Source: Myxococcota bacterium (lineage in GTDB: Bacteria > Myxococcota_A > Polyangia > Polyangiales > Polyangiaceae). Taken from it: a DNA stretch of 64,000 nucleotides. The number at the start of each line of letters is the position of its first letter. Within the stretch, counting starts at the first letter, position 1. Location: positions 12,914-76,913 of the forward strand of contig CAUJEM010000123.1 in assembly GCA_963169915.1 (NCBI GenBank). The letters are read 5' to 3'. The notes below the pieces were generated by a model that made no database searches, was not told the DNA's origin, and saw nothing but the letters and a program-made list of their open reading frames with translations. A program made the position numbers and the translations under genes. This document shows, in pieces, positions 1-64,000 of the stretch.

Positions 1-170
1 GGGTCGTCCTCGTGAGCCGGCGCTCGCGTGAGGAGGTGGCCACCAGCTACGCGCAGTACGCGGCGGACCTCCCGTCGGCGCTCGCGGAGGCGACGCAGCG
101 CACGGGCGCGGGGGAGGCGCTGGTGCTCTGGCGGGCGGGCGAGTGCATCGCGGAGCCGGTCGAGGCTTGA
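1..170 (+). CDS. 3' end of an upstream CDS (partial, function unknown)
   Basis: Open frame runs off the 5' edge and ends at TGA 168-170 (...LVLWRAGECIAEPVEA*). G/C-rich third positions. Absent from the ORF track because it has no start in the window. Confidence 0.35.
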   Translation, partial: VVLVSRRSREEVATSYAQYAADLPSALAEATQRTGAGEALVLWRAGECIAEPVEA

Positions 171-267
171 CGCGCGGCGCCAGCGGCAGAGGCTTCCTGG
201 CCCCTGAAATGGTGCTAGGAACGCCCTGCCACCCGCGGTGGCCTCCGCCGGAGGAACCAGACGAGCG

Positions 268-2244
268 ATGAGTGACCGTAGCGTGCAGATCACCGGCAAG
301 ATCCTCTACCTGACGGAGGACCGAGCGCTGCTCGAGCGGCAGCTCCAAGGGCAGCGCATCACGCGCGAGGAGGCCGGCAAGCTCATCGACAACATCTCCA
401 CCGACGAGATCACCCCCGGCTGGGTCTGCTACTACTACGACGAGACCCTGGCGCGCTTCAGCCTCATCGGGCTGCGCGGCAACGTCATCAAGAAGGACGC
501 GCTGAAGAACGGAGGCTTCTCCGTCATCGTCAGCGGGCGCAGCAAGGGCTGCGGGTCCTCGCGAGAGACGGCGCCGTACTCGGAGCTGAAGGCCGGCGTG
601 CGCCTCGTCATCGCGGAGAGCATCGAGAAAATTTACGGCCAGAACGCGCAGAACATCGGGCTGCTCACCTCCACGGACTTCTCGCTCATCCCTCGGATCG
701 AGGCGGGCGAGGCCATCCCCATCGCGGAGTTTACCCGCGGGCTGGATCCCATCAGCCGGCAGATCGTCGAGCACGGCGGCCTGTTCGAGTACAACCGCCG
801 GCGGATGAGCGGGGACATCGAGCCGCCCGTCGTGGAGACGGCGGCGCGCCCCATGACGCTGTGTGAGAAGATCATCGCGCGGCACGCCATCCGTGACGCC
901 AAGACGGGCCGCTTGGGCGTCACGGCGGTCCAGCCGGGGGACGCGCTGTTCGTCCGGACGGACATCCGCTTCAGCCATGAGTACGTCACGCCCATGGCAG
1001 ACTCCCTCTTCCGCAGCGGCTTCGGGGAGGCAGCGAAGGTCGCGGAGCCGGAGAGCGTGTTCACGTTCCGAGACCACCTCACGTTCTTGGACCAGGTCAT
1101 GCCGGAGCAGCACCGTCAGATGGGGCTGCTCGAGCAGGCGGACTCCCTGAAGACCGTGCAGGAGGGCTTCAGCGGGCGCCAGGGGGTCAAGCTCTACGGC
1201 GAGGTGGCGCGTGGCGGCAAGACCGTGGGCAGCGAGGGCATCAGCCACAACAAGGTGCTGGAGGAGCTGGCCTTGCCGGGCTACCTCGTGGCCGGCACGG
1301 ACTCCCACACCTGCATGGCCGGCGCGCTCGGCTGCTTCGCGTTCGGCGTGGGCTCCACGGACATGGCCAACGCCTGGTACACCCGGGACGTCCGCGTCAA
1401 GGTGCCGGAGACGGTGCGCTTCGTGCTGCACGGGGCGCTGCGCCCCGGCGTCTGCGCCAAGGACGTCATGCTCCACATCTTGAGCTTGGAGCACTTCAAG
1501 ACGGGCCGCGGCATCGGGCAGGTGCTGGAGTTCACCGGGCCAGGGGTCAAGGCCCTGCCGCTCGACGAGCGCGCCACCCTCACCAACATGGCGGTCGAGG
1601 CCGGCAGCTTCACGGGGATCATCGAGGCGGACGACGTCGTGCTCGACTACTTGGTGGCGATGCGAGGGATCTCGCGGGAGCAGGCCGCGCAGGGCGTCCT
1701 GCGGGCAGATCCGGACGCCCAGTACGCCGACTCTTACGACATCGATCTGAGCGCCGTCCCCGTCATGGTGGCGACCCCGGGGGACCCGCGCAACGGTGTA
1801 CCGCTCGCCACCCTCGCAGAGCGCGTGAAGATCGACATCGCCTACGGCGGCTCGTGCACGGGCGGAAAGAAGGCGGACATGGACATGTACGCCTCCGTCC
1901 TGGCGGAGGCGCTGGCGGAGGGCCGAGGGGTCGCGGAGGGCGTCAAGCTCTTCATCCAGTTCGGGTCCCAGCACATCCGGGCCTATGCCGAGGAGCGAGG
2001 TTACGTGGATCTGTTCCACCGCGCTGGCGCGGAGGTGCTCGACCCAAGCTGTGGCGCTTGTATTCGCGCCGGCCCCGGGGTGTCCTCCTCACCCACGGAC
2101 GTCACGGTGAGCGCCATCAACCGCAACTTCCCAGGGAGGAGCGGCCCTGGGCAGGTGTACCTGGCCAGCCCCTTGGTCGTCGCGGCGAGCGCGGTCGCGG
2201 GCTACCTGGTGGCCCCGAAGGCGCCCTCGAAGGCCCACCCTTGA
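268..2244 (+). CDS. Aconitase-family hydratase with an N-terminal LeuD-like swivel domain fused to a LeuC/aconitase-like catalytic domain
   Basis: ORF 238..2244 with start moved to ATG 268 (MSDRSVQ). Small-subunit motif GCGSSRETAP comes first. The large-subunit part follows, with Fe-S ligand motifs GTDSHTCMAG, YGGSCTGGK and PSCGACI. Confidence 0.85.
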   Translation: MSDRSVQITGKILYLTEDRALLERQLQGQRITREEAGKLIDNISTDEITPGWVCYYYDETLARFSLIGLRGNVIKKDALKNGGFSVIVSGRSKGCGSSRETAPYSELKAGVRLVIAESIEKIYGQNAQNIGLLTSTDFSLIPRIEAGEAIPIAEFTRGLDPISRQIVEHGGLFEYNRRRMSGDIEPPVVETAARPMTLCEKIIARHAIRDAKTGRLGVTAVQPGDALFVRTDIRFSHEYVTPMADSLFRSGFGEAAKVAEPESVFTFRDHLTFLDQVMPEQHRQMGLLEQADSLKTVQEGFSGRQGVKLYGEVARGGKTVGSEGISHNKVLEELALPGYLVAGTDSHTCMAGALGCFAFGVGSTDMANAWYTRDVRVKVPETVRFVLHGALRPGVCAKDVMLHILSLEHFKTGRGIGQVLEFTGPGVKALPLDERATLTNMAVEAGSFTGIIEADDVVLDYLVAMRGISREQAAQGVLRADPDAQYADSYDIDLSAVPVMVATPGDPRNGVPLATLAERVKIDIAYGGSCTGGKKADMDMYASVLAEALAEGRGVAEGVKLFIQFGSQHIRAYAEERGYVDLFHRAGAEVLDPSCGACIRAGPGVSSSPTDVTVSAINRNFPGRSGPGQVYLASPLVVAASAVAGYLVAPKAPSKAHP

Positions 2245-2428
2245 GCAAGGGTATCGCCGGTCTTGGCCCAGCGTGGGTCAAGGCCGGCGGCGCTACGTCC
2301 GGTCCCCGAGGCTCGAGGCCGAGACACGGGGGTGCTTGCTCCACGGGGGAAAGCGGGGCTAAGGCTAGCGCGGATTTTCATTCGGAAGCCTGCGCCGCGT
2401 CGAGCGGTGAGCTACATGGAGAGACACG

Positions 2429-2620
2429 ATGAACGACAGCTTCAAGTACGACGTGCGAGTGCGGCAGCGAATGCTCGACAAGGGCCAGCTGACGGAGGCT
2501 GAGGTGCAGAAGCACCTGGCCGGATTGGCGGACAGCGCGGCGCAGGCGGAGGTGCTGACGGTGACGCAGCCCTCAGCGGGAGACCAAGCGGCAGACGGCT
2601 CTGGTCAGGAGTCGGCGTGA
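2429..2620 (+). CDS. Small hypothetical protein (63 aa)
   Basis: ATG-initiated ORF with sensible composition (MNDSFKYDVRVRQRMLDKGQLTEAEVQKHL). GTGA overlap with the next gene suggests translational coupling. Confidence 0.5.
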   Translation: MNDSFKYDVRVRQRMLDKGQLTEAEVQKHLAGLADSAAQAEVLTVTQPSAGDQAADGSGQESA

Positions 2621-2958
2621 GCCAGTCCGAGCGCCCTACGCCCTCTCAGCTCCAGGCTAGCCAGGCGGCGTTCCAGGAAGCTGCGAGCGGCCTCGAGGCC
2701 TCGGACTTCCCGGACACCACCTTCACGCATTTGGTCTTGTCGCTCCAGCACGCGGCGCTCGTGCACCTCGGGGACGCACCCGCGCCCGGCACGGACGAGC
2801 GGGAGCGTGACCTGGCGCTCGCGCGCCAAGACATCGATCTCTTGGCGCTCTTGAACGAGAAGACCTACGGCAACCTCACGGGTGAGGAAGAGCACCTGCT
2901 GCATCAGGCGCTGTTCGACTTGCGGGTGCGCTTCGTCGAGGTCGTCAAGCGAGGTTGA
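2617..2958 (+). CDS. DUF1844-like protein
   Basis: 113 aa. Pattern FTHLVLSLQHAALVHLG ... DIDLLALLNEKTYGNLTGEEEHLL ... LFDLRVRF resembles the DUF1844 family as I remember it. Confidence 0.65.
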   Translation: MSQSERPTPSQLQASQAAFQEAASGLEASDFPDTTFTHLVLSLQHAALVHLGDAPAPGTDERERDLALARQDIDLLALLNEKTYGNLTGEEEHLLHQALFDLRVRFVEVVKRG

Positions 2959-2960
2959 GC

Positions 2961-4127
2961 ATGGGTCGACGTCCACTTCGCTGGGGAGGGCTCGTGCTGG
3001 TGGTTGCTGCTGGCTGCAGCGCCCGGCGCGCCCACACCTCACCCACGCCCTCCTCGGAGCCCGTCGCCGTCGGCGCCGCGCCGGTGGTGCCCGTGGCGCC
3101 CGTGGCGCCCGCGGCGCCCGCGGCGCCCGTGGTCCCACTGGCGGGCGCACCACAGACCTTCGCGGGGCTGGTCAAGCAGGCGGACGGCGCCGTGGTGTTC
3201 GTGAAGACGCTGCAGGAGCAGCGGGGCTTCACCGGCCGGCGGCGTGTCGTCGGGCAGGGGGTGGGCAGCGGCTTCGTGTACGACCCCTCCGGGCTCATCC
3301 TCACCAACAACCACGTGGTCGAGGACGCCACCGAGATCAGGGTGGTGTTCGCCTCCAAGCAGGAGCTGCCCGCCACCATCGTGGGGCGAGATCCCGCCAC
3401 CGACGTCGCCGTCTTGAAGGTCGCGGAGCGGGGCTTGCCGGCGCTGGCGTTGGCGGACTCGGACGCTACGCGCGTGGGAGACTGGGTCGTCGCCATCGGC
3501 AACCCCTTCGGGCTCTCCCACACGGTGAGCGCCGGCATCATCAGCGCCAAGGGCCGCACCAACAGCGACGTTCAGGGGCTCGGGGATCCGAGCGGCTACT
3601 ACAACTTCTTGCAGACCGACGCGCTCATCAACCCAGGCAATTCCGGCGGCCCGCTCATCGACATGAACGGGCAGGTCGTGGGGATCAACACGGCCATCCG
3701 GCAAGGCAGCGGTATCGGGTTCGCCATCCCCATCAACATGGTCAAAGAGCTGCTCCCCATGCTCGTGAAGGAGGGGAGGATCCGCCGCAGCGCCATCGGC
3801 GTGGCGGTGTCGTCCGTCCTCGAGGAGGACAGCGAGCGGCTGCGGCTCGACGGCACCCAGGGCGCCCTCGTCCGTCAAGTCATGGCGGGTGGGCCGGGTG
3901 AGCGCGCGGGGCTCCAACCCGATGACGTCATCCTGGCCTTCGAGGGTCAGGAGATCTCCGGACCGGAGCGGCTCCGGTGGCTCGCCAGCTTGGCAGGGCC
4001 CGGCAAGGAGGTCACGCTGCGGGTGCGGCGGGGGAGCCGGAGCTTCGACTTGAAGACGATCCTCGGGGAGCTGCCAGGTCAAGAGCGGGCGCCAGCGCCG
4101 TTTCAGGAGACCCCTGGCTTCCCATGA
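2961..4127 (+). CDS. HtrA/DegP-family periplasmic serine protease with PDZ domain (lipoprotein-type signal)
   Basis: ATG 2961 lies inside the TTG-initiated ORF 2955..4127. Signal VLVVAAGCS. Trypsin-like motifs TNNHVV and GNSGGPL. C-terminal PDZ-like segment (GLQPDDVILAFEGQEI). Confidence 0.9.
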   Translation: MGRRPLRWGGLVLVVAAGCSARRAHTSPTPSSEPVAVGAAPVVPVAPVAPAAPAAPVVPLAGAPQTFAGLVKQADGAVVFVKTLQEQRGFTGRRRVVGQGVGSGFVYDPSGLILTNNHVVEDATEIRVVFASKQELPATIVGRDPATDVAVLKVAERGLPALALADSDATRVGDWVVAIGNPFGLSHTVSAGIISAKGRTNSDVQGLGDPSGYYNFLQTDALINPGNSGGPLIDMNGQVVGINTAIRQGSGIGFAIPINMVKELLPMLVKEGRIRRSAIGVAVSSVLEEDSERLRLDGTQGALVRQVMAGGPGERAGLQPDDVILAFEGQEISGPERLRWLASLAGPGKEVTLRVRRGSRSFDLKTILGELPGQERAPAPFQETPGFP

Positions 4128-4154
4128 GGGGCCCTGATCAGCCTGAGTGCGGTC

Positions 4155-4903
<749 letters not shown>

Positions 4904-4907
<4 letters not shown>

Positions 4908-5479
4908 TGCAGGCGGAGCTGGAGCTCATGGCGTACCTCGACGGAGAGCTCGAGGGTGAGGCGCTGGAGTCGCTGGAGGCGCGGCTGCGCGAGGAGCCTG
5001 AGCTCCGCGCTCGGCTCGACGCGCTCCTGCAGGTCGTCGAGCTCTCCTCGGAGCTGGCGGCGGAGCGGGTCGCGGCCGCGCCAGAGCTCCCGGCGAGCTT
5101 CTGGGAGCGGCTCGAAGCCGTGGACGCCGAGCGCCGCGGCGGCCTCGCGCCGGTGGTCCCCCTGGCCTCCCGGGCCGGCTGGTGGAAGGCGGGCACTGCT
5201 CTGGCGGCCGCCGCGGCCGCGCTGCTAGCGGTCTGGGGGGTCGCGCGGAGCCCCGGCCCGGTGGAGAGCGCCAGCGGCACGGGGCAGGCGCCGAGCGCGC
5301 CGCTCCACAGCGTGCCCACGCGCGGCCCCGTGCCCGAAGAGGAGGCCGGCGCGGGCGTCGCCATCGAGTCGGTGGACTTCGGGAGTCACGCAGGCACCAT
5401 CTTCGTGGTATCGGAGGACGCCGAGGAGCCAACGCTCGTGGTCTGGCTCGACGAGGACTCCCCAAGGACTTCGCTCTGA
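4904..5479 (+). CDS. Anti-sigma factor (single-pass membrane protein)
   Basis: Start overlaps the sigma stop (GTG 4904 / ATG 4907). N-terminal anti-sigma-like helix ELMAYLDGELEGEALESLEARL. Central TM segment WWKAGTALAAAAAALLAVWGV. Confidence 0.7.
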
Positions 5480-6006
5480 TGTCAAAGAAAGCCCCGCTCT
5501 TCGCCCTCGTTCCCTTGGTGGTGGCGGTCGCGCTCCCGGGGCTGACCGCCCTCCCGCAGGCGGGGGTGGCCTTGGCGGCGAGCGCGTCGGCCAGCGCCAA
5601 GGGTAAGGAGCAGCCACCCGAGGCCAGCCTGTTCGCCGAGGTCATGGTGCTGCACGCCACGAATGCCGGCAAGGGCATCGATGAGCGGATCGGCAAGATG
5701 CCGGAGCTCTCGAAGCCTCCGTTCTCGTCGTACGACAGCTACGAGCTGCTGTCGAAGACGCGGCTCCCGCTCATCAAGGACGACCCGCGCACCATGGAGC
5801 TCCCCAACGGCCGGGTGCTGCGCACGAAGCTGCTCGAGCTGCTCCCGAAGGGCATGTTGCGCCTCCAGGCCAGCATCAATCAGCCCAAGGGCAAGGATTT
5901 CCTGCCGCTGCTGGAGGTCAAGGCCAAGCTGGGCCAGTCGTTCATCGTCGCGGGACAGAGCTACAAGGGCGGCATGCTCGTGCTCGTCATCCGCGCGGTG
6001 AAGTAG
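5479..6006 (+). CDS. Secreted protein of unknown function, third gene of the ECF module
   Basis: ATG 5479 overlaps the stop of the anti-sigma gene (TGATG). Signal peptide MSKKAPLFALVPLVVAVALPGLTALPQAGVALA. The rest of track ORF 5182..6006 upstream of this ATG is a shadow. Confidence 0.7.
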   Translation: MSKKAPLFALVPLVVAVALPGLTALPQAGVALAASASASAKGKEQPPEASLFAEVMVLHATNAGKGIDERIGKMPELSKPPFSSYDSYELLSKTRLPLIKDDPRTMELPNGRVLRTKLLELLPKGMLRLQASINQPKGKDFLPLLEVKAKLGQSFIVAGQSYKGGMLVLVIRAVK

Positions 6007-6057
6007 CCCACACGGGGCGCCGCGCCGAGCCAGCGGCCGCTGTGTGGCGCTGGGCGT

Positions 6058-8718
6058 CTAGCCACAGCGGCCATCGCTGAGGCAGCGCTGGCCAACGGCG
6101 CACGCCACGCCGCCGCAGACGCAGTTGCCCGTGCTGCTGCACGTCCCCGCGGAGCCGGCGTTGCAGTCGGCCGCCGCGTCGCAGCGGCACACGGCCGCCT
6201 GGCACACGAAGCCGGGCGCACAGGCGCGGCCGCAGGCACCGCAGCTGTCGCGATCCGTCGCGAGATCCTTGCAGCCCGCCGGCTCCTCGCAGCACACGAC
6301 GCTCGCCGCACCACCGCAGGCAGCGCCGCCGTTGCAGCGGCACTCGTGCGCCACGATGCCGATCTTGAAGCACTCCTCCCCGTAGTGGCAGGCCTTGAAG
6401 TTGCCCCAGCCGTCGTTGCACTCGCACCGGCCGGCGTTCCCACCGCTGCCGCAGCGGCCGGTGTTGTTGCTCTGCCCGCCACTCCGGCACTGGTCGTTCG
6501 CGGTGCAGACGCAGAGATCATTGGCGCAGGCCTTACCACCCTGCGCGCTGCAGCTGTTGCCGCAGCCGCCGCAGTTGGTGGCGGAGGCGGTGCCCTCACA
6601 GCCGTTGTCCGCGCTGGGGGCCGCGGGGTTCGAGCAGCTCACGCGCCCCGCGGCGCAGCTCGGCGTACACGCCGAGCTGCGGCACTCCAGTGACTGCGCG
6701 CCCGTCGTGGAGCACGCTCGCCCGCACGCCCCGCAGTCCAGCGCGTCCGAGGTGATGTTCGTCTCGCAGCCGTCGTCCGCCGCGGGTGCGGTGGGCTCCG
6801 AGCAATTGCCCAGCCCCGACTGACAGCTCGAGCTGCACGTGCCCCCGGTGCAGGCGCGGGTGGCGACCCCAGTGGTGGAGCAAGCGCGGCCGCAGGCGCC
6901 GCAGTGGTCGGCGGAGGTGCCGAGGTTCGTCTCGCAGCCGTCGTCCGCGTCAGGGGCGGCAGGCGTCGAGCAGTTGCCGCGCAGGGAGCTGCAGCTCGAG
7001 GTGCAGACGCCGCCCGCGCAGCGACGCTCCGCCACCCCGTCGGAGGAGCAGGCGCGACCGCAGCTGCCACAGTGGTCGGTGCTCGTCGCGAGGCTGGCCT
7101 CGCAGCCGTCGTCTGCGGCGGGGGCGAGCGGCTGGCCGCAGTTGCCGAAGCCCGACGCGCAGAGGGAGTCACAGCGGCCGTTGCTGCAGCTGATGGAGGT
7201 CGTGTTGGCTGCGCTGCAGGCTCGGCCGCAAGCGCCGCAGTTGGCGACGTCGAAGCGGACGTCTTGTTCGCAGCCGTCGTCCGCGGCCGGAGCGGCGGGC
7301 TGGTTGCAGCTGGCGTAGCCGCTGAGGCAGGTGGGCGCGCAGAGCCCAGCGACACAGCTGAGGCTGCCGGCGCGGAAGCTCGAGCAGCCGCGGTGACAGG
7401 CGCCGCAGTGGCTAGGGTCCGCGGTGAGGTCCTGTTCGCAGCCATCGTCCGCGGTGGGGGCGGCTGGCTGGCTGCAGTTGCCGCGCCCTGTGGCGCAGGT
7501 GGAGGTGCAGCGACCTCCGGCGCAGGCCAGGCTGGCGACGCCCTCGGCCGAGCAAGCGCGCCCGCAGGCACCGCAGCTACCGGCGGAGGTGAGGAGGTTG
7601 GTCTCGCAGCCGTCGTCCGTCGCGGGGGCCGCGGGTTGGCTACAGTTGCCGCGGCCACTCTGGCACGTGCTGGCGCACACCCCGCCGGCGCACACGCGGC
7701 TGACCGTGCCCGCGCTGGCGCAGCTCCTGCCGCAGGCGCCACAGTGATCGGCGGTCGTGGCGAGCTCGACCTCGCAGCCGTTGCTCGCGACTCCATCGCA
7801 GTCCGCCCACCCGCTGTCACAGGTGTCGATGGCGCAGCGCCCGGCCTCGCAGCGCGCGCTGGCGTGCGGGAGCTGGCAGCGGTTGTTGCAGAAGCCGCAG
7901 TGCTGCGCGTCTTGCAAGACGTCCGTCTCGCAGCTCGTGCTGGCGTCGCCGTCACACTCGGCGGTCCCCGCCGGGCACCCGGTGGGCTGACACTGGCCGT
8001 CTTGACAGACGTGGCCGGCGCTGAGGGCCGTGCAGTCCCGCCCGCAGGCGCCACAGGAGGTGGGGCTTCGGAGGTTGGCCTCACAGCCGGTGGAGGGGTC
8101 GCCGTCACAGTCCGCGAAGCCCGCGCTGCACTGGCCCACCTCGCAGCGCCCGGCGCTGCAGCGGGGCGTGGCGTTCGGGAGCGTGCAGGTGTGCCCGCAG
8201 CTCCCGCAGGACGTGAGCGAGCTGCGGGTGTCGACCTCACAGCCGTTGCTGGGGGCACCATCGCAGTCGGCGTAGCCGGAGTCACAGCCGCCGAGCCCGC
8301 ACTGCCCGTCTCCGGCGCAGGCCAGGGCGGCGTGCGGGCGCGGAGCGCAAGGGGTGCAGCTGGCGCCGCCGCAGCCGTAGGCGGTCAGATCCAGCCCAAC
8401 GCACAGATCTCCGCAGCGCTTCAGCCCCTCACCGCAGGCGTCGGCGTCCCCGGAGTCGGGGGCTGGGGCGTCGAACGGCGCGTCGGATGGCGCGTCGGGG
8501 GGGGCATCCGGTGGTGCGTCTCGCCCGGCGTCCGTGGGGCTCGCCCCGGCGGTGCCCCCGCCGCCGTCGGTGCTCGTGGCCCCAGCGCTGCCCCCAGCGC
8601 CAGCGGCGTCGGTCTGGGAGTCGAACTCGAAGGCGTCGAAGTCTTGGGTGCAGCCGCCCGCGAGCGCTACCACGGCGGCGCCGAGCGAGAGCGCGAGGGC
8701 AAACCGACGGGGCCGCAT
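6058..8718 (-). CDS. Cysteine-rich repeat lipoprotein (CGxCG modules), unknown function
   Basis: Lipobox MRPRRFALALSLGAAVVALAGGC. About 12 tandem 47-56 aa modules (CGACGRACS...C..G.C...C..G.GNCS.PAAP..DDGCE). This is the only frame with a signal peptide and periodic Cys. ATGA overlap with the upstream gene at 8718. Confidence 0.85.
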   Translation of the reverse strand: MRPRRFALALSLGAAVVALAGGCTQDFDAFEFDSQTDAAGAGGSAGATSTDGGGGTAGASPTDAGRDAPPDAPPDAPSDAPFDAPAPDSGDADACGEGLKRCGDLCVGLDLTAYGCGGASCTPCAPRPHAALACAGDGQCGLGGCDSGYADCDGAPSNGCEVDTRSSLTSCGSCGHTCTLPNATPRCSAGRCEVGQCSAGFADCDGDPSTGCEANLRSPTSCGACGRDCTALSAGHVCQDGQCQPTGCPAGTAECDGDASTSCETDVLQDAQHCGFCNNRCQLPHASARCEAGRCAIDTCDSGWADCDGVASNGCEVELATTADHCGACGRSCASAGTVSRVCAGGVCASTCQSGRGNCSQPAAPATDDGCETNLLTSAGSCGACGRACSAEGVASLACAGGRCTSTCATGRGNCSQPAAPTADDGCEQDLTADPSHCGACHRGCSSFRAGSLSCVAGLCAPTCLSGYASCNQPAAPAADDGCEQDVRFDVANCGACGRACSAANTTSISCSNGRCDSLCASGFGNCGQPLAPAADDGCEASLATSTDHCGSCGRACSSDGVAERRCAGGVCTSSCSSLRGNCSTPAAPDADDGCETNLGTSADHCGACGRACSTTGVATRACTGGTCSSSCQSGLGNCSEPTAPAADDGCETNITSDALDCGACGRACSTTGAQSLECRSSACTPSCAAGRVSCSNPAAPSADNGCEGTASATNCGGCGNSCSAQGGKACANDLCVCTANDQCRSGGQSNNTGRCGSGGNAGRCECNDGWGNFKACHYGEECFKIGIVAHECRCNGGAACGGAASVVCCEEPAGCKDLATDRDSCGACGRACAPGFVCQAAVCRCDAAADCNAGSAGTCSSTGNCVCGGVACAVGQRCLSDGRCG
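6574..8373 (-). repeat. Coding tandem repeats (about 141-168 bp units) inside the Cys-rich lipoprotein gene
   Basis: Protein residues about 116-715 form consecutive CGxCG...GCE modules. Seven of them (residues about 326-715) are 55-56 aa units with near-identical Cys spacing. Confidence 0.8.
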
Positions 8719-9818
8719 CAGAACGCCCCCTCGACGTCGAGCGCGGCGCCGGTCGCTCGGACCCTCCAGCGTGAGCTCGCGGTAGCCGCGTGTTCACCGG
8801 GCTCTTGGCTGTCCCAGAGCCAGAGGGTCACGCCCGCCGCTGCCCCGAGTAGTCCAAGGGTGAGCCCCACGTTGGCGATGAGCTGCTGAGAGCGGCCGGC
8901 GTCGACGTCCGCGCGGCGCTCTGGCGGGCACTGGTGAGCCGGGCAGGCCGCCTCGAGGTCGGAGTAGGTGGAGCTCGCGAGGCTCCCGGCGATGGCGAAG
9001 GTGAGCAGCCCTGCGGCGCCGAGGCCCCCCGCCGCGTAGGCGTAGGGGAGCAGGCTGGGGCGGGAGGCCTTGGGTGGTGCACCAGCGTCCGCCGCGCCGC
9101 CGGTGGGCAGCTCCGCTGACGCGCCGCTCACGGCCACGCCCGTGGGGCGGCGCTGGGGTGGGAAGGAAGTGACGGCGGTCCCGGTGTGGACCTCGACCTT
9201 GATCCGGACGCGCTGCCCGAGCGCCACGTCCACGGTCTTGAGGACGCGCCGCCCGTCCGGCAGGCGCACCAGGACGTCGACCGTGCCGACCTTGACGACC
9301 ACGCCCGACCAGAACTCCTGAGGCACGGGGCGCGCGCCGACGGTCACGCTCAAGCCCTGCGTGGCGCCGTCGACATCGATGGCGACGGCGGCGACCTGGG
9401 GCTGGAGCGCCGCCGCTTCACGCTCCGCGGCCTCGCTGGCCGCCGCGTACCTCGGGCTGTCCACGGCGAGCACGGCGGCCTCCTGCTGGGTGCGGAGGAA
9501 CTCCTCGAAGGCGCGAGGGGTGTCCCCGGAGTCTCGCAGCGCCCGCGCGTACATCATGCGCGCGTTGGGGCTGGCGACGACCTCATAGGCGGCGGCGAAG
9601 GCCTTGGCGGCGGCCGAATAGTCGCGCGCCTTGTAGGCCTGGACGCCTTGCTCATAGAGGGCTTGAGCCTCCGCGGCTTGCTCTGGGGTGGCGCTGAGCG
9701 GGGAGAGCCCTCGCGCGTGGGTGGGAGCCGTGAGGAGCGACAGCGTGAGGGCGCCGACGCTCCCGAGGTGCCTCCAGGACTGGACGAGCGGGAGACGCCT
9801 CCGGTGACGAGCCAACAT
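8718..9818 (-). CDS. Secreted/membrane-anchored protein with a TPR-like N-terminal region, unknown function
   Basis: Start moved to ATG 9818 (MLARHRRRLPLV...). Signal-like segment ALTLSLLTAPTHA. TPR-like QALYEQGVQAYKARDYSAAAKAFAAAYE. Two C-terminal hydrophobic segments flank CPAHQCP. Confidence 0.7.
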   Translation of the reverse strand: MLARHRRRLPLVQSWRHLGSVGALTLSLLTAPTHARGLSPLSATPEQAAEAQALYEQGVQAYKARDYSAAAKAFAAAYEVVASPNARMMYARALRDSGDTPRAFEEFLRTQQEAAVLAVDSPRYAAASEAAEREAAALQPQVAAVAIDVDGATQGLSVTVGARPVPQEFWSGVVVKVGTVDVLVRLPDGRRVLKTVDVALGQRVRIKVEVHTGTAVTSFPPQRRPTGVAVSGASAELPTGGAADAGAPPKASRPSLLPYAYAAGGLGAAGLLTFAIAGSLASSTYSDLEAACPAHQCPPERRADVDAGRSQQLIANVGLTLGLLGAAAGVTLWLWDSQEPGEHAATASSRWRVRATGAALDVEGAF

Positions 9819-9900
9819 CCGCGGAAAAATAGCACGGACCCGGCGAGAACCCCAAGGCTCGGCGCCGGGGCGCGGAGCATTTGGCGGGCCTTGTGGTACA

Positions 9901-10566
9901 TTGACGTCAAGCGTGACCCTCAAGCCCCCGCCCACACCCGGCGCCTCCGAAGCACTCGAGGAGCTCGAGGCAGATGCTCTCGTTTCGGCCCGAGCCGTGT
10001 CTCACGAGCCTACCCCCCGCGCCGTCGTGCGTGAAGAACGCCGCAGCGTCGTCGTGGACGGCGAGGCGGAGGCACGCCCACCTCGGGAGCTAGCCGCGTA
10101 CACCACGGATCGAGCCGCCAAGACCGTCGTCGTCTCTCGCGCGCGCTCCCGACGGCTCCAAGCGTCAGCCCGGGGGCGCTCCTCCAGCTGGAGGGGTTGG
10201 CTCATTTGGGGGAGCGCAGGGCTCGGGGCCTTCGCCCTCGGCGGCGCCTTCTCTCTGCTGTCGCGGAGCAAGACCCCGGAGGCCCCGAGCACCGCCGAGC
10301 CCACGCTGCCCCCGGGGCTCGCCGCGAGTCCTCCTGCGCCGGCGCCCGTGGCCTCTCTGCCGCCAGCAGAGCCCGCCGTGGCCCCCCCTGCGCCCTCCGA
10401 AGAGCGGGTGGCCTCCCCGGAGGATCTCCCGCGCGGGACGGAGGAAGATCCCACGCCGGCCGTGCAAGCGCCGCGCCCCAGCACCAAGCCGCGCCCGAGC
10501 GTCGCCGCGAGCCCCGCCAAGAGCCCGAAGCCTCGGCCGCTCAGCGACATCCCCGATGGGATCTAG
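9901..10566 (+). CDS. Pro/Ala-rich single-pass membrane protein (hypothetical)
   Basis: TTG-initiated ORF (GTG 9913 is an alternative start). One TM (WLIWGSAGLGAFALGGAFSLL) followed by a Pro-rich tail. Low-complexity composition makes the call tentative. Confidence 0.45.
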   Translation: MTSSVTLKPPPTPGASEALEELEADALVSARAVSHEPTPRAVVREERRSVVVDGEAEARPPRELAAYTTDRAAKTVVVSRARSRRLQASARGRSSSWRGWLIWGSAGLGAFALGGAFSLLSRSKTPEAPSTAEPTLPPGLAASPPAPAPVASLPPAEPAVAPPAPSEERVASPEDLPRGTEEDPTPAVQAPRPSTKPRPSVAASPAKSPKPRPLSDIPDGI

Positions 10567-11162
10567 GCTCGGCGCAGCGCGTCTTCCACGAAGTCGAGCC
10601 GGTCTTTACCGAAGTACAGCTCCCCCGCCACGACGAAGCTAGGGGCACCGAACAGCCCGGCGCTCGTCGCGGCGTCCGTCGCGTCGCGCAGCGCCTGCTT
10701 CCCCTCCGGTCGCGCCGCCTGAGCCAGGAGCTGGGGCCCGTCGAGGCCCTCGGCCGCGAGGAGGTCGAGCAGCGCTGGCTCGCTCGCCAGGTCGGCGTCC
10801 TCGACCCAGTAGGCACGAAAGCACCGCTGGATGAACGGCGCGGGGTCCACGCCCCCGCGCTGCAGCGCCAAGGTCACGCGCAGCGCGGTGATGGTGTTCA
10901 GCGGGAAGCGTGACGGGAAGGCGAAGGGGACGCCGTACTTCTTGCTCCAGCGCAACAAGTCCAGCTGTCCCGCGGTCGCCTTCGCGGGGCTCGTCATCCC
11001 GGGCATCTCGGGCACGCCGAGCTGCTTGAACAGGCCCCCCAAGAGGAACGGCCGATAGACGAGCCGGGCCTGGTGTCGGGCCACCAGCTCCGGGAGCTGC
11101 ATGGCTGCGAAGTAGGCGTTGGGGCTGACGTAGTCGAACCAAAACTCTACGGTCTGAGTCAT
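10563..11162 (-). CDS. DsbA-like thioredoxin-fold protein, 2-hydroxychromene-2-carboxylate isomerase family
   Basis: Start at ATG 11162 (MTQTVEFWFDYVSPNAYF...), overlapping the E1 gene stop (ATGA). Tail GLFGAPSFVVAGELYFGKDRLDFV is typical of the HCCA isomerase/DsbA-like family. The track ORF extension to 11636 was rejected. Confidence 0.8.
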   Translation of the reverse strand: MTQTVEFWFDYVSPNAYFAAMQLPELVARHQARLVYRPFLLGGLFKQLGVPEMPGMTSPAKATAGQLDLLRWSKKYGVPFAFPSRFPLNTITALRVTLALQRGGVDPAPFIQRCFRAYWVEDADLASEPALLDLLAAEGLDGPQLLAQAARPEGKQALRDATDAATSAGLFGAPSFVVAGELYFGKDRLDFVEDALRRA

Positions 11163-13357
11163 CCGTGCGTCTCCGGTGTGGGCGTTGGGGGCGAGGGGGG
11201 CAGCTCCAAGAGCTGCAGCGCGGCGGCGTAGACCTCGTCTTCGTCGAGTAGGACGAGGTGCGCTGCCTCCCCCAAGGGGATGAAGCAGTCGGCCGAGCAC
11301 ACGCGCGCGGCGCGGACCGTGCTGCCGGCGTCCAGCAGCGCGGCGGCCAGCGCCTCGGAGGGGCTCCCGCTGCGGCGCGCTTCGTCCACGATGAGCAGCC
11401 GCCCCGTCGCGCCGGCGTGCTCCAGCACGTCCGCGATGGGGAGCGGGACGAGCCAGCGCAGATCCAGCACGCGGCAGCTCTTGCCGTGCTCTTGCTGGAG
11501 GCGCCGCGCGACGCGGAGGCTCATGGCGACGCCGTTGCCGTAGCTCACGAGCGTGAGATCGCGTCCCTGCGCGTGATAGACGCGCGCGCGGAGCGGATCT
11601 GCGGCGGGGACCGACGGCGCCCCCTGCGCGAGCCACTCGCCGTCGTTCGGCTCGTAGAGATCCCGCTGGTGGTAGAGCGCGATGGGCTCGACCATCACCA
11701 CCACGCGGCGCGCCTCGCGCATCATCCCGAAGGCGGCGCGGTACATGGCCCAGGCGTCGTCCGCGCGCGCCGGCACGCCGACGACCAGCCCTGGGACGTC
11801 GCGCAGCACGGCCAGGGAGTTGTCGTTGTGGAAGTGCCCGCCGAAGCCGCGCTGGTAGCCCAGCCCCGCGATCCTCACGAGCATGGGGTTGTCGTAGGCG
11901 CCCTGTGAGAAAAACGGGAGCGTGGCGGCTTCACCGCGCAGCTGATCTTCGGCGTTGTGGAGGTAGGCCAGGTATTGGATCTCCGGGATGGGCAGCAGCC
12001 CCGCGCTGGCGGCGCCCAGGGCCATGCCCAAGATGGTCTGCTCGTCCAGCAAGGTGTTGAACACCCGCGCCGGCCCGCCGCGCTGGAGCAAGCCGCGCGT
12101 CAAGCCGTAGACCCCGCCCTTCTTCGCGACGTCTTCTCCGAAGAGCAGCGCCTCCGGGAACGTGTCCAGCGCTCCGGCGAGCGCGCCGTTGATGGCTTGC
12201 GCGAGCGTCTGGGGTGCCTCGGGCGCGCTGCCCAGCGGCGGGGCGCCGCGCGCGGCGTGGTCGAGCGGGACCGGGCTCACGAGCGGCGCCATCACCGCCG
12301 CGCGTGACGTCAGGCGCGGCCACGCCCCCGCCTGCTCCGCCTTCAGGGTGACCTCGCGCTCGAGCCGCGCGTCGAGCTCCAGCACCTCCGCGGCGGAGGC
12401 GAGGCCCCGCTCGACGAGCCAGCACGCCGCGCGGGTGACCGGATCTCGCTCGAGGACGGCCTCCAGCTCCGCGGGGCTGCGGTACGTGGTGTCGACGTCG
12501 CTGCCGGCGTGGCCGAGCAGGCGCGCGCAGCTCAGGTGCAGGACCGCGGCGCGCCGGGTCTGTCGGACGTAGCGGACGGCCGCCTCCGCGCCGAGGAGCA
12601 CCTGCTCGAGCTCCCAGGCTCGCGCGCTGAAGACCTCCAGGTGCGGCAGCGCGGCGAGCCGCGTCTGGACCCAGCCCTCCGGCGTCCGCACGCTGATGCC
12701 GAGCCCGTTGTCCTCGCAGACGAACAGGGTGGGCAAGGTCAGGTTCTGGTGGAGCACCCAGCTCGCCGCGTTGAGCGCGCCCTGAGCGGTGCTGTGGTTG
12801 AGGCTGGCGTCTCCGAAGCTCGCCACGACCAAGGCGTCGGGGGGCTCCTGCGCCGACAGCCGGAGCTTGCGGCGGCGCTCGAGCGCCAGCGCGAGGCCCA
12901 CGGCGCGCGGCAAGTGCGAGGCGATGGTGCTCGTGGCGGGCTGGATCCCGAGGTGCTTGCCGCCGAAGACCTTGTGCCGGCCGCCGCTGATGGGATCTTC
13001 CGTGGAGGCCACGAGCGAGGCCAAGATGTCTCGCACCGGGTCGCCGGTGCCCGCTTGCCGCGCCCGCTCGAGCTGAAAGCCGGCGCTCCGGTAGTGCAGC
13101 AGCGCAGGATCGGTGACGCGCGTGAGGCGCCCGAGCACCGCGTTGGCCTCATGGCCGGAGCTGCAGATGGTGTAGTGCCCCAAGCCCGCCTGGCGTAGCT
13201 GATGGGCGGCGACGTCCAGGTGACGGGCGAGGAGCATGGACTCCAGCAGCTCCAGCGCGGTGGCGCGCGGGACCGAGGAGGCGGGGGCGGAGCCCTTGGC
13301 GCCGGCGACTCGAGCGCGCAGGTGGCTGACGAGGGCTTGGATGCGCTCGAGGGACAT
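11159..13357 (-). CDS. Thiamine-diphosphate-dependent 2-oxoacid dehydrogenase E1 component, fused alpha-beta
   Basis: 732 aa. Alpha-like half with TPP-binding pattern (SFGDASLNHSTAQGALNAA). Beta-like half (LFGEDVAKKGGVYGLTRGL...FNTLLDEQTILGMALGAA). Confidence 0.85.
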   Translation of the reverse strand: MSLERIQALVSHLRARVAGAKGSAPASSVPRATALELLESMLLARHLDVAAHQLRQAGLGHYTICSSGHEANAVLGRLTRVTDPALLHYRSAGFQLERARQAGTGDPVRDILASLVASTEDPISGGRHKVFGGKHLGIQPATSTIASHLPRAVGLALALERRRKLRLSAQEPPDALVVASFGDASLNHSTAQGALNAASWVLHQNLTLPTLFVCEDNGLGISVRTPEGWVQTRLAALPHLEVFSARAWELEQVLLGAEAAVRYVRQTRRAAVLHLSCARLLGHAGSDVDTTYRSPAELEAVLERDPVTRAACWLVERGLASAAEVLELDARLEREVTLKAEQAGAWPRLTSRAAVMAPLVSPVPLDHAARGAPPLGSAPEAPQTLAQAINGALAGALDTFPEALLFGEDVAKKGGVYGLTRGLLQRGGPARVFNTLLDEQTILGMALGAASAGLLPIPEIQYLAYLHNAEDQLRGEAATLPFFSQGAYDNPMLVRIAGLGYQRGFGGHFHNDNSLAVLRDVPGLVVGVPARADDAWAMYRAAFGMMREARRVVVMVEPIALYHQRDLYEPNDGEWLAQGAPSVPAADPLRARVYHAQGRDLTLVSYGNGVAMSLRVARRLQQEHGKSCRVLDLRWLVPLPIADVLEHAGATGRLLIVDEARRSGSPSEALAAALLDAGSTVRAARVCSADCFIPLGEAAHLVLLDEDEVYAAALQLLELPPSPPTPTPETHG

Positions 13358-13369
13358 GGTGGGCGGGGC

Positions 13370-13750
13370 TCAGGGCGCGAGCAGCTGGCGCGCCCAGGCG
13401 AGCGCGGCGGGCTCGCTTCGGAACACGGCGGTCGTAGAGGGGAGCGGCGCCACCGTCAAGATGGCCCGCACCACCCCATGCGTGACCACGGTGGGCATCA
13501 CGAATCCGATGCCTCGGCTGTAGCGCTGCATGCGCGCGTGCTCTTGTCGGATCCACTGGGTCTGGAGCCGAACGTGTAAGCTGCGCGTCATGGGGACGTT
13601 GGGTGCAGCGATGAGGAGCGTGACGTGCGGCTCGCCACGGTCGAGGTGCCTACTGACGGAGTCTAGGTAGTGCTGGAACTCCGCGTCCGTCACCTGGCCC
13701 TCGAAGCGCACGAGCAGCAAGGGCCACTGATGGCCGTCGACCTCGATCAC
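13370..13750 (-). CDS. Hypothetical protein (start uncertain)
   Basis: The coding-looking C-terminal part of ORF 13370..14254 (QWPLLLVRFEGQVTDAEFQHYLDSVSRHL...). The ORF upstream of about 13840 is antisense to the sigma gene. No ATG lies near the start; GTG 13750 is the first plausible start. Confidence 0.45.
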   Translation of the reverse strand: MIEVDGHQWPLLLVRFEGQVTDAEFQHYLDSVSRHLDRGEPHVTLLIAAPNVPMTRSLHVRLQTQWIRQEHARMQRYSRGIGFVMPTVVTHGVVRAILTVAPLPSTTAVFRSEPAALAWARQLLAP

Positions 13751-13897
13751 CGGCCCAGCATACCTCAGGTGCCAGGATTTCCGAGGGCGGGGAGCGGGTG
13801 TACCCCAGAGGGGGTCGAGGGCGACATGGGTGGTGACTTTCAGCCGCCGACCGAGAGAATCATCGTCGTCGGTCACAAACGAGCGGGAGGCAGCCAC

Positions 13898-14503
13898 ATG
13901 GCAGACGGAGAAGCGATGGGCGCTGAGAGCATGGTGATGGTGGCCGAGGAGGGCTCGGCGGGGGTGGAGCCCGCCGACCGGGCCGTCGTCGAGGCCATCG
14001 CGCGGGGGGATGGACGGGGGGCGCTGATGCTGTGCGCTCGCCAGCACGGCGCGGCGCTCGGGCGGCTCTGCATGGCGCTGCTCGGCGTGCGCGGAGAAGC
14101 GGAGGACGTGACCCAGGAGACGCTCTTGGACGCCTACGGCGGCTTCGCGTCGTTCCGGGGGGAGGGCAGCCTCCGCGCGTGGCTCTTCGCCATCGCGCGC
14201 AGAAAGTGCGCTCGCCAGCTCGAGCGCCGGGGCAAGCATGAGGCGCGGCTTCACCTCGTCACGTCCCAGGAGGCCGAGCCCGGCGGGGAGGAGGCCCTGG
14301 CGCGTAAGCAGCGGGCGGCGCGCGGGCGCCGCCTCCTCGAGCAGCTACGCCCGAGTGAGCGTGAGGCGGTGCTGCTGCGCTTCGAGGCGGAGCTGAGCTT
14401 CCGTGAGATCGCCGAGGTGTGCGGCATCGACGAGGCGGCGGCGCGCAAGCGGGTCTCGCGGGCCTTGGCCCGCCTCCGTGAGGCATCCCAAGCAGAGGAG
14501 TGA
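13898..14503 (+). CDS. ECF RNA polymerase sigma factor
   Basis: ATG 13898 inside ORF 13670..14503. Region 2 (DVTQETLLDAYGGFASFRGEGSLRAWLFAIARRKC) and region 4 (LSFREIAEVCGIDEAAARKRVSRALARLR). Confidence 0.85.
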   Translation: MADGEAMGAESMVMVAEEGSAGVEPADRAVVEAIARGDGRGALMLCARQHGAALGRLCMALLGVRGEAEDVTQETLLDAYGGFASFRGEGSLRAWLFAIARRKCARQLERRGKHEARLHLVTSQEAEPGGEEALARKQRAARGRRLLEQLRPSEREAVLLRFEAELSFREIAEVCGIDEAAARKRVSRALARLREASQAEE

Positions 14504-14506
14504 GCC

Positions 14507-17500
14507 ATGATGGGCGATGTGGACGACATCCGATGCGAAGAGATCGAGCGCTCGCTCGCCACGCTGCTGGAGCCTGAGCTCGACGAGCGGTGGCTCGAGC
14601 ACCTGGCGGACTGCTCACGCTGTCGAGACCTTCGCTATGACGTCGAGCGACTCGTCGAGCAGGTGCGGGACGCAGGCGCAGATTTCCAGCCCTCCGCGGC
14701 GCTGGAGGAGCGCTTGGCGGCCGCGCTGGCGGCGCGGGAGCAGGCACCGAGCGGAGGCGGCGACGCGCCGGCGCCGGCCGCGGTGCCCCCGCCTTCGGGG
14801 CCGGCCGCGGAGGAGGAGCACGCCGAGCCCGCGCCGAGGGCCGCCCGCGCCACGGATGAGCCGCCTGCGCCGCCCGCGCCGCCCGCGCCACCCCTGGCTC
14901 CGCGGCCGGCCTCTCCCCGCGCTCCTCAGGAGCAGCGTGGCCCCGGCCTCCCGGGCCCTTGGCGGCGCTTCGGCGTCCTCGCGCTGGTGGCGGCGGCGGG
15001 GGCGGCGCTCTGGTGGCGCGCTCGTGAGGTGCCGCCGCAGCCGCCCGTGGCCAGCGCGGCGGACTGGCAGGGGACGCTCACGGCCGTGCGTGCGCCGCTC
15101 GGCGCCGGCGAAGGCGGCGTGAAGCTCTGTCCCGAGCCGGCGGCGCCGTGCACGGCGCTGGCTCCAGGCTCGAGCGTGCCCGCGGGCGTCACGCTCCGTA
15201 CCGAGGGCGACACCTTGGCGGAGGTGAAGCTCACCGATGGGAGCGTGGTGCAGCTCGAGCGGGGGACGGAGCTGAGCTTCGGCGTGGGGCGGAGCCTGCG
15301 GCTGAGCCACGGTGAGCTCGTGGTGGACATCGCGAAGGCCGAGGCCCCTGCCACCTTGCAGCTCCCGCGTGGCCGGGTGGAGGTCCTGGGCACCAAGCTG
15401 GGGCTGAGCGCCGGCCCGGAGCTCAGTGAGGTGGAGGTGAGCCGTGGGAGCGTTCGCCTGGTGGACGCCCAGGAGCGCAGCGTGGTCGTGCGCGCCGGTG
15501 AGCTCGGGCGGCTCCAAGCGGGGGCGCCTCCACGGGTCGAGTCCTCCCCCAACCTCGCCAGCGCGCTCGCGTGGAGCGAGGCGCTGCGTGACCGAGACGA
15601 CGAGGTGAAAGACCCGCGCGGGCTCGGGGAGCTGCGCGCCAAGCGCCCTGGGACGACGGAGGAGCGCGCGGACGCCGTCACCTTGGAGCAGCACCACGTC
15701 AAGGTGCGCATCACCGGCGCCGTGGCTCGCACCGAGGTCACCGAGGTGTTCCGTAACCAGACCGACGACGTGCTGGAGGGCATCTTCCGCTTCCCGCTCC
15801 CGCCAGACGCCAAGATCGAGCGGCTGGCGCTGGAGGTGGACGGCAAGTGGGAGGAGGGCGCCTTCGTCGACCGTGACCGCGCCGCCGCCATTTGGCGTGG
15901 CGCCATCACCGCGGGCGCGCCCCAGAGGCGCCCGCCGCCGCAAGAGGAGATCGTCTGGGTCCCTGGCCCGTGGCGTGATCCAGCGCTCCTCGAGTGGCAG
16001 CGCGGCGGCCGCTTCGAGCTGCGGATCTTCCCCATCCCTCGGCGTGGCGCCCGCAAGATCGCCCTGGCCTACACGCAGGTGGTGGCGCCCAGCGCCGGCA
16101 GCCGTCGCTACGTCTACCCGCTGGCGCACGACAGGAGCGGGAAGCTGACCGTCGCAGATTTCTCGGTGGACGTGCAGCTCCGTGGGTACGACCGCGACTA
16201 CCCCGTGCTCGCCAAGGGCTACCCCCTGAGGCAGGACCTGGCGCCCGACGTGGCGCAGCTCAGCTACTCCCGTACCAGCTTTCAGCCGAGCGGTGATCTC
16301 TTGGTGGAGTACGCGCTCGCGGAGCGCGACGCCGAGCTGAGCGCGTGGAGCTTCAGCACCGGCGCGGCGCCGCAGCCCTCACCCGGTGCGCCGACCGGCG
16401 CCGTGGAGACCCCGCCCAGCGGCGCGTTCGTGGCGCTCGCGCTGCGACCGAGGCTCCCCCGAGCGGAGCGCGCCACACCGCTGCGCCTGATGGTGACCCT
16501 CGACTCCAGCCGCAGCATGTTCGGAGAGAGCTTCCAGCGGGCCGCCCGCCTCGCGGCGCGGACGGTCGCGGAGCTCTCGGAGCAGGACGAGGTGGGGCTC
16601 ATGTGGTGTGCCACGCGCTGCCGGCGGTGGGATCAGGGCTTCGTCCCCGGTGGCCCCGGCGCCGCGACGCTCGTGGAGCAGGCCGCCCTCGGCGTCACCC
16701 CGGAGGGCGCCTCCGATCCCGTAGCGGCGGTGCTGGAGGCTCGCGCGGCGGTGCGGGGTGCCGGCGACTACGATGAGCGCGTGCTGTTGATCGGCGACGG
16801 GACGCCGACGGCGGGGCCCATCCGTCCGGCCTCGATCGAGCGCAGCTTGAGGCGGGGCGAGCGTGGCGCCGCCGTCATCGCCGTGGGCGTCGGGGTCGCG
16901 TCCGATAGTGAGTCGCTCGCAGCCCTGGCGCGAGGCGGCGGGGGCGCGGCGCTGCCCTGGATCTCGGGTGAGACGCTCGCGGAGGCGAGCTACCGGGTGC
17001 TCTCGACGCTGCGCGGGAGCGTCTTGCGAGACGTCACCGTGGACTTGCCGCCCGGCGCCACCGAGATCACGCCCGCGCGGCTGGACTCCATGATCGCAGG
17101 AGGCGAGCTGATCGTCGCGGCGCGGCTGGAGCGACCCACCCTCCAGGGGGACGTGGTGGTGCGGGGGCGGGTGGGGCAGCAGCCCTTCGAGCGTCGCATC
17201 CCGCTCGCGCTGACCGCCACGTCCGCGGCCGGTCACGCCTTCGTCCCGCGCCTCTGGGCGGGGACCCGGCTGGTGGATCTCGAGCGTGATGGCAGCGCAG
17301 AGGCGCGCCGAGAGGCCGTGCTGCTCTCCAGCAGCTTCGACGTGGCCAGCAAGTACACCTCGTTGCTCGTGCTGGAGAGCCCGGCCATGTTCCGTGCCTT
17401 CGGCCTCGACAACCGCCGAAGCTTGCCGGAGTTCACGGGGGAGGCCGCCCTCGAGACGGTGAGCGCGTCGGGTGAGCCCGTGGAGGAGCTGGCCTCGGCC

Positions 17501-18622
17501 GAGGAGGAGTCCGCGGCGGCGAGCGACGGTGATGGCGTGCCAGCCGTCGCGGCCAAGAAGAGCGCCTCGGAGCGCCCCATGGGCTTCGGGTCGGCCGCGC
17601 CCGCGCCCGCGTCAACGGTGGCGCGTGGCGCCGTCGACAGCGCGTCGCGCCCCCTCGGCTGGGACGACGTCCCGCGTGAGCGTCAGGTGCCCATGCGGCG
17701 GATCTGGAAGCGGCGCGGCAGCATCGAGGTGGGGGCGGCGCGGCCACGCGCGGCCGGACCGACGCAGATCGCCGCCGCGGAGCGCGCGGCGCGCGAGCGC
17801 CCCGAGAGCCGCGACGCGCTGAAGCAGCTCTACCAGCTCTACGCCATCGCCGGGGACGTCGAGCGCGCCGCTCCGCTGGCCGAGCGCTGGGCCGAGAAGG
17901 AGCCGCTGGATCCGGAGGCCTTGACGGCGCGGGCCGATCTGGCGGCGCGCCGGGGCCAGCGTGACGAGGCCCTGCTGGGGCTCGGCAGCGTGGTGGACGT
18001 ACGCCCGGGCGACATCAAGGCACAGCAGCGGCTCGCGCGGCTCTGGCGCTGGGCGGGGCGCCCGGAGCTCGGGTGCCGGCACTCCCAAGCGGTGAGCGAG
18101 CTGCACCCATCGAACGTCGCGCTGCTGGTCGACGCCGTGCGCTGCCTGCGCCGCACCGGCGACGAGGCCAGCGCCGACGGCGCGCTGAGCGCCGCGGAGG
18201 AGCCCGTGCGGCGCGCGGCCGAGCGCCGGCTCGAGGCGCCGAGCGACGACGCCGAGGTGCTCAGCGGCGACCTGCGGATCGAGGCGAGCTGGTCGGCGGA
18301 CGTCGATCTCGATCTGTCCCTCATGCACCCGCGCGGTCACCGGGTCTCTTGGCTGGGCGCGCCGACGCGTGAGGTCATCACCGCGCGCGACGTGCTCCGA
18401 CGTGGCGCGGAGGGGCTCGCGCTCCGCGGCGCGGAGCCCGGCGACTACACGGTGGAGATCCTCCGCGCGGCGCCCGGAGGCGGTCCGGTCAGCGGCAGCG
18501 TCAGCCTCGAGGTCGCGGGGGTGCGGCGGACCATCCCCTTCGTCCTGACGGGGGAGCGCACGCAGGTCGCCCTCGTGAGCGTCAAGCTGGTCCCGGAGCT
18601 CGTCCCCCTCCGCGGGTGGTGA
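14507..18622 (+). CDS. Giant anti-sigma factor: zf-HC2, TM, FecR-like, VIT, VWA, TPR-like and a C-terminal beta domain
   Basis: 1371 aa, starting 4 nt after the sigma stop. HLADCSRC (HxxxCxxC). TM FGVLALVAAAGAALWW. VIT-like VKVRITGAVARTEVTEVFRNQTDDVLEGIFRFPLP. VWA-like LMVTLDSSRSMFG. Helical repeats near residues 1130-1230. Confidence 0.85.
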   Translation: MMGDVDDIRCEEIERSLATLLEPELDERWLEHLADCSRCRDLRYDVERLVEQVRDAGADFQPSAALEERLAAALAAREQAPSGGGDAPAPAAVPPPSGPAAEEEHAEPAPRAARATDEPPAPPAPPAPPLAPRPASPRAPQEQRGPGLPGPWRRFGVLALVAAAGAALWWRAREVPPQPPVASAADWQGTLTAVRAPLGAGEGGVKLCPEPAAPCTALAPGSSVPAGVTLRTEGDTLAEVKLTDGSVVQLERGTELSFGVGRSLRLSHGELVVDIAKAEAPATLQLPRGRVEVLGTKLGLSAGPELSEVEVSRGSVRLVDAQERSVVVRAGELGRLQAGAPPRVESSPNLASALAWSEALRDRDDEVKDPRGLGELRAKRPGTTEERADAVTLEQHHVKVRITGAVARTEVTEVFRNQTDDVLEGIFRFPLPPDAKIERLALEVDGKWEEGAFVDRDRAAAIWRGAITAGAPQRRPPPQEEIVWVPGPWRDPALLEWQRGGRFELRIFPIPRRGARKIALAYTQVVAPSAGSRRYVYPLAHDRSGKLTVADFSVDVQLRGYDRDYPVLAKGYPLRQDLAPDVAQLSYSRTSFQPSGDLLVEYALAERDAELSAWSFSTGAAPQPSPGAPTGAVETPPSGAFVALALRPRLPRAERATPLRLMVTLDSSRSMFGESFQRAARLAARTVAELSEQDEVGLMWCATRCRRWDQGFVPGGPGAATLVEQAALGVTPEGASDPVAAVLEARAAVRGAGDYDERVLLIGDGTPTAGPIRPASIERSLRRGERGAAVIAVGVGVASDSESLAALARGGGGAALPWISGETLAEASYRVLSTLRGSVLRDVTVDLPPGATEITPARLDSMIAGGELIVAARLERPTLQGDVVVRGRVGQQPFERRIPLALTATSAAGHAFVPRLWAGTRLVDLERDGSAEARREAVLLSSSFDVASKYTSLLVLESPAMFRAFGLDNRRSLPEFTGEAALETVSASGEPVEELASAEEESAAASDGDGVPAVAAKKSASERPMGFGSAAPAPASTVARGAVDSASRPLGWDDVPRERQVPMRRIWKRRGSIEVGAARPRAAGPTQIAAAERAARERPESRDALKQLYQLYAIAGDVERAAPLAERWAEKEPLDPEALTARADLAARRGQRDEALLGLGSVVDVRPGDIKAQQRLARLWRWAGRPELGCRHSQAVSELHPSNVALLVDAVRCLRRTGDEASADGALSAAEEPVRRAAERRLEAPSDDAEVLSGDLRIEASWSADVDLDLSLMHPRGHRVSWLGAPTREVITARDVLRRGAEGLALRGAEPGDYTVEILRAAPGGGPVSGSVSLEVAGVRRTIPFVLTGERTQVALVSVKLVPELVPLRGW

Positions 18623-18631
18623 GGGCGCGCA

Positions 18632-18655
18632 CGCCGCCACCTCCCCGTGGCGGCG
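18632..18655 (+). terminator. GC-rich hairpin between the anti-sigma gene and pgsB (possible terminator or attenuator)
   Basis: cgccgccac (18632-18640) pairs perfectly with gtggcggcg (18647-18655) across a 6-nt loop. No U-tract follows. Confidence 0.3.
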
Positions 18656-18687
18656 GCGGGGTACTAGGCGACCCCGGCAGGCATGGT

Positions 18688-19902
18688 ATGAAGCGCTCGA
18701 CCATGCTGCCGGTCGAGGTGCTCGCCCTCATGTCCCTTGGCCTCGCCGGAGCTTCAGGGGTGGAAGTGGCGCTGCACCGGCGCCGGCTCCGCCGTCTGGG
18801 CGTCCGCGTCCACGTCAACGGTACGCGCGGCAAGTCCAGCGTGACGCGGCTCATCGCCGCCGGCCTCCGCGAGGCTGGGGTGCGCTGCTGCGCAAAGACC
18901 ACGGGGACCTTGGCGCGCTTCATCCTCCCAGACGAGCGAGAGCTCCCCATCTATCGCCCCGCCGGCGCCAACATCATCGAGCAGAAGCGGATCGTTCAGG
19001 CGGCCGTCGAGTGCGGAGCGCAGGCCCTGGTCGTGGAGTGCATGGCGCTCCGGCCGGAGCTGCAGGCGCTGTGCGAGCGGAGCTTGATCTCCGCGACGCA
19101 CGCCGTCATCACCAACGCCCGCCCGGATCACCTGGAGGTGATGGGCCCGGGACCTCGGGACGTCGCGGCGGCCCTCGCGGGCATCACCCCGCGCGGCGGC
19201 GTGGTCTACACGGCGGAGCGCGAGCAGATCGACGTGCTGCGCGCCGCCGCCAAAGACCGCGGGGCGCGCCTCGTCGAGGTGGGCGAGCAGGACGTCGCCG
19301 AGGTGACGGCCGAGCAGCTCGCGAGGTTTCGCTACCGGGAGCACCCAGACAACGTCGCCCTCGCGCTGGCGGTGCTGAGCGATCTCGGCGCCTCTCGGGA
19401 GGTAGCGCTGCGCGGGATGCAGCGCGCCCAGCCGGATCCGGGGGCGCTCACGGAGCACCGCTTGGACTACTTCGGTCGGGAGCTGGTGTTCGCCAACGCC
19501 TTCGCGGCGAACGACCCGGTCTCCACCGAGCAGCTCTGGAGCGCCACCCTGGCGCGATACCCCGAGCTGCGGCCACGCATCGCCATCTTCAATTGTCGAG
19601 CGGATCGGGTGGAGCGCTCGCTCCAGCTCGGGGCCGCCGTCGGCTCCTGGCCCGCCGCGGACTACGTGCTGCTCATGGGAAGCGGGACGCACGTCTTCGC
19701 CCAGGCGGCCGAGCGCTCGGGCTTCGACGCCACGCGGCTCGAGAGCGTGGAGGGGCTGCGGGTGGAGGAGGTGTTCGAGCGGGTGATCTCCTTGGCGGGC
19801 ACGGGCGCCTTGGTGATGGGCCTGGGCAACATCGCCGACGAGGGCCTCGAGCTGGCTCGGTACTTCGCCAACCGCGCCTTGCCCGAAGGGAGGAGAGCAT
19901 GA
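18688..19902 (+). CDS. pgsB: Poly-gamma-glutamate synthase PgsB/CapB (Mur-ligase-like amide ligase)
   Basis: ATG 18688 (MKRSTMLPVEVL...). N-terminal TM, then VHVNGTRGKSSVTRLIAAGL (P-loop), then GANIIEQKRIV...ALVVECMALRPELQ, typical of PgsB. Confidence 0.9.
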   Translation: MKRSTMLPVEVLALMSLGLAGASGVEVALHRRRLRRLGVRVHVNGTRGKSSVTRLIAAGLREAGVRCCAKTTGTLARFILPDERELPIYRPAGANIIEQKRIVQAAVECGAQALVVECMALRPELQALCERSLISATHAVITNARPDHLEVMGPGPRDVAAALAGITPRGGVVYTAEREQIDVLRAAAKDRGARLVEVGEQDVAEVTAEQLARFRYREHPDNVALALAVLSDLGASREVALRGMQRAQPDPGALTEHRLDYFGRELVFANAFAANDPVSTEQLWSATLARYPELRPRIAIFNCRADRVERSLQLGAAVGSWPAADYVLLMGSGTHVFAQAAERSGFDATRLESVEGLRVEEVFERVISLAGTGALVMGLGNIADEGLELARYFANRALPEGRRA

Positions 19903-20357
19903 GTGAGTTGCTGACGCTCGCGGTGGGGCTAGGGCTCGTCGTGGGGCTGCTCTTCACGGAGCTGTTCGGGCTCACCGCGGGCGGGATGATCGTGCCGGGG
20001 TACCTGGCGCTCAGCCTGAATCGCCCGCTGGACGTGGGCCTGACGCTGGTGGCGGGGCTCTTCAGCTTCCTCTTGGTGCGCGCGCTGTCGTCCTTCACCT
20101 TGGTGTACGGCCGGCGGCGCACGCTCGCCATGATCTTGGTCGGATTCCTCGTCGGGTGGGGGCTGCGCCAGGTCGCGGTCGGCTTGCCTCACGCGGCGGA
20201 CGATCAGCTCTCGGTGATAGGCTTCATCATCCCCGGCCTCATCGCCATCTGGTTCGATCGCCAAGGGATCGTCGAGACGCTCGCGGGCGTCATCAGCGCC
20301 TCGGTGGTGGTCCGGCTCTTCCTCATCGTGCTCATCGGCGGAGAGCTGGTCCGATGA
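19899..20357 (+). CDS. pgsC: Poly-gamma-glutamate biosynthesis membrane protein PgsC/CapC
   Basis: 152 aa, four hydrophobic helices. LTAGGMIVPGYLAL and FIIPGLIAIWFDRQG resemble PgsC. ATGA overlap with pgsB. Confidence 0.9.
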   Translation: MSELLTLAVGLGLVVGLLFTELFGLTAGGMIVPGYLALSLNRPLDVGLTLVAGLFSFLLVRALSSFTLVYGRRRTLAMILVGFLVGWGLRQVAVGLPHAADDQLSVIGFIIPGLIAIWFDRQGIVETLAGVISASVVVRLFLIVLIGGELVR

Positions 20358-21502
20358 AGAGCCTCTACTGGCGCCCGCCGGGGGTCTCGCGCGCCGCGCT
20401 CTTGCTCATCGCCAGCGTGTCGGTGGTGGCGCTCTCTGCGGCCGAGCACCTGAAGGTGCGCCGCGAGCAGCCGTACTACGAAGTGAAGCTGCAGGCGGCG
20501 CGGCTGGCCGAGCGCGGCATGCAGGCCATCAAGGCGGAGAAGCGCCGGCTCGGCATTCATCCGGACTTGGAGATCGATCCCGCGGACACTGGGATGATCG
20601 GCGAGGCCATCACCCCGGTGACGGCCAACACGGGCTACTTGCTCGCCAAGCGGCGCAGCGTAGACCCCAATTTCGCGGCCATCATGGTCGAGCTGCTGGA
20701 GCGCGCGGGCGTCGAGCGTGGCGACAAGGTAGCGGTGGGCGTCTCGGGCTCCTTCCCCGCGCTCAACGTCGCCACCTTCGCGGCGCTGACGGTGCTCCAG
20801 GTGGAGCCCGTGGTCATCGCCTCCACGTCGGCGTCGGAGTGGGGGGCCAACCACGTGGAGTACCTCTGGCTCGACATGGAGCGGACGCTCGAAGCGGCGC
20901 ACCTCATCGGGTTTCGCTCCATCGCGGCCTCGCTCGGCGGGATCGACGACCGTGGCTATGGAATGTCCAAGGAGGGACGACAGTACCTCGAGCGCGCCGT
21001 GGAGCGGGCGCACATCCCCCTCATCAGCGTGACGGGCCTCACCGACAGCGTAGAGCAACGCATGGCCATCTACCAAGAGCACGCTGGCGGGCGCGCGTAC
21101 AAGGCGTACATCAACGTCGGGGGTGGCGCGGCCTCCGTCGGTACCCACGTCGGCAAGAAGCAGTTCAAGCCGGGGCTCAACACCTCACCGCCCCGCGGCG
21201 CCGCGCTGATGGACTCCGTGATGTACCGCTTTGCGCTGCGGGACGTCCCCGTCATTCACGTGACGAGCATCGACGAGCTGGCCAAGCACTATGAGCTCGC
21301 GGCCCCGCCTCCCGGGAAGGCGCCCGTCGTCGGACAAGGGGGCATCTACGCCAAGCTCGAGTATCGACGCTGGCTCGCGGCGCTGGGGCTCGTCGTGGTG
21401 CTCGCCACCATGGTGTTCTTCATTCGCTCCGACCGCGGGCATCGGCTGCTGCGCGTGCGGGGGCGCGTCCTCGCGTCCGATCAGCCCCAGAAGATGATTT
21501 AG
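20354..21502 (+). CDS. Poly-gamma-glutamate system protein (PgsAA-type third component, not CapA/PgsA metallophosphatase-like)
   Basis: 382 aa with N- and C-terminal TM anchors. ATGA overlap with pgsC. Size, topology and position match the PgsAA-type family found with pgsBC in non-Bacillus lineages (recalled from memory, not searched). Confidence 0.65.
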   Translation: MKSLYWRPPGVSRAALLLIASVSVVALSAAEHLKVRREQPYYEVKLQAARLAERGMQAIKAEKRRLGIHPDLEIDPADTGMIGEAITPVTANTGYLLAKRRSVDPNFAAIMVELLERAGVERGDKVAVGVSGSFPALNVATFAALTVLQVEPVVIASTSASEWGANHVEYLWLDMERTLEAAHLIGFRSIAASLGGIDDRGYGMSKEGRQYLERAVERAHIPLISVTGLTDSVEQRMAIYQEHAGGRAYKAYINVGGGAASVGTHVGKKQFKPGLNTSPPRGAALMDSVMYRFALRDVPVIHVTSIDELAKHYELAAPPPGKAPVVGQGGIYAKLEYRRWLAALGLVVVLATMVFFIRSDRGHRLLRVRGRVLASDQPQKMI

Positions 21503-21560
21503 CGAGCAGAGCGCCAGCTCCGGGTTGTCGAGGGGGCCGCTCTCGCGGCATCCTACCGTC

Positions 21561-22538
21561 ATGTCCCGAGCCCTGGTCGTCGCCTTGAGCGCCTGGTGTG
21601 CAGCCTGCAGCCTCTCGTCGGGTGGCGGCGCGCCGGAGGGTGGCGCTGGGAGGGGCGCCGCGGCCGGGGAAGGGGGCGCTGGAGGCGGGAGCGGGGGCCT
21701 GAGCGGCGGCGGCGGCGTGAGCGGGAGCGGCGGCGGCACCGGGCGAGACGTCTGTGCGCGGTGGCGGGCGGATCGTGAAGAGCTCTCCGAGGGGAGCTGG
21801 AGCGGTGACGTGAGCCGCTGCACGGCGGGAGATACGGACGCCGCGGGGCGCGCTCGGGCGCTCAAGCTCGTCAACCTCTACCGGTTCTTGGCTGCGCTGC
21901 CGCCCGTCACGACGAGCCCTGAGTACGACGGACAGGCTCAAGCCTGCGCGCTGCTGATGGACGCGAACGGGCAGCTGTCGCACAGCCCACCCCAGAGCTG
22001 GACCTGTTACTCCGCCCTGGGCGCGCAGGCCGCGGGTCAGAGCAACATCGCCTCGACGCCCGGGGTCGCCGCCGTCGATCTCTACATGGCAGATCCAGGC
22101 AACCCCACCACCATCGGACATCGACGCTGGATCCTCTCCAACTCACTCGGCCCCATCGGGCTCGGGAGCACGCGGCGCTACTCCTGTATGCTCGTGATCG
22201 GCGGCAGCGGCGCCGCCGGCGCGCCGTGGACGGCGTTCCCGCCGCCGGGGGAGGTGCCGCTCCAGCTCTTCTCGATCTCCTACGCGTCGCTCGACTCTAC
22301 GGGCTGGACGCTGCAGAGCGACAGCATCCCGCTGGACGCCGCGGAGGTCCAGGTCTCGGAGGGGGGAGCGCCCCTGCCGGTGAGCGTGACGCAGCTCGCG
22401 GGTGGCTTCGGGAGTCGCTACGCGCTGCGCTTCAACCCACAGGGCTGGAGCGCCGAGGCGGGGCACACCTACGCGGTCCGCGTCACGGGGCTGAGCCAGC
22501 CCATCGAGTACGACGTCGAGGTCGTGGACTGCCGTTGA
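21561..22538 (+). CDS. CAP/SCP/PR-1-like domain lipoprotein with a Gly-rich linker
   Basis: ATG 21561 (MSRALVVALSAWCAAC lipobox). Gly-rich spacer. Motifs LVNLYRFLAALPPV ... GHRRWILSNSLGPIGLG resemble the bacterial CAP superfamily. Confidence 0.65.
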   Translation: MSRALVVALSAWCAACSLSSGGGAPEGGAGRGAAAGEGGAGGGSGGLSGGGGVSGSGGGTGRDVCARWRADREELSEGSWSGDVSRCTAGDTDAAGRARALKLVNLYRFLAALPPVTTSPEYDGQAQACALLMDANGQLSHSPPQSWTCYSALGAQAAGQSNIASTPGVAAVDLYMADPGNPTTIGHRRWILSNSLGPIGLGSTRRYSCMLVIGGSGAAGAPWTAFPPPGEVPLQLFSISYASLDSTGWTLQSDSIPLDAAEVQVSEGGAPLPVSVTQLAGGFGSRYALRFNPQGWSAEAGHTYAVRVTGLSQPIEYDVEVVDCR

Positions 22539-22542
22539 GCGG

Positions 22543-22567
22543 CCCGCGGCGATCCTGTCGCCGCGGG
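22543..22567. terminator. Bidirectional hairpin terminator between convergent genes
   Basis: cccgcggcga (22543-22552), 5-nt loop, tcgccgcggg (22558-22567). Perfect 10-bp stem in the 48-bp gap between the stops at 22538 and 22587. Confidence 0.5.
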
Positions 22568-22586
22568 GCGCTCGAGACGTGGCGGC

Positions 22587-23297
22587 TCAGGGCGCCGAGG
22601 TGAACGTCGCGGTCCGGCGCTGTGAGGCCTCGATGGAGCTCTCACGATCCAGCCCAATGTCGGTGGTGCCCTTGCGGGTGCGCCACAGGGTGATGGTCAG
22701 GTCACAGGCCTTGGGCTCCGAGCCGCCCGTGGAGTCGAGCTGTCCCTTGGCAATGACGAAGCTCCCGCTGTCGCCGGGGATGCTGAACTTCTTGCTGAAG
22801 ATGCAATCGCCCTTGACCTCCATCCGCATGGAGTCTCCTCCCGTCGCGGGGTCCCAGGTCACGGTGAGGTCGTCGCTCGCGCGAGAGGGGCTGGTGGTGG
22901 GCAGCGCTCCGATGGTGAAGGGGGCCGGTAGAGAGACGGTGTTGTCCGGGGCGTCCTCGTCCTCACCACGCAGCAGGCTGACCGTGAAGGGCGTGTCTTG
23001 CGCGTTGGTGGCGAACTGCGCCAGGTAGACGCCCTCGGACTCCGCGTGCATGTCCTTCGTCTCTTCCGCAGCCTTGGCGACGAGCTTGTCGCCGCCCTCG
23101 AGCATGACGTAGGTGTTGCTCTCGTCGCCGCCGACGCGCAGCGTGGCCTCCACCTCCGAGGAGCCGCTGGCGGAGCCGGTGACCACGATGGTCGCGGCGA
23201 TGCCCTTGGTGCGGATGTTGGCGGAGGAGACGGTCTCCTTCGAGCAGCCGGTGGCGGCGAGGGCGAGGGCCGAGAGTGCGAAAAAGCCAAATTTCAT
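22587..23297 (-). CDS. Lipoprotein, unknown function
   Basis: MKFGFFALSALALAATGCS lipobox. Beta-rich, Ser/Thr/Gly-rich mature part. Confidence 0.75.
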   Translation of the reverse strand: MKFGFFALSALALAATGCSKETVSSANIRTKGIAATIVVTGSASGSSEVEATLRVGGDESNTYVMLEGGDKLVAKAAEETKDMHAESEGVYLAQFATNAQDTPFTVSLLRGEDEDAPDNTVSLPAPFTIGALPTTSPSRASDDLTVTWDPATGGDSMRMEVKGDCIFSKKFSIPGDSGSFVIAKGQLDSTGGSEPKACDLTITLWRTRKGTTDIGLDRESSIEASQRRTATFTSAP

Positions 23298-23556
23298 GAG
23301 AGCCTCCTAGTGTGTTGAGCCTCAAGCAAACAGCGGGCCAGCCGCTCAGCTTAGCCAATTTCCCGTGACGCTGACCACTGGGTACGACGCCAGGGTCAGC
23401 CTGGGTGTGGCCCAAGAGCGACAGTGCGCGGGCCGCTGCCTAGCGCTCCCAAAGAAGAAAAGGCAGGGTCACGTCCCTGCGGGGCCTCGCCTCGGGGCGC
23501 CCGGCGTGACGTCACGGTGACGCTCCCGCCTCCCGCTGGCTCGGGGCGCTGGCGCG

Positions 23557-24156
23557 CTAGGAGGGCTCGACCGTTGGCGCCGCGTCCGCTGCGGGGCTCT
23601 CGCGGAGCAGTGCCCGGAAGCCCGCTCCCAGGGCCCAGACGAGCACGAGGGGGCTCAGCCGCAGCAGCCAGCCGCCGAGCTCCCGCTGCTGAGCCATGGA
23701 AAACGAGCCGCACAACAAGGCCTTGTAGTTCGAATAGAAGGTCCCGAGCGCGAACACCATGGAGGTGCCCTGAATGGCGAGGGCGGCCTTGGCCACGAAG
23801 GGCAGGCGCGGGAAGCCCGCCGACATTGCGAAGCCGGCGCTCAGCAGCGAGAGGTGCAGCAGTCCGTCCGCGACGTCGGACGAGCCGATGGCGTCGACCG
23901 AGCGAGGGATCATCCAGAAGTTGACCGTGATGATGCCGAGCGCGAAGCCTCCGAGCCCGCGCGGATCGACGAGCGCCAGGAGTCTCGGACGTGATCTGCC
24001 CGCCAGCCATCCCAGCATGAACCAGGCGGGCATCTGCAGCAGCATCACCCGCGGCATGCGCTCATCCAGCCAGTCGTCCACGGGGCTGAGCCACAGCGCT
24101 GCGGTGACGGCGAGCCAGGCGCCGCGCAGGAGCCAGGTGAGCGCCGTCCCCTTCAT
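23557..24156 (-). CDS. Multi-pass membrane protein coupled to Sco1 (possible oxidase assembly factor)
   Basis: ATG 24156 (MKGTALTWLLRGAWLAV...) overlaps the Sco1 stop (ATGA). About 5-6 hydrophobic helices. The ORF extension to 24432 was rejected. Confidence 0.65.
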   Translation of the reverse strand: MKGTALTWLLRGAWLAVTAALWLSPVDDWLDERMPRVMLLQMPAWFMLGWLAGRSRPRLLALVDPRGLGGFALGIITVNFWMIPRSVDAIGSSDVADGLLHLSLLSAGFAMSAGFPRLPFVAKAALAIQGTSMVFALGTFYSNYKALLCGSFSMAQQRELGGWLLRLSPLVLVWALGAGFRALLRESPAADAAPTVEPS

Positions 24157-24809
24157 GGTCGAGCTCCTGGCTCGAGCTCGGCGCGAGCCTCCGAGGGGAG
24201 CGCGGCGGTGAGCTCCCGCAGCTCCGCCGCCATGTCCACGGGCCTCATGTCCGGCGAGTAGATGCGGACGATCTTCCCCGAGGGGTCGAGCAAGAAGGCG
24301 TCGAGCCCGTGGTTGATGAGCCCGTCCTTGCGCCGGAAGATCCAGACACCCAGGCGCGCCATCGTGGCGTCCGAGTCCGGCCCGACCAGGGAGGCCATGG
24401 ACCACCCCTCGTGCGCTCCATGGGCTCGCCACATGGCGGCGAGCTGCTCTGGAGGATCATGATCGACCGACAGACTGATGACCTGCAGCTTCGACGGGAT
24501 GAGATCCTTCAAGAGGACCGACACCCGCGCGAGGTTGGACATCGCGATGGGGCAGCCGTCGGGGCAGCGCAGGTACATGGCTTGGACCAAGCGGTACCGG
24601 TCCGAGGGCGCCGCGACGTCCCACTGGGACCCCCGCTCGTCGATCACGGGGAGCGCAGGTGCTGGGCGCGGGATGGGCCCCGCCTCCAGCAGCGCGATGG
24701 AGAAGTTGGTGAACGCACGGAAGCCGTGCGTCCACCCTCCAATCAGCGCGACGGCGCAGGCAATGACGAGCAGAGGTGCTACGCCAGCCGCCCACGCCCG
24801 CGGCTTCAT
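24153..24809 (-). CDS. SCO1/SenC-family copper chaperone (thioredoxin fold)
   Basis: N-terminal TM anchor. Motif YLRCPDGCP (CxxxC) with a downstream His (LINHGLDAFLLD). ATGA overlap with the subunit I stop. Confidence 0.85.
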   Translation of the reverse strand: MKPRAWAAGVAPLLVIACAVALIGGWTHGFRAFTNFSIALLEAGPIPRPAPALPVIDERGSQWDVAAPSDRYRLVQAMYLRCPDGCPIAMSNLARVSVLLKDLIPSKLQVISLSVDHDPPEQLAAMWRAHGAHEGWSMASLVGPDSDATMARLGVWIFRRKDGLINHGLDAFLLDPSGKIVRIYSPDMRPVDMAAELRELTAALPSEARAELEPGARP

Positions 24810-26260
24810 GACGCTGGATCGGGGGAGGCACCCGCTTCGGGGGCTGCCCCGCGCCCCTTCACGACGGAGAAGCCGAAGCCGATGGCCCCGAGCAAGAACA
24901 CGATGGCAAAGGCTGCGCCCAACGTGGCGAGCGTAGCACCTTTCTCAGCCAGGCCACCGAAGGAGGCCGCTGCGTAGCTGGAGACGCGGCGCGGCAGGCC
25001 GCTCATCCCGCCGAGGTAGAACATCAGCAGGAAGCCATAGCCGCCGAGCAGCATGGTCACCAGGCTCCCCACCGCGAAGCGCTCCGCGGACGACTTGAAG
25101 AAGTCGTGCAGGAAGCCCATGAACATCAGCACGTAGCCCACCAAGAAGTAAGTGTGGAAGTGGCCAGGCACCCACAGCGTGTTGTGGAAGTAAGTGTTGA
25201 CCATGATGGTGGAGTCGACGACCGCGCCCACCCCGCCCACGGCCCAGCCGATGGCGCCGAGCGCGAAGGCCAGCGGGGTGAAGCTCCACTTGACGCCAGA
25301 CTTGTAGACCTGGCTGCCGATCCCGAAGATGGACACCGCGGTGGCAGGGAGGGCCGAGCCGTAGGAGGCGAGCTGCCCGATGATGTGCAGCGCCTTCACC
25401 TGGGCAAAGTCCATGTAGAGGTGGTGGAAGTAGGCGAAGAGCACGAACATCAGGGTGGCGTTCCACGCGATGGCCGTCACGCGGTTGACACCCCACGGGC
25501 GGCCGGTGAAGCGCGGCAGCACGTAGTAGATGGCGCAGAGCCCGCAGTAGATGCACACGTTGACGATCGTGTGACCGAACATGAACATCGTGTTTTTCAG
25601 CAGGAGCGGGTCCAGCTCCACGCTGGGGGACAGCCACTTGAGCAGATAGAGGATGAGCGTGGCGGCGCCGGACAGCGTCCCCAGCGTGCCGGCGATGGCG
25701 CACATGGCGGCGATGAGCACCTGCGCGGGCAGGGGCTCCTCCGGCGTCTTGCCTGCGATGTACTCCCACGCCAGCAGCCGCTTGGCCCCCCACTTGGCCG
25801 CGAGCGCGCGGAGGATGTCCAGCTGGAAGATGAGCCACGCCACGCCCATGAGGATGAGCGCGATGATGGACGCGCCGGTGGCCCAGCTCGGCCAGGCCGG
25901 TCGCACGAAGGGCAGCGGGTAGAGCGCGTACCAGCCGGGGCCGAAGCCGCCGAGCAGCGTGGCAGCGAGCAAGACCACCGCCCCCACCACGAACAGGCCC
26001 CAGGCGGCCCAGGAGACGCCCAAGCTCACCTTGCAGCTATGGGAGGTGATGTACCAGATGACGGCCAGACCCCCGGAGAACAGCGCGCCGGCCATGCCCA
26101 GCCCGTGCATGGTCATGATGGCGTAGAAGGTGGTCGGCGAGAGGCTGACCTGAGCGCCCTGCGCCAAGCGCATGGTGATGCCGAGCGTCACCATCACCAG
26201 GAACACGAGGAAGGCCGTGAGCAGCCAAGCAATCGTCGCTTTTCGAATACTCTTTTCCAT
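24806..26260 (-). CDS. Heme-copper oxidase superfamily subunit I with Asn in place of the cross-link Tyr
   Basis: 484 aa, about 12 TM. His ligands in TMHGLG, FGHTIVN, YFHHLY and PGHFHTYF. Helix VI reads H230-T-I-V-N234 rather than H-P-x-V-Y. Confidence 0.9.
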   Translation of the reverse strand: MEKSIRKATIAWLLTAFLVFLVMVTLGITMRLAQGAQVSLSPTTFYAIMTMHGLGMAGALFSGGLAVIWYITSHSCKVSLGVSWAAWGLFVVGAVVLLAATLLGGFGPGWYALYPLPFVRPAWPSWATGASIIALILMGVAWLIFQLDILRALAAKWGAKRLLAWEYIAGKTPEEPLPAQVLIAAMCAIAGTLGTLSGAATLILYLLKWLSPSVELDPLLLKNTMFMFGHTIVNVCIYCGLCAIYYVLPRFTGRPWGVNRVTAIAWNATLMFVLFAYFHHLYMDFAQVKALHIIGQLASYGSALPATAVSIFGIGSQVYKSGVKWSFTPLAFALGAIGWAVGGVGAVVDSTIMVNTYFHNTLWVPGHFHTYFLVGYVLMFMGFLHDFFKSSAERFAVGSLVTMLLGGYGFLLMFYLGGMSGLPRRVSSYAAASFGGLAEKGATLATLGAAFAIVFLLGAIGFGFSVVKGRGAAPEAGASPDPAS

Positions 26261-26272
26261 CTTGCCCTCGCC

Positions 26273-26800
26273 TCACTCCACGGTCAGGGAAGCCACCATG
26301 TTCTGGTGCATGATGCCGCAGAACTCCATGCAGAGGACGTGGTAGGTCCCCGGCTTGTCGAACACCATGCGCAGGCGGTTGGTGTAGCCCGGCATCGCCT
26401 GGGTCTGCGCCAGGATATGACCGTCGTCGTCGTACACGCCGAAGCCGTGCGTGACGTCCGAGGTCGTGACCGCGAACTCGATGGTGGCGCCCTGCGGGAC
26501 CACCACGGGGCCTGGCGCGCCCTCGCGCTCCATCTCCCAACGCCACATGTGCCCTGTCACCTTGACGACCGCGGCCGGGGTGGTATCGGCCAGGGCCTTG
26601 TAGGGCGTATAGAGCAGCGTGGTGCTGAACGTCCCGAGCAGCACGAGCGCGAGCACCATCGCGTAGTACTTTCGGACCTTGTAGACGACTTTGTTGCCGT
26701 CCGGCACCCTCTCGCGTGCGCCTCGCATCACGAAGAAGGCGACCGCGAAGATGGTCAGACTCAGGATGAGGGTTATCAGACCCGCGATTTGGACAATCAC
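26273..26800 (-). CDS. Heme-copper oxidase subunit II with a CuA cupredoxin domain
   Basis: 175 aa. Two N-terminal TM helices. CuA ligands in VTHGFGV and HVLCMEFCGIMHQNM. Confidence 0.9.
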   Translation of the reverse strand: MIVQIAGLITLILSLTIFAVAFFVMRGARERVPDGNKVVYKVRKYYAMVLALVLLGTFSTTLLYTPYKALADTTPAAVVKVTGHMWRWEMEREGAPGPVVVPQGATIEFAVTTSDVTHGFGVYDDDGHILAQTQAMPGYTNRLRMVFDKPGTYHVLCMEFCGIMHQNMVASLTVE

Positions 26801-26880
26801 AGCAGCGATCCTTTCACGTCGTCGGTGAGGTGCTCAGGGAGCCAAAGCCGGCGGCAGCCTAGACGAAGGCGCGGGCGAAT

Positions 26881-26897
26881 GTAAGCGGAACGTAAGC
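26881..26897. promoter_or_regulatory. Direct hexamer repeat GTAAGC-N5-GTAAGC upstream of the oxidase genes (candidate regulator site)
   Basis: gtaagcggaacgtaagc has 11-bp centre-to-centre spacing, about 80 bp upstream of the subunit II start, inside a locally GC-poor patch. A related cttacgtaa lies at about 27046-27055. Confidence 0.2.
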
Positions 26898-27217
26898 CTG
26901 GTCGGCTATCTCCGGGGGGACGTCGAGAGTCGTGAAATGAGGTATTTCTTGCGCTCAACAAGGGATGAAACCGTGGGACATGTTCCAGATGGGAGCAGTT
27001 GGAACTATGACACTACGTCTCGTGAGTAAGAGTCTTTCCTTACGTAACGCGAGCCTGTCTGGGGCTGTCGCCCCTGGTTGAGCCCACGGTGGGCTCCACC
27101 CGCCTCAAACGACGAAGCCCCGCGGATGCTCCAGTCGAGAGAGACCGGGAGCACCCCACGGGGCACCGTCGAGCAGCAGGGCGGGACGACCGCCGCGCCA
27201 CTAGCTGAGAGCGCGGG

Positions 27218-27619
27218 TCACTTGCCGAAGCCGCGGACCACCTTGACCAAACCGGCCACCACCTTGGGCTTGTCGTTGAGCTGCGGGAAGGCCGTCATGA
27301 TGGGGCTCTTGCCCACCGCGGCGCCACCACCCAGGATGGTCTTGGAGATGTGGTCGTCGTCCACCGAGCCTTGCCAGGCCTTGTCGGTGAAGTCCCGCGG
27401 CTTCGGATCAGCGGTGGCGCCGGGGCCATCGCCCTTGCCGCTCTCACCGTGACACACGGTGCACTGCTCGCTGAAGAAGGCCTTGGCGGCCTTCATGTCG
27501 ACCTTGTCACCGCCGGCGGCCGCGGTGTCTTCCCCGCCTCCGCTAGCTTGTTCCGTGCTCTTCGAGCAGGCGGCCACCGAGGTGAGCGCCACGATGGCGA
27601 GCAAATACTTGATCTTCAT
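27218..27619 (-). CDS. Monoheme c-type cytochrome lipoprotein
   Basis: ATG 27619 (MKIKYLLAIVALTSVAACS), preceded by aggaagg. Heme motif CTVCHG. A distal Met candidate lies in SPIMTAFP. Confidence 0.85.
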   Translation of the reverse strand: MKIKYLLAIVALTSVAACSKSTEQASGGGEDTAAAGGDKVDMKAAKAFFSEQCTVCHGESGKGDGPGATADPKPRDFTDKAWQGSVDDDHISKTILGGGAAVGKSPIMTAFPQLNDKPKVVAGLVKVVRGFGK

Positions 27620-27659
27620 ATCAGCCTTCCTATTTCCTGTTGTCGATGGGTGGGCCCAG

Positions 27660-28499
27660 TCAGCCCACGAGATCCGAGTGAGAGAGGCGCCGCTGCGCGA
27701 GCGCGAGCGTGAGGCTCCCGAGCAGCAGTGGCCAGGCGACGCCAACCACGAAGGTGAGCTTCGCACCGAGCGTGTTGGCGAGCCAAAAACCTACCGGACC
27801 CAGCACGGAGAGCTCCGGGTCCACCGCGCTCAGGATGGCGAGCCGGGCGCTCTCCACCGGGTTGCTGGCGGCGAGCGTGAACACCGCCAGCGGCGCCAAC
27901 TTCACGCGGAGCAGCACGCCGATGAGCGCGAAATCATGGAGGGCCGTGGCGCCTGCCCACGCCACCATGGCCAGCACGGTGGCCCGCTCCGGGCTCCGCG
28001 CGTAGGCCGAGATGAGGAACCCGAGCCCAATGAACGCCCAGCCGAGCGCGACGGTGACCGCGAGGGTCCGCAGTACGATGGAGACGAGCTGCGCGTCTTC
28101 ACCCCCCAAGGCGAGCCCCGTGACGAGCGCCACGAGCAGCAGCGCGAGCAGGGGGCCGACCACGACCGCGAAGCGCGAGACGACGACCCCCCCGAACCAG
28201 TCCGCCCGCTTGACGGGCTGCGTGAGCATCAGCTCGAAAAAACCGCTCTGACGGGCGCGCACCACGGTCTGGCTGGTCGCGATGAGCGCCACCAAAGGGA
28301 TGGTGAGCACCACGGCGTTGGAGACGTTGAGGATGACCCGAGAGACCCCGGTGAAGCCGAGCACGCTGCTCTCGCGCAAGCCGAGCCAGATGAAGAGCCC
28401 GAAGACCGCGAGGTAAATGACCGCCGTGAAGGCCAGCCACCGCGAACGGAGCGCCTCGGCCATCTCTAGCCTGAACATCACACGGGCAGAACTCGTCAT
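27660..28499 (-). CDS. nosY: NosY, ABC-2-type permease of the NosDFY system
   Basis: ATG 28499 inside ORF 27660..28625. Six hydrophobic helices. N-terminus FRLEMAEALRSRWL resembles NosY. Located in the nos cluster. Confidence 0.8.
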   Translation of the reverse strand: MTSSARVMFRLEMAEALRSRWLAFTAVIYLAVFGLFIWLGLRESSVLGFTGVSRVILNVSNAVVLTIPLVALIATSQTVVRARQSGFFELMLTQPVKRADWFGGVVVSRFAVVVGPLLALLLVALVTGLALGGEDAQLVSIVLRTLAVTVALGWAFIGLGFLISAYARSPERATVLAMVAWAGATALHDFALIGVLLRVKLAPLAVFTLAASNPVESARLAILSAVDPELSVLGPVGFWLANTLGAKLTFVVGVAWPLLLGSLTLALAQRRLSHSDLVG

Positions 28500-28742
28500 G
28501 CTGTACTCTGTCGATCCAGGGCGCGCCGTCACCTGCCGCGTGACGGGCGCCCCCAGTTCAGGGGACGCGCGGCAGGCGGTAGAGTGAGCGAGCCCCTGGG
28601 CGTGCAGGGCGCTGGCCAAGGGCAAGGGGGATAAGACTGCGGCGCAGCCCTAGCCCCAAGCTCGGCGCGTGTCTACACCGGGCGCCGGCGGGGGCCCAGG
28701 GAGCTGGAGGCGCCGCGACGAGGACTCGCCGGGCGCCCGGCG

Positions 28743-29144
28743 TCACGGAGCCCCCTTCTTCTTCGCGGCGAGCTGGCCGAGCATCTCCTCCCAGCTCACC
28801 CCGCCCTCCGCTCGGGCCTCGAAGCCGAAATCCATCGGGGTGCTGGCGCCGTCGTGGTAGCGCGCCGTCTTGGCGTCCAGCCATCGAGCGCTGCTGGCGT
28901 CGCGGACCCACAGGTGTGAGGCCTGACGCGTCTTCATCCAGCTCACGAGGCAGCCGATGTCATCGAAGTAGAAGCGGTCCTGGCTCTCCGCGGCCTGGGC
29001 TGCATAGCGCTGGTCGCTCACCAGCATCTTACAGTGGGCGCAGGGCTCCTTGCCCCAGACCGGATCCGTGGGGCCCTCGATCTTGGCGCACGCGTCCAGG
29101 GCGAGCAGGCCGAGCAGGCCCACCAGGCAGCGTCGGCGGTTCAT
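28743..29144 (-). CDS. nosL: NosL-like copper-binding lipoprotein
   Basis: 133 aa. Lipobox LLALDAC. Motif CAHCKM. ATGA overlap with the nosF stop. Confidence 0.75.
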   Translation of the reverse strand: MNRRRCLVGLLGLLALDACAKIEGPTDPVWGKEPCAHCKMLVSDQRYAAQAAESQDRFYFDDIGCLVSWMKTRQASHLWVRDASSARWLDAKTARYHDGASTPMDFGFEARAEGGVSWEEMLGQLAAKKKGAP

Positions 29145-30049
29145 GAGCCCACCACCTTGAGGTGCGGGACGGGGCGCTGGCTGGGGTGGGACATGGCAAG
29201 ATCCTCCACGGGGAGCACGGAGAGGTCCACGATGCTCCGCTCGTGCTCCCGCAGGAGCAGGGTGACGAGCTCGAGCTTGCGCTCCTGGCTCACCTGGATG
29301 ACGACGCGACCGAGGCCCGTTCGCTCGAAGCCGCGCGCGAGCAGGGCGGTGTCGTCCGCGCCGTCGCGGAGCGTGACCTCCACGCGGAAGGTCGCCAGCT
29401 CGCGCAGCAGCTCCTGCGTGGGCGCGTCGCGCACCAGGCGGCCCTCTCCGAGCTCCACCACCCGCTCCACGATGGCGCGCACCTCCTCGACGCGGTGGGA
29501 GCAGAGCACCACGATGCTGGACGGCGGCCGCGTCGCGAGCTCCTCGAAGAAGGCGGCGCGCGCGGCGGTGTCGAGGTTGGCGGTGGGCTCGTCACAGACG
29601 AGGATGGGCGTCTCCGCCGCGAGCGCGAACGCCGCCAGCAGCTTCTGCTTCATGCCGCCCGACAGATCACGGAAGCGCTTGTCGCGGCAGCGGTCTTGGG
29701 TCAGCCCGAGGCGCTCGGCGCGCTCCCAGATGGCCTGCTCGGGCTTGTCTCTGAGCGCGGCGCAGGCGCGCACCACCTCCGCGACCGGGGCCTCGATGGG
29801 CGGCGCGATCTGCGGGATGTAGGCCACCGTCCGCAGCGCCGTCTCCGGCTCCAGGGCGACGTCGCTGCCCATGATGGTGACCTTGCCGTCCACCCGGATC
29901 AGGCCCAGCAAGGCACGGAGCAGGGTGGTCTTGCCGGAGCCGTTGGAGCCGACGAAGGCGACGCGCTCTCCCTTGTCGATGGTGAGGGAGACGCGGTCGA
30001 GCGCCAGCACCGGCCCGAAGCGCTTGGTGACGTCTGCGATGGTGATCAT
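29141..30049 (-). CDS. nosF: NosF, ABC transporter ATP-binding protein
   Basis: ATG 30049 (MITIADVTKRFG). Walker A GSNGSGKTT, signature LSGGMKQK, Walker B ILVCDEPT. ATGA overlap with the nosD stop. The ORF extension to 30754 was rejected. Confidence 0.9.
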   Translation of the reverse strand: MITIADVTKRFGPVLALDRVSLTIDKGERVAFVGSNGSGKTTLLRALLGLIRVDGKVTIMGSDVALEPETALRTVAYIPQIAPPIEAPVAEVVRACAALRDKPEQAIWERAERLGLTQDRCRDKRFRDLSGGMKQKLLAAFALAAETPILVCDEPTANLDTAARAAFFEELATRPPSSIVVLCSHRVEEVRAIVERVVELGEGRLVRDAPTQELLRELATFRVEVTLRDGADDTALLARGFERTGLGRVVIQVSQERKLELVTLLLREHERSIVDLSVLPVEDLAMSHPSQRPVPHLKVVGS

Positions 30050-31353
30050 GGGGTAGCGAGCTGGGGAGGGTACATCTTGGGAGAAGGATCGACGAGCAGT
30101 CGCTTGGCCGAGAGGACGGGCACCGCGTAGGCGATGGCATCCATGACGCTCATGGCGGCTGTCCCGTAGAAGAACTTCAGGGTGGGGTGCGCCTCCGTCA
30201 GCTGGCTGGAGAGCGCCTTGACCTCGTAGGCGACGTCGCCCGTCCCGTCCCCGTCGAGATCGTAGCCCTCGTAGTCGCTGAAGTAGTTGCCCTTCAAGTC
30301 GACACCGAGCGCGTTGCCGCCGCCGTCCACCTCGATGACGACGGCGTTGTCGCGGAAGGCGTTGCCGTAGAGGTGCAGCCCCCGCTCCGAGGCGTGCAGG
30401 CGCATGCCCACGTCGTTGAGCGCGAGCACGTTGCCTTCGAACTTGACCGCGTCCGCCGGGGTCCGGGGCGTGTTGTCGAGGTAGGTGCCGGTGGTGTTGG
30501 CCACCATCCAGTTGCCCTTCAGCTCGATGGCGTCGCTGTCCTTGAAGCCCAGCCCGATACCGGCCGCGCCGCGCGCCCCCGCCAGCACGTTGCGCTCCAC
30601 CTTCAAGCGCATGCTGTACATGACGAAGACGCCGACCACGTTGCCGCGAAAGCGGCTGTCTCTCACGACGGAGTCCTTGGCGTACATGAAGTGCGAGCCG
30701 TAGCGGCTCCGCTCCACGGTGTTGCGCTCCAGCGTGGCGCGGCTCGTGTACCACACCACGAGATCTCTAGAGTGGATCATGCGGCAGTCACGGACGATGG
30801 AGTCGTGCGCCTCCCACAGCTTGATGCCGTCCCCCCGCAGCTCCTCGTCGCTGTCGTAGCCGGTGACGTTCACGCGCTCGAGCACGCAGTGGCGGCAGGC
30901 CTGGAGGGAGATGCCAAACAGGGTCTCGGCGATGTCCACCCGTGAGATCCTCACGCGCTCACCGGAGGCCTTCAGGCCGGAGTCTTCGTGCGTGTGACGG
31001 TGACCGGAGCGGCGGATGGCGAGGTCCTCGATGACGACGTCGTGCGCGTCGATGGTCACCACCGTGTCGCGGCCCGTCCCGCGCAGGAGCGCCCCCGGTG
31101 CTCCGCGCAGCGCCACGGGGCGCTTGATGACGAGGTCGCCTTCGAGCTGCCCCTCGATGACGAGGTCTTTGGGGCCGGCGGGATCTGCGACGAGCTGCTG
31201 GAGCTCTTGGAACGAGCGCACCACCAGCCCCTGGGGAGGGGAGGGGGGCGGCGCCCCTGGCGCCGCGCTCGCGGTCGCCTCCCCCCGTGACGGCGCCGCC
31301 GAGCCGCCGAGCAGCGCGGCCCCCACCCCCAGGGCGGCGAGGCCGCGCCTCAC
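30046..31353 (-). CDS. nosD: NosD, periplasmic right-handed beta-helix protein for CuZ maturation
   Basis: GTG 31353 overlaps the stop of the upstream gene (GTGA) and gives a signal peptide (VRRGLAALGVGAALLGG). Repetitive beta-helix pattern (N.V..N..GI.L) runs throughout. Confidence 0.85.
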   Translation of the reverse strand: MRRGLAALGVGAALLGGSAAPSRGEATASAAPGAPPPSPPQGLVVRSFQELQQLVADPAGPKDLVIEGQLEGDLVIKRPVALRGAPGALLRGTGRDTVVTIDAHDVVIEDLAIRRSGHRHTHEDSGLKASGERVRISRVDIAETLFGISLQACRHCVLERVNVTGYDSDEELRGDGIKLWEAHDSIVRDCRMIHSRDLVVWYTSRATLERNTVERSRYGSHFMYAKDSVVRDSRFRGNVVGVFVMYSMRLKVERNVLAGARGAAGIGLGFKDSDAIELKGNWMVANTTGTYLDNTPRTPADAVKFEGNVLALNDVGMRLHASERGLHLYGNAFRDNAVVIEVDGGGNALGVDLKGNYFSDYEGYDLDGDGTGDVAYEVKALSSQLTEAHPTLKFFYGTAAMSVMDAIAYAVPVLSAKRLLVDPSPKMYPPQLATP

Positions 31354-32096
31354 GAGCCGCTGCTCTCGCTCGGGAGCACCATGGCGCGCGGGCAGACCTT
31401 GTTGCAGGTCTTGCCCTCTTGGCAGTGTGCGCACACCTGAGATCGTAGGGCGTTGGCGAGGATGGCGCAGCCCACGCCGGCGAGCGCCAGCCAGAAGCCG
31501 AGCTCCGGCCGTGCGAAGGTCTCGAACTGGCCGATCTGGCCGTTGCCGAACATCTGAGGTGTGAACGCGCTGATCCGCAGCGGCGCCTTCGGATCCAGGT
31601 TGTGACCGAAGGAGTAGAGCCAGTAGAAGCTGTCCGCCAGGAAGCCTAGCGGGAACAAGAGGGCAGGGATGGCGATCAGGCGATTGAGCTTCTTTCCAGA
31701 GAAGGCCATGAGCACCAAGGTGATGACGCCGATGGCGGCGACGCCGTAGCCGGCGAGCGCGCGCTCCATGGGCGCGGCCTTCGCGAGGGAGGCCATCCCG
31801 ATGTAGTGGTTGAGGAGATCGATCTCGTGCACGTCACCGCCCATCTCCGTGAGCGAGATGACGAGCTGCAGTCCCTTCGGATACTGTGGCGCGTAGAGCC
31901 AGAACTTCCACCAAGGGAGGAAGAAGGAGTAGGCGAAGAGGCCTGCGGCCGCCGCCGCCAGCGCCAAGACGAGCCACCGGGCCCAGTCCCACGGCGGTCG
32001 GGTGACCGCCGTGGGCTCGGTGCCGGAGTTGACGACCCGCAGGTGGAGCCGTTGGGCTGCAGAGTGTTCCCCCTGAGGCGTCGTCAAGCTTTCCAT
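31350..32096 (-). CDS. nosB: NosB-like membrane protein with a C-terminal Cys cluster
   Basis: 248 aa, about 4-5 TM. Sits immediately downstream of a Sec-type nosZ, as nosB does in clade II clusters. C-terminal CAHCQEGKTCNKVCP (31389..31433). Confidence 0.65.
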   Translation of the reverse strand: MESLTTPQGEHSAAQRLHLRVVNSGTEPTAVTRPPWDWARWLVLALAAAAAGLFAYSFFLPWWKFWLYAPQYPKGLQLVISLTEMGGDVHEIDLLNHYIGMASLAKAAPMERALAGYGVAAIGVITLVLMAFSGKKLNRLIAIPALLFPLGFLADSFYWLYSFGHNLDPKAPLRISAFTPQMFGNGQIGQFETFARPELGFWLALAGVGCAILANALRSQVCAHCQEGKTCNKVCPRAMVLPSESSGS

Positions 32097-32118
32097 CGTA
32101 CGGCTGCTCTCTTTCTTG

Positions 32119-34107
32119 TCAGTTCTGCTTCGGCTTCACCAGGAGGTAGCCCAGCATCTCCAGGTGGAGGGCCGAGCAGAACTCCGTGCAGTAGAAGGGG
32201 TAGGCGCCCGGGACATCCGCCGTGAAGGTGATGTTCGCGGTCTTCCCGGGCTCGAGGCTCGAGTGGACGTTGTACATGTTGAAGGTGATGCCGTGCGTCT
32301 GGTCTTCGGCCGTCTCCACGTTGCTGACGTGGATGGTCACCACGTCGCCCTGCTCCACCTCGATGCGATCCGGGGTGAAGTGGCTGCGGACCGCCGTCAT
32401 GAAGACCTCCACTCGGTTGCCGTTGCGCACGATGCGCTCCTTGCCGCCGACGACCGCGTTGGGATCCGGCTCCGCGCCGGTGACAGGGTTGGTGCCGGGC
32501 TTGTACACCTTGACGGGCTTGATCTTGTCGGCCTTGATCATCTGGGCGTAGTGGGGCTCGGAGTTGGGCATGGGCATGTCGGCCAGCAGCCGCATGGCCG
32601 GCCCCTCGATGCCGACGAGCTGGAAGTTCTGCGGGTAGAGCGGCCCTACCGGCAAGAAGCGATCCATCGACATCTTGTTCATGGCCACGACGTACTTGCC
32701 GTCCGGGCTCACGGTGTCCCCCTCGGCCGACACGAGGTGGCCGATGTTGTAGTGGACCTTCAGCTTCTCGACCGGCTTCGTGTAGTCCCGGTAGGACCAC
32801 TTGGCGACCACGCTCTCGATGAACACCGAGGTGTACGCGTTGCCCTGGTCGTCGAACACGGTGTGGAGCGGCCCGAGGCCGATCTCCACCTGGCCGGCGA
32901 TGGCTTCCTTGAAGGCCATGATGGGCAGCCCGTAGGCGTCCTTGCCCTCGAACTTCTTGTCGGCGATGAGCTGCTTCATCTTGGCGACGTCGTAGATGGT
33001 GGTGTGCGTGTCGAGCTTGCCGCCGACCACCACGTGCTTGCCGTCAGGGGTGACGTCGCAGCCGTGCGGGCTCTTGGGCTCGCCCACGAGCGTGAGCACG
33101 CCCTCGGAGCCGCTGACGTCCATCATCAGCACGCGCATGCCGGCGATGGTCTTCGTCTTACCGGCTGCCACCAGCTCTTCGGCCTTCTTCCAGTTGATGA
33201 CGTGGAGGTAATCCATGTCGTTCTGGGAGGCGCCGGACTCGATGGGCGGCTTGCCGTCGAGCGTGCCGCCGACCGCCAGCTCGGTGTTGAAGGAGTTGAT
33301 GTACATCCAGCCGTCGGAGTCCAGCTTGCCGGCGTCCGCCAGATCCTGCGTGTAGGGCGGCAGCTCCATGGCCCAGCTCTTGTCCTTGTCGATCCGGCCC
33401 TTCTCGCGGTCGAACTTCCAGAACACGGCGACCCCGCGGTACTTGGCCGCGTACTCCTCGATGGGAGCGTACTCACGCCCCAGCGGCGCTGGGTACTGGC
33501 TGGTCTCGATGATGTACTCGGTGTTGGGGGTCACGAAGGCGCCGCCGTGATCGGACGCGGCGAGCGGGTTGGCGACGATCTGCTTGGTGGTGAAGTCCTC
33601 CAAGTCCACCACGGCGACGCGGGCGTTGGCCTTGTCGTTGACGAACAGGTACTTGCCGTCGTAGTCGCCCTTGGTCTCCGAGAGGTTCGGGTGATGGACG
33701 TCGGCCCAGCGGATCTTGCGGCCGCCTTGGTTGCCTTGGTCGAGGATGCTCTCCGTGTCGTCCCCGAAGCCCCAGCCCTGCCAGGACTCTGGCGTGAACA
33801 CGCCGATGACCTTCAGCATCCGCATGGAGGGGACGCCGATGACGTTGACGTTCCCGGACTGCCCACCGGAGGCGAACAGGTAGTACTCGTCCATCTTGCC
33901 GGTGGGGACGTAGGTCTTCAGCGCGGCTTCGACGTCCGCCTCCGAGAGGTCACGCGCCGCCATCAGGTCTTTGACGGACGCCGAAGCGCCAAGGTTGCCG
34001 GTGGCCGCTTGCTTGTTGGCTTCGTGGCGGTTTTCGCAGCCGACGGCGAGGAGCGTGATGAGCCCCGTGGCGAAGAGTGTGGAACCGATGAGGGTATAGG
34101 CGCGCAT
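32119..34107 (-). CDS. nosZ: Nitrous-oxide reductase NosZ, Sec/lipoprotein-type (clade II)
   Basis: 662 aa. N-terminus MRAYTLIGSTLFATGLITLLAVGC has no twin-Arg. DVHHPN beta-propeller motif. C-terminal CuA site FYCTEFCSALHLEM. Confidence 0.95.
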   Translation of the reverse strand: MRAYTLIGSTLFATGLITLLAVGCENRHEANKQAATGNLGASASVKDLMAARDLSEADVEAALKTYVPTGKMDEYYLFASGGQSGNVNVIGVPSMRMLKVIGVFTPESWQGWGFGDDTESILDQGNQGGRKIRWADVHHPNLSETKGDYDGKYLFVNDKANARVAVVDLEDFTTKQIVANPLAASDHGGAFVTPNTEYIIETSQYPAPLGREYAPIEEYAAKYRGVAVFWKFDREKGRIDKDKSWAMELPPYTQDLADAGKLDSDGWMYINSFNTELAVGGTLDGKPPIESGASQNDMDYLHVINWKKAEELVAAGKTKTIAGMRVLMMDVSGSEGVLTLVGEPKSPHGCDVTPDGKHVVVGGKLDTHTTIYDVAKMKQLIADKKFEGKDAYGLPIMAFKEAIAGQVEIGLGPLHTVFDDQGNAYTSVFIESVVAKWSYRDYTKPVEKLKVHYNIGHLVSAEGDTVSPDGKYVVAMNKMSMDRFLPVGPLYPQNFQLVGIEGPAMRLLADMPMPNSEPHYAQMIKADKIKPVKVYKPGTNPVTGAEPDPNAVVGGKERIVRNGNRVEVFMTAVRSHFTPDRIEVEQGDVVTIHVSNVETAEDQTHGITFNMYNVHSSLEPGKTANITFTADVPGAYPFYCTEFCSALHLEMLGYLLVKPKQN

Positions 34108-34154
34108 GCTGGGTCCTTCCTACTTGGGGTTACGGTGCGCTCGGTCGCGCCCAG

Positions 34155-34170
34155 TGCAAGGCATGTGCCG
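34155..34170 (-). promoter_or_regulatory. Sigma-54 (-24/-12) promoter candidate for nosZ
   Basis: Minus strand reads CGGCACATGCCTTGCA against consensus TGGCACG-N4-TTGCW, with correct GG-N10-GC spacing. It lies 48-63 nt upstream of the nosZ ATG, and GGAAGG precedes the ATG. Confidence 0.45.
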
Positions 34171-34694
34171 GCTCGTGTCGAGGGAAATGTGCCGCCTCGC
34201 TAGAGCGATGCGCCGGGTCCACGTGAGGCTGCTCGAGGGCGCGCCCGTAGCCCGGACGAGGGTCGTCGGTGCGGGGGGAGCGCTCCGTCCCGAGCGTCTC
34301 CGGCGGCTGCCGGAGCCCGCTCCGCCGCGGCGGCAGCGCAGGGCTTGCCGGTGGAGCGCATTATTTTCGCTGTTCTAGAGCGGCCCAGGGCGGCGGCATG
34401 AGGAGGGGCGAGCGTGAGGCCGCCCCCGGCTCCTTCGGGGGGCCCGGCGCCCTGCCCCAGGGAGAGCACCGTCAGCGCTGCTGGGCGGCGATGGAGCGCT
34501 GCGTCGGGTGCCCCCGCGTCGACCGCCCTCGCCTGCGGCGGAGCGGCCCGACACGTCCCCTGCCCTCCGGCGGACCGTCGGCACGCGATGACTCACAGTC
34601 GAGATCTCCATATCCGAGCATTTTCGGTAGCTCGCATGGGCGATTGATAAGTTTGAGTTTGACACGAGCAGCCAATCCCCTCAAGCTGCGCGCC

Positions 34695-35180
34695 ATGAAT
34701 GAGATTGATCGTCAAATCCGAGAGCGAGTCGATGCCTTCGTGCGTGAGCTGAGTGAGCTGGTGCGCCGTTCTGCGGTGGACGCGGTGCGCTCCGCCTTGG
34801 GCGAGGGCTTGCTGAGCCAGCCGGCGCGCAGCGCAGAGCCGCGGCGCCGTGAGAGTGCCCCGCGCGCTGCTCGCGCGAAAGGGGAGAAGCGCTCGCCGGA
34901 CGAGATCGCCAGGGCCACCCGGCAGCTCCAAGAGTTCATCACGGCAAACCCAGGGCGTGGCGTAGAGGACATCGCCCGAGCGCTCGGGACCGTGACCCGA
35001 GAGCTCAACTTGTCCATCAGGAAGCTCCTGGCGGCCAACGTCATCCGCACCGAGGGTCAGAAGCGGGCCACCAAGTACTTCCCGGCGCGCGGGGGCGCCG
35101 CCCCGGCCGCGAAGGCTACCGCCCCCGCCGCGAGGGCCTCTGGCAAGGCGAAGAAGGGCGGGCGCCGCGCCCGCGGCTGA
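34695..35180 (+). CDS. Putative DNA-binding protein (winged-helix-like segment plus basic Ala/Lys tail)
   Basis: ATG 34695 (MNEIDRQIRERVDAFV). Segment VEDIARALGTVTRELNLSIRKLLAANVIRTEGQKRATKYF. Basic C-terminus. The upstream part of ORF 34269..35180 was rejected. Confidence 0.65.
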   Translation: MNEIDRQIRERVDAFVRELSELVRRSAVDAVRSALGEGLLSQPARSAEPRRRESAPRAARAKGEKRSPDEIARATRQLQEFITANPGRGVEDIARALGTVTRELNLSIRKLLAANVIRTEGQKRATKYFPARGGAAPAAKATAPAARASGKAKKGGRRARG

Positions 35181-35199
35181 GCGCCAACCGTGGAGTGAG

Positions 35200-35236
35200 C
35201 GACCGCGGCGGGGGGGAGCACCTCCGGCCGCGGTCG
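35200..35236. terminator. Bidirectional hairpin between convergent genes
   Basis: cgaccgcggc (35200-35209) pairs with gccgcggtcg (35227-35236) across a 17-nt loop. It lies between the stops at 35180 and 35258. Confidence 0.4.
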
Positions 35237-35257
35237 GCGCGCTTCGGGGAGGGGGGA

Positions 35258-36055
35258 TCAGCGCGGGCGCCGAGCCACTTGCGTGGCTGTCGCCTGCGCG
35301 GTGGGCATGAGCAGCATGCTCTGCACGCAGACGTGAGGTGGCCGGGTCAGGCTCCAGCAGATGGCGTCCGCGACGTCCTCTGCGCTCAGGGGCTCGAGCC
35401 CCTCGTACACGGCGCGCGCGCGTGGAGCGTCACCATGGAAGCGCACCTCGCTGAACTCCGTGGCGACCATCCCGGGTTCGATGACGAGCTGTCGGACGGC
35501 GCTGCCGAGGAGCTCTTGACGTAGCGCTTGCGCGAAGGCCTCCACCGCCGCCTTACTGGCGCAGTACGCCGCGCCGCGCGGGTAGGGCTGCACTCCGGCC
35601 ACCGAGCCCACCTGCACGAGGTCGGCGTAGGGACGCGCGCGCAGGAGCGGCAGCACCAGGCGGGTCATCCGCATCAGCGCCAGCACGTTCGTGTCGAGCA
35701 TCTCTTGCCAGTCGCGCTCGTCGGCGTCCACCACGTCGTCCCAGCCACGCGCGAGGCCGGCGTTGTTGATCAAGATGTCGATGGGACACTGGCGCTCCGT
35801 GAGCTGCTGGACGAGCTCGGTGGTCGCGCGCGCGTCGCGCACGTCGAGGACGTGGCCCTCACAGGACACACCGTGACGTCTCGCCGCGGCGACGGTCTGC
35901 TCGAGTCGGTCGGCGCGGCGCGCGACGAGCTGGAGCGCGGCGCCGCCCTCGGCCAGGCGCAGCGCGGTGGCGCGGCCGATCCCGCTGGACGCGCCGGTGA
36001 CGAGGGCCATACGGTGCGTGAGGGGGCGTGCGGCGGGAGCGCTCGGAGGGGACAT
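35258..36055 (-). CDS. Short-chain dehydrogenase/reductase (SDR)
   Basis: ATG 36055. TGASSGIG cofactor motif, NNAG, and YCASK catalytic YxxxK. Confidence 0.9.
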   Translation of the reverse strand: MSPPSAPAARPLTHRMALVTGASSGIGRATALRLAEGGAALQLVARRADRLEQTVAAARRHGVSCEGHVLDVRDARATTELVQQLTERQCPIDILINNAGLARGWDDVVDADERDWQEMLDTNVLALMRMTRLVLPLLRARPYADLVQVGSVAGVQPYPRGAAYCASKAAVEAFAQALRQELLGSAVRQLVIEPGMVATEFSEVRFHGDAPRARAVYEGLEPLSAEDVADAICWSLTRPPHVCVQSMLLMPTAQATATQVARRPR

Positions 36056-36170
36056 GCGGGAGAGGATAGTCGCAAGCGCCCACGGAGGAGGCCCTCGCGT
36101 GTCAGAGCGTTGAAACTGCGCTAGGATACGGCCTGCGGCGGCGACGGTGGCCGTCCACAGCGAGCGACCG

Positions 36171-38114
36171 ATGCGACCCTTATACTGGTTAGGACTATCC
36201 TCTGCCGCGGCCGGGCTCCTCGCCGCCGTGGCCTTCGGCTGCAGCTCGGAGGCGAGCGCGCCTCCGGACAAGGGCTTCGGTGGCAGCGCGGGGGCGGCGG
36301 GCAGCGCCGGCGCTGACGCCGGGGGAGGGACGGGCGGCGCCGTCATCGTCGTCGATGGCGGGACGGACGACTACTGTCAAGACCCCACCGATCACACCGA
36401 CAGTGACGGTGACGGCATCGCCGATCAGATCGAGGGTGACGGAGACGTCGACGGTGACGGCGTCCCCAACCGACTGGATTTGGACAGCGACGGGGACGGC
36501 TACCCAGACCGCGAGGAGGCCGGGAGCGGTCGCAGCACGCCGTGCTCGCCCGTCGCCAACACGGACGCCACGGATCTCCCTGATTTCCTGGACGAGGACA
36601 GCGACAACGACGGGCTGCTCGACTTCGAAGAGCCGAAGGGCTGCGCCAACGACTGCCGCGTCCTGGTGGACTGCGACGAGGACCCCGAGGGGATCATCGA
36701 TCTCATCGAGTTCGCCGCCGGGGGGGCGGCGGCGGTGTGCGATGGACTCGCCTCGTCCGACGCAGATCTGTATTTCGTCGTGCCGTACCAAGGCGGGCCG
36801 CAGCGCAAGAGGTTCAGCTTCTCCACGGGGGTCAAGGAGGCCGACATCTACTTCATGATCGACACCACGGAGTCGATGCAGCCGGCCATCGACAACCTGA
36901 AGACCTCCCTCAACACCAAGATCATCCCCACCATCCTCAACGGGGACTCGGCCAAGGGCATCCCGGCCATCCCCGGGGCGCACCTCGGCCTGGGGACGTT
37001 TCGCGACGTCCCGTGGCTGCCGTGGGGCCTCACCACGGACGAGCCGTACAGCTGGCGCTTCCGCATCGCCGGGGCGACCGTCTACGGCAACGTCGCGCCC
37101 CCGCGCGACAACGGCGGCGTCCTCCAAGCTCCAGAGAGCGTGGAGAAGATCTTGGGGAGCCTCCAGGCCGCTGGCGGCGGGGACGCCCCGGAGGCGGCGG
37201 GGTTGGCGCTGTTCATGGCGGCCACGGATCGTCCCGTGCGCCTTGGCAATGGGGGGCTCTGGCCGCCGGCGCAGCACCCGCTCTGGGGCGCCTACAGTGA
37301 GTCGACCTGGGGGCCGCAGTGCGGCGCCGTCGGCAGGGTAGGGCGCGCGTGCTTCCGCGCCGGCAAGCTCCCCATCTTCGCCGTCATCACGGACGCGGCC
37401 TTTCATAACGGCGCCACCCCCGCCAACGACTATCTCCCGGCTGGGGTCCCCTCCGGCGTGGGGGGGGCGAAGACGTATCAAGAGGTGGTCGCAGCGCTCC
37501 AGAGCGCCAGCGCGAAGGTCGTCGGGGTGCCGCTGAACACGGGGCTCCCGGGGGCGGCCGCCTTCGACCTCGGCAAGCTGGCCCGTGACACGGGCAGCGT
37601 CTACCAGACGCCGGGCGGCGTCGCGAAGCCACTCGTGGCCGAGCGGGACTCCACCAGCGGGGAGCTCTCCGACGAGCTGGTGCGCCTCATTGGGCTCTTG
37701 GCGGGGCAGGGCCTCAACAACGTGACCACCGTACGGTCCAATTACGCCTGTCCCGGAAATATGGATTGTACGGGGGACAACATCCCTGATCACGCGTACG
37801 AGAATCCGCAGGTGGGCGCGGAGCCAGGCCCCTTCAACGCCGTTCAGCTCATCAGCTCCGTGCGCCCGGTGGAGGTGCCGCCCCCGGCGGCGAAGCCCTA
37901 CCTCAGCGTCGACGCGAGCACGTTCTACGGCGTGCGCGGAGACGCCACGGTCGAGTTCGAGGTCACCGCGGAGAACACCGTCGTCAAGCCCACCCGGACG
38001 GTCGTGGTGCGGGTGCTCCTCGAGGTCCAGACGCCCTCGGGGCTCTCCCTGGGGGGCCCCGAGGGGGTCAAGGTCATCTACCTCGTGATCCCGCCAGGCT
38101 CGACCATCCAGTGA
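36171..38114 (+). CDS. Lipoprotein with thrombospondin type-3-like Ca-binding repeats and a VWA-like domain
   Basis: ATG 36171 (MRPLYWLGLSSAAAGLLAAVAFGCSS). DxDxDG repeats (DSDGDGIADQ, DVDGDGVPN, DSDGDGYPD, DSDNDGLLD). MIDAS-like FMIDTTESM. Confidence 0.8.
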   Translation: MRPLYWLGLSSAAAGLLAAVAFGCSSEASAPPDKGFGGSAGAAGSAGADAGGGTGGAVIVVDGGTDDYCQDPTDHTDSDGDGIADQIEGDGDVDGDGVPNRLDLDSDGDGYPDREEAGSGRSTPCSPVANTDATDLPDFLDEDSDNDGLLDFEEPKGCANDCRVLVDCDEDPEGIIDLIEFAAGGAAAVCDGLASSDADLYFVVPYQGGPQRKRFSFSTGVKEADIYFMIDTTESMQPAIDNLKTSLNTKIIPTILNGDSAKGIPAIPGAHLGLGTFRDVPWLPWGLTTDEPYSWRFRIAGATVYGNVAPPRDNGGVLQAPESVEKILGSLQAAGGGDAPEAAGLALFMAATDRPVRLGNGGLWPPAQHPLWGAYSESTWGPQCGAVGRVGRACFRAGKLPIFAVITDAAFHNGATPANDYLPAGVPSGVGGAKTYQEVVAALQSASAKVVGVPLNTGLPGAAAFDLGKLARDTGSVYQTPGGVAKPLVAERDSTSGELSDELVRLIGLLAGQGLNNVTTVRSNYACPGNMDCTGDNIPDHAYENPQVGAEPGPFNAVQLISSVRPVEVPPPAAKPYLSVDASTFYGVRGDATVEFEVTAENTVVKPTRTVVVRVLLEVQTPSGLSLGGPEGVKVIYLVIPPGSTIQ

Positions 38115-38155
38115 CGGAGCGCGTCGATCGGCGGCGGGACTAGAGGGGGTCGGCG

Positions 38156-39769
38156 ATGGACGCGCTGCAGGAGCGATGGGGCCTGGCGCTTGCGGCCGGC
38201 CTGGCCCTCGCCAGTGGCGCGGTCCCAGCGCTGGCGCAGCCGGTGGCCCCGCCCACGTGGGGGACGGGCGCCTCGACCGAGGTCCCCCCGACGGCGCCGA
38301 CGGCGCCGAGCGGGGCGGGTGAAGAGGGAGGATTCGAGCCCACCTCGACGTCGGTGCGGCCCTCCGGGGAGCCCCGCGCGGAGCCGGCGACGGCCGCGGT
38401 CCGCTACGTCATCGAGCGGATCGAGCTGCGCGGGAACACTCGCACCAAAGCGCGGGTCATCTTGCGCTACCTGCCGTTCGCCAAGGGTGACGTCATCAAC
38501 GTCGACGAGCCCACCATCGAGCTGTCGCGGTTTCGCTTGCTCGGGACGGGCTTCTTCCGGGACGTCCAGTACTCTCTGCGTAAGGGCAGCTCGCGCGGGA
38601 GCGTCGTGTTCGTGGTCGACGTCCAAGAGCGCAACACCGTGGTCGTCAACGGCGTCTGGATGGGGCTGTCCGCAGACGTCGATGCGCGAGGTCACGCGAG
38701 GCCCCTCACGGCCTACGGGGGTGTCGAGGCCGCAGAGACGAACCTCGCGGGCACGGGCGTCACGCTCGGGGGTGCGGCCGGCATCGCTCAAGATCAGCTA
38801 GCGCTGCGTCTGCGCTACTTGGACCCAGCGCTGCTCGGGACGCCCTGGATGACGAGCTTCTCGCTCCTCCACAACTCCGCCCGGGAGTTCTTCGGCAACG
38901 GCGACGTGGACTACTCGGGGGGGGCGGGGAACGACGAGCGCCTCACGGACTACGCGGTCGTCGCGTATCGCCGCTTCGGTGGGGCCCTGGGCCTCGGGCG
39001 TGATCTGAGCGTCGCGACGCAGGCGTGGGGGCAGTTCCGGCTCGAGCGCGTGGATGCCCAGCTCCCGGCCTTCGCCTCCCACCTCCGGGGTGATCGGCGA
39101 GAGCCCGTGGAGTTCGACGTCCTGCGCGGCCCGAGCACCTTGGCCACGCTGCGGCTCCACCTCATCCACGACACTCGGGACCATCCTTGGTTGCCGACGC
39201 GCGGCTGGTACGTGTCGTCGGCGGTCGAGCTTGCGCCGGAGTGGCTCGGGAGCGACTACTCGTACCAGCGGGTCGATCTCGGGGTGTCTCGCTGGTGGAC
39301 CTTGCCGTGGCGCGCGCACGTCCTACGGCTGGAGCTGTTGGGGGGCGCCATCGCTGGGGACGCCCCGTTCTTCGAGCAGTACTACGCGGCGGATTTCTCG
39401 GATTTTCTGCCCACGCGTGTCTTGGGGCTCAACTTCGACCGCCGGGCCTCTCCCAATTTCCTGGGCACCGCCATCGCCGAGACGCGGATGGGGCACTACG
39501 TCGGAAAGCTGGCCGCGGAGTATCGGATCCCCCTCTACCGAGGCCACCGCTCCGTGTTCGGGATCGATCTGTTCGGCTCGGCGGGGGCGTACGTCCTGGC
39601 GCGTGCGGGTGATCTCGAGGTGGCGCCCGGTGGGTACTCCGGCTTCTCCCTGGTCCCCGTCGATTTGACCGCGAACCTGGGCGTCCGTATGGACACCAGC
39701 GCCGGAGGCTTCGTCTTCGCGCTCTCCAACGTCATCGGCTTCGTCCCGATGCGAAGCGGGCGTCCGTGA
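38156..39769 (+). CDS. Omp85/BamA-family outer-membrane beta-barrel with a single recognisable POTRA domain
   Basis: Signal peptide ...VPALAQP. POTRA-like VRYVIERIELRGNTRTKARVILRYLPFAKGDVI...VVFVVDVQERNT. A long alternating beta-strand region follows. Confidence 0.8.
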   Translation: MDALQERWGLALAAGLALASGAVPALAQPVAPPTWGTGASTEVPPTAPTAPSGAGEEGGFEPTSTSVRPSGEPRAEPATAAVRYVIERIELRGNTRTKARVILRYLPFAKGDVINVDEPTIELSRFRLLGTGFFRDVQYSLRKGSSRGSVVFVVDVQERNTVVVNGVWMGLSADVDARGHARPLTAYGGVEAAETNLAGTGVTLGGAAGIAQDQLALRLRYLDPALLGTPWMTSFSLLHNSAREFFGNGDVDYSGGAGNDERLTDYAVVAYRRFGGALGLGRDLSVATQAWGQFRLERVDAQLPAFASHLRGDRREPVEFDVLRGPSTLATLRLHLIHDTRDHPWLPTRGWYVSSAVELAPEWLGSDYSYQRVDLGVSRWWTLPWRAHVLRLELLGGAIAGDAPFFEQYYAADFSDFLPTRVLGLNFDRRASPNFLGTAIAETRMGHYVGKLAAEYRIPLYRGHRSVFGIDLFGSAGAYVLARAGDLEVAPGGYSGFSLVPVDLTANLGVRMDTSAGGFVFALSNVIGFVPMRSGRP

Positions 39770-40452
39770 CGCGGTGGCTGCGCCTCACGCAGTGGGTGGG
39801 CGCGCTGGCGCTCCTGCTGGCGCCGCGCTGGGGGGCTGCCGCCGAGGCGTCGCCGCGCCCGGCCGCCTTCGTGTGGGAGCCGAACGAGCGCATGCTCTAC
39901 GCGACGTTCGGCTTTCGCGACGCCGTGACCGACAAGCTGCGCGCGCAGCTCGGCCGTGGGCTGCCGACGACCATCGTGCTCACTGCTGCGCTCTACCGCT
40001 CCGGGGCGCCGCGCCCCCTCTCCACCACCGTGCAGAGCTGCAAGATCACCTGGCTGGTCTGGGACGAGGTCTACAAGGTGGAGATCACTCGCCCCGATGG
40101 CGGGGAGACGCTCAAGACCCTGACGGTCAACGGCGTACTCCGCCGCTGCGCGGAGGCGCGTGAGCTGCTCGTGGGGACGAGAGAGCAGGTGCCGCTGCGG
40201 GCGCCGTTGGTGCTCAAGGCCAAGGTTCAGGTGAACCCGGTGAGCGAGGAGGTGCTGCAGCGGCTCAAGCGCTGGGTGAGCCGGCCGAGCGGGACCAGCA
40301 CCGCCACCGCCGGGGACGCGCTCTTCAGCACCTTCACTGGGCTATTTCTGCAGCGGATCGGCGCGGCGGAGCACGAGCTCGAGTTCAGCACCAAGCCGTC
40401 GGCTCCGAAGACCAAGCCCAAGCCCAAGCCCCCGCCGAAGGGACGGCGCTGA
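39766..40452 (+). CDS. Secreted protein, unknown function, coupled to the Omp85 gene
   Basis: GTG 39766 overlaps the Omp85 stop (GTGA). Signal peptide WVGALALLLAPRWGAAAEA. Lys/Pro-rich tail. Confidence 0.6.
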   Translation: MTRWLRLTQWVGALALLLAPRWGAAAEASPRPAAFVWEPNERMLYATFGFRDAVTDKLRAQLGRGLPTTIVLTAALYRSGAPRPLSTTVQSCKITWLVWDEVYKVEITRPDGGETLKTLTVNGVLRRCAEARELLVGTREQVPLRAPLVLKAKVQVNPVSEEVLQRLKRWVSRPSGTSTATAGDALFSTFTGLFLQRIGAAEHELEFSTKPSAPKTKPKPKPPPKGRR

Positions 40453-40458
40453 GGCGGC

Positions 40459-41151
40459 TCACTCGAAGACGGGCTGCCCGGGGACGCCGAGGGCCTGGCG
40501 GGGTGGCTTGTAGGTGGTCAACACGGCGATCTGGTAGTAGCGGTGCTGGTGCGTCAGGGCGCCCCAGTCCGGTAAGCTGAGGCGCTTCTGGACGCACTGC
40601 GCGGCCTGCCGCGCCTGGGCTCCACGCCAGCCGCCGCTCACTCCCGCGAAGACGCGCGCGGAGCGCCCGTTGAAGTCCACGCTCAGGACATAGTTGATGG
40701 TGCCTTCGGCCTTGAGGGACGCCTTCGGCGCGCACGCCTCACCACTACGGATGGCCGCCACGAAGGCCTGCTCGAGGGTGGGGAGCTGATCGCAGGCTTG
40801 GCCTTCCAGTCCTCGCTTGAGCGAGGCGCCACAGCGGACGCGGACGGGGGCGGCGGTGGTGATCCGGTCGTCGAGCGCCTGGACGTTGGCCTCCTGCACG
40901 ACCGGGAGCGCGCTGGCGATGACGGCCGCCAAGGAGGCGATGGGGGCCGCCGCGGAGCCGCTGGCGCTGGGGGCTGGCGCCGGGCTGGGCCCGCGTAGCA
41001 GGTAGATGGGCACCGCCACCATCACGATGAGCGCGACGATGGCGACCACGAGCTGCGCCTTGATGGGGCGGCGCCTGGAGTCTCCGAGGCCCAGCCGGCG
41101 TAGGCCGGGCTCATCGTAAGAGTGGCGCGACGACCGTAGGGGACCCTCCAT
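40459..41151 (-). CDS. Single-pass membrane protein, unknown function, downstream of the kinase
   Basis: 230 aa. TM LVVAIVALIVMVAVPIYLL. Extracytoplasmic domain with four Cys. Lies 20 nt after the kinase stop. Confidence 0.6.
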   Translation of the reverse strand: MEGPLRSSRHSYDEPGLRRLGLGDSRRRPIKAQLVVAIVALIVMVAVPIYLLRGPSPAPAPSASGSAAAPIASLAAVIASALPVVQEANVQALDDRITTAAPVRVRCGASLKRGLEGQACDQLPTLEQAFVAAIRSGEACAPKASLKAEGTINYVLSVDFNGRSARVFAGVSGGWRGAQARQAAQCVQKRLSLPDWGALTHQHRYYQIAVLTTYKPPRQALGVPGQPVFE

Positions 41152-41171
41152 CGCTTGCGCTGCCTCGCTCC

Positions 41172-42863
41172 TCAGTCCTCGAGCAGCGCGTGGAGGGAGT
41201 GCTCCGGCTTCACCTCGGTGAGGGAGGCCAAGAAATCTAAGTGGGGTGGCATGAGCCCCTTGAGCTGAGAGACGATCTGCTCGACCACGAGCTTGCCCTC
41301 GTCATGGCTCACGTGCATGGCCACCGCAAATTTCAGCGGCCCCACGCGGCCGGCGGTGGCGGGGACGATGCTCATGAGGAGGAGCTCCGTCAGCTCCACG
41401 GCGCGCTGCGCGGCGCGCCGCAGCGCCAGCATTTCGAAGATGGTGGGGCGCTCGCTCACGATGTGCTTCGGGCTGCGCAGCTTGTAGCGCGCGATGGTCA
41501 GCGGCACCCTGTTCCACTGAGCGAATTCCCACTCATCCTTGAGGGTGCGCAGGAGGGTCTCGGCGTGCAGCAGCCCGGTCAGCCCATCGCGCCGGGCGAG
41601 GTACTGCTGCGCACGCTCGTGCTGGGGGCTGCCCTCGGAGAAGCTGACGAGCTTGACGCGGCACTCCCCGAGCTGCGCCTCGCCGCCGTGCATCAGGGTG
41701 ACGGTGGGCTTTCGGTCGTAGCTATGATCGGCGTAGGTGCCGTTGGTGCTGTCCGCGTCTTCGATGGCCCAGGCGCCCGCCTGCCACCGCAGCGTGGCGT
41801 GGTGACCCGAGACGGTCGCTTCGTTGACCGTGAGATCTTGCTGAACGCTGCGGCCAAAGCTCAGCTGGGGGCGGTGGAGCGGCAGGAGCCGCCCGGCGGC
41901 GCTCGGCGCGTTGCTCGCGAAGGTGACCAGCAGGGCCTGCGCGTGGGGGTTGAAGGACTCCGTGACCATGCGCCCCGGAGGTGGTCCTGGGGAGAGGCGC
42001 TCGTGGGCGATCTGGACCTGATTGGTGGTCAGGGCGGCGGGGTTGAAGAACTTGAGGTGGCGCGCGGCGGGGCGCAGCGCGGGGTCGTCGTTGAGGCAAC
42101 GGAAGACCTGCTTGACCTCGTCGCTCGTCAGCCCAGAGGCGACGTCGAACATGATCTGCTCGCGCATGGGCCTGGCGCGCGGCTTGTAGCCGGGCTCGGG
42201 GACGCGGCAGGTCCACATCTCCCAGAGCGTGAGCCCCAGCGCGAAGATGTCGTCTTCCATGCTGGCGCCACCGGAGCGCAGGCGCTCGGGCGCCATGTAG
42301 TTGGGCGTGCCGCCATCCGGGGGAGCCCCAGGGCGGCGTGCGTTGACCCGGGCGCGCTCTTGAGCGAACCCAAAATCCAAGATGATGGCGCGCTCCGACG
42401 TGACCATCACGTTGCCGGGCTTGAGGTCCCCATGCACCAAGCCTTGGGCGTGAATGGCCGCGAGCCCCGCGGCGGCCTCGCTCGCGATCTTGCGAAACTC
42501 GTCCGGAGTGTAGCCGTTTTGCGCCTTCTTCCGGCGGATGTGCGTGTGGAGGGTCTGACCCGCGATGTGCTCCATCACCAAGATGGGGCCCCAAGGGCTA
42601 GGCGTCAGATCGTGCACGCGGCAGACGTTGGGATGGCTGACCTGCCGGGCGAGGAGCAGCTCCTGCCGGAGCGCCTCGTCGTCGCCGGGCATGCGGGACT
42701 CCTCGCGCACCACCTTGAGCGCCACGGGCTGTTGGGTGCTGCGGTCGTACGCGAGGAAGACCTCCCCCATGCCCCCCTTGCCGAGGCTCTGGCGGATCTC
42801 GTACCGCTCATTGACGACCGTGCCCTGAGCGAGTGGCGTGAGCGGTCGTTGAGCGATGGTCAT
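41172..42863 (-). CDS. Ser/Thr protein kinase fused to FHA and a degenerate GGDEF-like domain
   Basis: GKGGMGEV, VALK, HGDLKPGN, DFG and APE kinase motifs. FHA-like FGRSVQQDLTV...SGHHATL...DADSTNGTY. C-terminal RRDGLTGLL, but RVGPLKF where RxGGDEF is expected. Confidence 0.9.
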   Translation of the reverse strand: MTIAQRPLTPLAQGTVVNERYEIRQSLGKGGMGEVFLAYDRSTQQPVALKVVREESRMPGDDEALRQELLLARQVSHPNVCRVHDLTPSPWGPILVMEHIAGQTLHTHIRRKKAQNGYTPDEFRKIASEAAAGLAAIHAQGLVHGDLKPGNVMVTSERAIILDFGFAQERARVNARRPGAPPDGGTPNYMAPERLRSGGASMEDDIFALGLTLWEMWTCRVPEPGYKPRARPMREQIMFDVASGLTSDEVKQVFRCLNDDPALRPAARHLKFFNPAALTTNQVQIAHERLSPGPPPGRMVTESFNPHAQALLVTFASNAPSAAGRLLPLHRPQLSFGRSVQQDLTVNEATVSGHHATLRWQAGAWAIEDADSTNGTYADHSYDRKPTVTLMHGGEAQLGECRVKLVSFSEGSPQHERAQQYLARRDGLTGLLHAETLLRTLKDEWEFAQWNRVPLTIARYKLRSPKHIVSERPTIFEMLALRRAAQRAVELTELLLMSIVPATAGRVGPLKFAVAMHVSHDEGKLVVEQIVSQLKGLMPPHLDFLASLTEVKPEHSLHALLED

Positions 42864-42973
42864 GGCAGCCTGGTCCGGGGCGCGCGCTCCGGCGGGGAAA
42901 TGATCGCTGATTTATCGCGTCGCGACAATCATGAAACCGCTCGTCGGCGCGCCTGGCGCCGCGCCCTCGCGCC

Positions 42974-44008
42974 TCAAGGCTGGACGATGACGCGCGTGTG
43001 GGTCCAGCCCACTCCGCCGCGATTGTCACGCACCACGGCCCAGAGCTCCAAGGGCCCAGGCTCCCGCGGGGCATGGAGCTGGGTGCCGTAGTCTCCCACC
43101 CAGCCTCGGGTAGCGTCGTTGACCAGCTTGAGGGGCTGGCTGAGCTTGCCTCGCGTCGCAAAGTAGCTGACCCAGATCTGCTCCTCCGAGGCCTCCCCCA
43201 CCGCGCTGTCCCTCTCCACGATGGAGCGGTCGAGGAGCGGCGCGACGTCGACGCCGGGGCACGACTCCGTGTCGCCGTCGTCGGCGCAGGCCGAGATGCA
43301 GGGCACCCCTGGCTCACCGCAGCGAGCCGCCTCGGGGCGCGGGGAGAGACAGCCAGCGTCGACGCAGCTCGTGGTGGCGGGCACTCCGCCGAAGAGCAGG
43401 CCGCTCGGGCTGGGGTTGGCGTTCTGTAAGTCCTCGTAGGCGTAGACGCTGGAGTAGCCGGCGACGAAGCCCTCCGAGCCGACCACCTCGCCGCTCGGAG
43501 CGTAGCACCCGAGCGGGAAGGCGCCCCCAGGAGGCGGCGGCCCGAGCTGACCACCGCAGGCTGCGAAGAAGACGACCGCCAGTCCGTAAGGCGTCAGCCC
43601 CGCCGAGCGCTGAGGCAGGATGAGCGGCGCGCCGCCCGGCGGGGTCATGCTGAAGGTGAAGGTGTCTCCGAGCCCGCAGCGGGCGCCGCCGCTGCCCGTC
43701 ACGCAGTCCCTCGGATCGAGCTGAGCGAGCTGAGGGTAGCACCCGAAGTAGGAGTCACCGGGTGGGTTGAAGCAGCCGGAGAACCACGCCACCTGCACGG
43801 GGCCGCGGGCGTGCTCCGGGCGCCCGTCCGTCCACAGCATGCGGAGCGTGACCTCTTGGCCGGGCCGCGCGTAGGGGGCGTCCTTCTGGACGGCCAGGAC
43901 ACGCAGCTGCTCGACGGAGCTGCTCGACGGGAGGTCTGCCCCACAGCCGAGCGGCAGAGCGGCGGCGAGCGCCGTGAAGAGCCAGCGGGGAGCGGCGTGT
44001 ACCGTCAT
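42974..44008 (-). CDS. Lipoprotein, unknown function, coupled to the TonB-dependent receptor
   Basis: MTVHAAPRWLFTALAAALPLGC lipobox. Many Cys. Its start overlaps the receptor stop at 44008. Confidence 0.7.
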   Translation of the reverse strand: MTVHAAPRWLFTALAAALPLGCGADLPSSSSVEQLRVLAVQKDAPYARPGQEVTLRMLWTDGRPEHARGPVQVAWFSGCFNPPGDSYFGCYPQLAQLDPRDCVTGSGGARCGLGDTFTFSMTPPGGAPLILPQRSAGLTPYGLAVVFFAACGGQLGPPPPGGAFPLGCYAPSGEVVGSEGFVAGYSSVYAYEDLQNANPSPSGLLFGGVPATTSCVDAGCLSPRPEAARCGEPGVPCISACADDGDTESCPGVDVAPLLDRSIVERDSAVGEASEEQIWVSYFATRGKLSQPLKLVNDATRGWVGDYGTQLHAPREPGPLELWAVVRDNRGGVGWTHTRVIVQP

Positions 44009-46758
44009 CAGAACTCACCTCGGACCCCGATGCTCGGGATGATGGGGAGACCACTGCGGGGCACCTTCTTACTGTAGTCGAAGGTGTAGTCGAAGCCTTG
44101 CACGGTGGAGGTGTTGTAGGCGTTCTGCACGTCGAGGTAGGCGTTCAGGCGCCAGCTGGGAAACTGCCAGCGTTTGTCCACGCGCAGATCGAGCTGATGA
44201 AAGAGCGGGAGCCGCTCGCTGTAGGGCGCGGCCTGGAGCGGGATGTAGGCGCCGGCGTCCGCGGCGTAGAGCGCCGACAGCGCCGGCGCGCCGAGCACGG
44301 GGGTGTAGAGGTTGCCGGAGATGACGCGGAAGCGCGCGCCGACCTCCCAGCCCTGGCCCAGCCGGTAGCTCCCGAGGAGGGTCAGGTTGTGGGTCTGGTC
44401 GAACCGAAAGAGGTGCTCACTGCCGCCGGGGCGGTCGGTGCGGACGCTGCGCGCGAGCGTGTAGGCGAGCCAGCCGAAGAACCTGGCGTCGGGCTTGTAC
44501 TTCAGGAGCGTCTCGAGCCCGTAGGCCGCGCCGACGCCGGCGTTGTCGTAGGCGAGCAGGCCCGCGGCGCCGGGAGCCGCGGAGACGAGCTGCGTGTAGT
44601 CTTTGTAGTAGCCCTCGACGCCCACCTCGAGGTGTCGGCTCAGCTCTTGCTCGACGCCGAGCGCGTAGTGCAGCGCTCGATTCGAGGCGAGGCGCGGCGT
44701 CCCGAAGACCCGATCCGTCTCCTGGAACTGGGGCGGCTGGTGGTAGAGACCCACCCCGCCCTTGAGCGTGGTCCGGAGCTGGCGCACGCCCGCCGCGTAG
44801 GCCTCCGCCTCGCTCAGCCCCTGCTCCGAGCTGGAGACGAGATCGTACCGGGCGTTGAGCCGTGGGCTCAGATCCGTCTGCCCAGAGTCACGGGCGTAGT
44901 CGAGGCGTAGCCCGGGGACGATGCGAAGCTTGCGGGTCGGCGTCAGCTCGGCCTCTGCGTACCAGGCAGGGCGGAAGCCGGTGCCGCTGGTGCTCCGCTC
45001 GATGGAGGGCCGCGTGATGAAGGGCCCGGGTGAGGGCTCGCCGGGGCGAGGGGGGGGCGGCGCGCGGACGTAGACGTCGTAGGGGGCCACCTGCATGTCC
45101 ATCCCCAGGTTGAGCGTAGCGCTGCGCGCCACCCTGAACGCGAACTCGTTGCGGGCCTCCACGGGGTAGAAGTCGAGCTGAAAATTGAGGGTGGAGACGC
45201 TGAAGGTGAGCTGAGTGTGCCCGGCCGACAGCATGCTCCGCAGCGCGACGCTGCGCGCCAGCTCCGCTTCGTAGAGCGCTTGCGCCGTGAGGAAGCCCGT
45301 TTCGAAGGTGATGTTGCCGCTGATGCCCGGCTCGCGCTCGCTCGGGGTGTTGATCAGCACCTCCAAGCGATCCCTCGAGCCGAAGGTGCGCAGGCTCAGG
45401 CGGCTGTGGCGGCTCGGCGCCGTCTCCGCGACCAGCTGGAAGTCATAGTAGACGGGCGCGGTGGTGACGCCGGCGCCCGCCTCTTCCAGCACGGGCTTCA
45501 GCCAAGCGTCGACCCAGCTTCGGCGTCCCGCCGCCATGAAGGTCCAGCCCCCGCCGAGCGGACCCTCGAGCATGAGCCGCGCGTCGATGAGATCCACCTG
45601 CGCCAGGCCGTGAAAGCAGCCCTCCTCGGCCGTGGCCAGGGGCTTGCCGTAAGGTCCGGTGCACTTGGTGTTCGGGCGCCGCAGCCTCACGTCCACGATG
45701 CCGCCGTTCACGCGGCCGTACTGGCTGCTGAAATTACCGGGATAAAAGTCGATCTGCTCGAGCAGCTCTGTGGGGATGACGCTGGAGAGCCCCCCGAAGT
45801 GGTAGATGAGCGGCACGCCCGTGCCGTCCACGAAGGTCTGGGTGTCCTGGGGCGCCGAGCCGCGGACGATGAGCAGGCCCGCGAGGCCCGGGGGCCGCGC
45901 GACGCCAGGGAGGCTCTCGAGCGAGCGCAGCGCGTCCCCGCCCGTCCCTGGGACGCGCGCGATCTCACGGCGCTCGAGGGTGCGCCGCGTGACCTCACGC
46001 GGTGGGCGCTCTCCTTGGACGACCACCTCGAATTCTTCGGAGACGGGCACCAGGCGATAGGTGATGTCCGCCGCCTCCCCCGCGACGACCAGCTCCTCGC
46101 TGGTGGTGGGCTGGTAACCTTCGGCCTCGAGCGAGACGCGGTAGGTCCCGGGCGCCAGCGTCGCCGCGCTCCAGCGGCCCTCGTCGTTGGTGACCCAGGA
46201 GGACCTCGAGCCGTCCGGCGCGGTGAGCGTGACGGTGGCGCCGGCGAGGGGCTGCTGCGTGCCGGCGACGTAGAGCACGCCGTGCAGCTCGCCCGTCGAC
46301 GGGGGTGGCTCCTCCGCCGGCGGTGGCTCGAGGAGCTTGAAGTCGTAGCGGTAGGGGATCTTGACGGCGAAGGGCTTGCCGTCGCGCGTCGCTGGCTCGA
46401 ACACGAAGGCCTGGGCCGCCGCCACTGCGGCCTCGTCGAAGCCCTCGCCCGCAGGCTCCAGGAGCTCCACCGCCGTCACCTTGCCCTGCGCGTCCACGGT
46501 GAGCTTGAGCAGCACGCTCGCCTGGCGCCCTGCACGCAGCGCCGCCTCCGGGTACTTCGCCTCGACGAAGGTGACGAGCTTCGGCGCGACGATGACCGGC
46601 GCCGTCGGCGCCGGCTCGGCGGGCGTGGTAGCAGCTCCGGAGCTGCCGCCAGGGACCGCGCCGGTGCTCTGCGCCCCAGCGATGCCGGGTGCGCTCAGGC
46701 CGAGGAGCAGGGCTGCCCGAGCGACGAGGACCACGCGCGCACGCCGAGAGGAGCCCAT
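44008..46758 (-). CDS. TonB-dependent receptor with N-terminal TonB-C-like and carboxypeptidase-regulatory-like domains (Oar-like)
   Basis: 916 aa with a signal peptide. TonB_C-like segment (VEAKYPEAALRAGRQASVLLKLTVDAQGKV...). CarboxypepD_reg-like segment (GATVTLTAPDGSRSSWVTNDEGRW). Plug and barrel. C-terminal ...GVRGEF. Confidence 0.85.
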   Translation of the reverse strand: MGSSRRARVVLVARAALLLGLSAPGIAGAQSTGAVPGGSSGAATTPAEPAPTAPVIVAPKLVTFVEAKYPEAALRAGRQASVLLKLTVDAQGKVTAVELLEPAGEGFDEAAVAAAQAFVFEPATRDGKPFAVKIPYRYDFKLLEPPPAEEPPPSTGELHGVLYVAGTQQPLAGATVTLTAPDGSRSSWVTNDEGRWSAATLAPGTYRVSLEAEGYQPTTSEELVVAGEAADITYRLVPVSEEFEVVVQGERPPREVTRRTLERREIARVPGTGGDALRSLESLPGVARPPGLAGLLIVRGSAPQDTQTFVDGTGVPLIYHFGGLSSVIPTELLEQIDFYPGNFSSQYGRVNGGIVDVRLRRPNTKCTGPYGKPLATAEEGCFHGLAQVDLIDARLMLEGPLGGGWTFMAAGRRSWVDAWLKPVLEEAGAGVTTAPVYYDFQLVAETAPSRHSRLSLRTFGSRDRLEVLINTPSEREPGISGNITFETGFLTAQALYEAELARSVALRSMLSAGHTQLTFSVSTLNFQLDFYPVEARNEFAFRVARSATLNLGMDMQVAPYDVYVRAPPPPRPGEPSPGPFITRPSIERSTSGTGFRPAWYAEAELTPTRKLRIVPGLRLDYARDSGQTDLSPRLNARYDLVSSSEQGLSEAEAYAAGVRQLRTTLKGGVGLYHQPPQFQETDRVFGTPRLASNRALHYALGVEQELSRHLEVGVEGYYKDYTQLVSAAPGAAGLLAYDNAGVGAAYGLETLLKYKPDARFFGWLAYTLARSVRTDRPGGSEHLFRFDQTHNLTLLGSYRLGQGWEVGARFRVISGNLYTPVLGAPALSALYAADAGAYIPLQAAPYSERLPLFHQLDLRVDKRWQFPSWRLNAYLDVQNAYNTSTVQGFDYTFDYSKKVPRSGLPIIPSIGVRGEF

Positions 46759-46856
46759 CGATCTCGTGGGCTAGCGCGGTGGAGCGGCTCCGACAAGATC
46801 CAGGGCGCTCGCCGAGCTTGCCCCGCGGCGGCGTGTCGGTCGGTGACGCTCGGCGC

Positions 46857-47324
46857 TCACGGCGCGGCGCCCTGGGCAGCCGGCGGCTCTGGGCTGCGCA
46901 AGGCCTCGATGAGGTCGAGCGGGAGGCGCCGCGGGGCGTGCTCTATACCCACGCAGGCCAGCGTGGTGCTGGCCCAGCACAGCAGCGCCTCGGCCCCGCT
47001 CTCCGGCTCATGGCGCAGGATGCGATAGCAGAAGCGCAGCTTGACGCGGCCCAGCTCTTCGAGCTGCGTCTCCACGCACAGCAGATCGTCGAAGCGCGCC
47101 GGGCGACGGTACTTCAGCGCGACCTCGATGACCGGCAGGTGAAGCCCGCGGGCGACCCAGTCCCCGTAGCAGATGCCGCGGCGGCGGAGGTACTGCACGC
47201 GCCCCACCTCGGCGTAGGAGAGGTACGCCGCGTGGTGCACGATGCCCATCAAGTCCGTCTCCCCGAAGCGGACTCGGAGCTGGTGGCGGTTGACGCAGTG
47301 GGGGCCGAGCTCGAACGACCTCAT
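46857..47324 (-). CDS. Acyl-CoA thioesterase, 4HBT/YbgC family (hotdog fold)
   Basis: VRFGETDLMGIVHHAAYLSYAEVGRVQYLRRRG matches the YbgC-type motif. 155 aa. Confidence 0.85.
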   Translation of the reverse strand: MRSFELGPHCVNRHQLRVRFGETDLMGIVHHAAYLSYAEVGRVQYLRRRGICYGDWVARGLHLPVIEVALKYRRPARFDDLLCVETQLEELGRVKLRFCYRILRHEPESGAEALLCWASTTLACVGIEHAPRRLPLDLIEALRSPEPPAAQGAAP

Positions 47325-48394
47325 GGCTGGCTCGAGCGGCCGATGGAGTCACAGTCGATGGCGCCCGTCACGACCGAGGCTCGGACCGCGAGCGCTTGCC
47401 CGACGCGGAGCGCGCTCCAGGGCGCCTCGGGCAGGCTGCAGCGGTGCTCCTTCCCGCCGGCGTCCTGCAGCACGGCCTCGTAGCTCTCCTTGCGCTTGCC
47501 CTCGCGCTCGCAGCCCTGGCAAGTGCCGGGCTTGGTGAGCACGACCTGAGGCCAGCTGGGGGCGGGCTCCCTCGCAGCGCCGAGGGCACGCTCGGTCCGC
47601 GCGGTGCCCCAGTCGAGGATCTCGTAGTCGCACTTGTCCTCGAGTTTGTCGACCTGCTTGTAGCGGGGCGTACACTCCTCGGTCTCTTTGAAGGTGCCGT
47701 CGCCGTTGTCCACCTTCCGCGTCCGACAGTCCTCCCCGTCCTCCACGCGCTCGGTGCCGCGCGCCTCACGGGTGCGACGGAGCTCCTTGGCGCCCGTGGG
47801 CAGCTCGCTGCACCAGGCGCTGCGGCGCTGCTGGGCGTAGACCTCCACGTCGATCGTTCGCTCCCAAGTCAGCGCCTTCACGTGGGCGGTCGAGTCCTTG
47901 CGCCACAGCGTGAGGACCATCACCACCGCGGCGATCAAGGCCAAGAGCGTGAGGCAGCCGCAGCCGAAGGCGAGCTTCTTCTTCTTGTCGGGCGCGGCCG
48001 TCGTCGCGCTGGTGGCCGGGGCCGTCGCGGGGACGTAGCCCTGGAGCTCCTGCTTGGCCGCGAGCGCGGTCTCCCCGGCGTACACTTGCCCCTGCTCCAC
48101 GAGCTGATCGGCGCGTCGAGCGGCGTCCTTGGCGCCCTCGAGCGGGCTGCCGCAGGCCCCGCAGCAGCGGGCCGCCCGCGAGCTGACCTGGCGACACGCC
48201 GGGCAGTGGACGTCCGCGCCCACGTAGGCGTGGTCCTCGACCGCTACCTTCTCCTCGTCCGACGGGAAGTAACGCAAGGTCGCGTCCTGCTCTCCGCCGC
48301 AGTTGGGGCAATGCCGGTGCGTCTTGCCGAGGTTCTTCTTTTGACCGCAGTACTTGCAGTCCCAGAGCATCTCATAGGTCTTCTCGGTCGCCAT
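47321..48394 (-). CDS. Double zinc-ribbon membrane protein, unknown function
   Basis: CKYCGQ...HCPNCG and CPACRQ...CCGACG ribbons. One TM (LAFGCGCLTLLALIAAVVMVLTL). Cys-containing C-terminal domain. ATGA overlap with the thioesterase start. Confidence 0.75.
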   Translation of the reverse strand: MATEKTYEMLWDCKYCGQKKNLGKTHRHCPNCGGEQDATLRYFPSDEEKVAVEDHAYVGADVHCPACRQVSSRAARCCGACGSPLEGAKDAARRADQLVEQGQVYAGETALAAKQELQGYVPATAPATSATTAAPDKKKKLAFGCGCLTLLALIAAVVMVLTLWRKDSTAHVKALTWERTIDVEVYAQQRRSAWCSELPTGAKELRRTREARGTERVEDGEDCRTRKVDNGDGTFKETEECTPRYKQVDKLEDKCDYEILDWGTARTERALGAAREPAPSWPQVVLTKPGTCQGCEREGKRKESYEAVLQDAGGKEHRCSLPEAPWSALRVGQALAVRASVVTGAIDCDSIGRSSQP

Positions 48395-48469
48395 CGCGGC
48401 CAGGAGCTTAGCGAGAACGCCGAGGAATGCTCCGAAAAGCTGCCGCTGGGGCCGCGCGCCACGCGGCGC

Positions 48470-49495
48470 TCAGGCCTCGGCGAGGGGTGCAGGGATCCGG
48501 ATGATGGGCCCCCGCCGCACCATGAGCCGCTGGACGCCAGGCAGGCTCTCGCCGTCGATGATGGGCGCGAGCAGCTCGTCGCCGAGCGCTTCGATCTGCA
48601 TTTCTTCGGCGGCGCACTCGGTGAAGTGGGCCCCGTGGACGCTGCGCCCGAGGACGACCCGGGGCAAGGCCTGGATGATCTCCATGGGGCTGATGGCGCC
48701 GGCCTGGAAGTGGAGCACGCCGGGGGTCTTGGCCAGCGGGAACACCCGGAAGATGCCGCCCAGCGAGACGTCGAAGGCGCCGGCGTGCAGCGCCCCGTGC
48801 TCTTCGCAGTCCAGGCGCCGTCCGTCGATGGTGACGCGCGCCGCGGTGGGGCGAAACACCTCGCGACCGTAGGCGAGGAGCTCCTCCGAGGCCTTGATCG
48901 GGGTAGAGGCCAGGAGGTGCGAGGCGATCGCTCGCGACACGACCTTGGCGATGGCGCGCGTGCCGAGCTGCGGCTCGGCGTAGTACTTGTCGAAGAAGCG
49001 CTGCCCAATCCCGCCCGCCGCGAGGGCGAAGCCGATGCGGCGAAAGGCCTCCTCCTTCCCGTCGGCGCCGACGCGGACGCCCGTCAGCTCCAAGGAGTCG
49101 ATGGCTTGGAGCGGCGGCGCTTGGCGCCGCTCGAGATGTCGCTTGAGCCACTCGAGGATCCCCTCCGCGCTCCCCTTGTTGGCGAGGCCCGTCTTACGCG
49201 CCACGAAGTCGATGGTGCCCCCGTTGGTCGGGACGAAATGCGGGAGCCTGGCGTCCCCCGTCACGAGGCTGGTCTCGTTGAGGACCCAGTGCAGTGAGCC
49301 GTCACCGCCGTCGGCGACGAGGTAGTCCGCGCCGCGGTCGAGCACCTGGCGCAGCCGAGGGCGGAGCTCGCTGAGGTCGCGCGTCTCGATCACCTCTCCC
49401 CAGGGTCCGATGATCCGCGCGAGATCTTCCGCGCGCCCGCTGCGGTCGCGGTTCTTCTTGGAGTTGGGGTTGTAGATGACGGCGATGCGTTCCAT
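48470..49495 (-). CDS. Diacylglycerol/lipid kinase family protein (DAGK catalytic domain)
   Basis: IAVIYNPNSKKN ... YLVADGGDGSLHWVLNE motif typical of the DAGK_cat/NAD-kinase-like fold. Confidence 0.8.
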   Translation of the reverse strand: MERIAVIYNPNSKKNRDRSGRAEDLARIIGPWGEVIETRDLSELRPRLRQVLDRGADYLVADGGDGSLHWVLNETSLVTGDARLPHFVPTNGGTIDFVARKTGLANKGSAEGILEWLKRHLERRQAPPLQAIDSLELTGVRVGADGKEEAFRRIGFALAAGGIGQRFFDKYYAEPQLGTRAIAKVVSRAIASHLLASTPIKASEELLAYGREVFRPTAARVTIDGRRLDCEEHGALHAGAFDVSLGGIFRVFPLAKTPGVLHFQAGAISPMEIIQALPRVVLGRSVHGAHFTECAAEEMQIEALGDELLAPIIDGESLPGVQRLMVRRGPIIRIPAPLAEA

Positions 49496-49655
49496 CTCGG
49501 TGCCCTGACTGTAGCCACACTTGGTGCGCGCGGCCGCCTTTCAAGCCCATCATTTGCCTGCGAAAACCGCTACGCGCCCGCGCGGGAGGGGTGAGTAGGC
49601 TCGGACGCACCGCGGCCCTCGCCGCCGATGCCCAGGATGTTCTATCGTTGCGCTC

Positions 49656-50723
49656 GTGTTGCTCCTCGACGTGCAGCTCATCGGGGTCGGGCCCTTCGCC
49701 AGCCAGCGCCTCGTCTTCGCAGACGACGCAGGGACGCCCCGCCCCTTCAGCGTGCTGCACGGCGCGGCCGGGGTCGGCAAGACGTCCATCCTGGGCGCCG
49801 TGGCCGCCACGCGGCCGGGGCACGCGGTGCCGCTGCGCGCGGGACCGCCGCTCCTGATCGCCGCCGGGGAGGCGGAGGCCGAGCGTGAGAGCCTCGCCAT
49901 CAGCCGATGGTGGCTGGGGCTGGACGAGCCGGACCGGCCGCACGGGCTGCTCGTGACGAGCCCCAACGTGCGGCTCGAGGGGGAGCCAGGGACGCTGCAG
50001 CGGCGCGAGCAGTTGCTCCACGAGAAGCTGGCGCAGGCAGGGGGCTACGCCTTCACGCTCCTGACGGCGTCCAGAAGCTTTGCGCGTCAGCCGCTCAGCC
50101 TCACGTCGCCGCTACGCACCATTGCTCGCCATGACCCGCGCGCCAGCGTCCCGGTCGAAGAGGGTGGGCGCCAGGAGCTCACCCGCGAGGTGAAGCAGGC
50201 GCTCGCCTACGCCGAGCTCTCCGCCGCCCTCACGGGGCGCGGCGTCGAGGCCGCGCTGAGGTACGAGCTGCTCGCAGCGGCGATGCGGTGGGCCGTCGAT
50301 GAGCTGCTCGAGCTCGTGGGCGTGAAGTACCTGGGCTGCGAGCCGGGGAGCCTGGAGCCCGTCTTTCGCACTCCGCACGGCAGGACGTGCAGCCTCGAGG
50401 GGCTCCCCGTCGGGGCGCGGCACCTCGTCGGCTTCGCGGCGCTGCCGGTGCGCACCCTCTGGGCGGCCTACCCCGGGACGGATCCACGCCTCGCCGAGGG
50501 GGTCGTGCTCATCGACGACCTCGAGCTCCACCAGGACGCAGCCACGCAGAGCGAGCTGCCCGGCGCGCTCCAGCGCGCGCTCCCCCGGGTGCAGTGGATC
50601 GTGGCGAGCGCCTCCGCGCTGATCGCGGGCGCGGCCGCGGAGGCGGAGGTGCTGGCGCTCCGGCGAGATCCGGAGCGCGGTGAGGTCGAGCTACATCGTG
50701 GAGCGGCCGCGCGCACGCACTGA
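49656..50723 (+). CDS. SMC/RecF-head-like P-loop ATPase, orphan
   Basis: GTG start. LLDVQLIGVGPFASQRLVF, then Walker A GAAGVGKTS and Walker B VVLIDDLELHQD. No coiled coil. Confidence 0.65.
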   Translation: MLLLDVQLIGVGPFASQRLVFADDAGTPRPFSVLHGAAGVGKTSILGAVAATRPGHAVPLRAGPPLLIAAGEAEAERESLAISRWWLGLDEPDRPHGLLVTSPNVRLEGEPGTLQRREQLLHEKLAQAGGYAFTLLTASRSFARQPLSLTSPLRTIARHDPRASVPVEEGGRQELTREVKQALAYAELSAALTGRGVEAALRYELLAAAMRWAVDELLELVGVKYLGCEPGSLEPVFRTPHGRTCSLEGLPVGARHLVGFAALPVRTLWAAYPGTDPRLAEGVVLIDDLELHQDAATQSELPGALQRALPRVQWIVASASALIAGAAAEAEVLALRRDPERGEVELHRGAAARTH

Positions 50724-50744
50724 CGCGGCCGTGACGGAGCAACT

Positions 50745-51251
50745 ATGAAAATTCTAGCGCAGCTTGGGTACTGGTTGGTCGCGGTCGGGAGCATGGTCTT
50801 CGGCCTGCTCGGCGTCTTCGCGCCCGAGTTCGAGAAGGAGCTGCTCTACAAGCTGGCGCTCGAGCCGCTCCGCCTGGCAGACTCCAATGGGCTCGCCGTG
50901 TTGCTGAGCGAGCAGCGCGCGGCGGCCGCGCTACAAGTGGGGTTTGGGGCGCTGCTCGTGGTGGTGCGCCGTCAGGTGTTCGAGGAGCGTCGCGTGAACG
51001 CCATCTTCCTCGCCACGTTGATGCTCTTGCCGCTCTCGCGCCTCGTGTCGCTCTTTCTCGACGGCCTGCCGAACGCCATGGCCGTGCTGGTGCTCGTGCT
51101 GGAGGCGCTGGTCGCTGCGTTCTTCGCCGTCTATTTCGGCGGTGCGCTGTGGTCACGCGCGGCGCGCGCCGCCGCGTCATCGGCGACCACGCCGGCGGAG
51201 GGGGTGCCGATGGCCGCGCTCGAGCCTACCGAACCCGGGGAGCCGTCCTGA
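50745..51251 (+). CDS. Small multi-pass membrane protein, unknown function
   Basis: 168 aa, four hydrophobic helices, 21 nt after the ATPase gene. Confidence 0.65.
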   Translation: MKILAQLGYWLVAVGSMVFGLLGVFAPEFEKELLYKLALEPLRLADSNGLAVLLSEQRAAAALQVGFGALLVVVRRQVFEERRVNAIFLATLMLLPLSRLVSLFLDGLPNAMAVLVLVLEALVAAFFAVYFGGALWSRAARAAASSATTPAEGVPMAALEPTEPGEPS

Positions 51252-51257
51252 ACGGCC

Positions 51258-51289
51258 AACGCCTGTCCCTCGCTGGAGAGGCAGGCGTT
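51258..51289. terminator. Hairpin between convergent genes
   Basis: aacgcctg (51258-51265) pairs with caggcgtt (51282-51289). It lies in the 64-bp gap between the stops at 51251 and 51316. Confidence 0.4.
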
Positions 51290-51315
51290 CGAGCCCGAGG
51301 GTAGGGGTAGGCGGT

Positions 51316-52158
51316 TCAGCGGTTGATGTAGATGTAGCCGTTCTCCACCGTGTGGTACCCACTGCCTTTGTTGTCCACCAGCTTGCCGCGGAACTCCCCC
51401 TCGAGATCCCCCGGCGCGCCGGCGTTGCGCAGGGTGATCTCGCACCAGCTACCGTCGTTGATGGACCACGTCGTCTCGGGGTTCTTACCGTCCCACTCGG
51501 GCGCCATGAGCGCCGCCATGATGACGTCCCGGTTGGTCGGTGAGCCGGAATACCGTCCGGGTGCTAGGTCCTTGAGCAAGATCACGAACCAGCCGAGCGT
51601 CTTGTTGTCGCCCTTGGCCTTGGCCTGGATCATCCACAGGTTGACGCCCTCCTTCAGGACTGGCGGCGTGGCGTCCACGTAGATGAGGCTGAGGCGCTGC
51701 TGATCTCGCTCGCGCAAGAACTTGACCGTGAGGCCCGTGCCGTTGTCCCAGCCCGGGACGATTTGGCGGATGCGCGCGATGTCCTCGTCGAAGGTGTCGA
51801 GCTTGCCGCCACTGCTGCTGCCTCCACCACCCCCGGTCGGCGCCGAGGGCGTGGAGGAAGGCGGGATGCTCGGCGAGTTGCCGGAGGGCGCGTTGCCCCC
51901 GCCGATGCCGCCCAGCAGGTCGTCGATGAGCTTGTCGGTGGTGCCTCCACCGCTGCTATCCCCGCTGCCGCCGCTGTTGTTGTTGCCGCTGTTGCTGCTG
52001 TTGTTGTTGCCGCTGTTGCCGCTGCCCAGGTTGAGGCCGCTGAGATCCGGCAAGCCCGCAGGGCCACCGCATCCGCTGAGCCCAAGACCAAACAGCAGCG
52101 CACCGAACGACAGGAACCGAGCTGTAACCGGGAGCTTCATGACTCTCTTCATCCTCAT
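51316..52158 (-). CDS. Lipoprotein with an Asn/Ser/Gly low-complexity linker, unknown function
   Basis: Lipobox LFGLGLSGC. Linker GSGNSGNNNSSNSGNNNSGGSG. Globular C-terminal domain. Confidence 0.75.
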   Translation of the reverse strand: MRMKRVMKLPVTARFLSFGALLFGLGLSGCGGPAGLPDLSGLNLGSGNSGNNNSSNSGNNNSGGSGDSSGGGTTDKLIDDLLGGIGGGNAPSGNSPSIPPSSTPSAPTGGGGGSSSGGKLDTFDEDIARIRQIVPGWDNGTGLTVKFLRERDQQRLSLIYVDATPPVLKEGVNLWMIQAKAKGDNKTLGWFVILLKDLAPGRYSGSPTNRDVIMAALMAPEWDGKNPETTWSINDGSWCEITLRNAGAPGDLEGEFRGKLVDNKGSGYHTVENGYIYINR

Positions 52159-52668
52159 GGAACGTGGCGCTGGGCAGCGCGGGGGTTAGACGTGGCAGCC
52201 ACGGAAAACAGACAATACTGGCAGAGCCGACAGCCATGCAACGGTCAAACCAGCTCCCGAGGGCCATCACCCCCAGTGAGGCGCGGGCTAGGGCCGAGAC
52301 GCGAACGGCACGGGCGGCGGGGCGGCGCAGCCTCCGTGAGGTGAGCGGCGAGCCGTGCGTCCGCGGGGGGCTGCTCTTAGGAGGGGGGGCACAAAGTAGC
52401 CTAGCGGCAGCTTCTCAGCGGAGAGCAACGCTCTGGGAGCCCTCCGCGCCCCGGCGAGGGCCCCGCGATCGGCCGCGGCGCCGCTGGCCCGCCGGCCGGG
52501 CGGCCGCGTCGTCATCCTCTGGGGCCCGCCGCGCGGCGTCGAGGCGTGGGTGGCCCCCCCGCGCCATCCTTCGGCGCGTGAGGGTGAGCTGTGCCATAGT
52601 GCCAGGTTGAGCCCGGCGCCCCGTCCGTCGTCGTCGAGCGGGCTCCGGGCTCTGGTCGAAGGCAAAGG

Positions 52669-54552
52669 ATGAGGACTGCGATGAGGCAATGGTTGGTCGG
52701 CTTGGTAGCGCTCGCGGGGTGTATCACGGCTTGCGGCCCTGGCCCGGGTCCCTTGGGCTCGCCGGAGCTGCCCGACTACGACCAGGTGGACCCGAGCGCC
52801 GTCCGGCTCAACGTGTCCAAGAAGATGGCGGAGCCTTTCGTCATGGATTGGCAGTCCGGTCAGCGCGCGGACCTCGAGATCGCGCTGAGCCACGGCCCGG
52901 CCATCGTTCGCTTCGACCAGAACGGCTTCGAGCTGCTGTCGGAGTGTCGAGCCCAAGGCAGGTACGAGTACAACGGCGTCTCTCCGAAGGAGGACACCAA
53001 AGTGTTCCGCTCCCGCGCGGAGCTGCACGCCAACCTCCCGGTGGGGGCGGCGTCGCTCGAGGGCGAGCTGAAGACCGACGGCCAGGTGCGCGTCGAGATC
53101 TTCGTGGTGGGCAAGCACTCACTGGCCGGAGACGTTCGGCGTGAGCAGCTCGAGGGCAACTGCGCAGGCGCGACGCACGTCATCCGAAAGGCGACGGTCG
53201 GGGCGTTCCGCCGGATGCGAGCCGCGGCGCGCTCGGGGAGGGTCGCGGGCGAAGGCTTCGGATCCAGCGCCGAGGCGAGCGGCGCTGGGGAGTCCGCAGA
53301 GGGGATGCGGGACGGTGATTTCGGGGCGTGCAGCGGCGCGGACCCTGACGCGAGCAAGGCGCCGTCGAAGTGCCGCTCGGTGCTCCAAGTGCTGCTCGTG
53401 CCGCTCGACGGCGCGCCGGCGGAGCAGCAGGTGGCGGGGGGTGGGCCGCAGGCGCCCGCCGCCCAGCCCGTGACCTCCGAGCGCCCGGAGTGCGCCGCCG
53501 GGATGGCCTGGGATGGGAGCGCCTGCGTGGAGGTCGCGCGCATCCAGGCCGAGCAGCGCGCCGCGGAGCGCCGAGGGACCACGGCGCCGGTCGCGAGCTA
53601 CGAGTGTAGCCCGACGGACGCTCAGGAGTGCGTCGCCCAGTGCAAGGCGGGGAGCTTGGGCTCTTGCACGACGCTGGGCATGCTGCTCATGACCGGCAGT
53701 CAGCTCCCCAAGGACGAGGCGCGGGCTTTGGCCCTGTGGGAGCGCACGTGCAAGCTGAAGGAGGCCAAGGCCTGCACGATGCTCAACATCTACTACACGG
53801 AGAAGGAGGACTGGCAGCGTGCCTTGCTCTGGGGCTCGAAGGGCTGCCTCGGAGGGGAGCCGGGCGCGTGCACCAACATCGGCGTCCAGGCCTACTTCGG
53901 GCGCGGGACGCGACAGAATCGGGGCGCGGCGCTGCAGCTGTGGCTCCGCGCCTGCAAGATGCGCGACTACCAAGCCTGCGCCAACGCAGGCGTGATGGTG
54001 GTCCATGGGCAAGGCGGCGCCAACCGTAACCCCGCCGCTGGTCGTACGCTGTTCGAGCGTGGCTGTACGGACACGGTCAAGGTCGGGTGCACCAACCTCG
54101 CGGGGATGCTCGAGCTCGGGTTCGGCGGCGCCAAGGATCTCGGCAGGGCGCTCAAGCTCTACTTGGAGGAGTGCAACCAGAGCTCTGCGACGGCCTGCGT
54201 GGGGGCCGGCTTGGTCATCGAAGAGCAGAGCCCCACGCCGGACCACCTCCGGAAGGCGCTGGCGCTCTACGAGCAGGGCTGCGCCGTCCCGCCGGACGGT
54301 GGCTGCTTGGAGGAGAGCGAGATGCGCGAGAGCTACGGCGACCTCCTGAGCAGCGAGGGCTACCACCGACGGAGCTGCGACGGCGCGCCACAGAACGCGC
54401 TGGCCTGTTACAACGCCGGCATCGGCCATGAGCGAGGGTACGGCGGCAGCGTCGACACCGCGCGCGCGGCCTCCTTCCTGAAGAAGGCCTGCGACGAGGG
54501 ACTCAAGAAGGCATGCCGCTCACCGAAGCCGGGCAACCCTCGGCGGATGTAG
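52669..54552 (+). CDS. Lipoprotein with C-terminal Sel1-like (SLR/TPR) repeats
   Basis: [22 protein letters not shown] lipobox. Repeated C..G....C..LG.....G.G...D...A..L...C modules from about residue 310 to the end. Confidence 0.8.
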
Positions 54553-56285
54553 GCCTCGTCGCGGCGCGAGTCAGGGCGCTCGCCAGCAAAGTGGAGCCAC
54601 CTGGGGCGCAGCTCCCCTCGGCGCTGCGCGCAGACTGCGTGGCGGAGCTGCGCGAGCTGAGGCTCGAGTGGCGCAGAAACTCGGGCGCGTTCGGCCCCGA
54701 ACAGCTCGCCATGCTCAAGACCATCGCAGCGACGCTCGAGGGCGCCCCGGGGCGTCGCGCGCCGGAGGCCATGGACGCTGGCGCCCGTCCGTCGCCACAA
54801 GAGGTGCTCTCGTCCGTCTTCGGGTATGAGCGCTTCCGGCCCGGTCAGCGGGAGCTCATCGAGGCGGTGCTGGCTGGCGCCGACTGCGTCGGGATCATGC
54901 CGACGGGCGCCGGTAAGTCTCTGACGTACCAGATCCCGGCGCGCCTCTTGGGCGGGCTGACGCTCGTCGTCTCTCCGCTCATCGCCCTGATGAAAGATCA
55001 GGTGGACGCGCTGCGCGAGGTCGGGCTCCGCGCCACCTTCCTCAATTCGTCGCTGGAGCCCGGAGAGCGCGCCGCGCGCGTGGCGCAGATCCGGCGCGGT
55101 GAGCTGGAGCTGGTGTACGCCGCGCCGGAGGGCCTCAAGGCCACCGTGGCTCAGGATCTGAGGGGGCTGCGGATCTCGCTCATCGCGGTGGACGAGGCCC
55201 ACTGCATCTCCCAGTGGGGCCATGACTTTCGCCCGGCCTACCGGGCGCTCGGGGATCTGAAGCGCCGCTTCGGTGAGGTGCCGGTCTTGGCGCTCACGGC
55301 CACCGCCACCGAGCAGGTCACCAGTGACATCGCCGAGCAGCTCTCCATGCACCGGCCGCGGCTCTACCGCGGCTCCTTCTTTCGCCCCAACCTCAAGTTG
55401 TACGCGATCCGTAAGGGGGGCGACGGTCCGAGCACCCGCGACGCCATCCTCCGCCTAGTGCTGGCGCGGCGTGGGCAGACGGGGATCATCTACGCGCTCT
55501 CGCGCAAGGCCTGTGAGAGCCTGGCGGCGCACCTGGGGCGTTACGGACTGCGGGCGGCGGCCTACCACGCCGGGCTCGAGCCGCTCGAGCGCGCGTCGGT
55601 GCAAGACGCCTTCAAGAACGACGACCTCGACGTCGTGGTGGCCACCATCGCGTTCGGGATGGGCATCGACAAGTCCAACGTGCGCTACGTCATCCATCGT
55701 GACATGCCCCGCAGCGTGGAGGGCTATTATCAGGAGGTGGGGCGCGCCGGCCGCGATGGCCTCGACAGCGACTGCGTGCTCTTCTATTCGTGGGCGGACG
55801 TGCTCGCCGTCGAGCGCTTCGCGTGTGACGACGACGCGGCCTTTCAGCGCCAGCGGCGCCTGGTGCGGGAGATGTACGCGCTGGCCGAAGGGGCGGGCTG
55901 TCGTCACCAGCGCCTGGTGGCGCACTTCGGGGAGACGGCGCCCGCTTGCGGCGCGAGCTGTGACCGGTGCCGGGAGGTGGAGGCCCCGGTGATGGCCTCG
56001 GCCGTGCCGCGCCGACGCCGGGGCGAGGCGCCGGTCGTCAGGGCCGAGCAGGCTCCCGCCTCGCTGTTGGAGCGGCTCAAGCTCCTGCGTCGGCGCTTGG
56101 CCGAGGAGCGCGGGGTGCCAGCCTACGTGGTGTTCAGCGACGCCACGCTGACCGAGCTGGCGCTGCGGCGCCCCCGGTCGGAGGCCGAGCTGCTCGCGGT
56201 CTCCGGCGTCGGGCCGAAGAAGCTCGACACCTACGGCGCCGCCTTTCTGGAGGAGCTGGCGCGCGCCGCTGAGCTCGGCGTCTGA
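54513..56285 (+). CDS. recQ: ATP-dependent DNA helicase RecQ
   Basis: [38 protein letters not shown], and a C-terminal HRDC ([11 protein letters not shown]...VSGVGPKKL). ATG 54513 overlaps the previous gene by 40 nt; the next in-frame ATG is 54711. Confidence 0.9.
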
Positions 56286-56389
56286 GCCAGGGGCTCGAGC
56301 GAAGGCCGCAGGGCGCGCGGCGCGCTCCTCGCCCCTCGCGCCGCTCGACGGCGCTTGACCACGGTCTGGTCCGCGCGCATCAAGCGCTC

Positions 56390-57208
56390 ATGAAGTCCGG
56401 CAGCCTCAGGTGGACGCTCGTGGCCCTCACCCTCACGGCGTGCAGCGGTGGGGCTCGGCGCTGCCCGACCAGCCCCGCGCCCGCAGCGCCGGCGCTGCCG
56501 GCCAGCGGCAGCTCGGCGCAGAGGTCGGCCGCGCTGGCGCCCACCGCCTCGGCGCCGCCTACGCCGGAGGCGGCGCCCGCGTCACCCCCGGTGCAGCCGC
56601 CGTGGGAGGCGCCGGTGAGCTCGGCGGCGTCCTCGGCGCCGCCTCCCCCCGCGCAGGAGCCGCCGCCCGCCCCCGAAGCGTCGCCCAGCCCTGCCGCTCC
56701 CGCGCCCTCGGCGCCGGAGCTCAGCCCCGCGCTGACGGACGCTGGCGGCGCGTGGCTCCCTCAGACGGACGAGCGCCCGCGGAGCGACTCGCCCTTCGTG
56801 AAGGCACAGGCCGCGCTGCTCTGGCAAGCCATCGTCGAAGACCGACCGGCGCTCGCGCGGAGCTTCTTCTTTCCGCAGGCCGCCTACGCGAAGGTCAAGG
56901 ACATTCAGCGACCGGAGCGGGACTGGAGCCACCGGCTCTACGCGGCCTTCGAGCGTGACGTCCACGCCTTCCACCGCCGCCTCGGCGCCGACCGCGCGCG
57001 GCTGAGCTTCTTGGGGCTCGAGGTGGACGAGGCCCGAGCGAAGTGGATGAAGCCCGGCAGTGAGGGCAATAAACTCGGCTACTACCGCGTCTTGCGCTCG
57101 CGCCTCGCGTACCGCTTGCCCGATGGCCGCCGCGCACACCTGGAGCTCACGAGCCTCATCTCTTGGCGCGGCGAGTGGTACGTCGTCCACCTCGATGGCT
57201 TCAAGTGA
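56390..57208 (+). CDS. Lipoprotein with a Pro/Ala-rich linker, unknown function
   Basis: MKSGSLRWTLVALTLTACS lipobox. Globular C-terminal domain. Confidence 0.7.
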   Translation: MKSGSLRWTLVALTLTACSGGARRCPTSPAPAAPALPASGSSAQRSAALAPTASAPPTPEAAPASPPVQPPWEAPVSSAASSAPPPPAQEPPPAPEASPSPAAPAPSAPELSPALTDAGGAWLPQTDERPRSDSPFVKAQAALLWQAIVEDRPALARSFFFPQAAYAKVKDIQRPERDWSHRLYAAFERDVHAFHRRLGADRARLSFLGLEVDEARAKWMKPGSEGNKLGYYRVLRSRLAYRLPDGRRAHLELTSLISWRGEWYVVHLDGFK

Positions 57209-57231
57209 GCGCCGCCAGGCCGCGGCGGCGC
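57209..57231. terminator. Hairpin between convergent genes
   Basis: gcgccgcc (57209-57216) pairs with ggcggcgc (57224-57231), immediately after the stop at 57208. Confidence 0.35.
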
Positions 57232-57238
57232 GCTCCCG

Positions 57239-57790
57239 TCAGAAGCAGCGCCCCACCGACAAGAAGCCGAACGGGCGCCCGCGCGCCGTGGTGTAGGCCT
57301 TGGTCCAGATGATGGAGCGGGTCAGCTTGCTGATGTTGTAAAACACGGGGATCCCGCCGGCCGTCTGCTCGACCAGCAACCACTCCGCCTCGGTGTTCTT
57401 CAGCAGCTCGAGGGGCGCCTCCCCGGAGTTGCCCTTGACGCGGGGGTGCTGGGATCCAAGCCCGGTGAAGGTGACGCGCAGCACCTCCCCGGGGCGCAGC
57501 TCGAACTGCGGTGAGGGCTCCTGGTGGGGGACGTCGTCGTAGCTGGCGTAGGCGGCACCCCGGAACTCACACACCACCACGTCCCCGAGCGGGCGAGGCG
57601 TCTGAGTCCACTCCTGCGTCCCAGGGTAGGTGGAGTAGTAGCTGCAGCTCTCGGTGTCGCAATGGACGCCGGGAGGGAGGCTGGGCGGGGTGGTGGCGGG
57701 AGCTGGAGCGGTCGCGGGGCGGGTGGCCTCGGGACCACAGCCGGCCAGCCCGACACCGAACGTCAACACGAGGAGGGGAGCGCGGTGCAC
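57239..57790 (-). CDS. Lipoprotein, unknown function, downstream of the RND/MMPL transporter
   Basis: MHRAPLLVLTFGVGLAGC lipobox. Lies 4 nt after the transporter stop. Confidence 0.7.
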   Translation of the reverse strand: MHRAPLLVLTFGVGLAGCGPEATRPATAPAPATTPPSLPPGVHCDTESCSYYSTYPGTQEWTQTPRPLGDVVVCEFRGAAYASYDDVPHQEPSPQFELRPGEVLRVTFTGLGSQHPRVKGNSGEAPLELLKNTEAEWLLVEQTAGGIPVFYNISKLTRSIIWTKAYTTARGRPFGFLSVGRCF

Positions 57791-57794
57791 GCGC

Positions 57795-60299
57795 TCATGG
57801 TGTCACAGGAGCGCGCGCGCCGCGAGCACGTCTCAAGACGCGCCAGTGCAGGAAGGCGGGCAGCACCAGCATGCCGGCGAACACCGTGGCAAACTCCCCG
57901 ACGGCGGCGGTCAGACCGTAGCTCTGGACGGCGCGGTTGATGCTCGTGAGCAGCGCCAGGTCTCCCAGCATGGTGGTGAGCGAACAGACCACGACGGCGC
58001 CGCCCGTCTCCACCACGATGCGATCGATGTTCGCGTCGCCCTCGCTCTGGTGTCGGCCCAGGATGTTGAGCGCGTAGTCCGCGCCGACGCCGATGCTGAC
58101 GGGGAGCGCGACGAAATTGAGGAAGTTTAGCTTGAGCTGCCGGATGGCCAAGAAGCCGAGCAGCCACAGCATCCCCAAGAGCAGGATGCCCATCGCGCCG
58201 AAGGCGCGGCCCCGCGCGCGGAAGGTGATGAAGATGACGGCGACCGTCCCCAGGAAGCTGAGCAAGATGGCCTTGGGGGCCTCGTGCTTGATGCTCAGCA
58301 GCATGTCCGCGAAGACGACCGGGTCGCCCGTCCCCCGGATGATCTCACCGCTCGGGAGCCGGACCTCGCGGAAGGAGTCCGCCCACTGGAGGAGGTAGTG
58401 AGCGTCGTACACGCTCCGCCCGGAGGTAGGGACGATGTACACGACGCGCCCCCGCGTGCCGTCTTGCTCCGTGAAGGGGCGCGCGACGAGCTCCGGTAGG
58501 GAGTCGGCGTCGATGCGCTGCAGCTTCGCGGGCAAGTGCTCGCGGATCTTCGCGAGCTCCGAGTCGGAGATGAACCCGCGCTTGTGCCCGCGCTGGACGC
58601 GGTCCTCGATGTCCGCGAGCAGCGCGAGCTTCTCGTCTTGGTCCTTCGGCAACAGCGAGGCGATGCTCACCACGCGGTCGAAGGGCTTGGCGTCCGCGGG
58701 GGCCGCGTCTCGGCGCTGAGTGAGGGCCTGCACCAGGGGCTCGACCTGATCGACGCGGTCCGTCAGGATGGCGCGCCCGTCTTGCCCCAAGCGCCCCACC
58801 AGCTTGTCGACGCGCACCGACAGCGTGCCCGCGGAGGTGGGGCTCAGCCGTTCGTTACGGATGCGCGCCAGATCGTATTCCATCGGGTCGTTACGGAAGT
58901 AACCGACGCCGAGGATGGCGCTCACGAGGCCGAGCCCGACGCCGGTGATGGCGATGGTGCGCGGAGCATGGTGCGCGAGCCACGCGAAGGGGCGGCCATA
59001 GAGCCCGCGCAGCTTCTCGGCCAGGCCGGGCGCCGTGTTCAGGGGACGCAGGCGCTCGAGGGCGGAGAGCACGGCAGGGAGCACCGTGTAGGTAGCGATC
59101 CAGCAGAGCAGCATGCCCGTCCCGGCGATGACGCCGAAGTGCTTGAAGCCACGGAAATCCGTCACCGACAGCGAGCCATAGGCCACCATGGCGGCGCCCG
59201 CGGCGCCCAGGGTCCCGAGCCATGTCTCTTGGTGCGCGGTGTGCAGCGCCTGCTCGGCGTTGGCCTCACCCCCACGGCGCTCTTCGAGGTAGCGCGCCAT
59301 GAACACGATCCCGAAGTTGATGCCGTTGCCGGCGATGATGCTGGCGAGGAAGCCGGTGGCCGTGTTGAGGTAGCCGACCGTCAGCCGCGCCGCGCCGAAG
59401 GCCCAGGTGCAGCCCACCAGGATGGTGATGGTCATGGCCAGCAGCACCCGCAGCCGCAAGAAGAAGCAGTAGACCACCCCCAAGATGAGCAGCACGCCGA
59501 TGCTGCCGACCGCGATGAGATCGTCCACCACCGCTTGCTGCTGCTCCGCGCTGGTGATGATGTTGCCGGTGAAGTTGAGCTTGAAGCCCGGGTCCGCCTT
59601 GGCGTAGCCGCCCTCCTCGGCCAGGCGCACGATGGTCGCCTCGAGCTCGGCGACGCGTGGATCGGTGCTGCCGAGCGGGGTGCGCACCAGCATGGCGGCG
59701 AGGTGGCCGTCCTCACCGATGTAGTAGCCGTCCTGGCCGGGGCTCTTGGCCTTCGCTTCGTCGATCTGCTTGCGGAAGCGCGCCTCGACCGACTGCGCCG
59801 TGACCTCCGGGGGGACCTCGTCCTCCTCGAGATCCAGCCCGAGGCCGGTGGCCTTGCCGACCTCGTAGTCGTACCGCGCCAGGATGTCGTCGTGGAGCCC
59901 GCGCAGATCTTCGACGCTAGCGTAGAGCGCCTGGTTGTCCTCGAAGAAGCGCTGCGCCAGGCGGGGCCCGTCGTCCACGGCGGCGACGATCTCCGGGGGG
60001 AGCGCGCGGAGCTTCGGCCCGACCTCATCGACGAAGCGCCGCAGGAGGGCGGTGTCCCGGCTCTCGATGGCGATGGTCAGGGTGTTGACGCCCGCGAGGC
60101 GGTTGGCCGTTCGCCGGGCCTCGATGACGCTCGGCTTACTGTCGGGGAGCAGCTCGCTGAAGGCCGTCTTCAGCGTGAGCTGTGAGCTGAAATACCCCAT
60201 GGGCAGCAGCGTGAGCAGGGTCACGGCGAGGACGCGGAACGGGTGACGGTGCTGCCAGTGCGCCAGGCGCGCGAGGATGCGTTGGATGAGAGCGGCCAT
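57795..60299 (-). CDS. RND-superfamily / MMPL-type membrane transporter
   Basis: 834 aa. Two blocks of about 6 TM helices, each preceded by a large soluble loop. Typical MMPL/SSD-like layout. Confidence 0.8.
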   Translation of the reverse strand: MAALIQRILARLAHWQHRHPFRVLAVTLLTLLPMGYFSSQLTLKTAFSELLPDSKPSVIEARRTANRLAGVNTLTIAIESRDTALLRRFVDEVGPKLRALPPEIVAAVDDGPRLAQRFFEDNQALYASVEDLRGLHDDILARYDYEVGKATGLGLDLEEDEVPPEVTAQSVEARFRKQIDEAKAKSPGQDGYYIGEDGHLAAMLVRTPLGSTDPRVAELEATIVRLAEEGGYAKADPGFKLNFTGNIITSAEQQQAVVDDLIAVGSIGVLLILGVVYCFFLRLRVLLAMTITILVGCTWAFGAARLTVGYLNTATGFLASIIAGNGINFGIVFMARYLEERRGGEANAEQALHTAHQETWLGTLGAAGAAMVAYGSLSVTDFRGFKHFGVIAGTGMLLCWIATYTVLPAVLSALERLRPLNTAPGLAEKLRGLYGRPFAWLAHHAPRTIAITGVGLGLVSAILGVGYFRNDPMEYDLARIRNERLSPTSAGTLSVRVDKLVGRLGQDGRAILTDRVDQVEPLVQALTQRRDAAPADAKPFDRVVSIASLLPKDQDEKLALLADIEDRVQRGHKRGFISDSELAKIREHLPAKLQRIDADSLPELVARPFTEQDGTRGRVVYIVPTSGRSVYDAHYLLQWADSFREVRLPSGEIIRGTGDPVVFADMLLSIKHEAPKAILLSFLGTVAVIFITFRARGRAFGAMGILLLGMLWLLGFLAIRQLKLNFLNFVALPVSIGVGADYALNILGRHQSEGDANIDRIVVETGGAVVVCSLTTMLGDLALLTSINRAVQSYGLTAAVGEFATVFAGMLVLPAFLHWRVLRRARGARAPVTP

Positions 60300-60455
60300 G
60301 AATCCGGTGTCGCCAGGGGGCGGGCCAGCGCGACCGTAGCACGGCCTTCCCGTCGCCTGTCGACCCCGAGGGTTGGCGCGTGGACGCGCGCCGGCGCCTC
60401 TCGCGCGGCGCGCGCGTCAGCGCCTCGGACCCCAGCGTGGCCGCGCGCCGTGCGG

Positions 60456-60531
60456 TGGCGCCCCCGGCAAGAGTCGAACTTGCGACCAATGGTTTAGGAA
60501 ACCACTGCTCTATCCACTGAGCTACGGGGGC
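60456..60531 (-). tRNA. tRNA-Arg (anticodon CCT)
   Basis: Minus strand GCCCCCGTAGCTCAGTGGATAGAGCAGTGGTTTCCTAAACCATTGGTCGCAAGTTCGACTCTTGCCGGGGGCGCCA folds into a perfect cloverleaf: 7-bp acceptor stem, anticodon loop TTCCTAA, T-loop TTCGACT, encoded CCA. Confidence 0.92.
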
Positions 60532-60654
60532 GGAGAGGAGCGGCAGCCTACACCACTTCGACCCGAAATGAAGCCGCGGAGCGCCGCGGAGCCTCGGGGC
60601 GCGAGGGAGGCGTGAGCCACGCGCCGCGCGGGCGCCCGACCGTGACCGAGCGGC

Positions 60655-61686
60655 TCAGCGCCCAGGGGCGTCCCACTCACACACGACGGCGTACTTGACG
60701 CTGCAGCGGCGATCATTCCAGCCGCCCGCCTTCTCCTGCATGAGGCAGTGCTCGTAGTAGTCCGTGAACCACTCGTTGCTCTTGGAGGCGTTGGGCTCCC
60801 CAGCTTTCCAGTTGTTGTACTGGAACGGCGCGCCATCCACCCACGTGTAGACCCCGACGCCCGGCTCCTTCTCGCCCTTGCCGTCGTGGGCGCCGAGCCA
60901 GATGTCACGGTTGGCCAGGGTCTGCACGTGCTGCCGCTCGGCCGCGCTCACGATGGTGGCCGGATGAGCCGCGCGGTCTTTGCAGTAATTGAAGGAGTCT
61001 TCCCAGCTGCGCTGCGTGTCGGAGAGCCAGTAGCAGTGGTAGTTGCCCGTCCACAGCGCACCCCGCAGGCATGAGACGGTGCAGTCGTTCTTGCAGCCGT
61101 CGTCGTCCTTGGAGTTGCCGTCGTCGCACTGCTCGTTGCCGTTGACCACGCCGTCCCCGCAGTAGCCGGTGGCGCCGGTGCCGCCGGAGCCCGCCGTGCC
61201 GCCGGAGCCCGCCGTGCCGCCGGAGCCCGCCGTGCCGCCGGAGCCCGCCGTGCCGCCGGAGCCCGCCGTGCCGCCGGAGCCCGCGGCAGCTCCGACGCCC
61301 GCCGCTCCAGCGCTCCCACCAGCGCCGGCTTCCCCTGAAGCGCCGCTGGCGCCCGCGGCTCCCATCCCGCCTTCACCACCTTCACCGCCAGCAGCGCCTC
61401 CTTCGCCCCCCACCGCGCCGCCGCTGCCGCCGGAGCCCGCGCCGCCGCTGGTCCCGCCGCTGGCACCGGAGCCCGCCGCACCGCCGGAGCCCGCGTCACC
61501 GCTGGTCCCGCTGCTGCCGCCGCTGCCTCCCGCTTGGCCCGCGCTCCCACTGGCGCCCGCCGCAGCCCCGTGGCCGGCCGCGCCGCCACCCACCGGGCCA
61601 CCGGCGCCCTCCGTGTCGACGGAGCATCCGAGCGGGCCGACGAGGAGGGTGAGCGTGGCAGAGAGACCGAGGACCAGCGTGCGCAT
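60655..61686 (-). CDS. Lipoprotein with a Gly/Ala/Ser repeat linker, a myxobacterial Cys-rich repeat and a C-type lectin domain
   Basis: Lipobox LLVGPLGC. (GGTAGS)n linker. YCGDGVVNGNEQCDDGN...DGCKNDC. CTLD with WLGAHD, EPN (60790..60798), WND (60712..60720) and terminal VVCEW. Confidence 0.85.
   Translation of the reverse strand: MRTLVLGLSATLTLLVGPLGCSVDTEGAGGPVGGGAAGHGAAAGASGSAGQAGGSGGSSGTSGDAGSGGAAGSGASGGTSGGAGSGGSGGAVGGEGGAAGGEGGEGGMGAAGASGASGEAGAGGSAGAAGVGAAAGSGGTAGSGGTAGSGGTAGSGGTAGSGGTAGSGGTGATGYCGDGVVNGNEQCDDGNSKDDDGCKNDCTVSCLRGALWTGNYHCYWLSDTQRSWEDSFNYCKDRAAHPATIVSAAERQHVQTLANRDIWLGAHDGKGEKEPGVGVYTWVDGAPFQYNNWKAGEPNASKSNEWFTDYYEHCLMQEKAGGWNDRRCSVKYAVVCEWDAPGR
61178..61285 (-). repeat. 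Six tandem 18-bp units (gtgccgccggagcccgcc) encoding (GGTAGS)n
   Basis: Five identical consecutive units run from 61178 to 61267. A sixth unit with one mismatch runs 61268-61285. All are in frame within the lectin gene. Confidence 0.9.
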
Positions 61687-61775
61687 CGGGCGGAGCTTAG
61701 CAGCTTTGTGCGGGGCGGTCAGGAAGCCGAGGCGAGCCGTTCCCGCGGCGCGGTGGCTGATCTAAGACCCTGGGC

Positions 61776-63104
61776 ATGCCCGCGCTCCCCACGCTCGCGC
61801 TGACCGGCGCCTTGCTCGCCCAGGCGGCCACGCCAACCCTCCCGGTGCAGGAGCGCAGGCTCCCCAACGGCCTGACCGTCCTGCTCAGCGAAGATCACAG
61901 CCTGCCCGTCGTCGCCGTGGAGGTGCGGTACCTCGTGGGGTCGTCCTTCGAGCGCGCCGGGCGCAGCGGCTTCGCGCACCTGTTCGAGCACCTCATGTTT
62001 CAGGGCTCCCAGCACTACGACCGCGAGTACTTCACGCCCTTCGAGCCCATCGGTGGCGAGGTGAATGGCACGACGAATCAAGACCGCACCAACTACTTCG
62101 AGCGGGTCCCGAGCAACACCCTGCCGCTGGCGCTCTGGATGGAGTCGGACCGCATGGGGGGGCTGCTCCCGGTGCTCACGCAGGCCAAGCTGGACAACCA
62201 GCGCGACGTGGTGCGCAACGAGCGGCGGCAGAGCTATGAGAACCGCCCGTACGGGATGTTCGGGACCTACGTGACGGAGGCCGTCTTCCCACCGAGCCAC
62301 CCGTACCATCGCTCGGTCATCGGCTCGCACGAGGATCTGGCGGCGGCCTCCCTCGAGGACGTCCGCGAGTTTTTCACGGAGTATTACTGCGCCAGCAACG
62401 CGGTGGTCACTCTGGTGGGCGACTTCGCGTCGGCCGAGGCCTTGGCGCTCGTCGAGCGCAACTTCGGCTCCTTGCCGGCAGGGCGACGAGCGCCGACGCC
62501 CCGCGCGGAGCCGCCCACCGTCGCCGCTCGCCAGCACCTCGTCAAGACGGACGACGTGAAGCTCCCCCGCGTCCACTTGGCCTGGGCGACGCCCGCGCTC
62601 TACGCGCCCGGTGACGCGGAGCTGGATTTGCTCTCGTCGGTGCTCACGGACGGCAAGGCGTCGCGGCTCTACAAGCCGCTCGTGTATGAGCAGAAGCTCG
62701 CCAAGGACGTCACCGCCTATCAGGCGTCCATGCGGCTCGCGAGCTACTACGTCGTGCAGGCCACGGCGGCGCCAGGAGTGACCGCGGACGAGCTGGCCGC
62801 GAAGCTCACGGACGCCCTCGCCGCGGCGCTCGCGAGCCCGCCCAGCGCCCGGGAGCTCGAGCAAGCGAAGACCGACTACCGCAAGGGCTTCTTCGTGGGG
62901 CTCGAGAGCGTGCTGACGCGCGCGCGGCTCTTGTCGACGTACTGGCACTTCACCGGGAGCGCCGACTATCTGGCGCGAGACCTCGACCGCTACTTGCAGG
63001 CCACCCCCGAGGCAGTCCAGAGCGCGGGGCGTCGCTGGCTCGTCCCGTCCGCCGCGGTGCGCATCGACATCGTCCCCGGCGCGAAGGCGGGAGGTGAGCC
63101 GTGA
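61776..63104 (+). CDS. M16-family (pitrilysin/insulinase) zinc peptidase, catalytic subunit
   Basis: Signal peptide. Inverted zinc motif FAHLFEHLMFQGS (HxxEH) with a downstream NGTTNQDRTNYF. Confidence 0.9.
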   Translation: MPALPTLALTGALLAQAATPTLPVQERRLPNGLTVLLSEDHSLPVVAVEVRYLVGSSFERAGRSGFAHLFEHLMFQGSQHYDREYFTPFEPIGGEVNGTTNQDRTNYFERVPSNTLPLALWMESDRMGGLLPVLTQAKLDNQRDVVRNERRQSYENRPYGMFGTYVTEAVFPPSHPYHRSVIGSHEDLAAASLEDVREFFTEYYCASNAVVTLVGDFASAEALALVERNFGSLPAGRRAPTPRAEPPTVAARQHLVKTDDVKLPRVHLAWATPALYAPGDAELDLLSSVLTDGKASRLYKPLVYEQKLAKDVTAYQASMRLASYYVVQATAAPGVTADELAAKLTDALAAALASPPSARELEQAKTDYRKGFFVGLESVLTRARLLSTYWHFTGSADYLARDLDRYLQATPEAVQSAGRRWLVPSAAVRIDIVPGAKAGGEP

Positions 63105-64000
63105 GGCGCGCGCTCGTCTTGGGCCTGAGCGCGCTGCTCTCGGGCTGCGGCGCGCCCCCGGCGCCGCCGGTCGCCGCCTCGAAGCCCCCCCAGCCCCCGG
63201 CCGCCACCGCGGTCCCTGGCGTGGACCGCTCCGCGCTGCCCTCGCCAGGGCCAGCGATCGCTTGGTCACCGCCGGCGGTCACGCGCTTTCAGCTCTCCAG
63301 TGGCCTGCCCGTGTACTTTCAGCGGCACGGGCAGACGCCGCTGTTCACGTTGCTGCTCGTGTTGAAGCGCGGCGCCGGGACGGACCCCGCCAAGCAGGCC
63401 GGGCTCAGCGCGCTCACCATCGACCTGCTGGACGAGGGGGCAGGCGGCAGGACGGCGCTCGAGCTGTCGGACGAGCTGCGGCGGCTCGGCGTCGGGTACG
63501 ACGCGAGCGTGGATCTGGACGGGAGCTACCTCTCGATGGATGGCCTCGCCGAGCACTTCGAGGCGGCGGCGGCGCTGCTCTCGGACATCGCGCGGCGCCC
63601 GGCCCTGTCCCCGGCGGAGTTCACGCATCGCAAGGCGCAGCGCCTGGCGGAGGCGCTCACGCGCGAGAGCGAGCCGGCGACCGCGCGCTCCATCGTGCTC
63701 AGGCGGGCGCTGTTCGGGGCAGGCTATGGAGGCATGCTGTCGGACGGGCTCGGCTCCACGTTGAAGGGCGTGACGCTCGCCGACGTCAAGCGCCACTACG
63801 CGGCGCTGGTGCAGCCGGACATCGCCGCGCTGGTCGTCGTGGGGGGCGTGGAGGAGGCCAGCGTTCGTCAGGCGCTCGAGGCGCGCTTCGGTGACTGGCG
63901 AGGCCACGCGACCGCCGCTGAGGCGCCGGTGACGACGGAGCCCGTGGACGCCGGGATTCACCTCGTGGATTTCCCTGGCGCCAGTCAGTCCGTGCTCACG
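63101..64000 (+). CDS. M16-family peptidase-like lipoprotein lacking HxxEH (partial, runs off the 3' edge)
   Basis: My own translation from GTG 63101 (GTGA overlap): VRRALVLGLSALLSGC...FTLLLVLKRGAGTDPAKQAGLSALTIDLLDEGAGGRTALELSDELRRLG... The frame stays open to the window end. Absent from the ORF track. Confidence 0.8.
   Translation, partial: MRRALVLGLSALLSGCGAPPAPPVAASKPPQPPAATAVPGVDRSALPSPGPAIAWSPPAVTRFQLSSGLPVYFQRHGQTPLFTLLLVLKRGAGTDPAKQAGLSALTIDLLDEGAGGRTALELSDELRRLGVGYDASVDLDGSYLSMDGLAEHFEAAAALLSDIARRPALSPAEFTHRKAQRLAEALTRESEPATARSIVLRRALFGAGYGGMLSDGLGSTLKGVTLADVKRHYAALVQPDIAALVVVGGVEEASVRQALEARFGDWRGHATAAEAPVTTEPVDAGIHLVDFPGASQSVLT

Follow-up and report, generated by a model that had tools for sequence, protein, structure and literature searches.

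The window, i.e. the whole stretch of 64,000 nucleotides that was analyzed, carries on its minus strand four genes encoding a CuA-type subunit II, a catalytic subunit I, a Sco1-type copper chaperone, and a membrane protein referred to as orf1. The start of this sNOR module is separated by 417 bp from a clade II nosZ cluster, so that nosZ, a gene for a 248-residue membrane protein, nosD, nosF, nosL, nosY, and a cytochrome c gene lie upstream of it. The features are listed in the direction of transcription:

27660..34107, minus strand, clade II (Sec-type) nos cluster (NCBIfam, Pfam, gene calls)
32119-34107, minus strand, nosZ (NCBIfam TIGR04246, 835 bits)
31350-32096, minus strand, NosB-like membrane protein, 248 aa (gene call)
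30046-31353, minus strand, nosD (NCBIfam TIGR04247, 335 bits)
29141-30049, minus strand, nosF (Pfam, gene calls)
28743-29144, minus strand, nosL (Pfam, gene calls)
27660-28499, minus strand, nosY (Pfam, gene calls)
27218..27619, minus strand, monoheme cytochrome c with a lipoprotein-type signal, MKIKYLLAIVALTSVAAC (133 aa; Pfam Cytochrom_C)
26801..27217, minus strand, spacer of 417 bp from the nos-cluster cytochrome c gene to the subunit II gene (read from the sequence)
26273..26800, minus strand, norS-type subunit II (175 aa; Pfam COX2 42.8 bits and NCBIfam CoxB)
24806..26260, minus strand, norY-type subunit I, catalytic (484 aa; Pfam COX1 163 bits)
24153..24809, minus strand, senC/Sco1-type copper chaperone (218 aa; Pfam SCO1-SenC 34.4 bits)
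23557..24156, minus strand, orf1 membrane protein (199 aa; homologues in 79 of 80 related loci)
23463..23480, minus strand, terminator-like GC hairpin with a T-run, 77 nt past the orf1 stop (consensus match only)

The open reading frames of the original prediction, with their coordinates, lengths, overlaps, and 417-bp gap, agree with the sequence and with the gene calls. Gene calling performed independently on another assembly of this locus gives the same four gene models, and an identical protein sequence is found in several independent assemblies. The two ATGA overlaps from which coupling to a Sco1/SenC protein and a 199-residue membrane protein had been proposed are both present, one joining the subunit I stop to the Sco start and the other the Sco stop to the orf1 start. 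The hairpin at 23463..23480 is probably the operon end. At the other extremity, the sNOR module probably has a promoter of its own in the 417-bp spacer. Part of this spacer (about 26880-27060) is rich in AT, the genome being at about 70% GC, and a simple scan of the spacer returned neither a sigma-70 consensus nor a terminator.

Subunit architecture and active site

In subunit II, two membrane helices are predicted at the N-terminus, followed by a cupredoxin domain, and the protein shares 36% identity with the Ruegeria pomeroyi subunit II. The CuA site that had been described as complete is so indeed (H118...C157-x-E159-x-C161-x3-H165-x2-M168), and its ligands are invariant in 82 of 82 subunit II homologues. 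The AlphaFold2 model of subunit I exhibits 12 membrane helices (pLDDT 92, pTM 0.92), and Foldseek reports TM-scores of about 0.8 with the subunit I of A- and B-family enzymes. Six histidines are found in their expected motifs (H52 in TMHGLG, H230 in FGHTIVN, H279 and H280 in YFHHLY, H367 and H369 in PGHFHTYF). These six invariant histidines and the 12-helix core are those of the heme-copper superfamily.

Codons 25559-25573 on the minus strand (CACACGATCGTCAAC) encode H230-T-I-V-N234, and both the six histidines and Asn234 of the original prediction were verified in the sequence. HMMER alignments pair N234 with the cross-link tyrosine of the bovine, Aquifex, and Thermus oxidases (FGHPEVY, FGHPVVY, and GHPIVY, respectively). 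This asparagine is invariant across 88 homologues and in 29 of 29 full-length Asn-type representatives (32-45% identity), being kept in every relative at identities down to 32%; the Tyr-type relatives begin at 164 bits or below. Position 273 (HH-6), where the cbb3-type cross-link tyrosine sits, is a valine. Whether another tyrosine might reach H230 was judged from conservation and helix register: Y277 is variable among the representatives of the Asn clade, and Y238, at i+8, is missing from 4 of the 29. The heme-propionate arginine pair R424/R425 is intact, Y245 is kept and corresponds to the K-path residue Y248 of ba3, and D349, N355, and Y371 are invariant residues specific to the clade. The sNOR proton channel has been described with a conserved Glu and no equivalent of ba3 S309 (PMC11214002). 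Family alignments of subunit I and of the membrane part of subunit II returned no invariant Glu, and S302 lies opposite ba3 S309 in a weak alignment. Some distant representatives (P0331, P0363) are devoid of metal ligands.

A decaying or non-functional paralogue is hardly credible at this locus, as the locus has kept every ligand, the CuA site, R424/R425, and both assembly factors, the translational coupling is preserved, GC3 reaches 0.92, and the same protein recurs in independent assemblies; nothing specific speaks for decay, apart from the distant ligand-less representatives.

Family assignment and conservation of the module

A neighbor-joining (NJ) tree of library representatives, which include no ammonia-oxidiser, bNOR, nNOR, eNOR, or gNOR sequences, separates an Asn-only clade from the Tyr-bearing B-family relatives with 100/100 bootstrap support and groups the window subunit I with the Ruegeria pomeroyi protein inside the Asn-only clade. 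Phylogenetic placement had been proposed as a check, and among these representatives the protein falls outside the Tyr-bearing clade. That the heme-copper enzyme is of the CuA type and lacks the cross-link tyrosine is supported, with N234 and an Asn-only clade behind this reading.

Table A4 of PMC8756737 assigns Asn to the active site of sNOR and CuANOR and Gln to that of eNOR, bearing out the Asn substitution that the original prediction had associated with sNOR, and the sNOR gene cluster of ammonia oxidisers has been reported as norS-norY-senC-orf1 (PMC4940428). The window exhibits the Asn at the tyrosine position, the CuA subunit II, and this very gene order. By these sequence marks, the enzyme is a member of the already described sNOR family with its canonical module, and neither a new kind of enzyme nor an uncharacterised oddity. 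Asn is common to bNOR and sNOR; the presence of senC and orf1 in the module, and the relation to Ruegeria, favour sNOR. No Nitrosomonas or Nitrosospira homologue stands among the matches listed in the homologue searches and the genome scan; the reference anchor is therefore Ruegeria pomeroyi, from the plasmid collection, and the tie to the name-giving sNORs of ammonia oxidisers runs via Ruegeria and the literature table. The window protein falls in a large sub-clade, distinct from that of Ruegeria, with members in 267 GTDB species.

Other heme-copper families were considered and rejected. In nNOR, a His/Met low-spin heme and a cNOR-like Glu are expected; here H52 and H369 are both histidines and there is no conserved Glu. 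A gNOR should display a B-site Asp and a CuA-less subunit II, instead of the three B-site histidines and full CuA site found here; the earlier list of CuA-containing NO reductase families is to be corrected for gNOR, in which subunit II is devoid of CuA ligands (PMC11214002). An eNOR would have Gln where Asn234 is found. For a ba3-type B-family O2 reductase (GHPxVY), N234 aligns to ba3 Y237 and the Tyr relatives form a separate clade. The C-family (cbb3) is expected to possess a tyrosine at HH-6 and cytochrome c subunits, as against Val273 and a CuA partner, and the "cbb3-type" name given automatically to homologues by NCBI is a naming artefact.

Eighty related loci, drawn from the 267 species, were compared. 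The cox2-cox1-sco-orf1 order is kept in 77-79 of them, across many phyla, with the Sco gene downstream of subunit I in 77 of 80. The flanks vary between phyla, and N-cycle genes are missing from most of them. An N-oxide context is nevertheless found at some loci besides the nos cluster of the window: Rrf2 regulators nearest to NsrR/RirA adjoin the module in 5 of 80 loci and in Ruegeria, NnrS is encoded in 5 loci and a true NarH in 2, and formate/nitrite transporter genes occur at the Ruegeria, Thermomicrobium, and L026 loci. At locus L086, the gene immediately upstream of the module encodes a "Lactonase" propeller; it was considered as a clade III L-NosZ and rejected, returning no match to the L-NosZ model. 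Upstream of subunit II, a TTG-N8-CAA box is present in 12 of 79 loci (about 5 expected) and absent from the window, and NsrR-like words are not enriched among the related loci, so that shared regulatory boxes were discarded as uninformative. A tblastn search with all nos proteins found nosZ within 10 kb in none of the 80 loci. The placement directly behind a nos cluster is unusual, and the adjacency is therefore particular to the window genome. The functional NO to N2O to N2 module with NosZ that was originally proposed goes beyond the evidence of adjacency and faces 0/80 loci with nosZ within 10 kb, an AT-rich spacer, and no nir gene in 64 kb.

This variability of the flanks also bears on non-respiratory NO detoxification, according to which the enzyme would act independently of NosZ on NO from a host, competitors, or abiotic nitrite chemistry, the two neighbours having met by chance or through the recent insertion of a mobile module. 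The module is self-contained, its closest relatives (73% identity), from MAGs that bear the label Kiritimatiellia and have 59-61% GC, share synteny over the module only, nitrosative-stress regulons typically include NsrR-like Rrf2 regulators and NnrS, and neither nir nor nar genes are found within the 64-kb window. Detoxification nonetheless seems quite improbable, since a CuA entry fed by the respiratory chain and the retained channel residues better fit an energy-linked enzyme. Although total GC is lower in the nos-sNOR region, its recent horizontal import is not supported, as the GC3 of the module genes (0.87-0.92) equals that of the rest of the window.

Assembly factors and predicted function

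The Sco protein possesses one membrane anchor, a CPDGC motif, and a downstream histidine. The orf1 protein contains an invariant FWMxPRSxD motif, C149, and Q157, and shares 31% identity with the "hypothetical protein" at the equivalent position in Ruegeria. Pfam analysis of its family reports Caa3_CtaG in 15 of 31 members and DUF1404 in 22 of 31; the Pfam cut-off is exceeded by a part of the members, among them one from Aquificaceae (Caa3_CtaG, 30.5 bits for a 27.7-bit cut-off), and the orf1 of the window itself stays below threshold (DUF1404, E = 0.03). At the Thermomicrobium locus, a full-length Caa3_CtaG gene takes the place of orf1, and hhalign of the orf1 family profile with this single CtaG sequence is not significant (probability 1.3%). 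The Pfam matches of individual members identify orf1 as a truncated relative of the oxidase assembly factor Caa3_CtaG: it matches the C-terminal half of the profile (PF09678, positions about 105-236 of 237), and spans about 190 residues as compared with about 290 in the Bacillus-type protein. Together with Sco, the module therefore has two assembly factors. Both being of the copper type, they hint that the B site contains copper. Relating orf1 to CtaG slightly improves the annotation of the entire sNOR family and yields a testable prediction on the B-site metal.

Taken together, the four genes probably encode a complete sNOR-type heme-copper enzyme with its assembly factors, predicted to be an NO reductase. 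NO reduction is the best-supported function that can be proposed from these data. A 2024 PNAS paper counts sNOR among the predicted NO reductase families (PMC11214002), and no report of NO reductase activity of a purified sNOR was found in the literature searched, including that after this paper. Electrons would enter at CuA from a periplasmic or membrane-anchored cytochrome c, for which the 133-residue lipoprotein-type cytochrome c, encoded by the last gene of the nos cluster, is a candidate, as putative donor to NosZ and/or to the neighbouring CuA. By homology, they would then pass to the low-spin heme (ligands H52/H369) and to a binuclear centre in which H367 binds the high-spin heme and H230/H279/H280 bind the B-site metal. 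In O2 reduction, the cross-link tyrosine supplies the fourth electron; with an invariant Asn in its place, the site would fit the two-electron reaction 2NO + 2e- + 2H+ -> N2O + H2O, in line with published proposals for sNOR and bNOR. Loading of CuA would fall to Sco, and the CtaG-like protein probably assists in supplying the B site with its metal, which would then be copper. The N2O produced could be consumed by the clade II NosZ encoded next to the module, a coupling that belongs to this locus and is no family trait.

The copper-type assembly factors count against the NO reductase reading, since they suggest a CuB as in O2 reductases. The enzyme might instead be a terminal O2 reductase of high affinity that tolerates NO, a variant of the B type serving microaerobic respiration or O2 scavenging, which would shield the O2-sensitive NosZ and not feed it. 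Such a role has been proposed from transcriptomes for the Nitrosomonas europaea sNOR, the transcripts of which rise 2.7- to 10.8-fold under O2 limitation, cNOR being the main NO reductase of this bacterium (bioRxiv 10.1101/765727). In addition, the nearest relatives of known chemistry are B-family O2 reductases, Sco and the CtaG-like factor would suit a genuine CuB centre, and the K-path tyrosine Y245 (ba3 Y248) is kept. We regard O2 reduction as rather unlikely all the same: all known O2-reducing heme-copper oxidases need the His-Tyr cofactor (PMC11214002), and here the cross-link tyrosine is replaced by an invariant Asn, a valine occupies the cbb3-type position 273, and neither Y277 nor Y238 is universal in the clade. 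Moreover, bNOR, with the same active-site residues, has been shown experimentally to reduce NO.

Characterised NO reductases use FeB. A doubtful but testable extension of the NO reductase reading is that the B site holds copper throughout the sNOR family, making it a genuine heme-copper NO reductase, which here would form with NosZ and a shared lipoprotein cytochrome c a nir-less unit scavenging NO to N2O to N2. If true, a copper B site would break the rule by which O2 reduction is tied to CuB and NO reduction to FeB. Much environmental N2O production may be due to several predicted NO reductase families, sNOR among them. The window locus leaves the knowledge of this family unchanged, and it offers a clean and complete module for expression, with both subunits and both assembly factors translationally coupled. 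As an N2O-consuming enzyme is encoded next door, the question of NO versus O2 reductase is also slightly easier to frame here.

Comparison with known systems

Similar to the window enzyme, the ba3 oxidases of Thermus thermophilus (1EHK/3S8F) and Aquifex aeolicus (7DEG) comprise two subunits with a CuA site, a core of 12-13 helices, and six histidines. The window subunit I resembles them with a TM-score of 0.78 at about 20% identity; ba3 Y237 and Y244 are replaced by Asn and Leu, respectively. The eNOR of Rhodothermus marinus is likewise a B-family-derived CuA type without the tyrosine, and the sole new family with measured NO reductase activity (PMC11214002). It differs from the window enzyme by a Gln at the active site (PMC8756737 Table A4), heme As, and operons that often contain ctaA. 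The bNOR/qCuANOR of Bacillus (Calidifontibacillus) azotoformans shares with the window enzyme the CuA site, the derivation from the B-family, and the Asn substitution (PMC8756737 Table A4), and its K channel is ba3-like. It has been shown biochemically to be an electrogenic NO reductase, is reported from Bacillales only, and is not close to sNOR, indicating convergence (PMC11214002).

The sNOR of Nitrosomonas europaea (NE0683-86), compared here through its published description, displays the same norS-norY-senC-orf1 order as the window (PMC4940428). The megaplasmid of Ruegeria (Silicibacter) pomeroyi DSS-3 (NC_006569, 195.7-198.8 kb) carries the same four genes in the same order, namely a CuA subunit II, an HxxxN subunit I, a Sco protein, and an orf1 membrane protein of about 190 residues, and all four window proteins are homologous to this set. 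The two subunits I share only 36-38% identity, and the surroundings differ: the Ruegeria module neighbours an Rrf2 regulator and a nitrite transporter, whereas that of the window neighbours a nos cluster.

Genes and metal ligands of the module

The window enzyme is a new member of the already known sNOR family of proposed NO reductases, and its genes form a module of four:

26273-26800, minus strand: COX2-type protein, 175 aa, subunit II (norS; ORF and family match)
24806-26260, minus strand: COX1-type protein, 484 aa, subunit I (norY; ORF and family match)
24153-24809, minus strand: SCO1/SenC protein, 218 aa (ORF and family match)
23557-24156, minus strand: membrane protein, 199 aa, orf1 (ORF)

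These minus-strand genes are co-directional and closely packed. Gene prediction on an independently assembled version of the locus yields identical models, and the ATGA overlaps at both gene junctions (subunit I to senC, senC to orf1) were re-derived from the sequence. In subunit I, codons 25559-25573 read H230-T-I-V-N234, and the other histidines of the expected set of six (H52, H279/H280, and H367/H369) are found in the motifs originally quoted. Subunit II carries a complete CuA site (H118, C157, E159, C161, H165, and M168). In HMMER alignments with the oxidases of bovine, Aquifex, and Thermus origin, N234 falls each time at the position of the cross-linked Tyr, and the observation behind the original prediction is fully confirmed.

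Directly downstream of the module, beyond a terminator-like hairpin, a gene at 22587-23297 (minus strand) encodes a predicted lipoprotein of 236 aa without family match, whose signal ends in LAATGC. It also lies behind the module in the second assembly of the locus (L083), while no homologue was found in 80 related loci. The plus-strand segment 18616-21502 encodes two proteins, one of 428 aa that contains a Mur ligase middle domain and one of 448 aa without family match; together they may make up a unit of the capsule or poly-gamma-glutamate type, unrelated to the sNOR module. Because of the 70% GC content, both strands of 19000-38000 hold very many long antisense or out-of-frame ORFs, the longest of which lies opposite nosZ and reaches 695 aa; real genes were told from these spurious ones by a third-position GC above 0.8.

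Active site and B-site metal

Queried with subunit I, a set of 1.84 billion cluster representatives returned 74 proteins at E <= 1e-30, the full-length ones of which were aligned with MAFFT. The HxxxN motif is present in all 29 full-length representatives scoring at least 218 bits (32-45% identity), as well as in Ruegeria and Thermomicrobium, and the next tier (<= 164 bits, 28-33% identity) exhibits HP[VI]VY, the B-family motif with Tyr. Neighbour-joining places the window enzyme inside the Asn clade, and the split between Asn-type and Tyr-type sequences is recovered in 100 of 100 bootstrap replicates. Neither Y277 nor Y238 was retained as a family-wide substitute Tyr: the former position varies among the representatives (Tyr, Phe, Trp, Met, or Val), and the latter, Tyr in 25 of the 29, aligns with ba3 L241 and lies two helical turns, or eight residues, below H230. 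The cbb3-type cross-link site, which precedes the HH pair by six residues, was rejected as it is Val, and so was Y245 as a cofactor, which is conserved but corresponds to ba3 Y248 of the K path, common to Tyr-type enzymes.

The invariant residues specific to the Asn clade are N234, D349, N355, and Y371. D349 and N355 belong to the helix IX-X loop, and Y371 (window ~25148-25150) is four residues past the proximal His of the catalytic heme, at a position mostly occupied by Met in Tyr-type relatives (6/9). The AlphaFold2 model of subunit I (pLDDT 92, pTM 0.92) resembles A- and B-family subunit I (TM ~0.8, 16-22% identity). Two full-length relatives, the cluster representatives P0331 and P0363 (470 and 476 aa), have lost most metal ligands, with Glu or Ile at H230 and VA or TF at the HH pair, and from their sequences look like heme-copper oxidase homologues devoid of a binuclear centre.

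Regarding orf1, its family has an invariant FWMxPRSxD motif, one Cys, and one Gln. Scanned singly, 22 of 31 members return a weak DUF1404 match and 15 of 31 a Caa3_CtaG match, the Aquificaceae member reaching 30.5 bits (cut-off 27.7) over the C-terminal half of the latter profile. In the locus of Thermomicrobium roseum, the place taken elsewhere by Sco and orf1 is occupied by a full-length Caa3_CtaG gene (174 bits). Based on these Caa3_CtaG matches and this replacement, we read orf1 as a putative shortened CtaG-type assembly factor. By analogy with Bacillus CtaG, orf1 probably assists in metallating the catalytic subunit. Sco would then serve CuA and the CtaG-like orf1 the catalytic subunit, which suggests that the B site holds copper.

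Distribution and the nos neighbour

When one genome per GTDB species was scanned, relatives of the window's sub-clade were identified in 267 species, the best 80 loci of which, all from MAGs, were compared. Their labels comprise Myxococcales/Polyangiaceae, Gemmatimonadales, Acidobacteria, Bacteroidetes/Chitinophagales, several proteobacterial classes, Spirochaetia/Leptospirales, Aquificaceae, Verrucomicrobia, and Kiritimatiellia. Of these 80 loci, 77 retain the four-gene order (tblastn) and 79 have an orf1 homologue, with no conserved flanking genes outside the module, whose behaviour is that of a self-contained and laterally mobile unit. The nearest relatives of subunit I (loci L001 and L002, and the P0002 cluster; 73% identity) come from several MAGs labelled Kiritimatiellia, with a GC content of 59-61% versus ~70% in the window and no synteny outside the module. 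Such a GC gap at 73% identity suggests that the module was transferred laterally or that the bins are mis-assigned.

The genes upstream of the module form a co-directional clade II nos cluster:

27660-34107, minus strand: nos cluster, in the order nosZ, 248-aa NosB-like gene, nosD, nosF, nosL, nosY

NosZ matches TIGR04246 (835 bits). The cluster ends with a 133-aa lipoprotein cytochrome c, and the predicted 417-bp spacer indeed separates it from subunit II; an AT-rich stretch within this spacer looks, from its sequence, like a separate regulatory region. The 248-aa protein, for which neither Pfam nor NCBIfam gives a match, possesses a Cys-rich C-terminal tail (CAHCQEGKTCNKVCP). Here nosL precedes nosY, the usual order being D-F-Y-L. 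The predicted adjacency of nos and module is real and is seen again in a further assembly of the organism. Within 10 kb, nosZ was detected in none of the 80 related loci (tblastn). No nir, nar, or other nor genes occur within the 64-kb window. A shared NO -> N2O -> N2 unit with NosZ, perhaps with the lipoprotein cytochrome c as electron source, is plausible in this genome but is no trait of the family. In a related locus, L086, which lies on a contig of 2.6 Mb, the sNOR module is directly preceded by a 'Lactonase'-type beta-propeller gene (7637-9241, plus strand; 534 aa); this gene was rejected as a clade III L-NosZ, whose model it does not match.

Substrate and kinship with known sNORs

The reduction of NO to N2O is the best-supported function and a fairly probable one. 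It is favoured because the Tyr required for four-electron O2 chemistry is absent, because bNOR, a demonstrated NO reductase, has the same active site (PMC11214002), and because N-oxide-related neighbours recur: the nos cluster in the window, Rrf2 regulators adjoining the module in five loci and in Ruegeria (best named matches NsrR or RirA, below equivalog cut-offs), NnrS in five acidobacterial loci that are close relatives of one another, NarH in two related loci, and nitrite/formate transporters in three. The literature searched reports no purified sNOR. In N. europaea, the main NO reductase is a cNOR and O2 limitation induces sNOR, for which the authors therefore proposed a high-affinity oxidase role (bioRxiv 10.1101/765727). 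Such a role, with which the probable CuB is also compatible, is less likely for the window enzyme, as Asn replaces the cross-link Tyr throughout its clade. The original prediction was accurate in its observation and sensible in its inference.

In PMC8756737, Table A4 (based on Hemp and Gennis 2008) gives Asn as active-site residue for sNOR and CuANOR/bNOR, in agreement with the original prediction, Gln for eNOR, Asp for gNOR, and Glu for cNOR/qNOR. The NCBI pipeline labels sNOR subunit I homologues 'cbb3-type cytochrome c oxidase subunit I'; these have a CuA subunit II as partner and lack cbb3 features, and this naming is a systematic mis-annotation of the family. To the known family we make modest additions, namely that nos adjoins the module in this genome, that the four-gene module is widespread and strictly kept, that a sharp boundary divides the Asn from the Tyr clade, and that orf1 is CtaG-like.

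The window module was compared with the sNOR of ammonia oxidisers by published gene order, and by sequence through Ruegeria pomeroyi. In ammonia oxidisers, the genes, formerly named coxB2A2 (bioRxiv 10.1101/765727), are written norSY-senC-orf1 (PMC4940428), that is subunit II, subunit I, Sco, and a small unknown membrane protein, an order identical to that of the window module. Tblastn against plasmids identified the megaplasmid of Ruegeria (Silicibacter) pomeroyi DSS-3, Silicibacter being among the original sNOR holders (Table A4, PMC8756737). Its locus encodes an Rrf2 regulator, subunit II, subunit I (FGHVFIN), an SCO protein, a 189-aa hypothetical protein, a formate/nitrite transporter, and a cytochrome c. 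All four window proteins are homologous to this set, with identities of 36-38% for subunit I, 36% for subunit II, 27% for Sco, and 31% for orf1.
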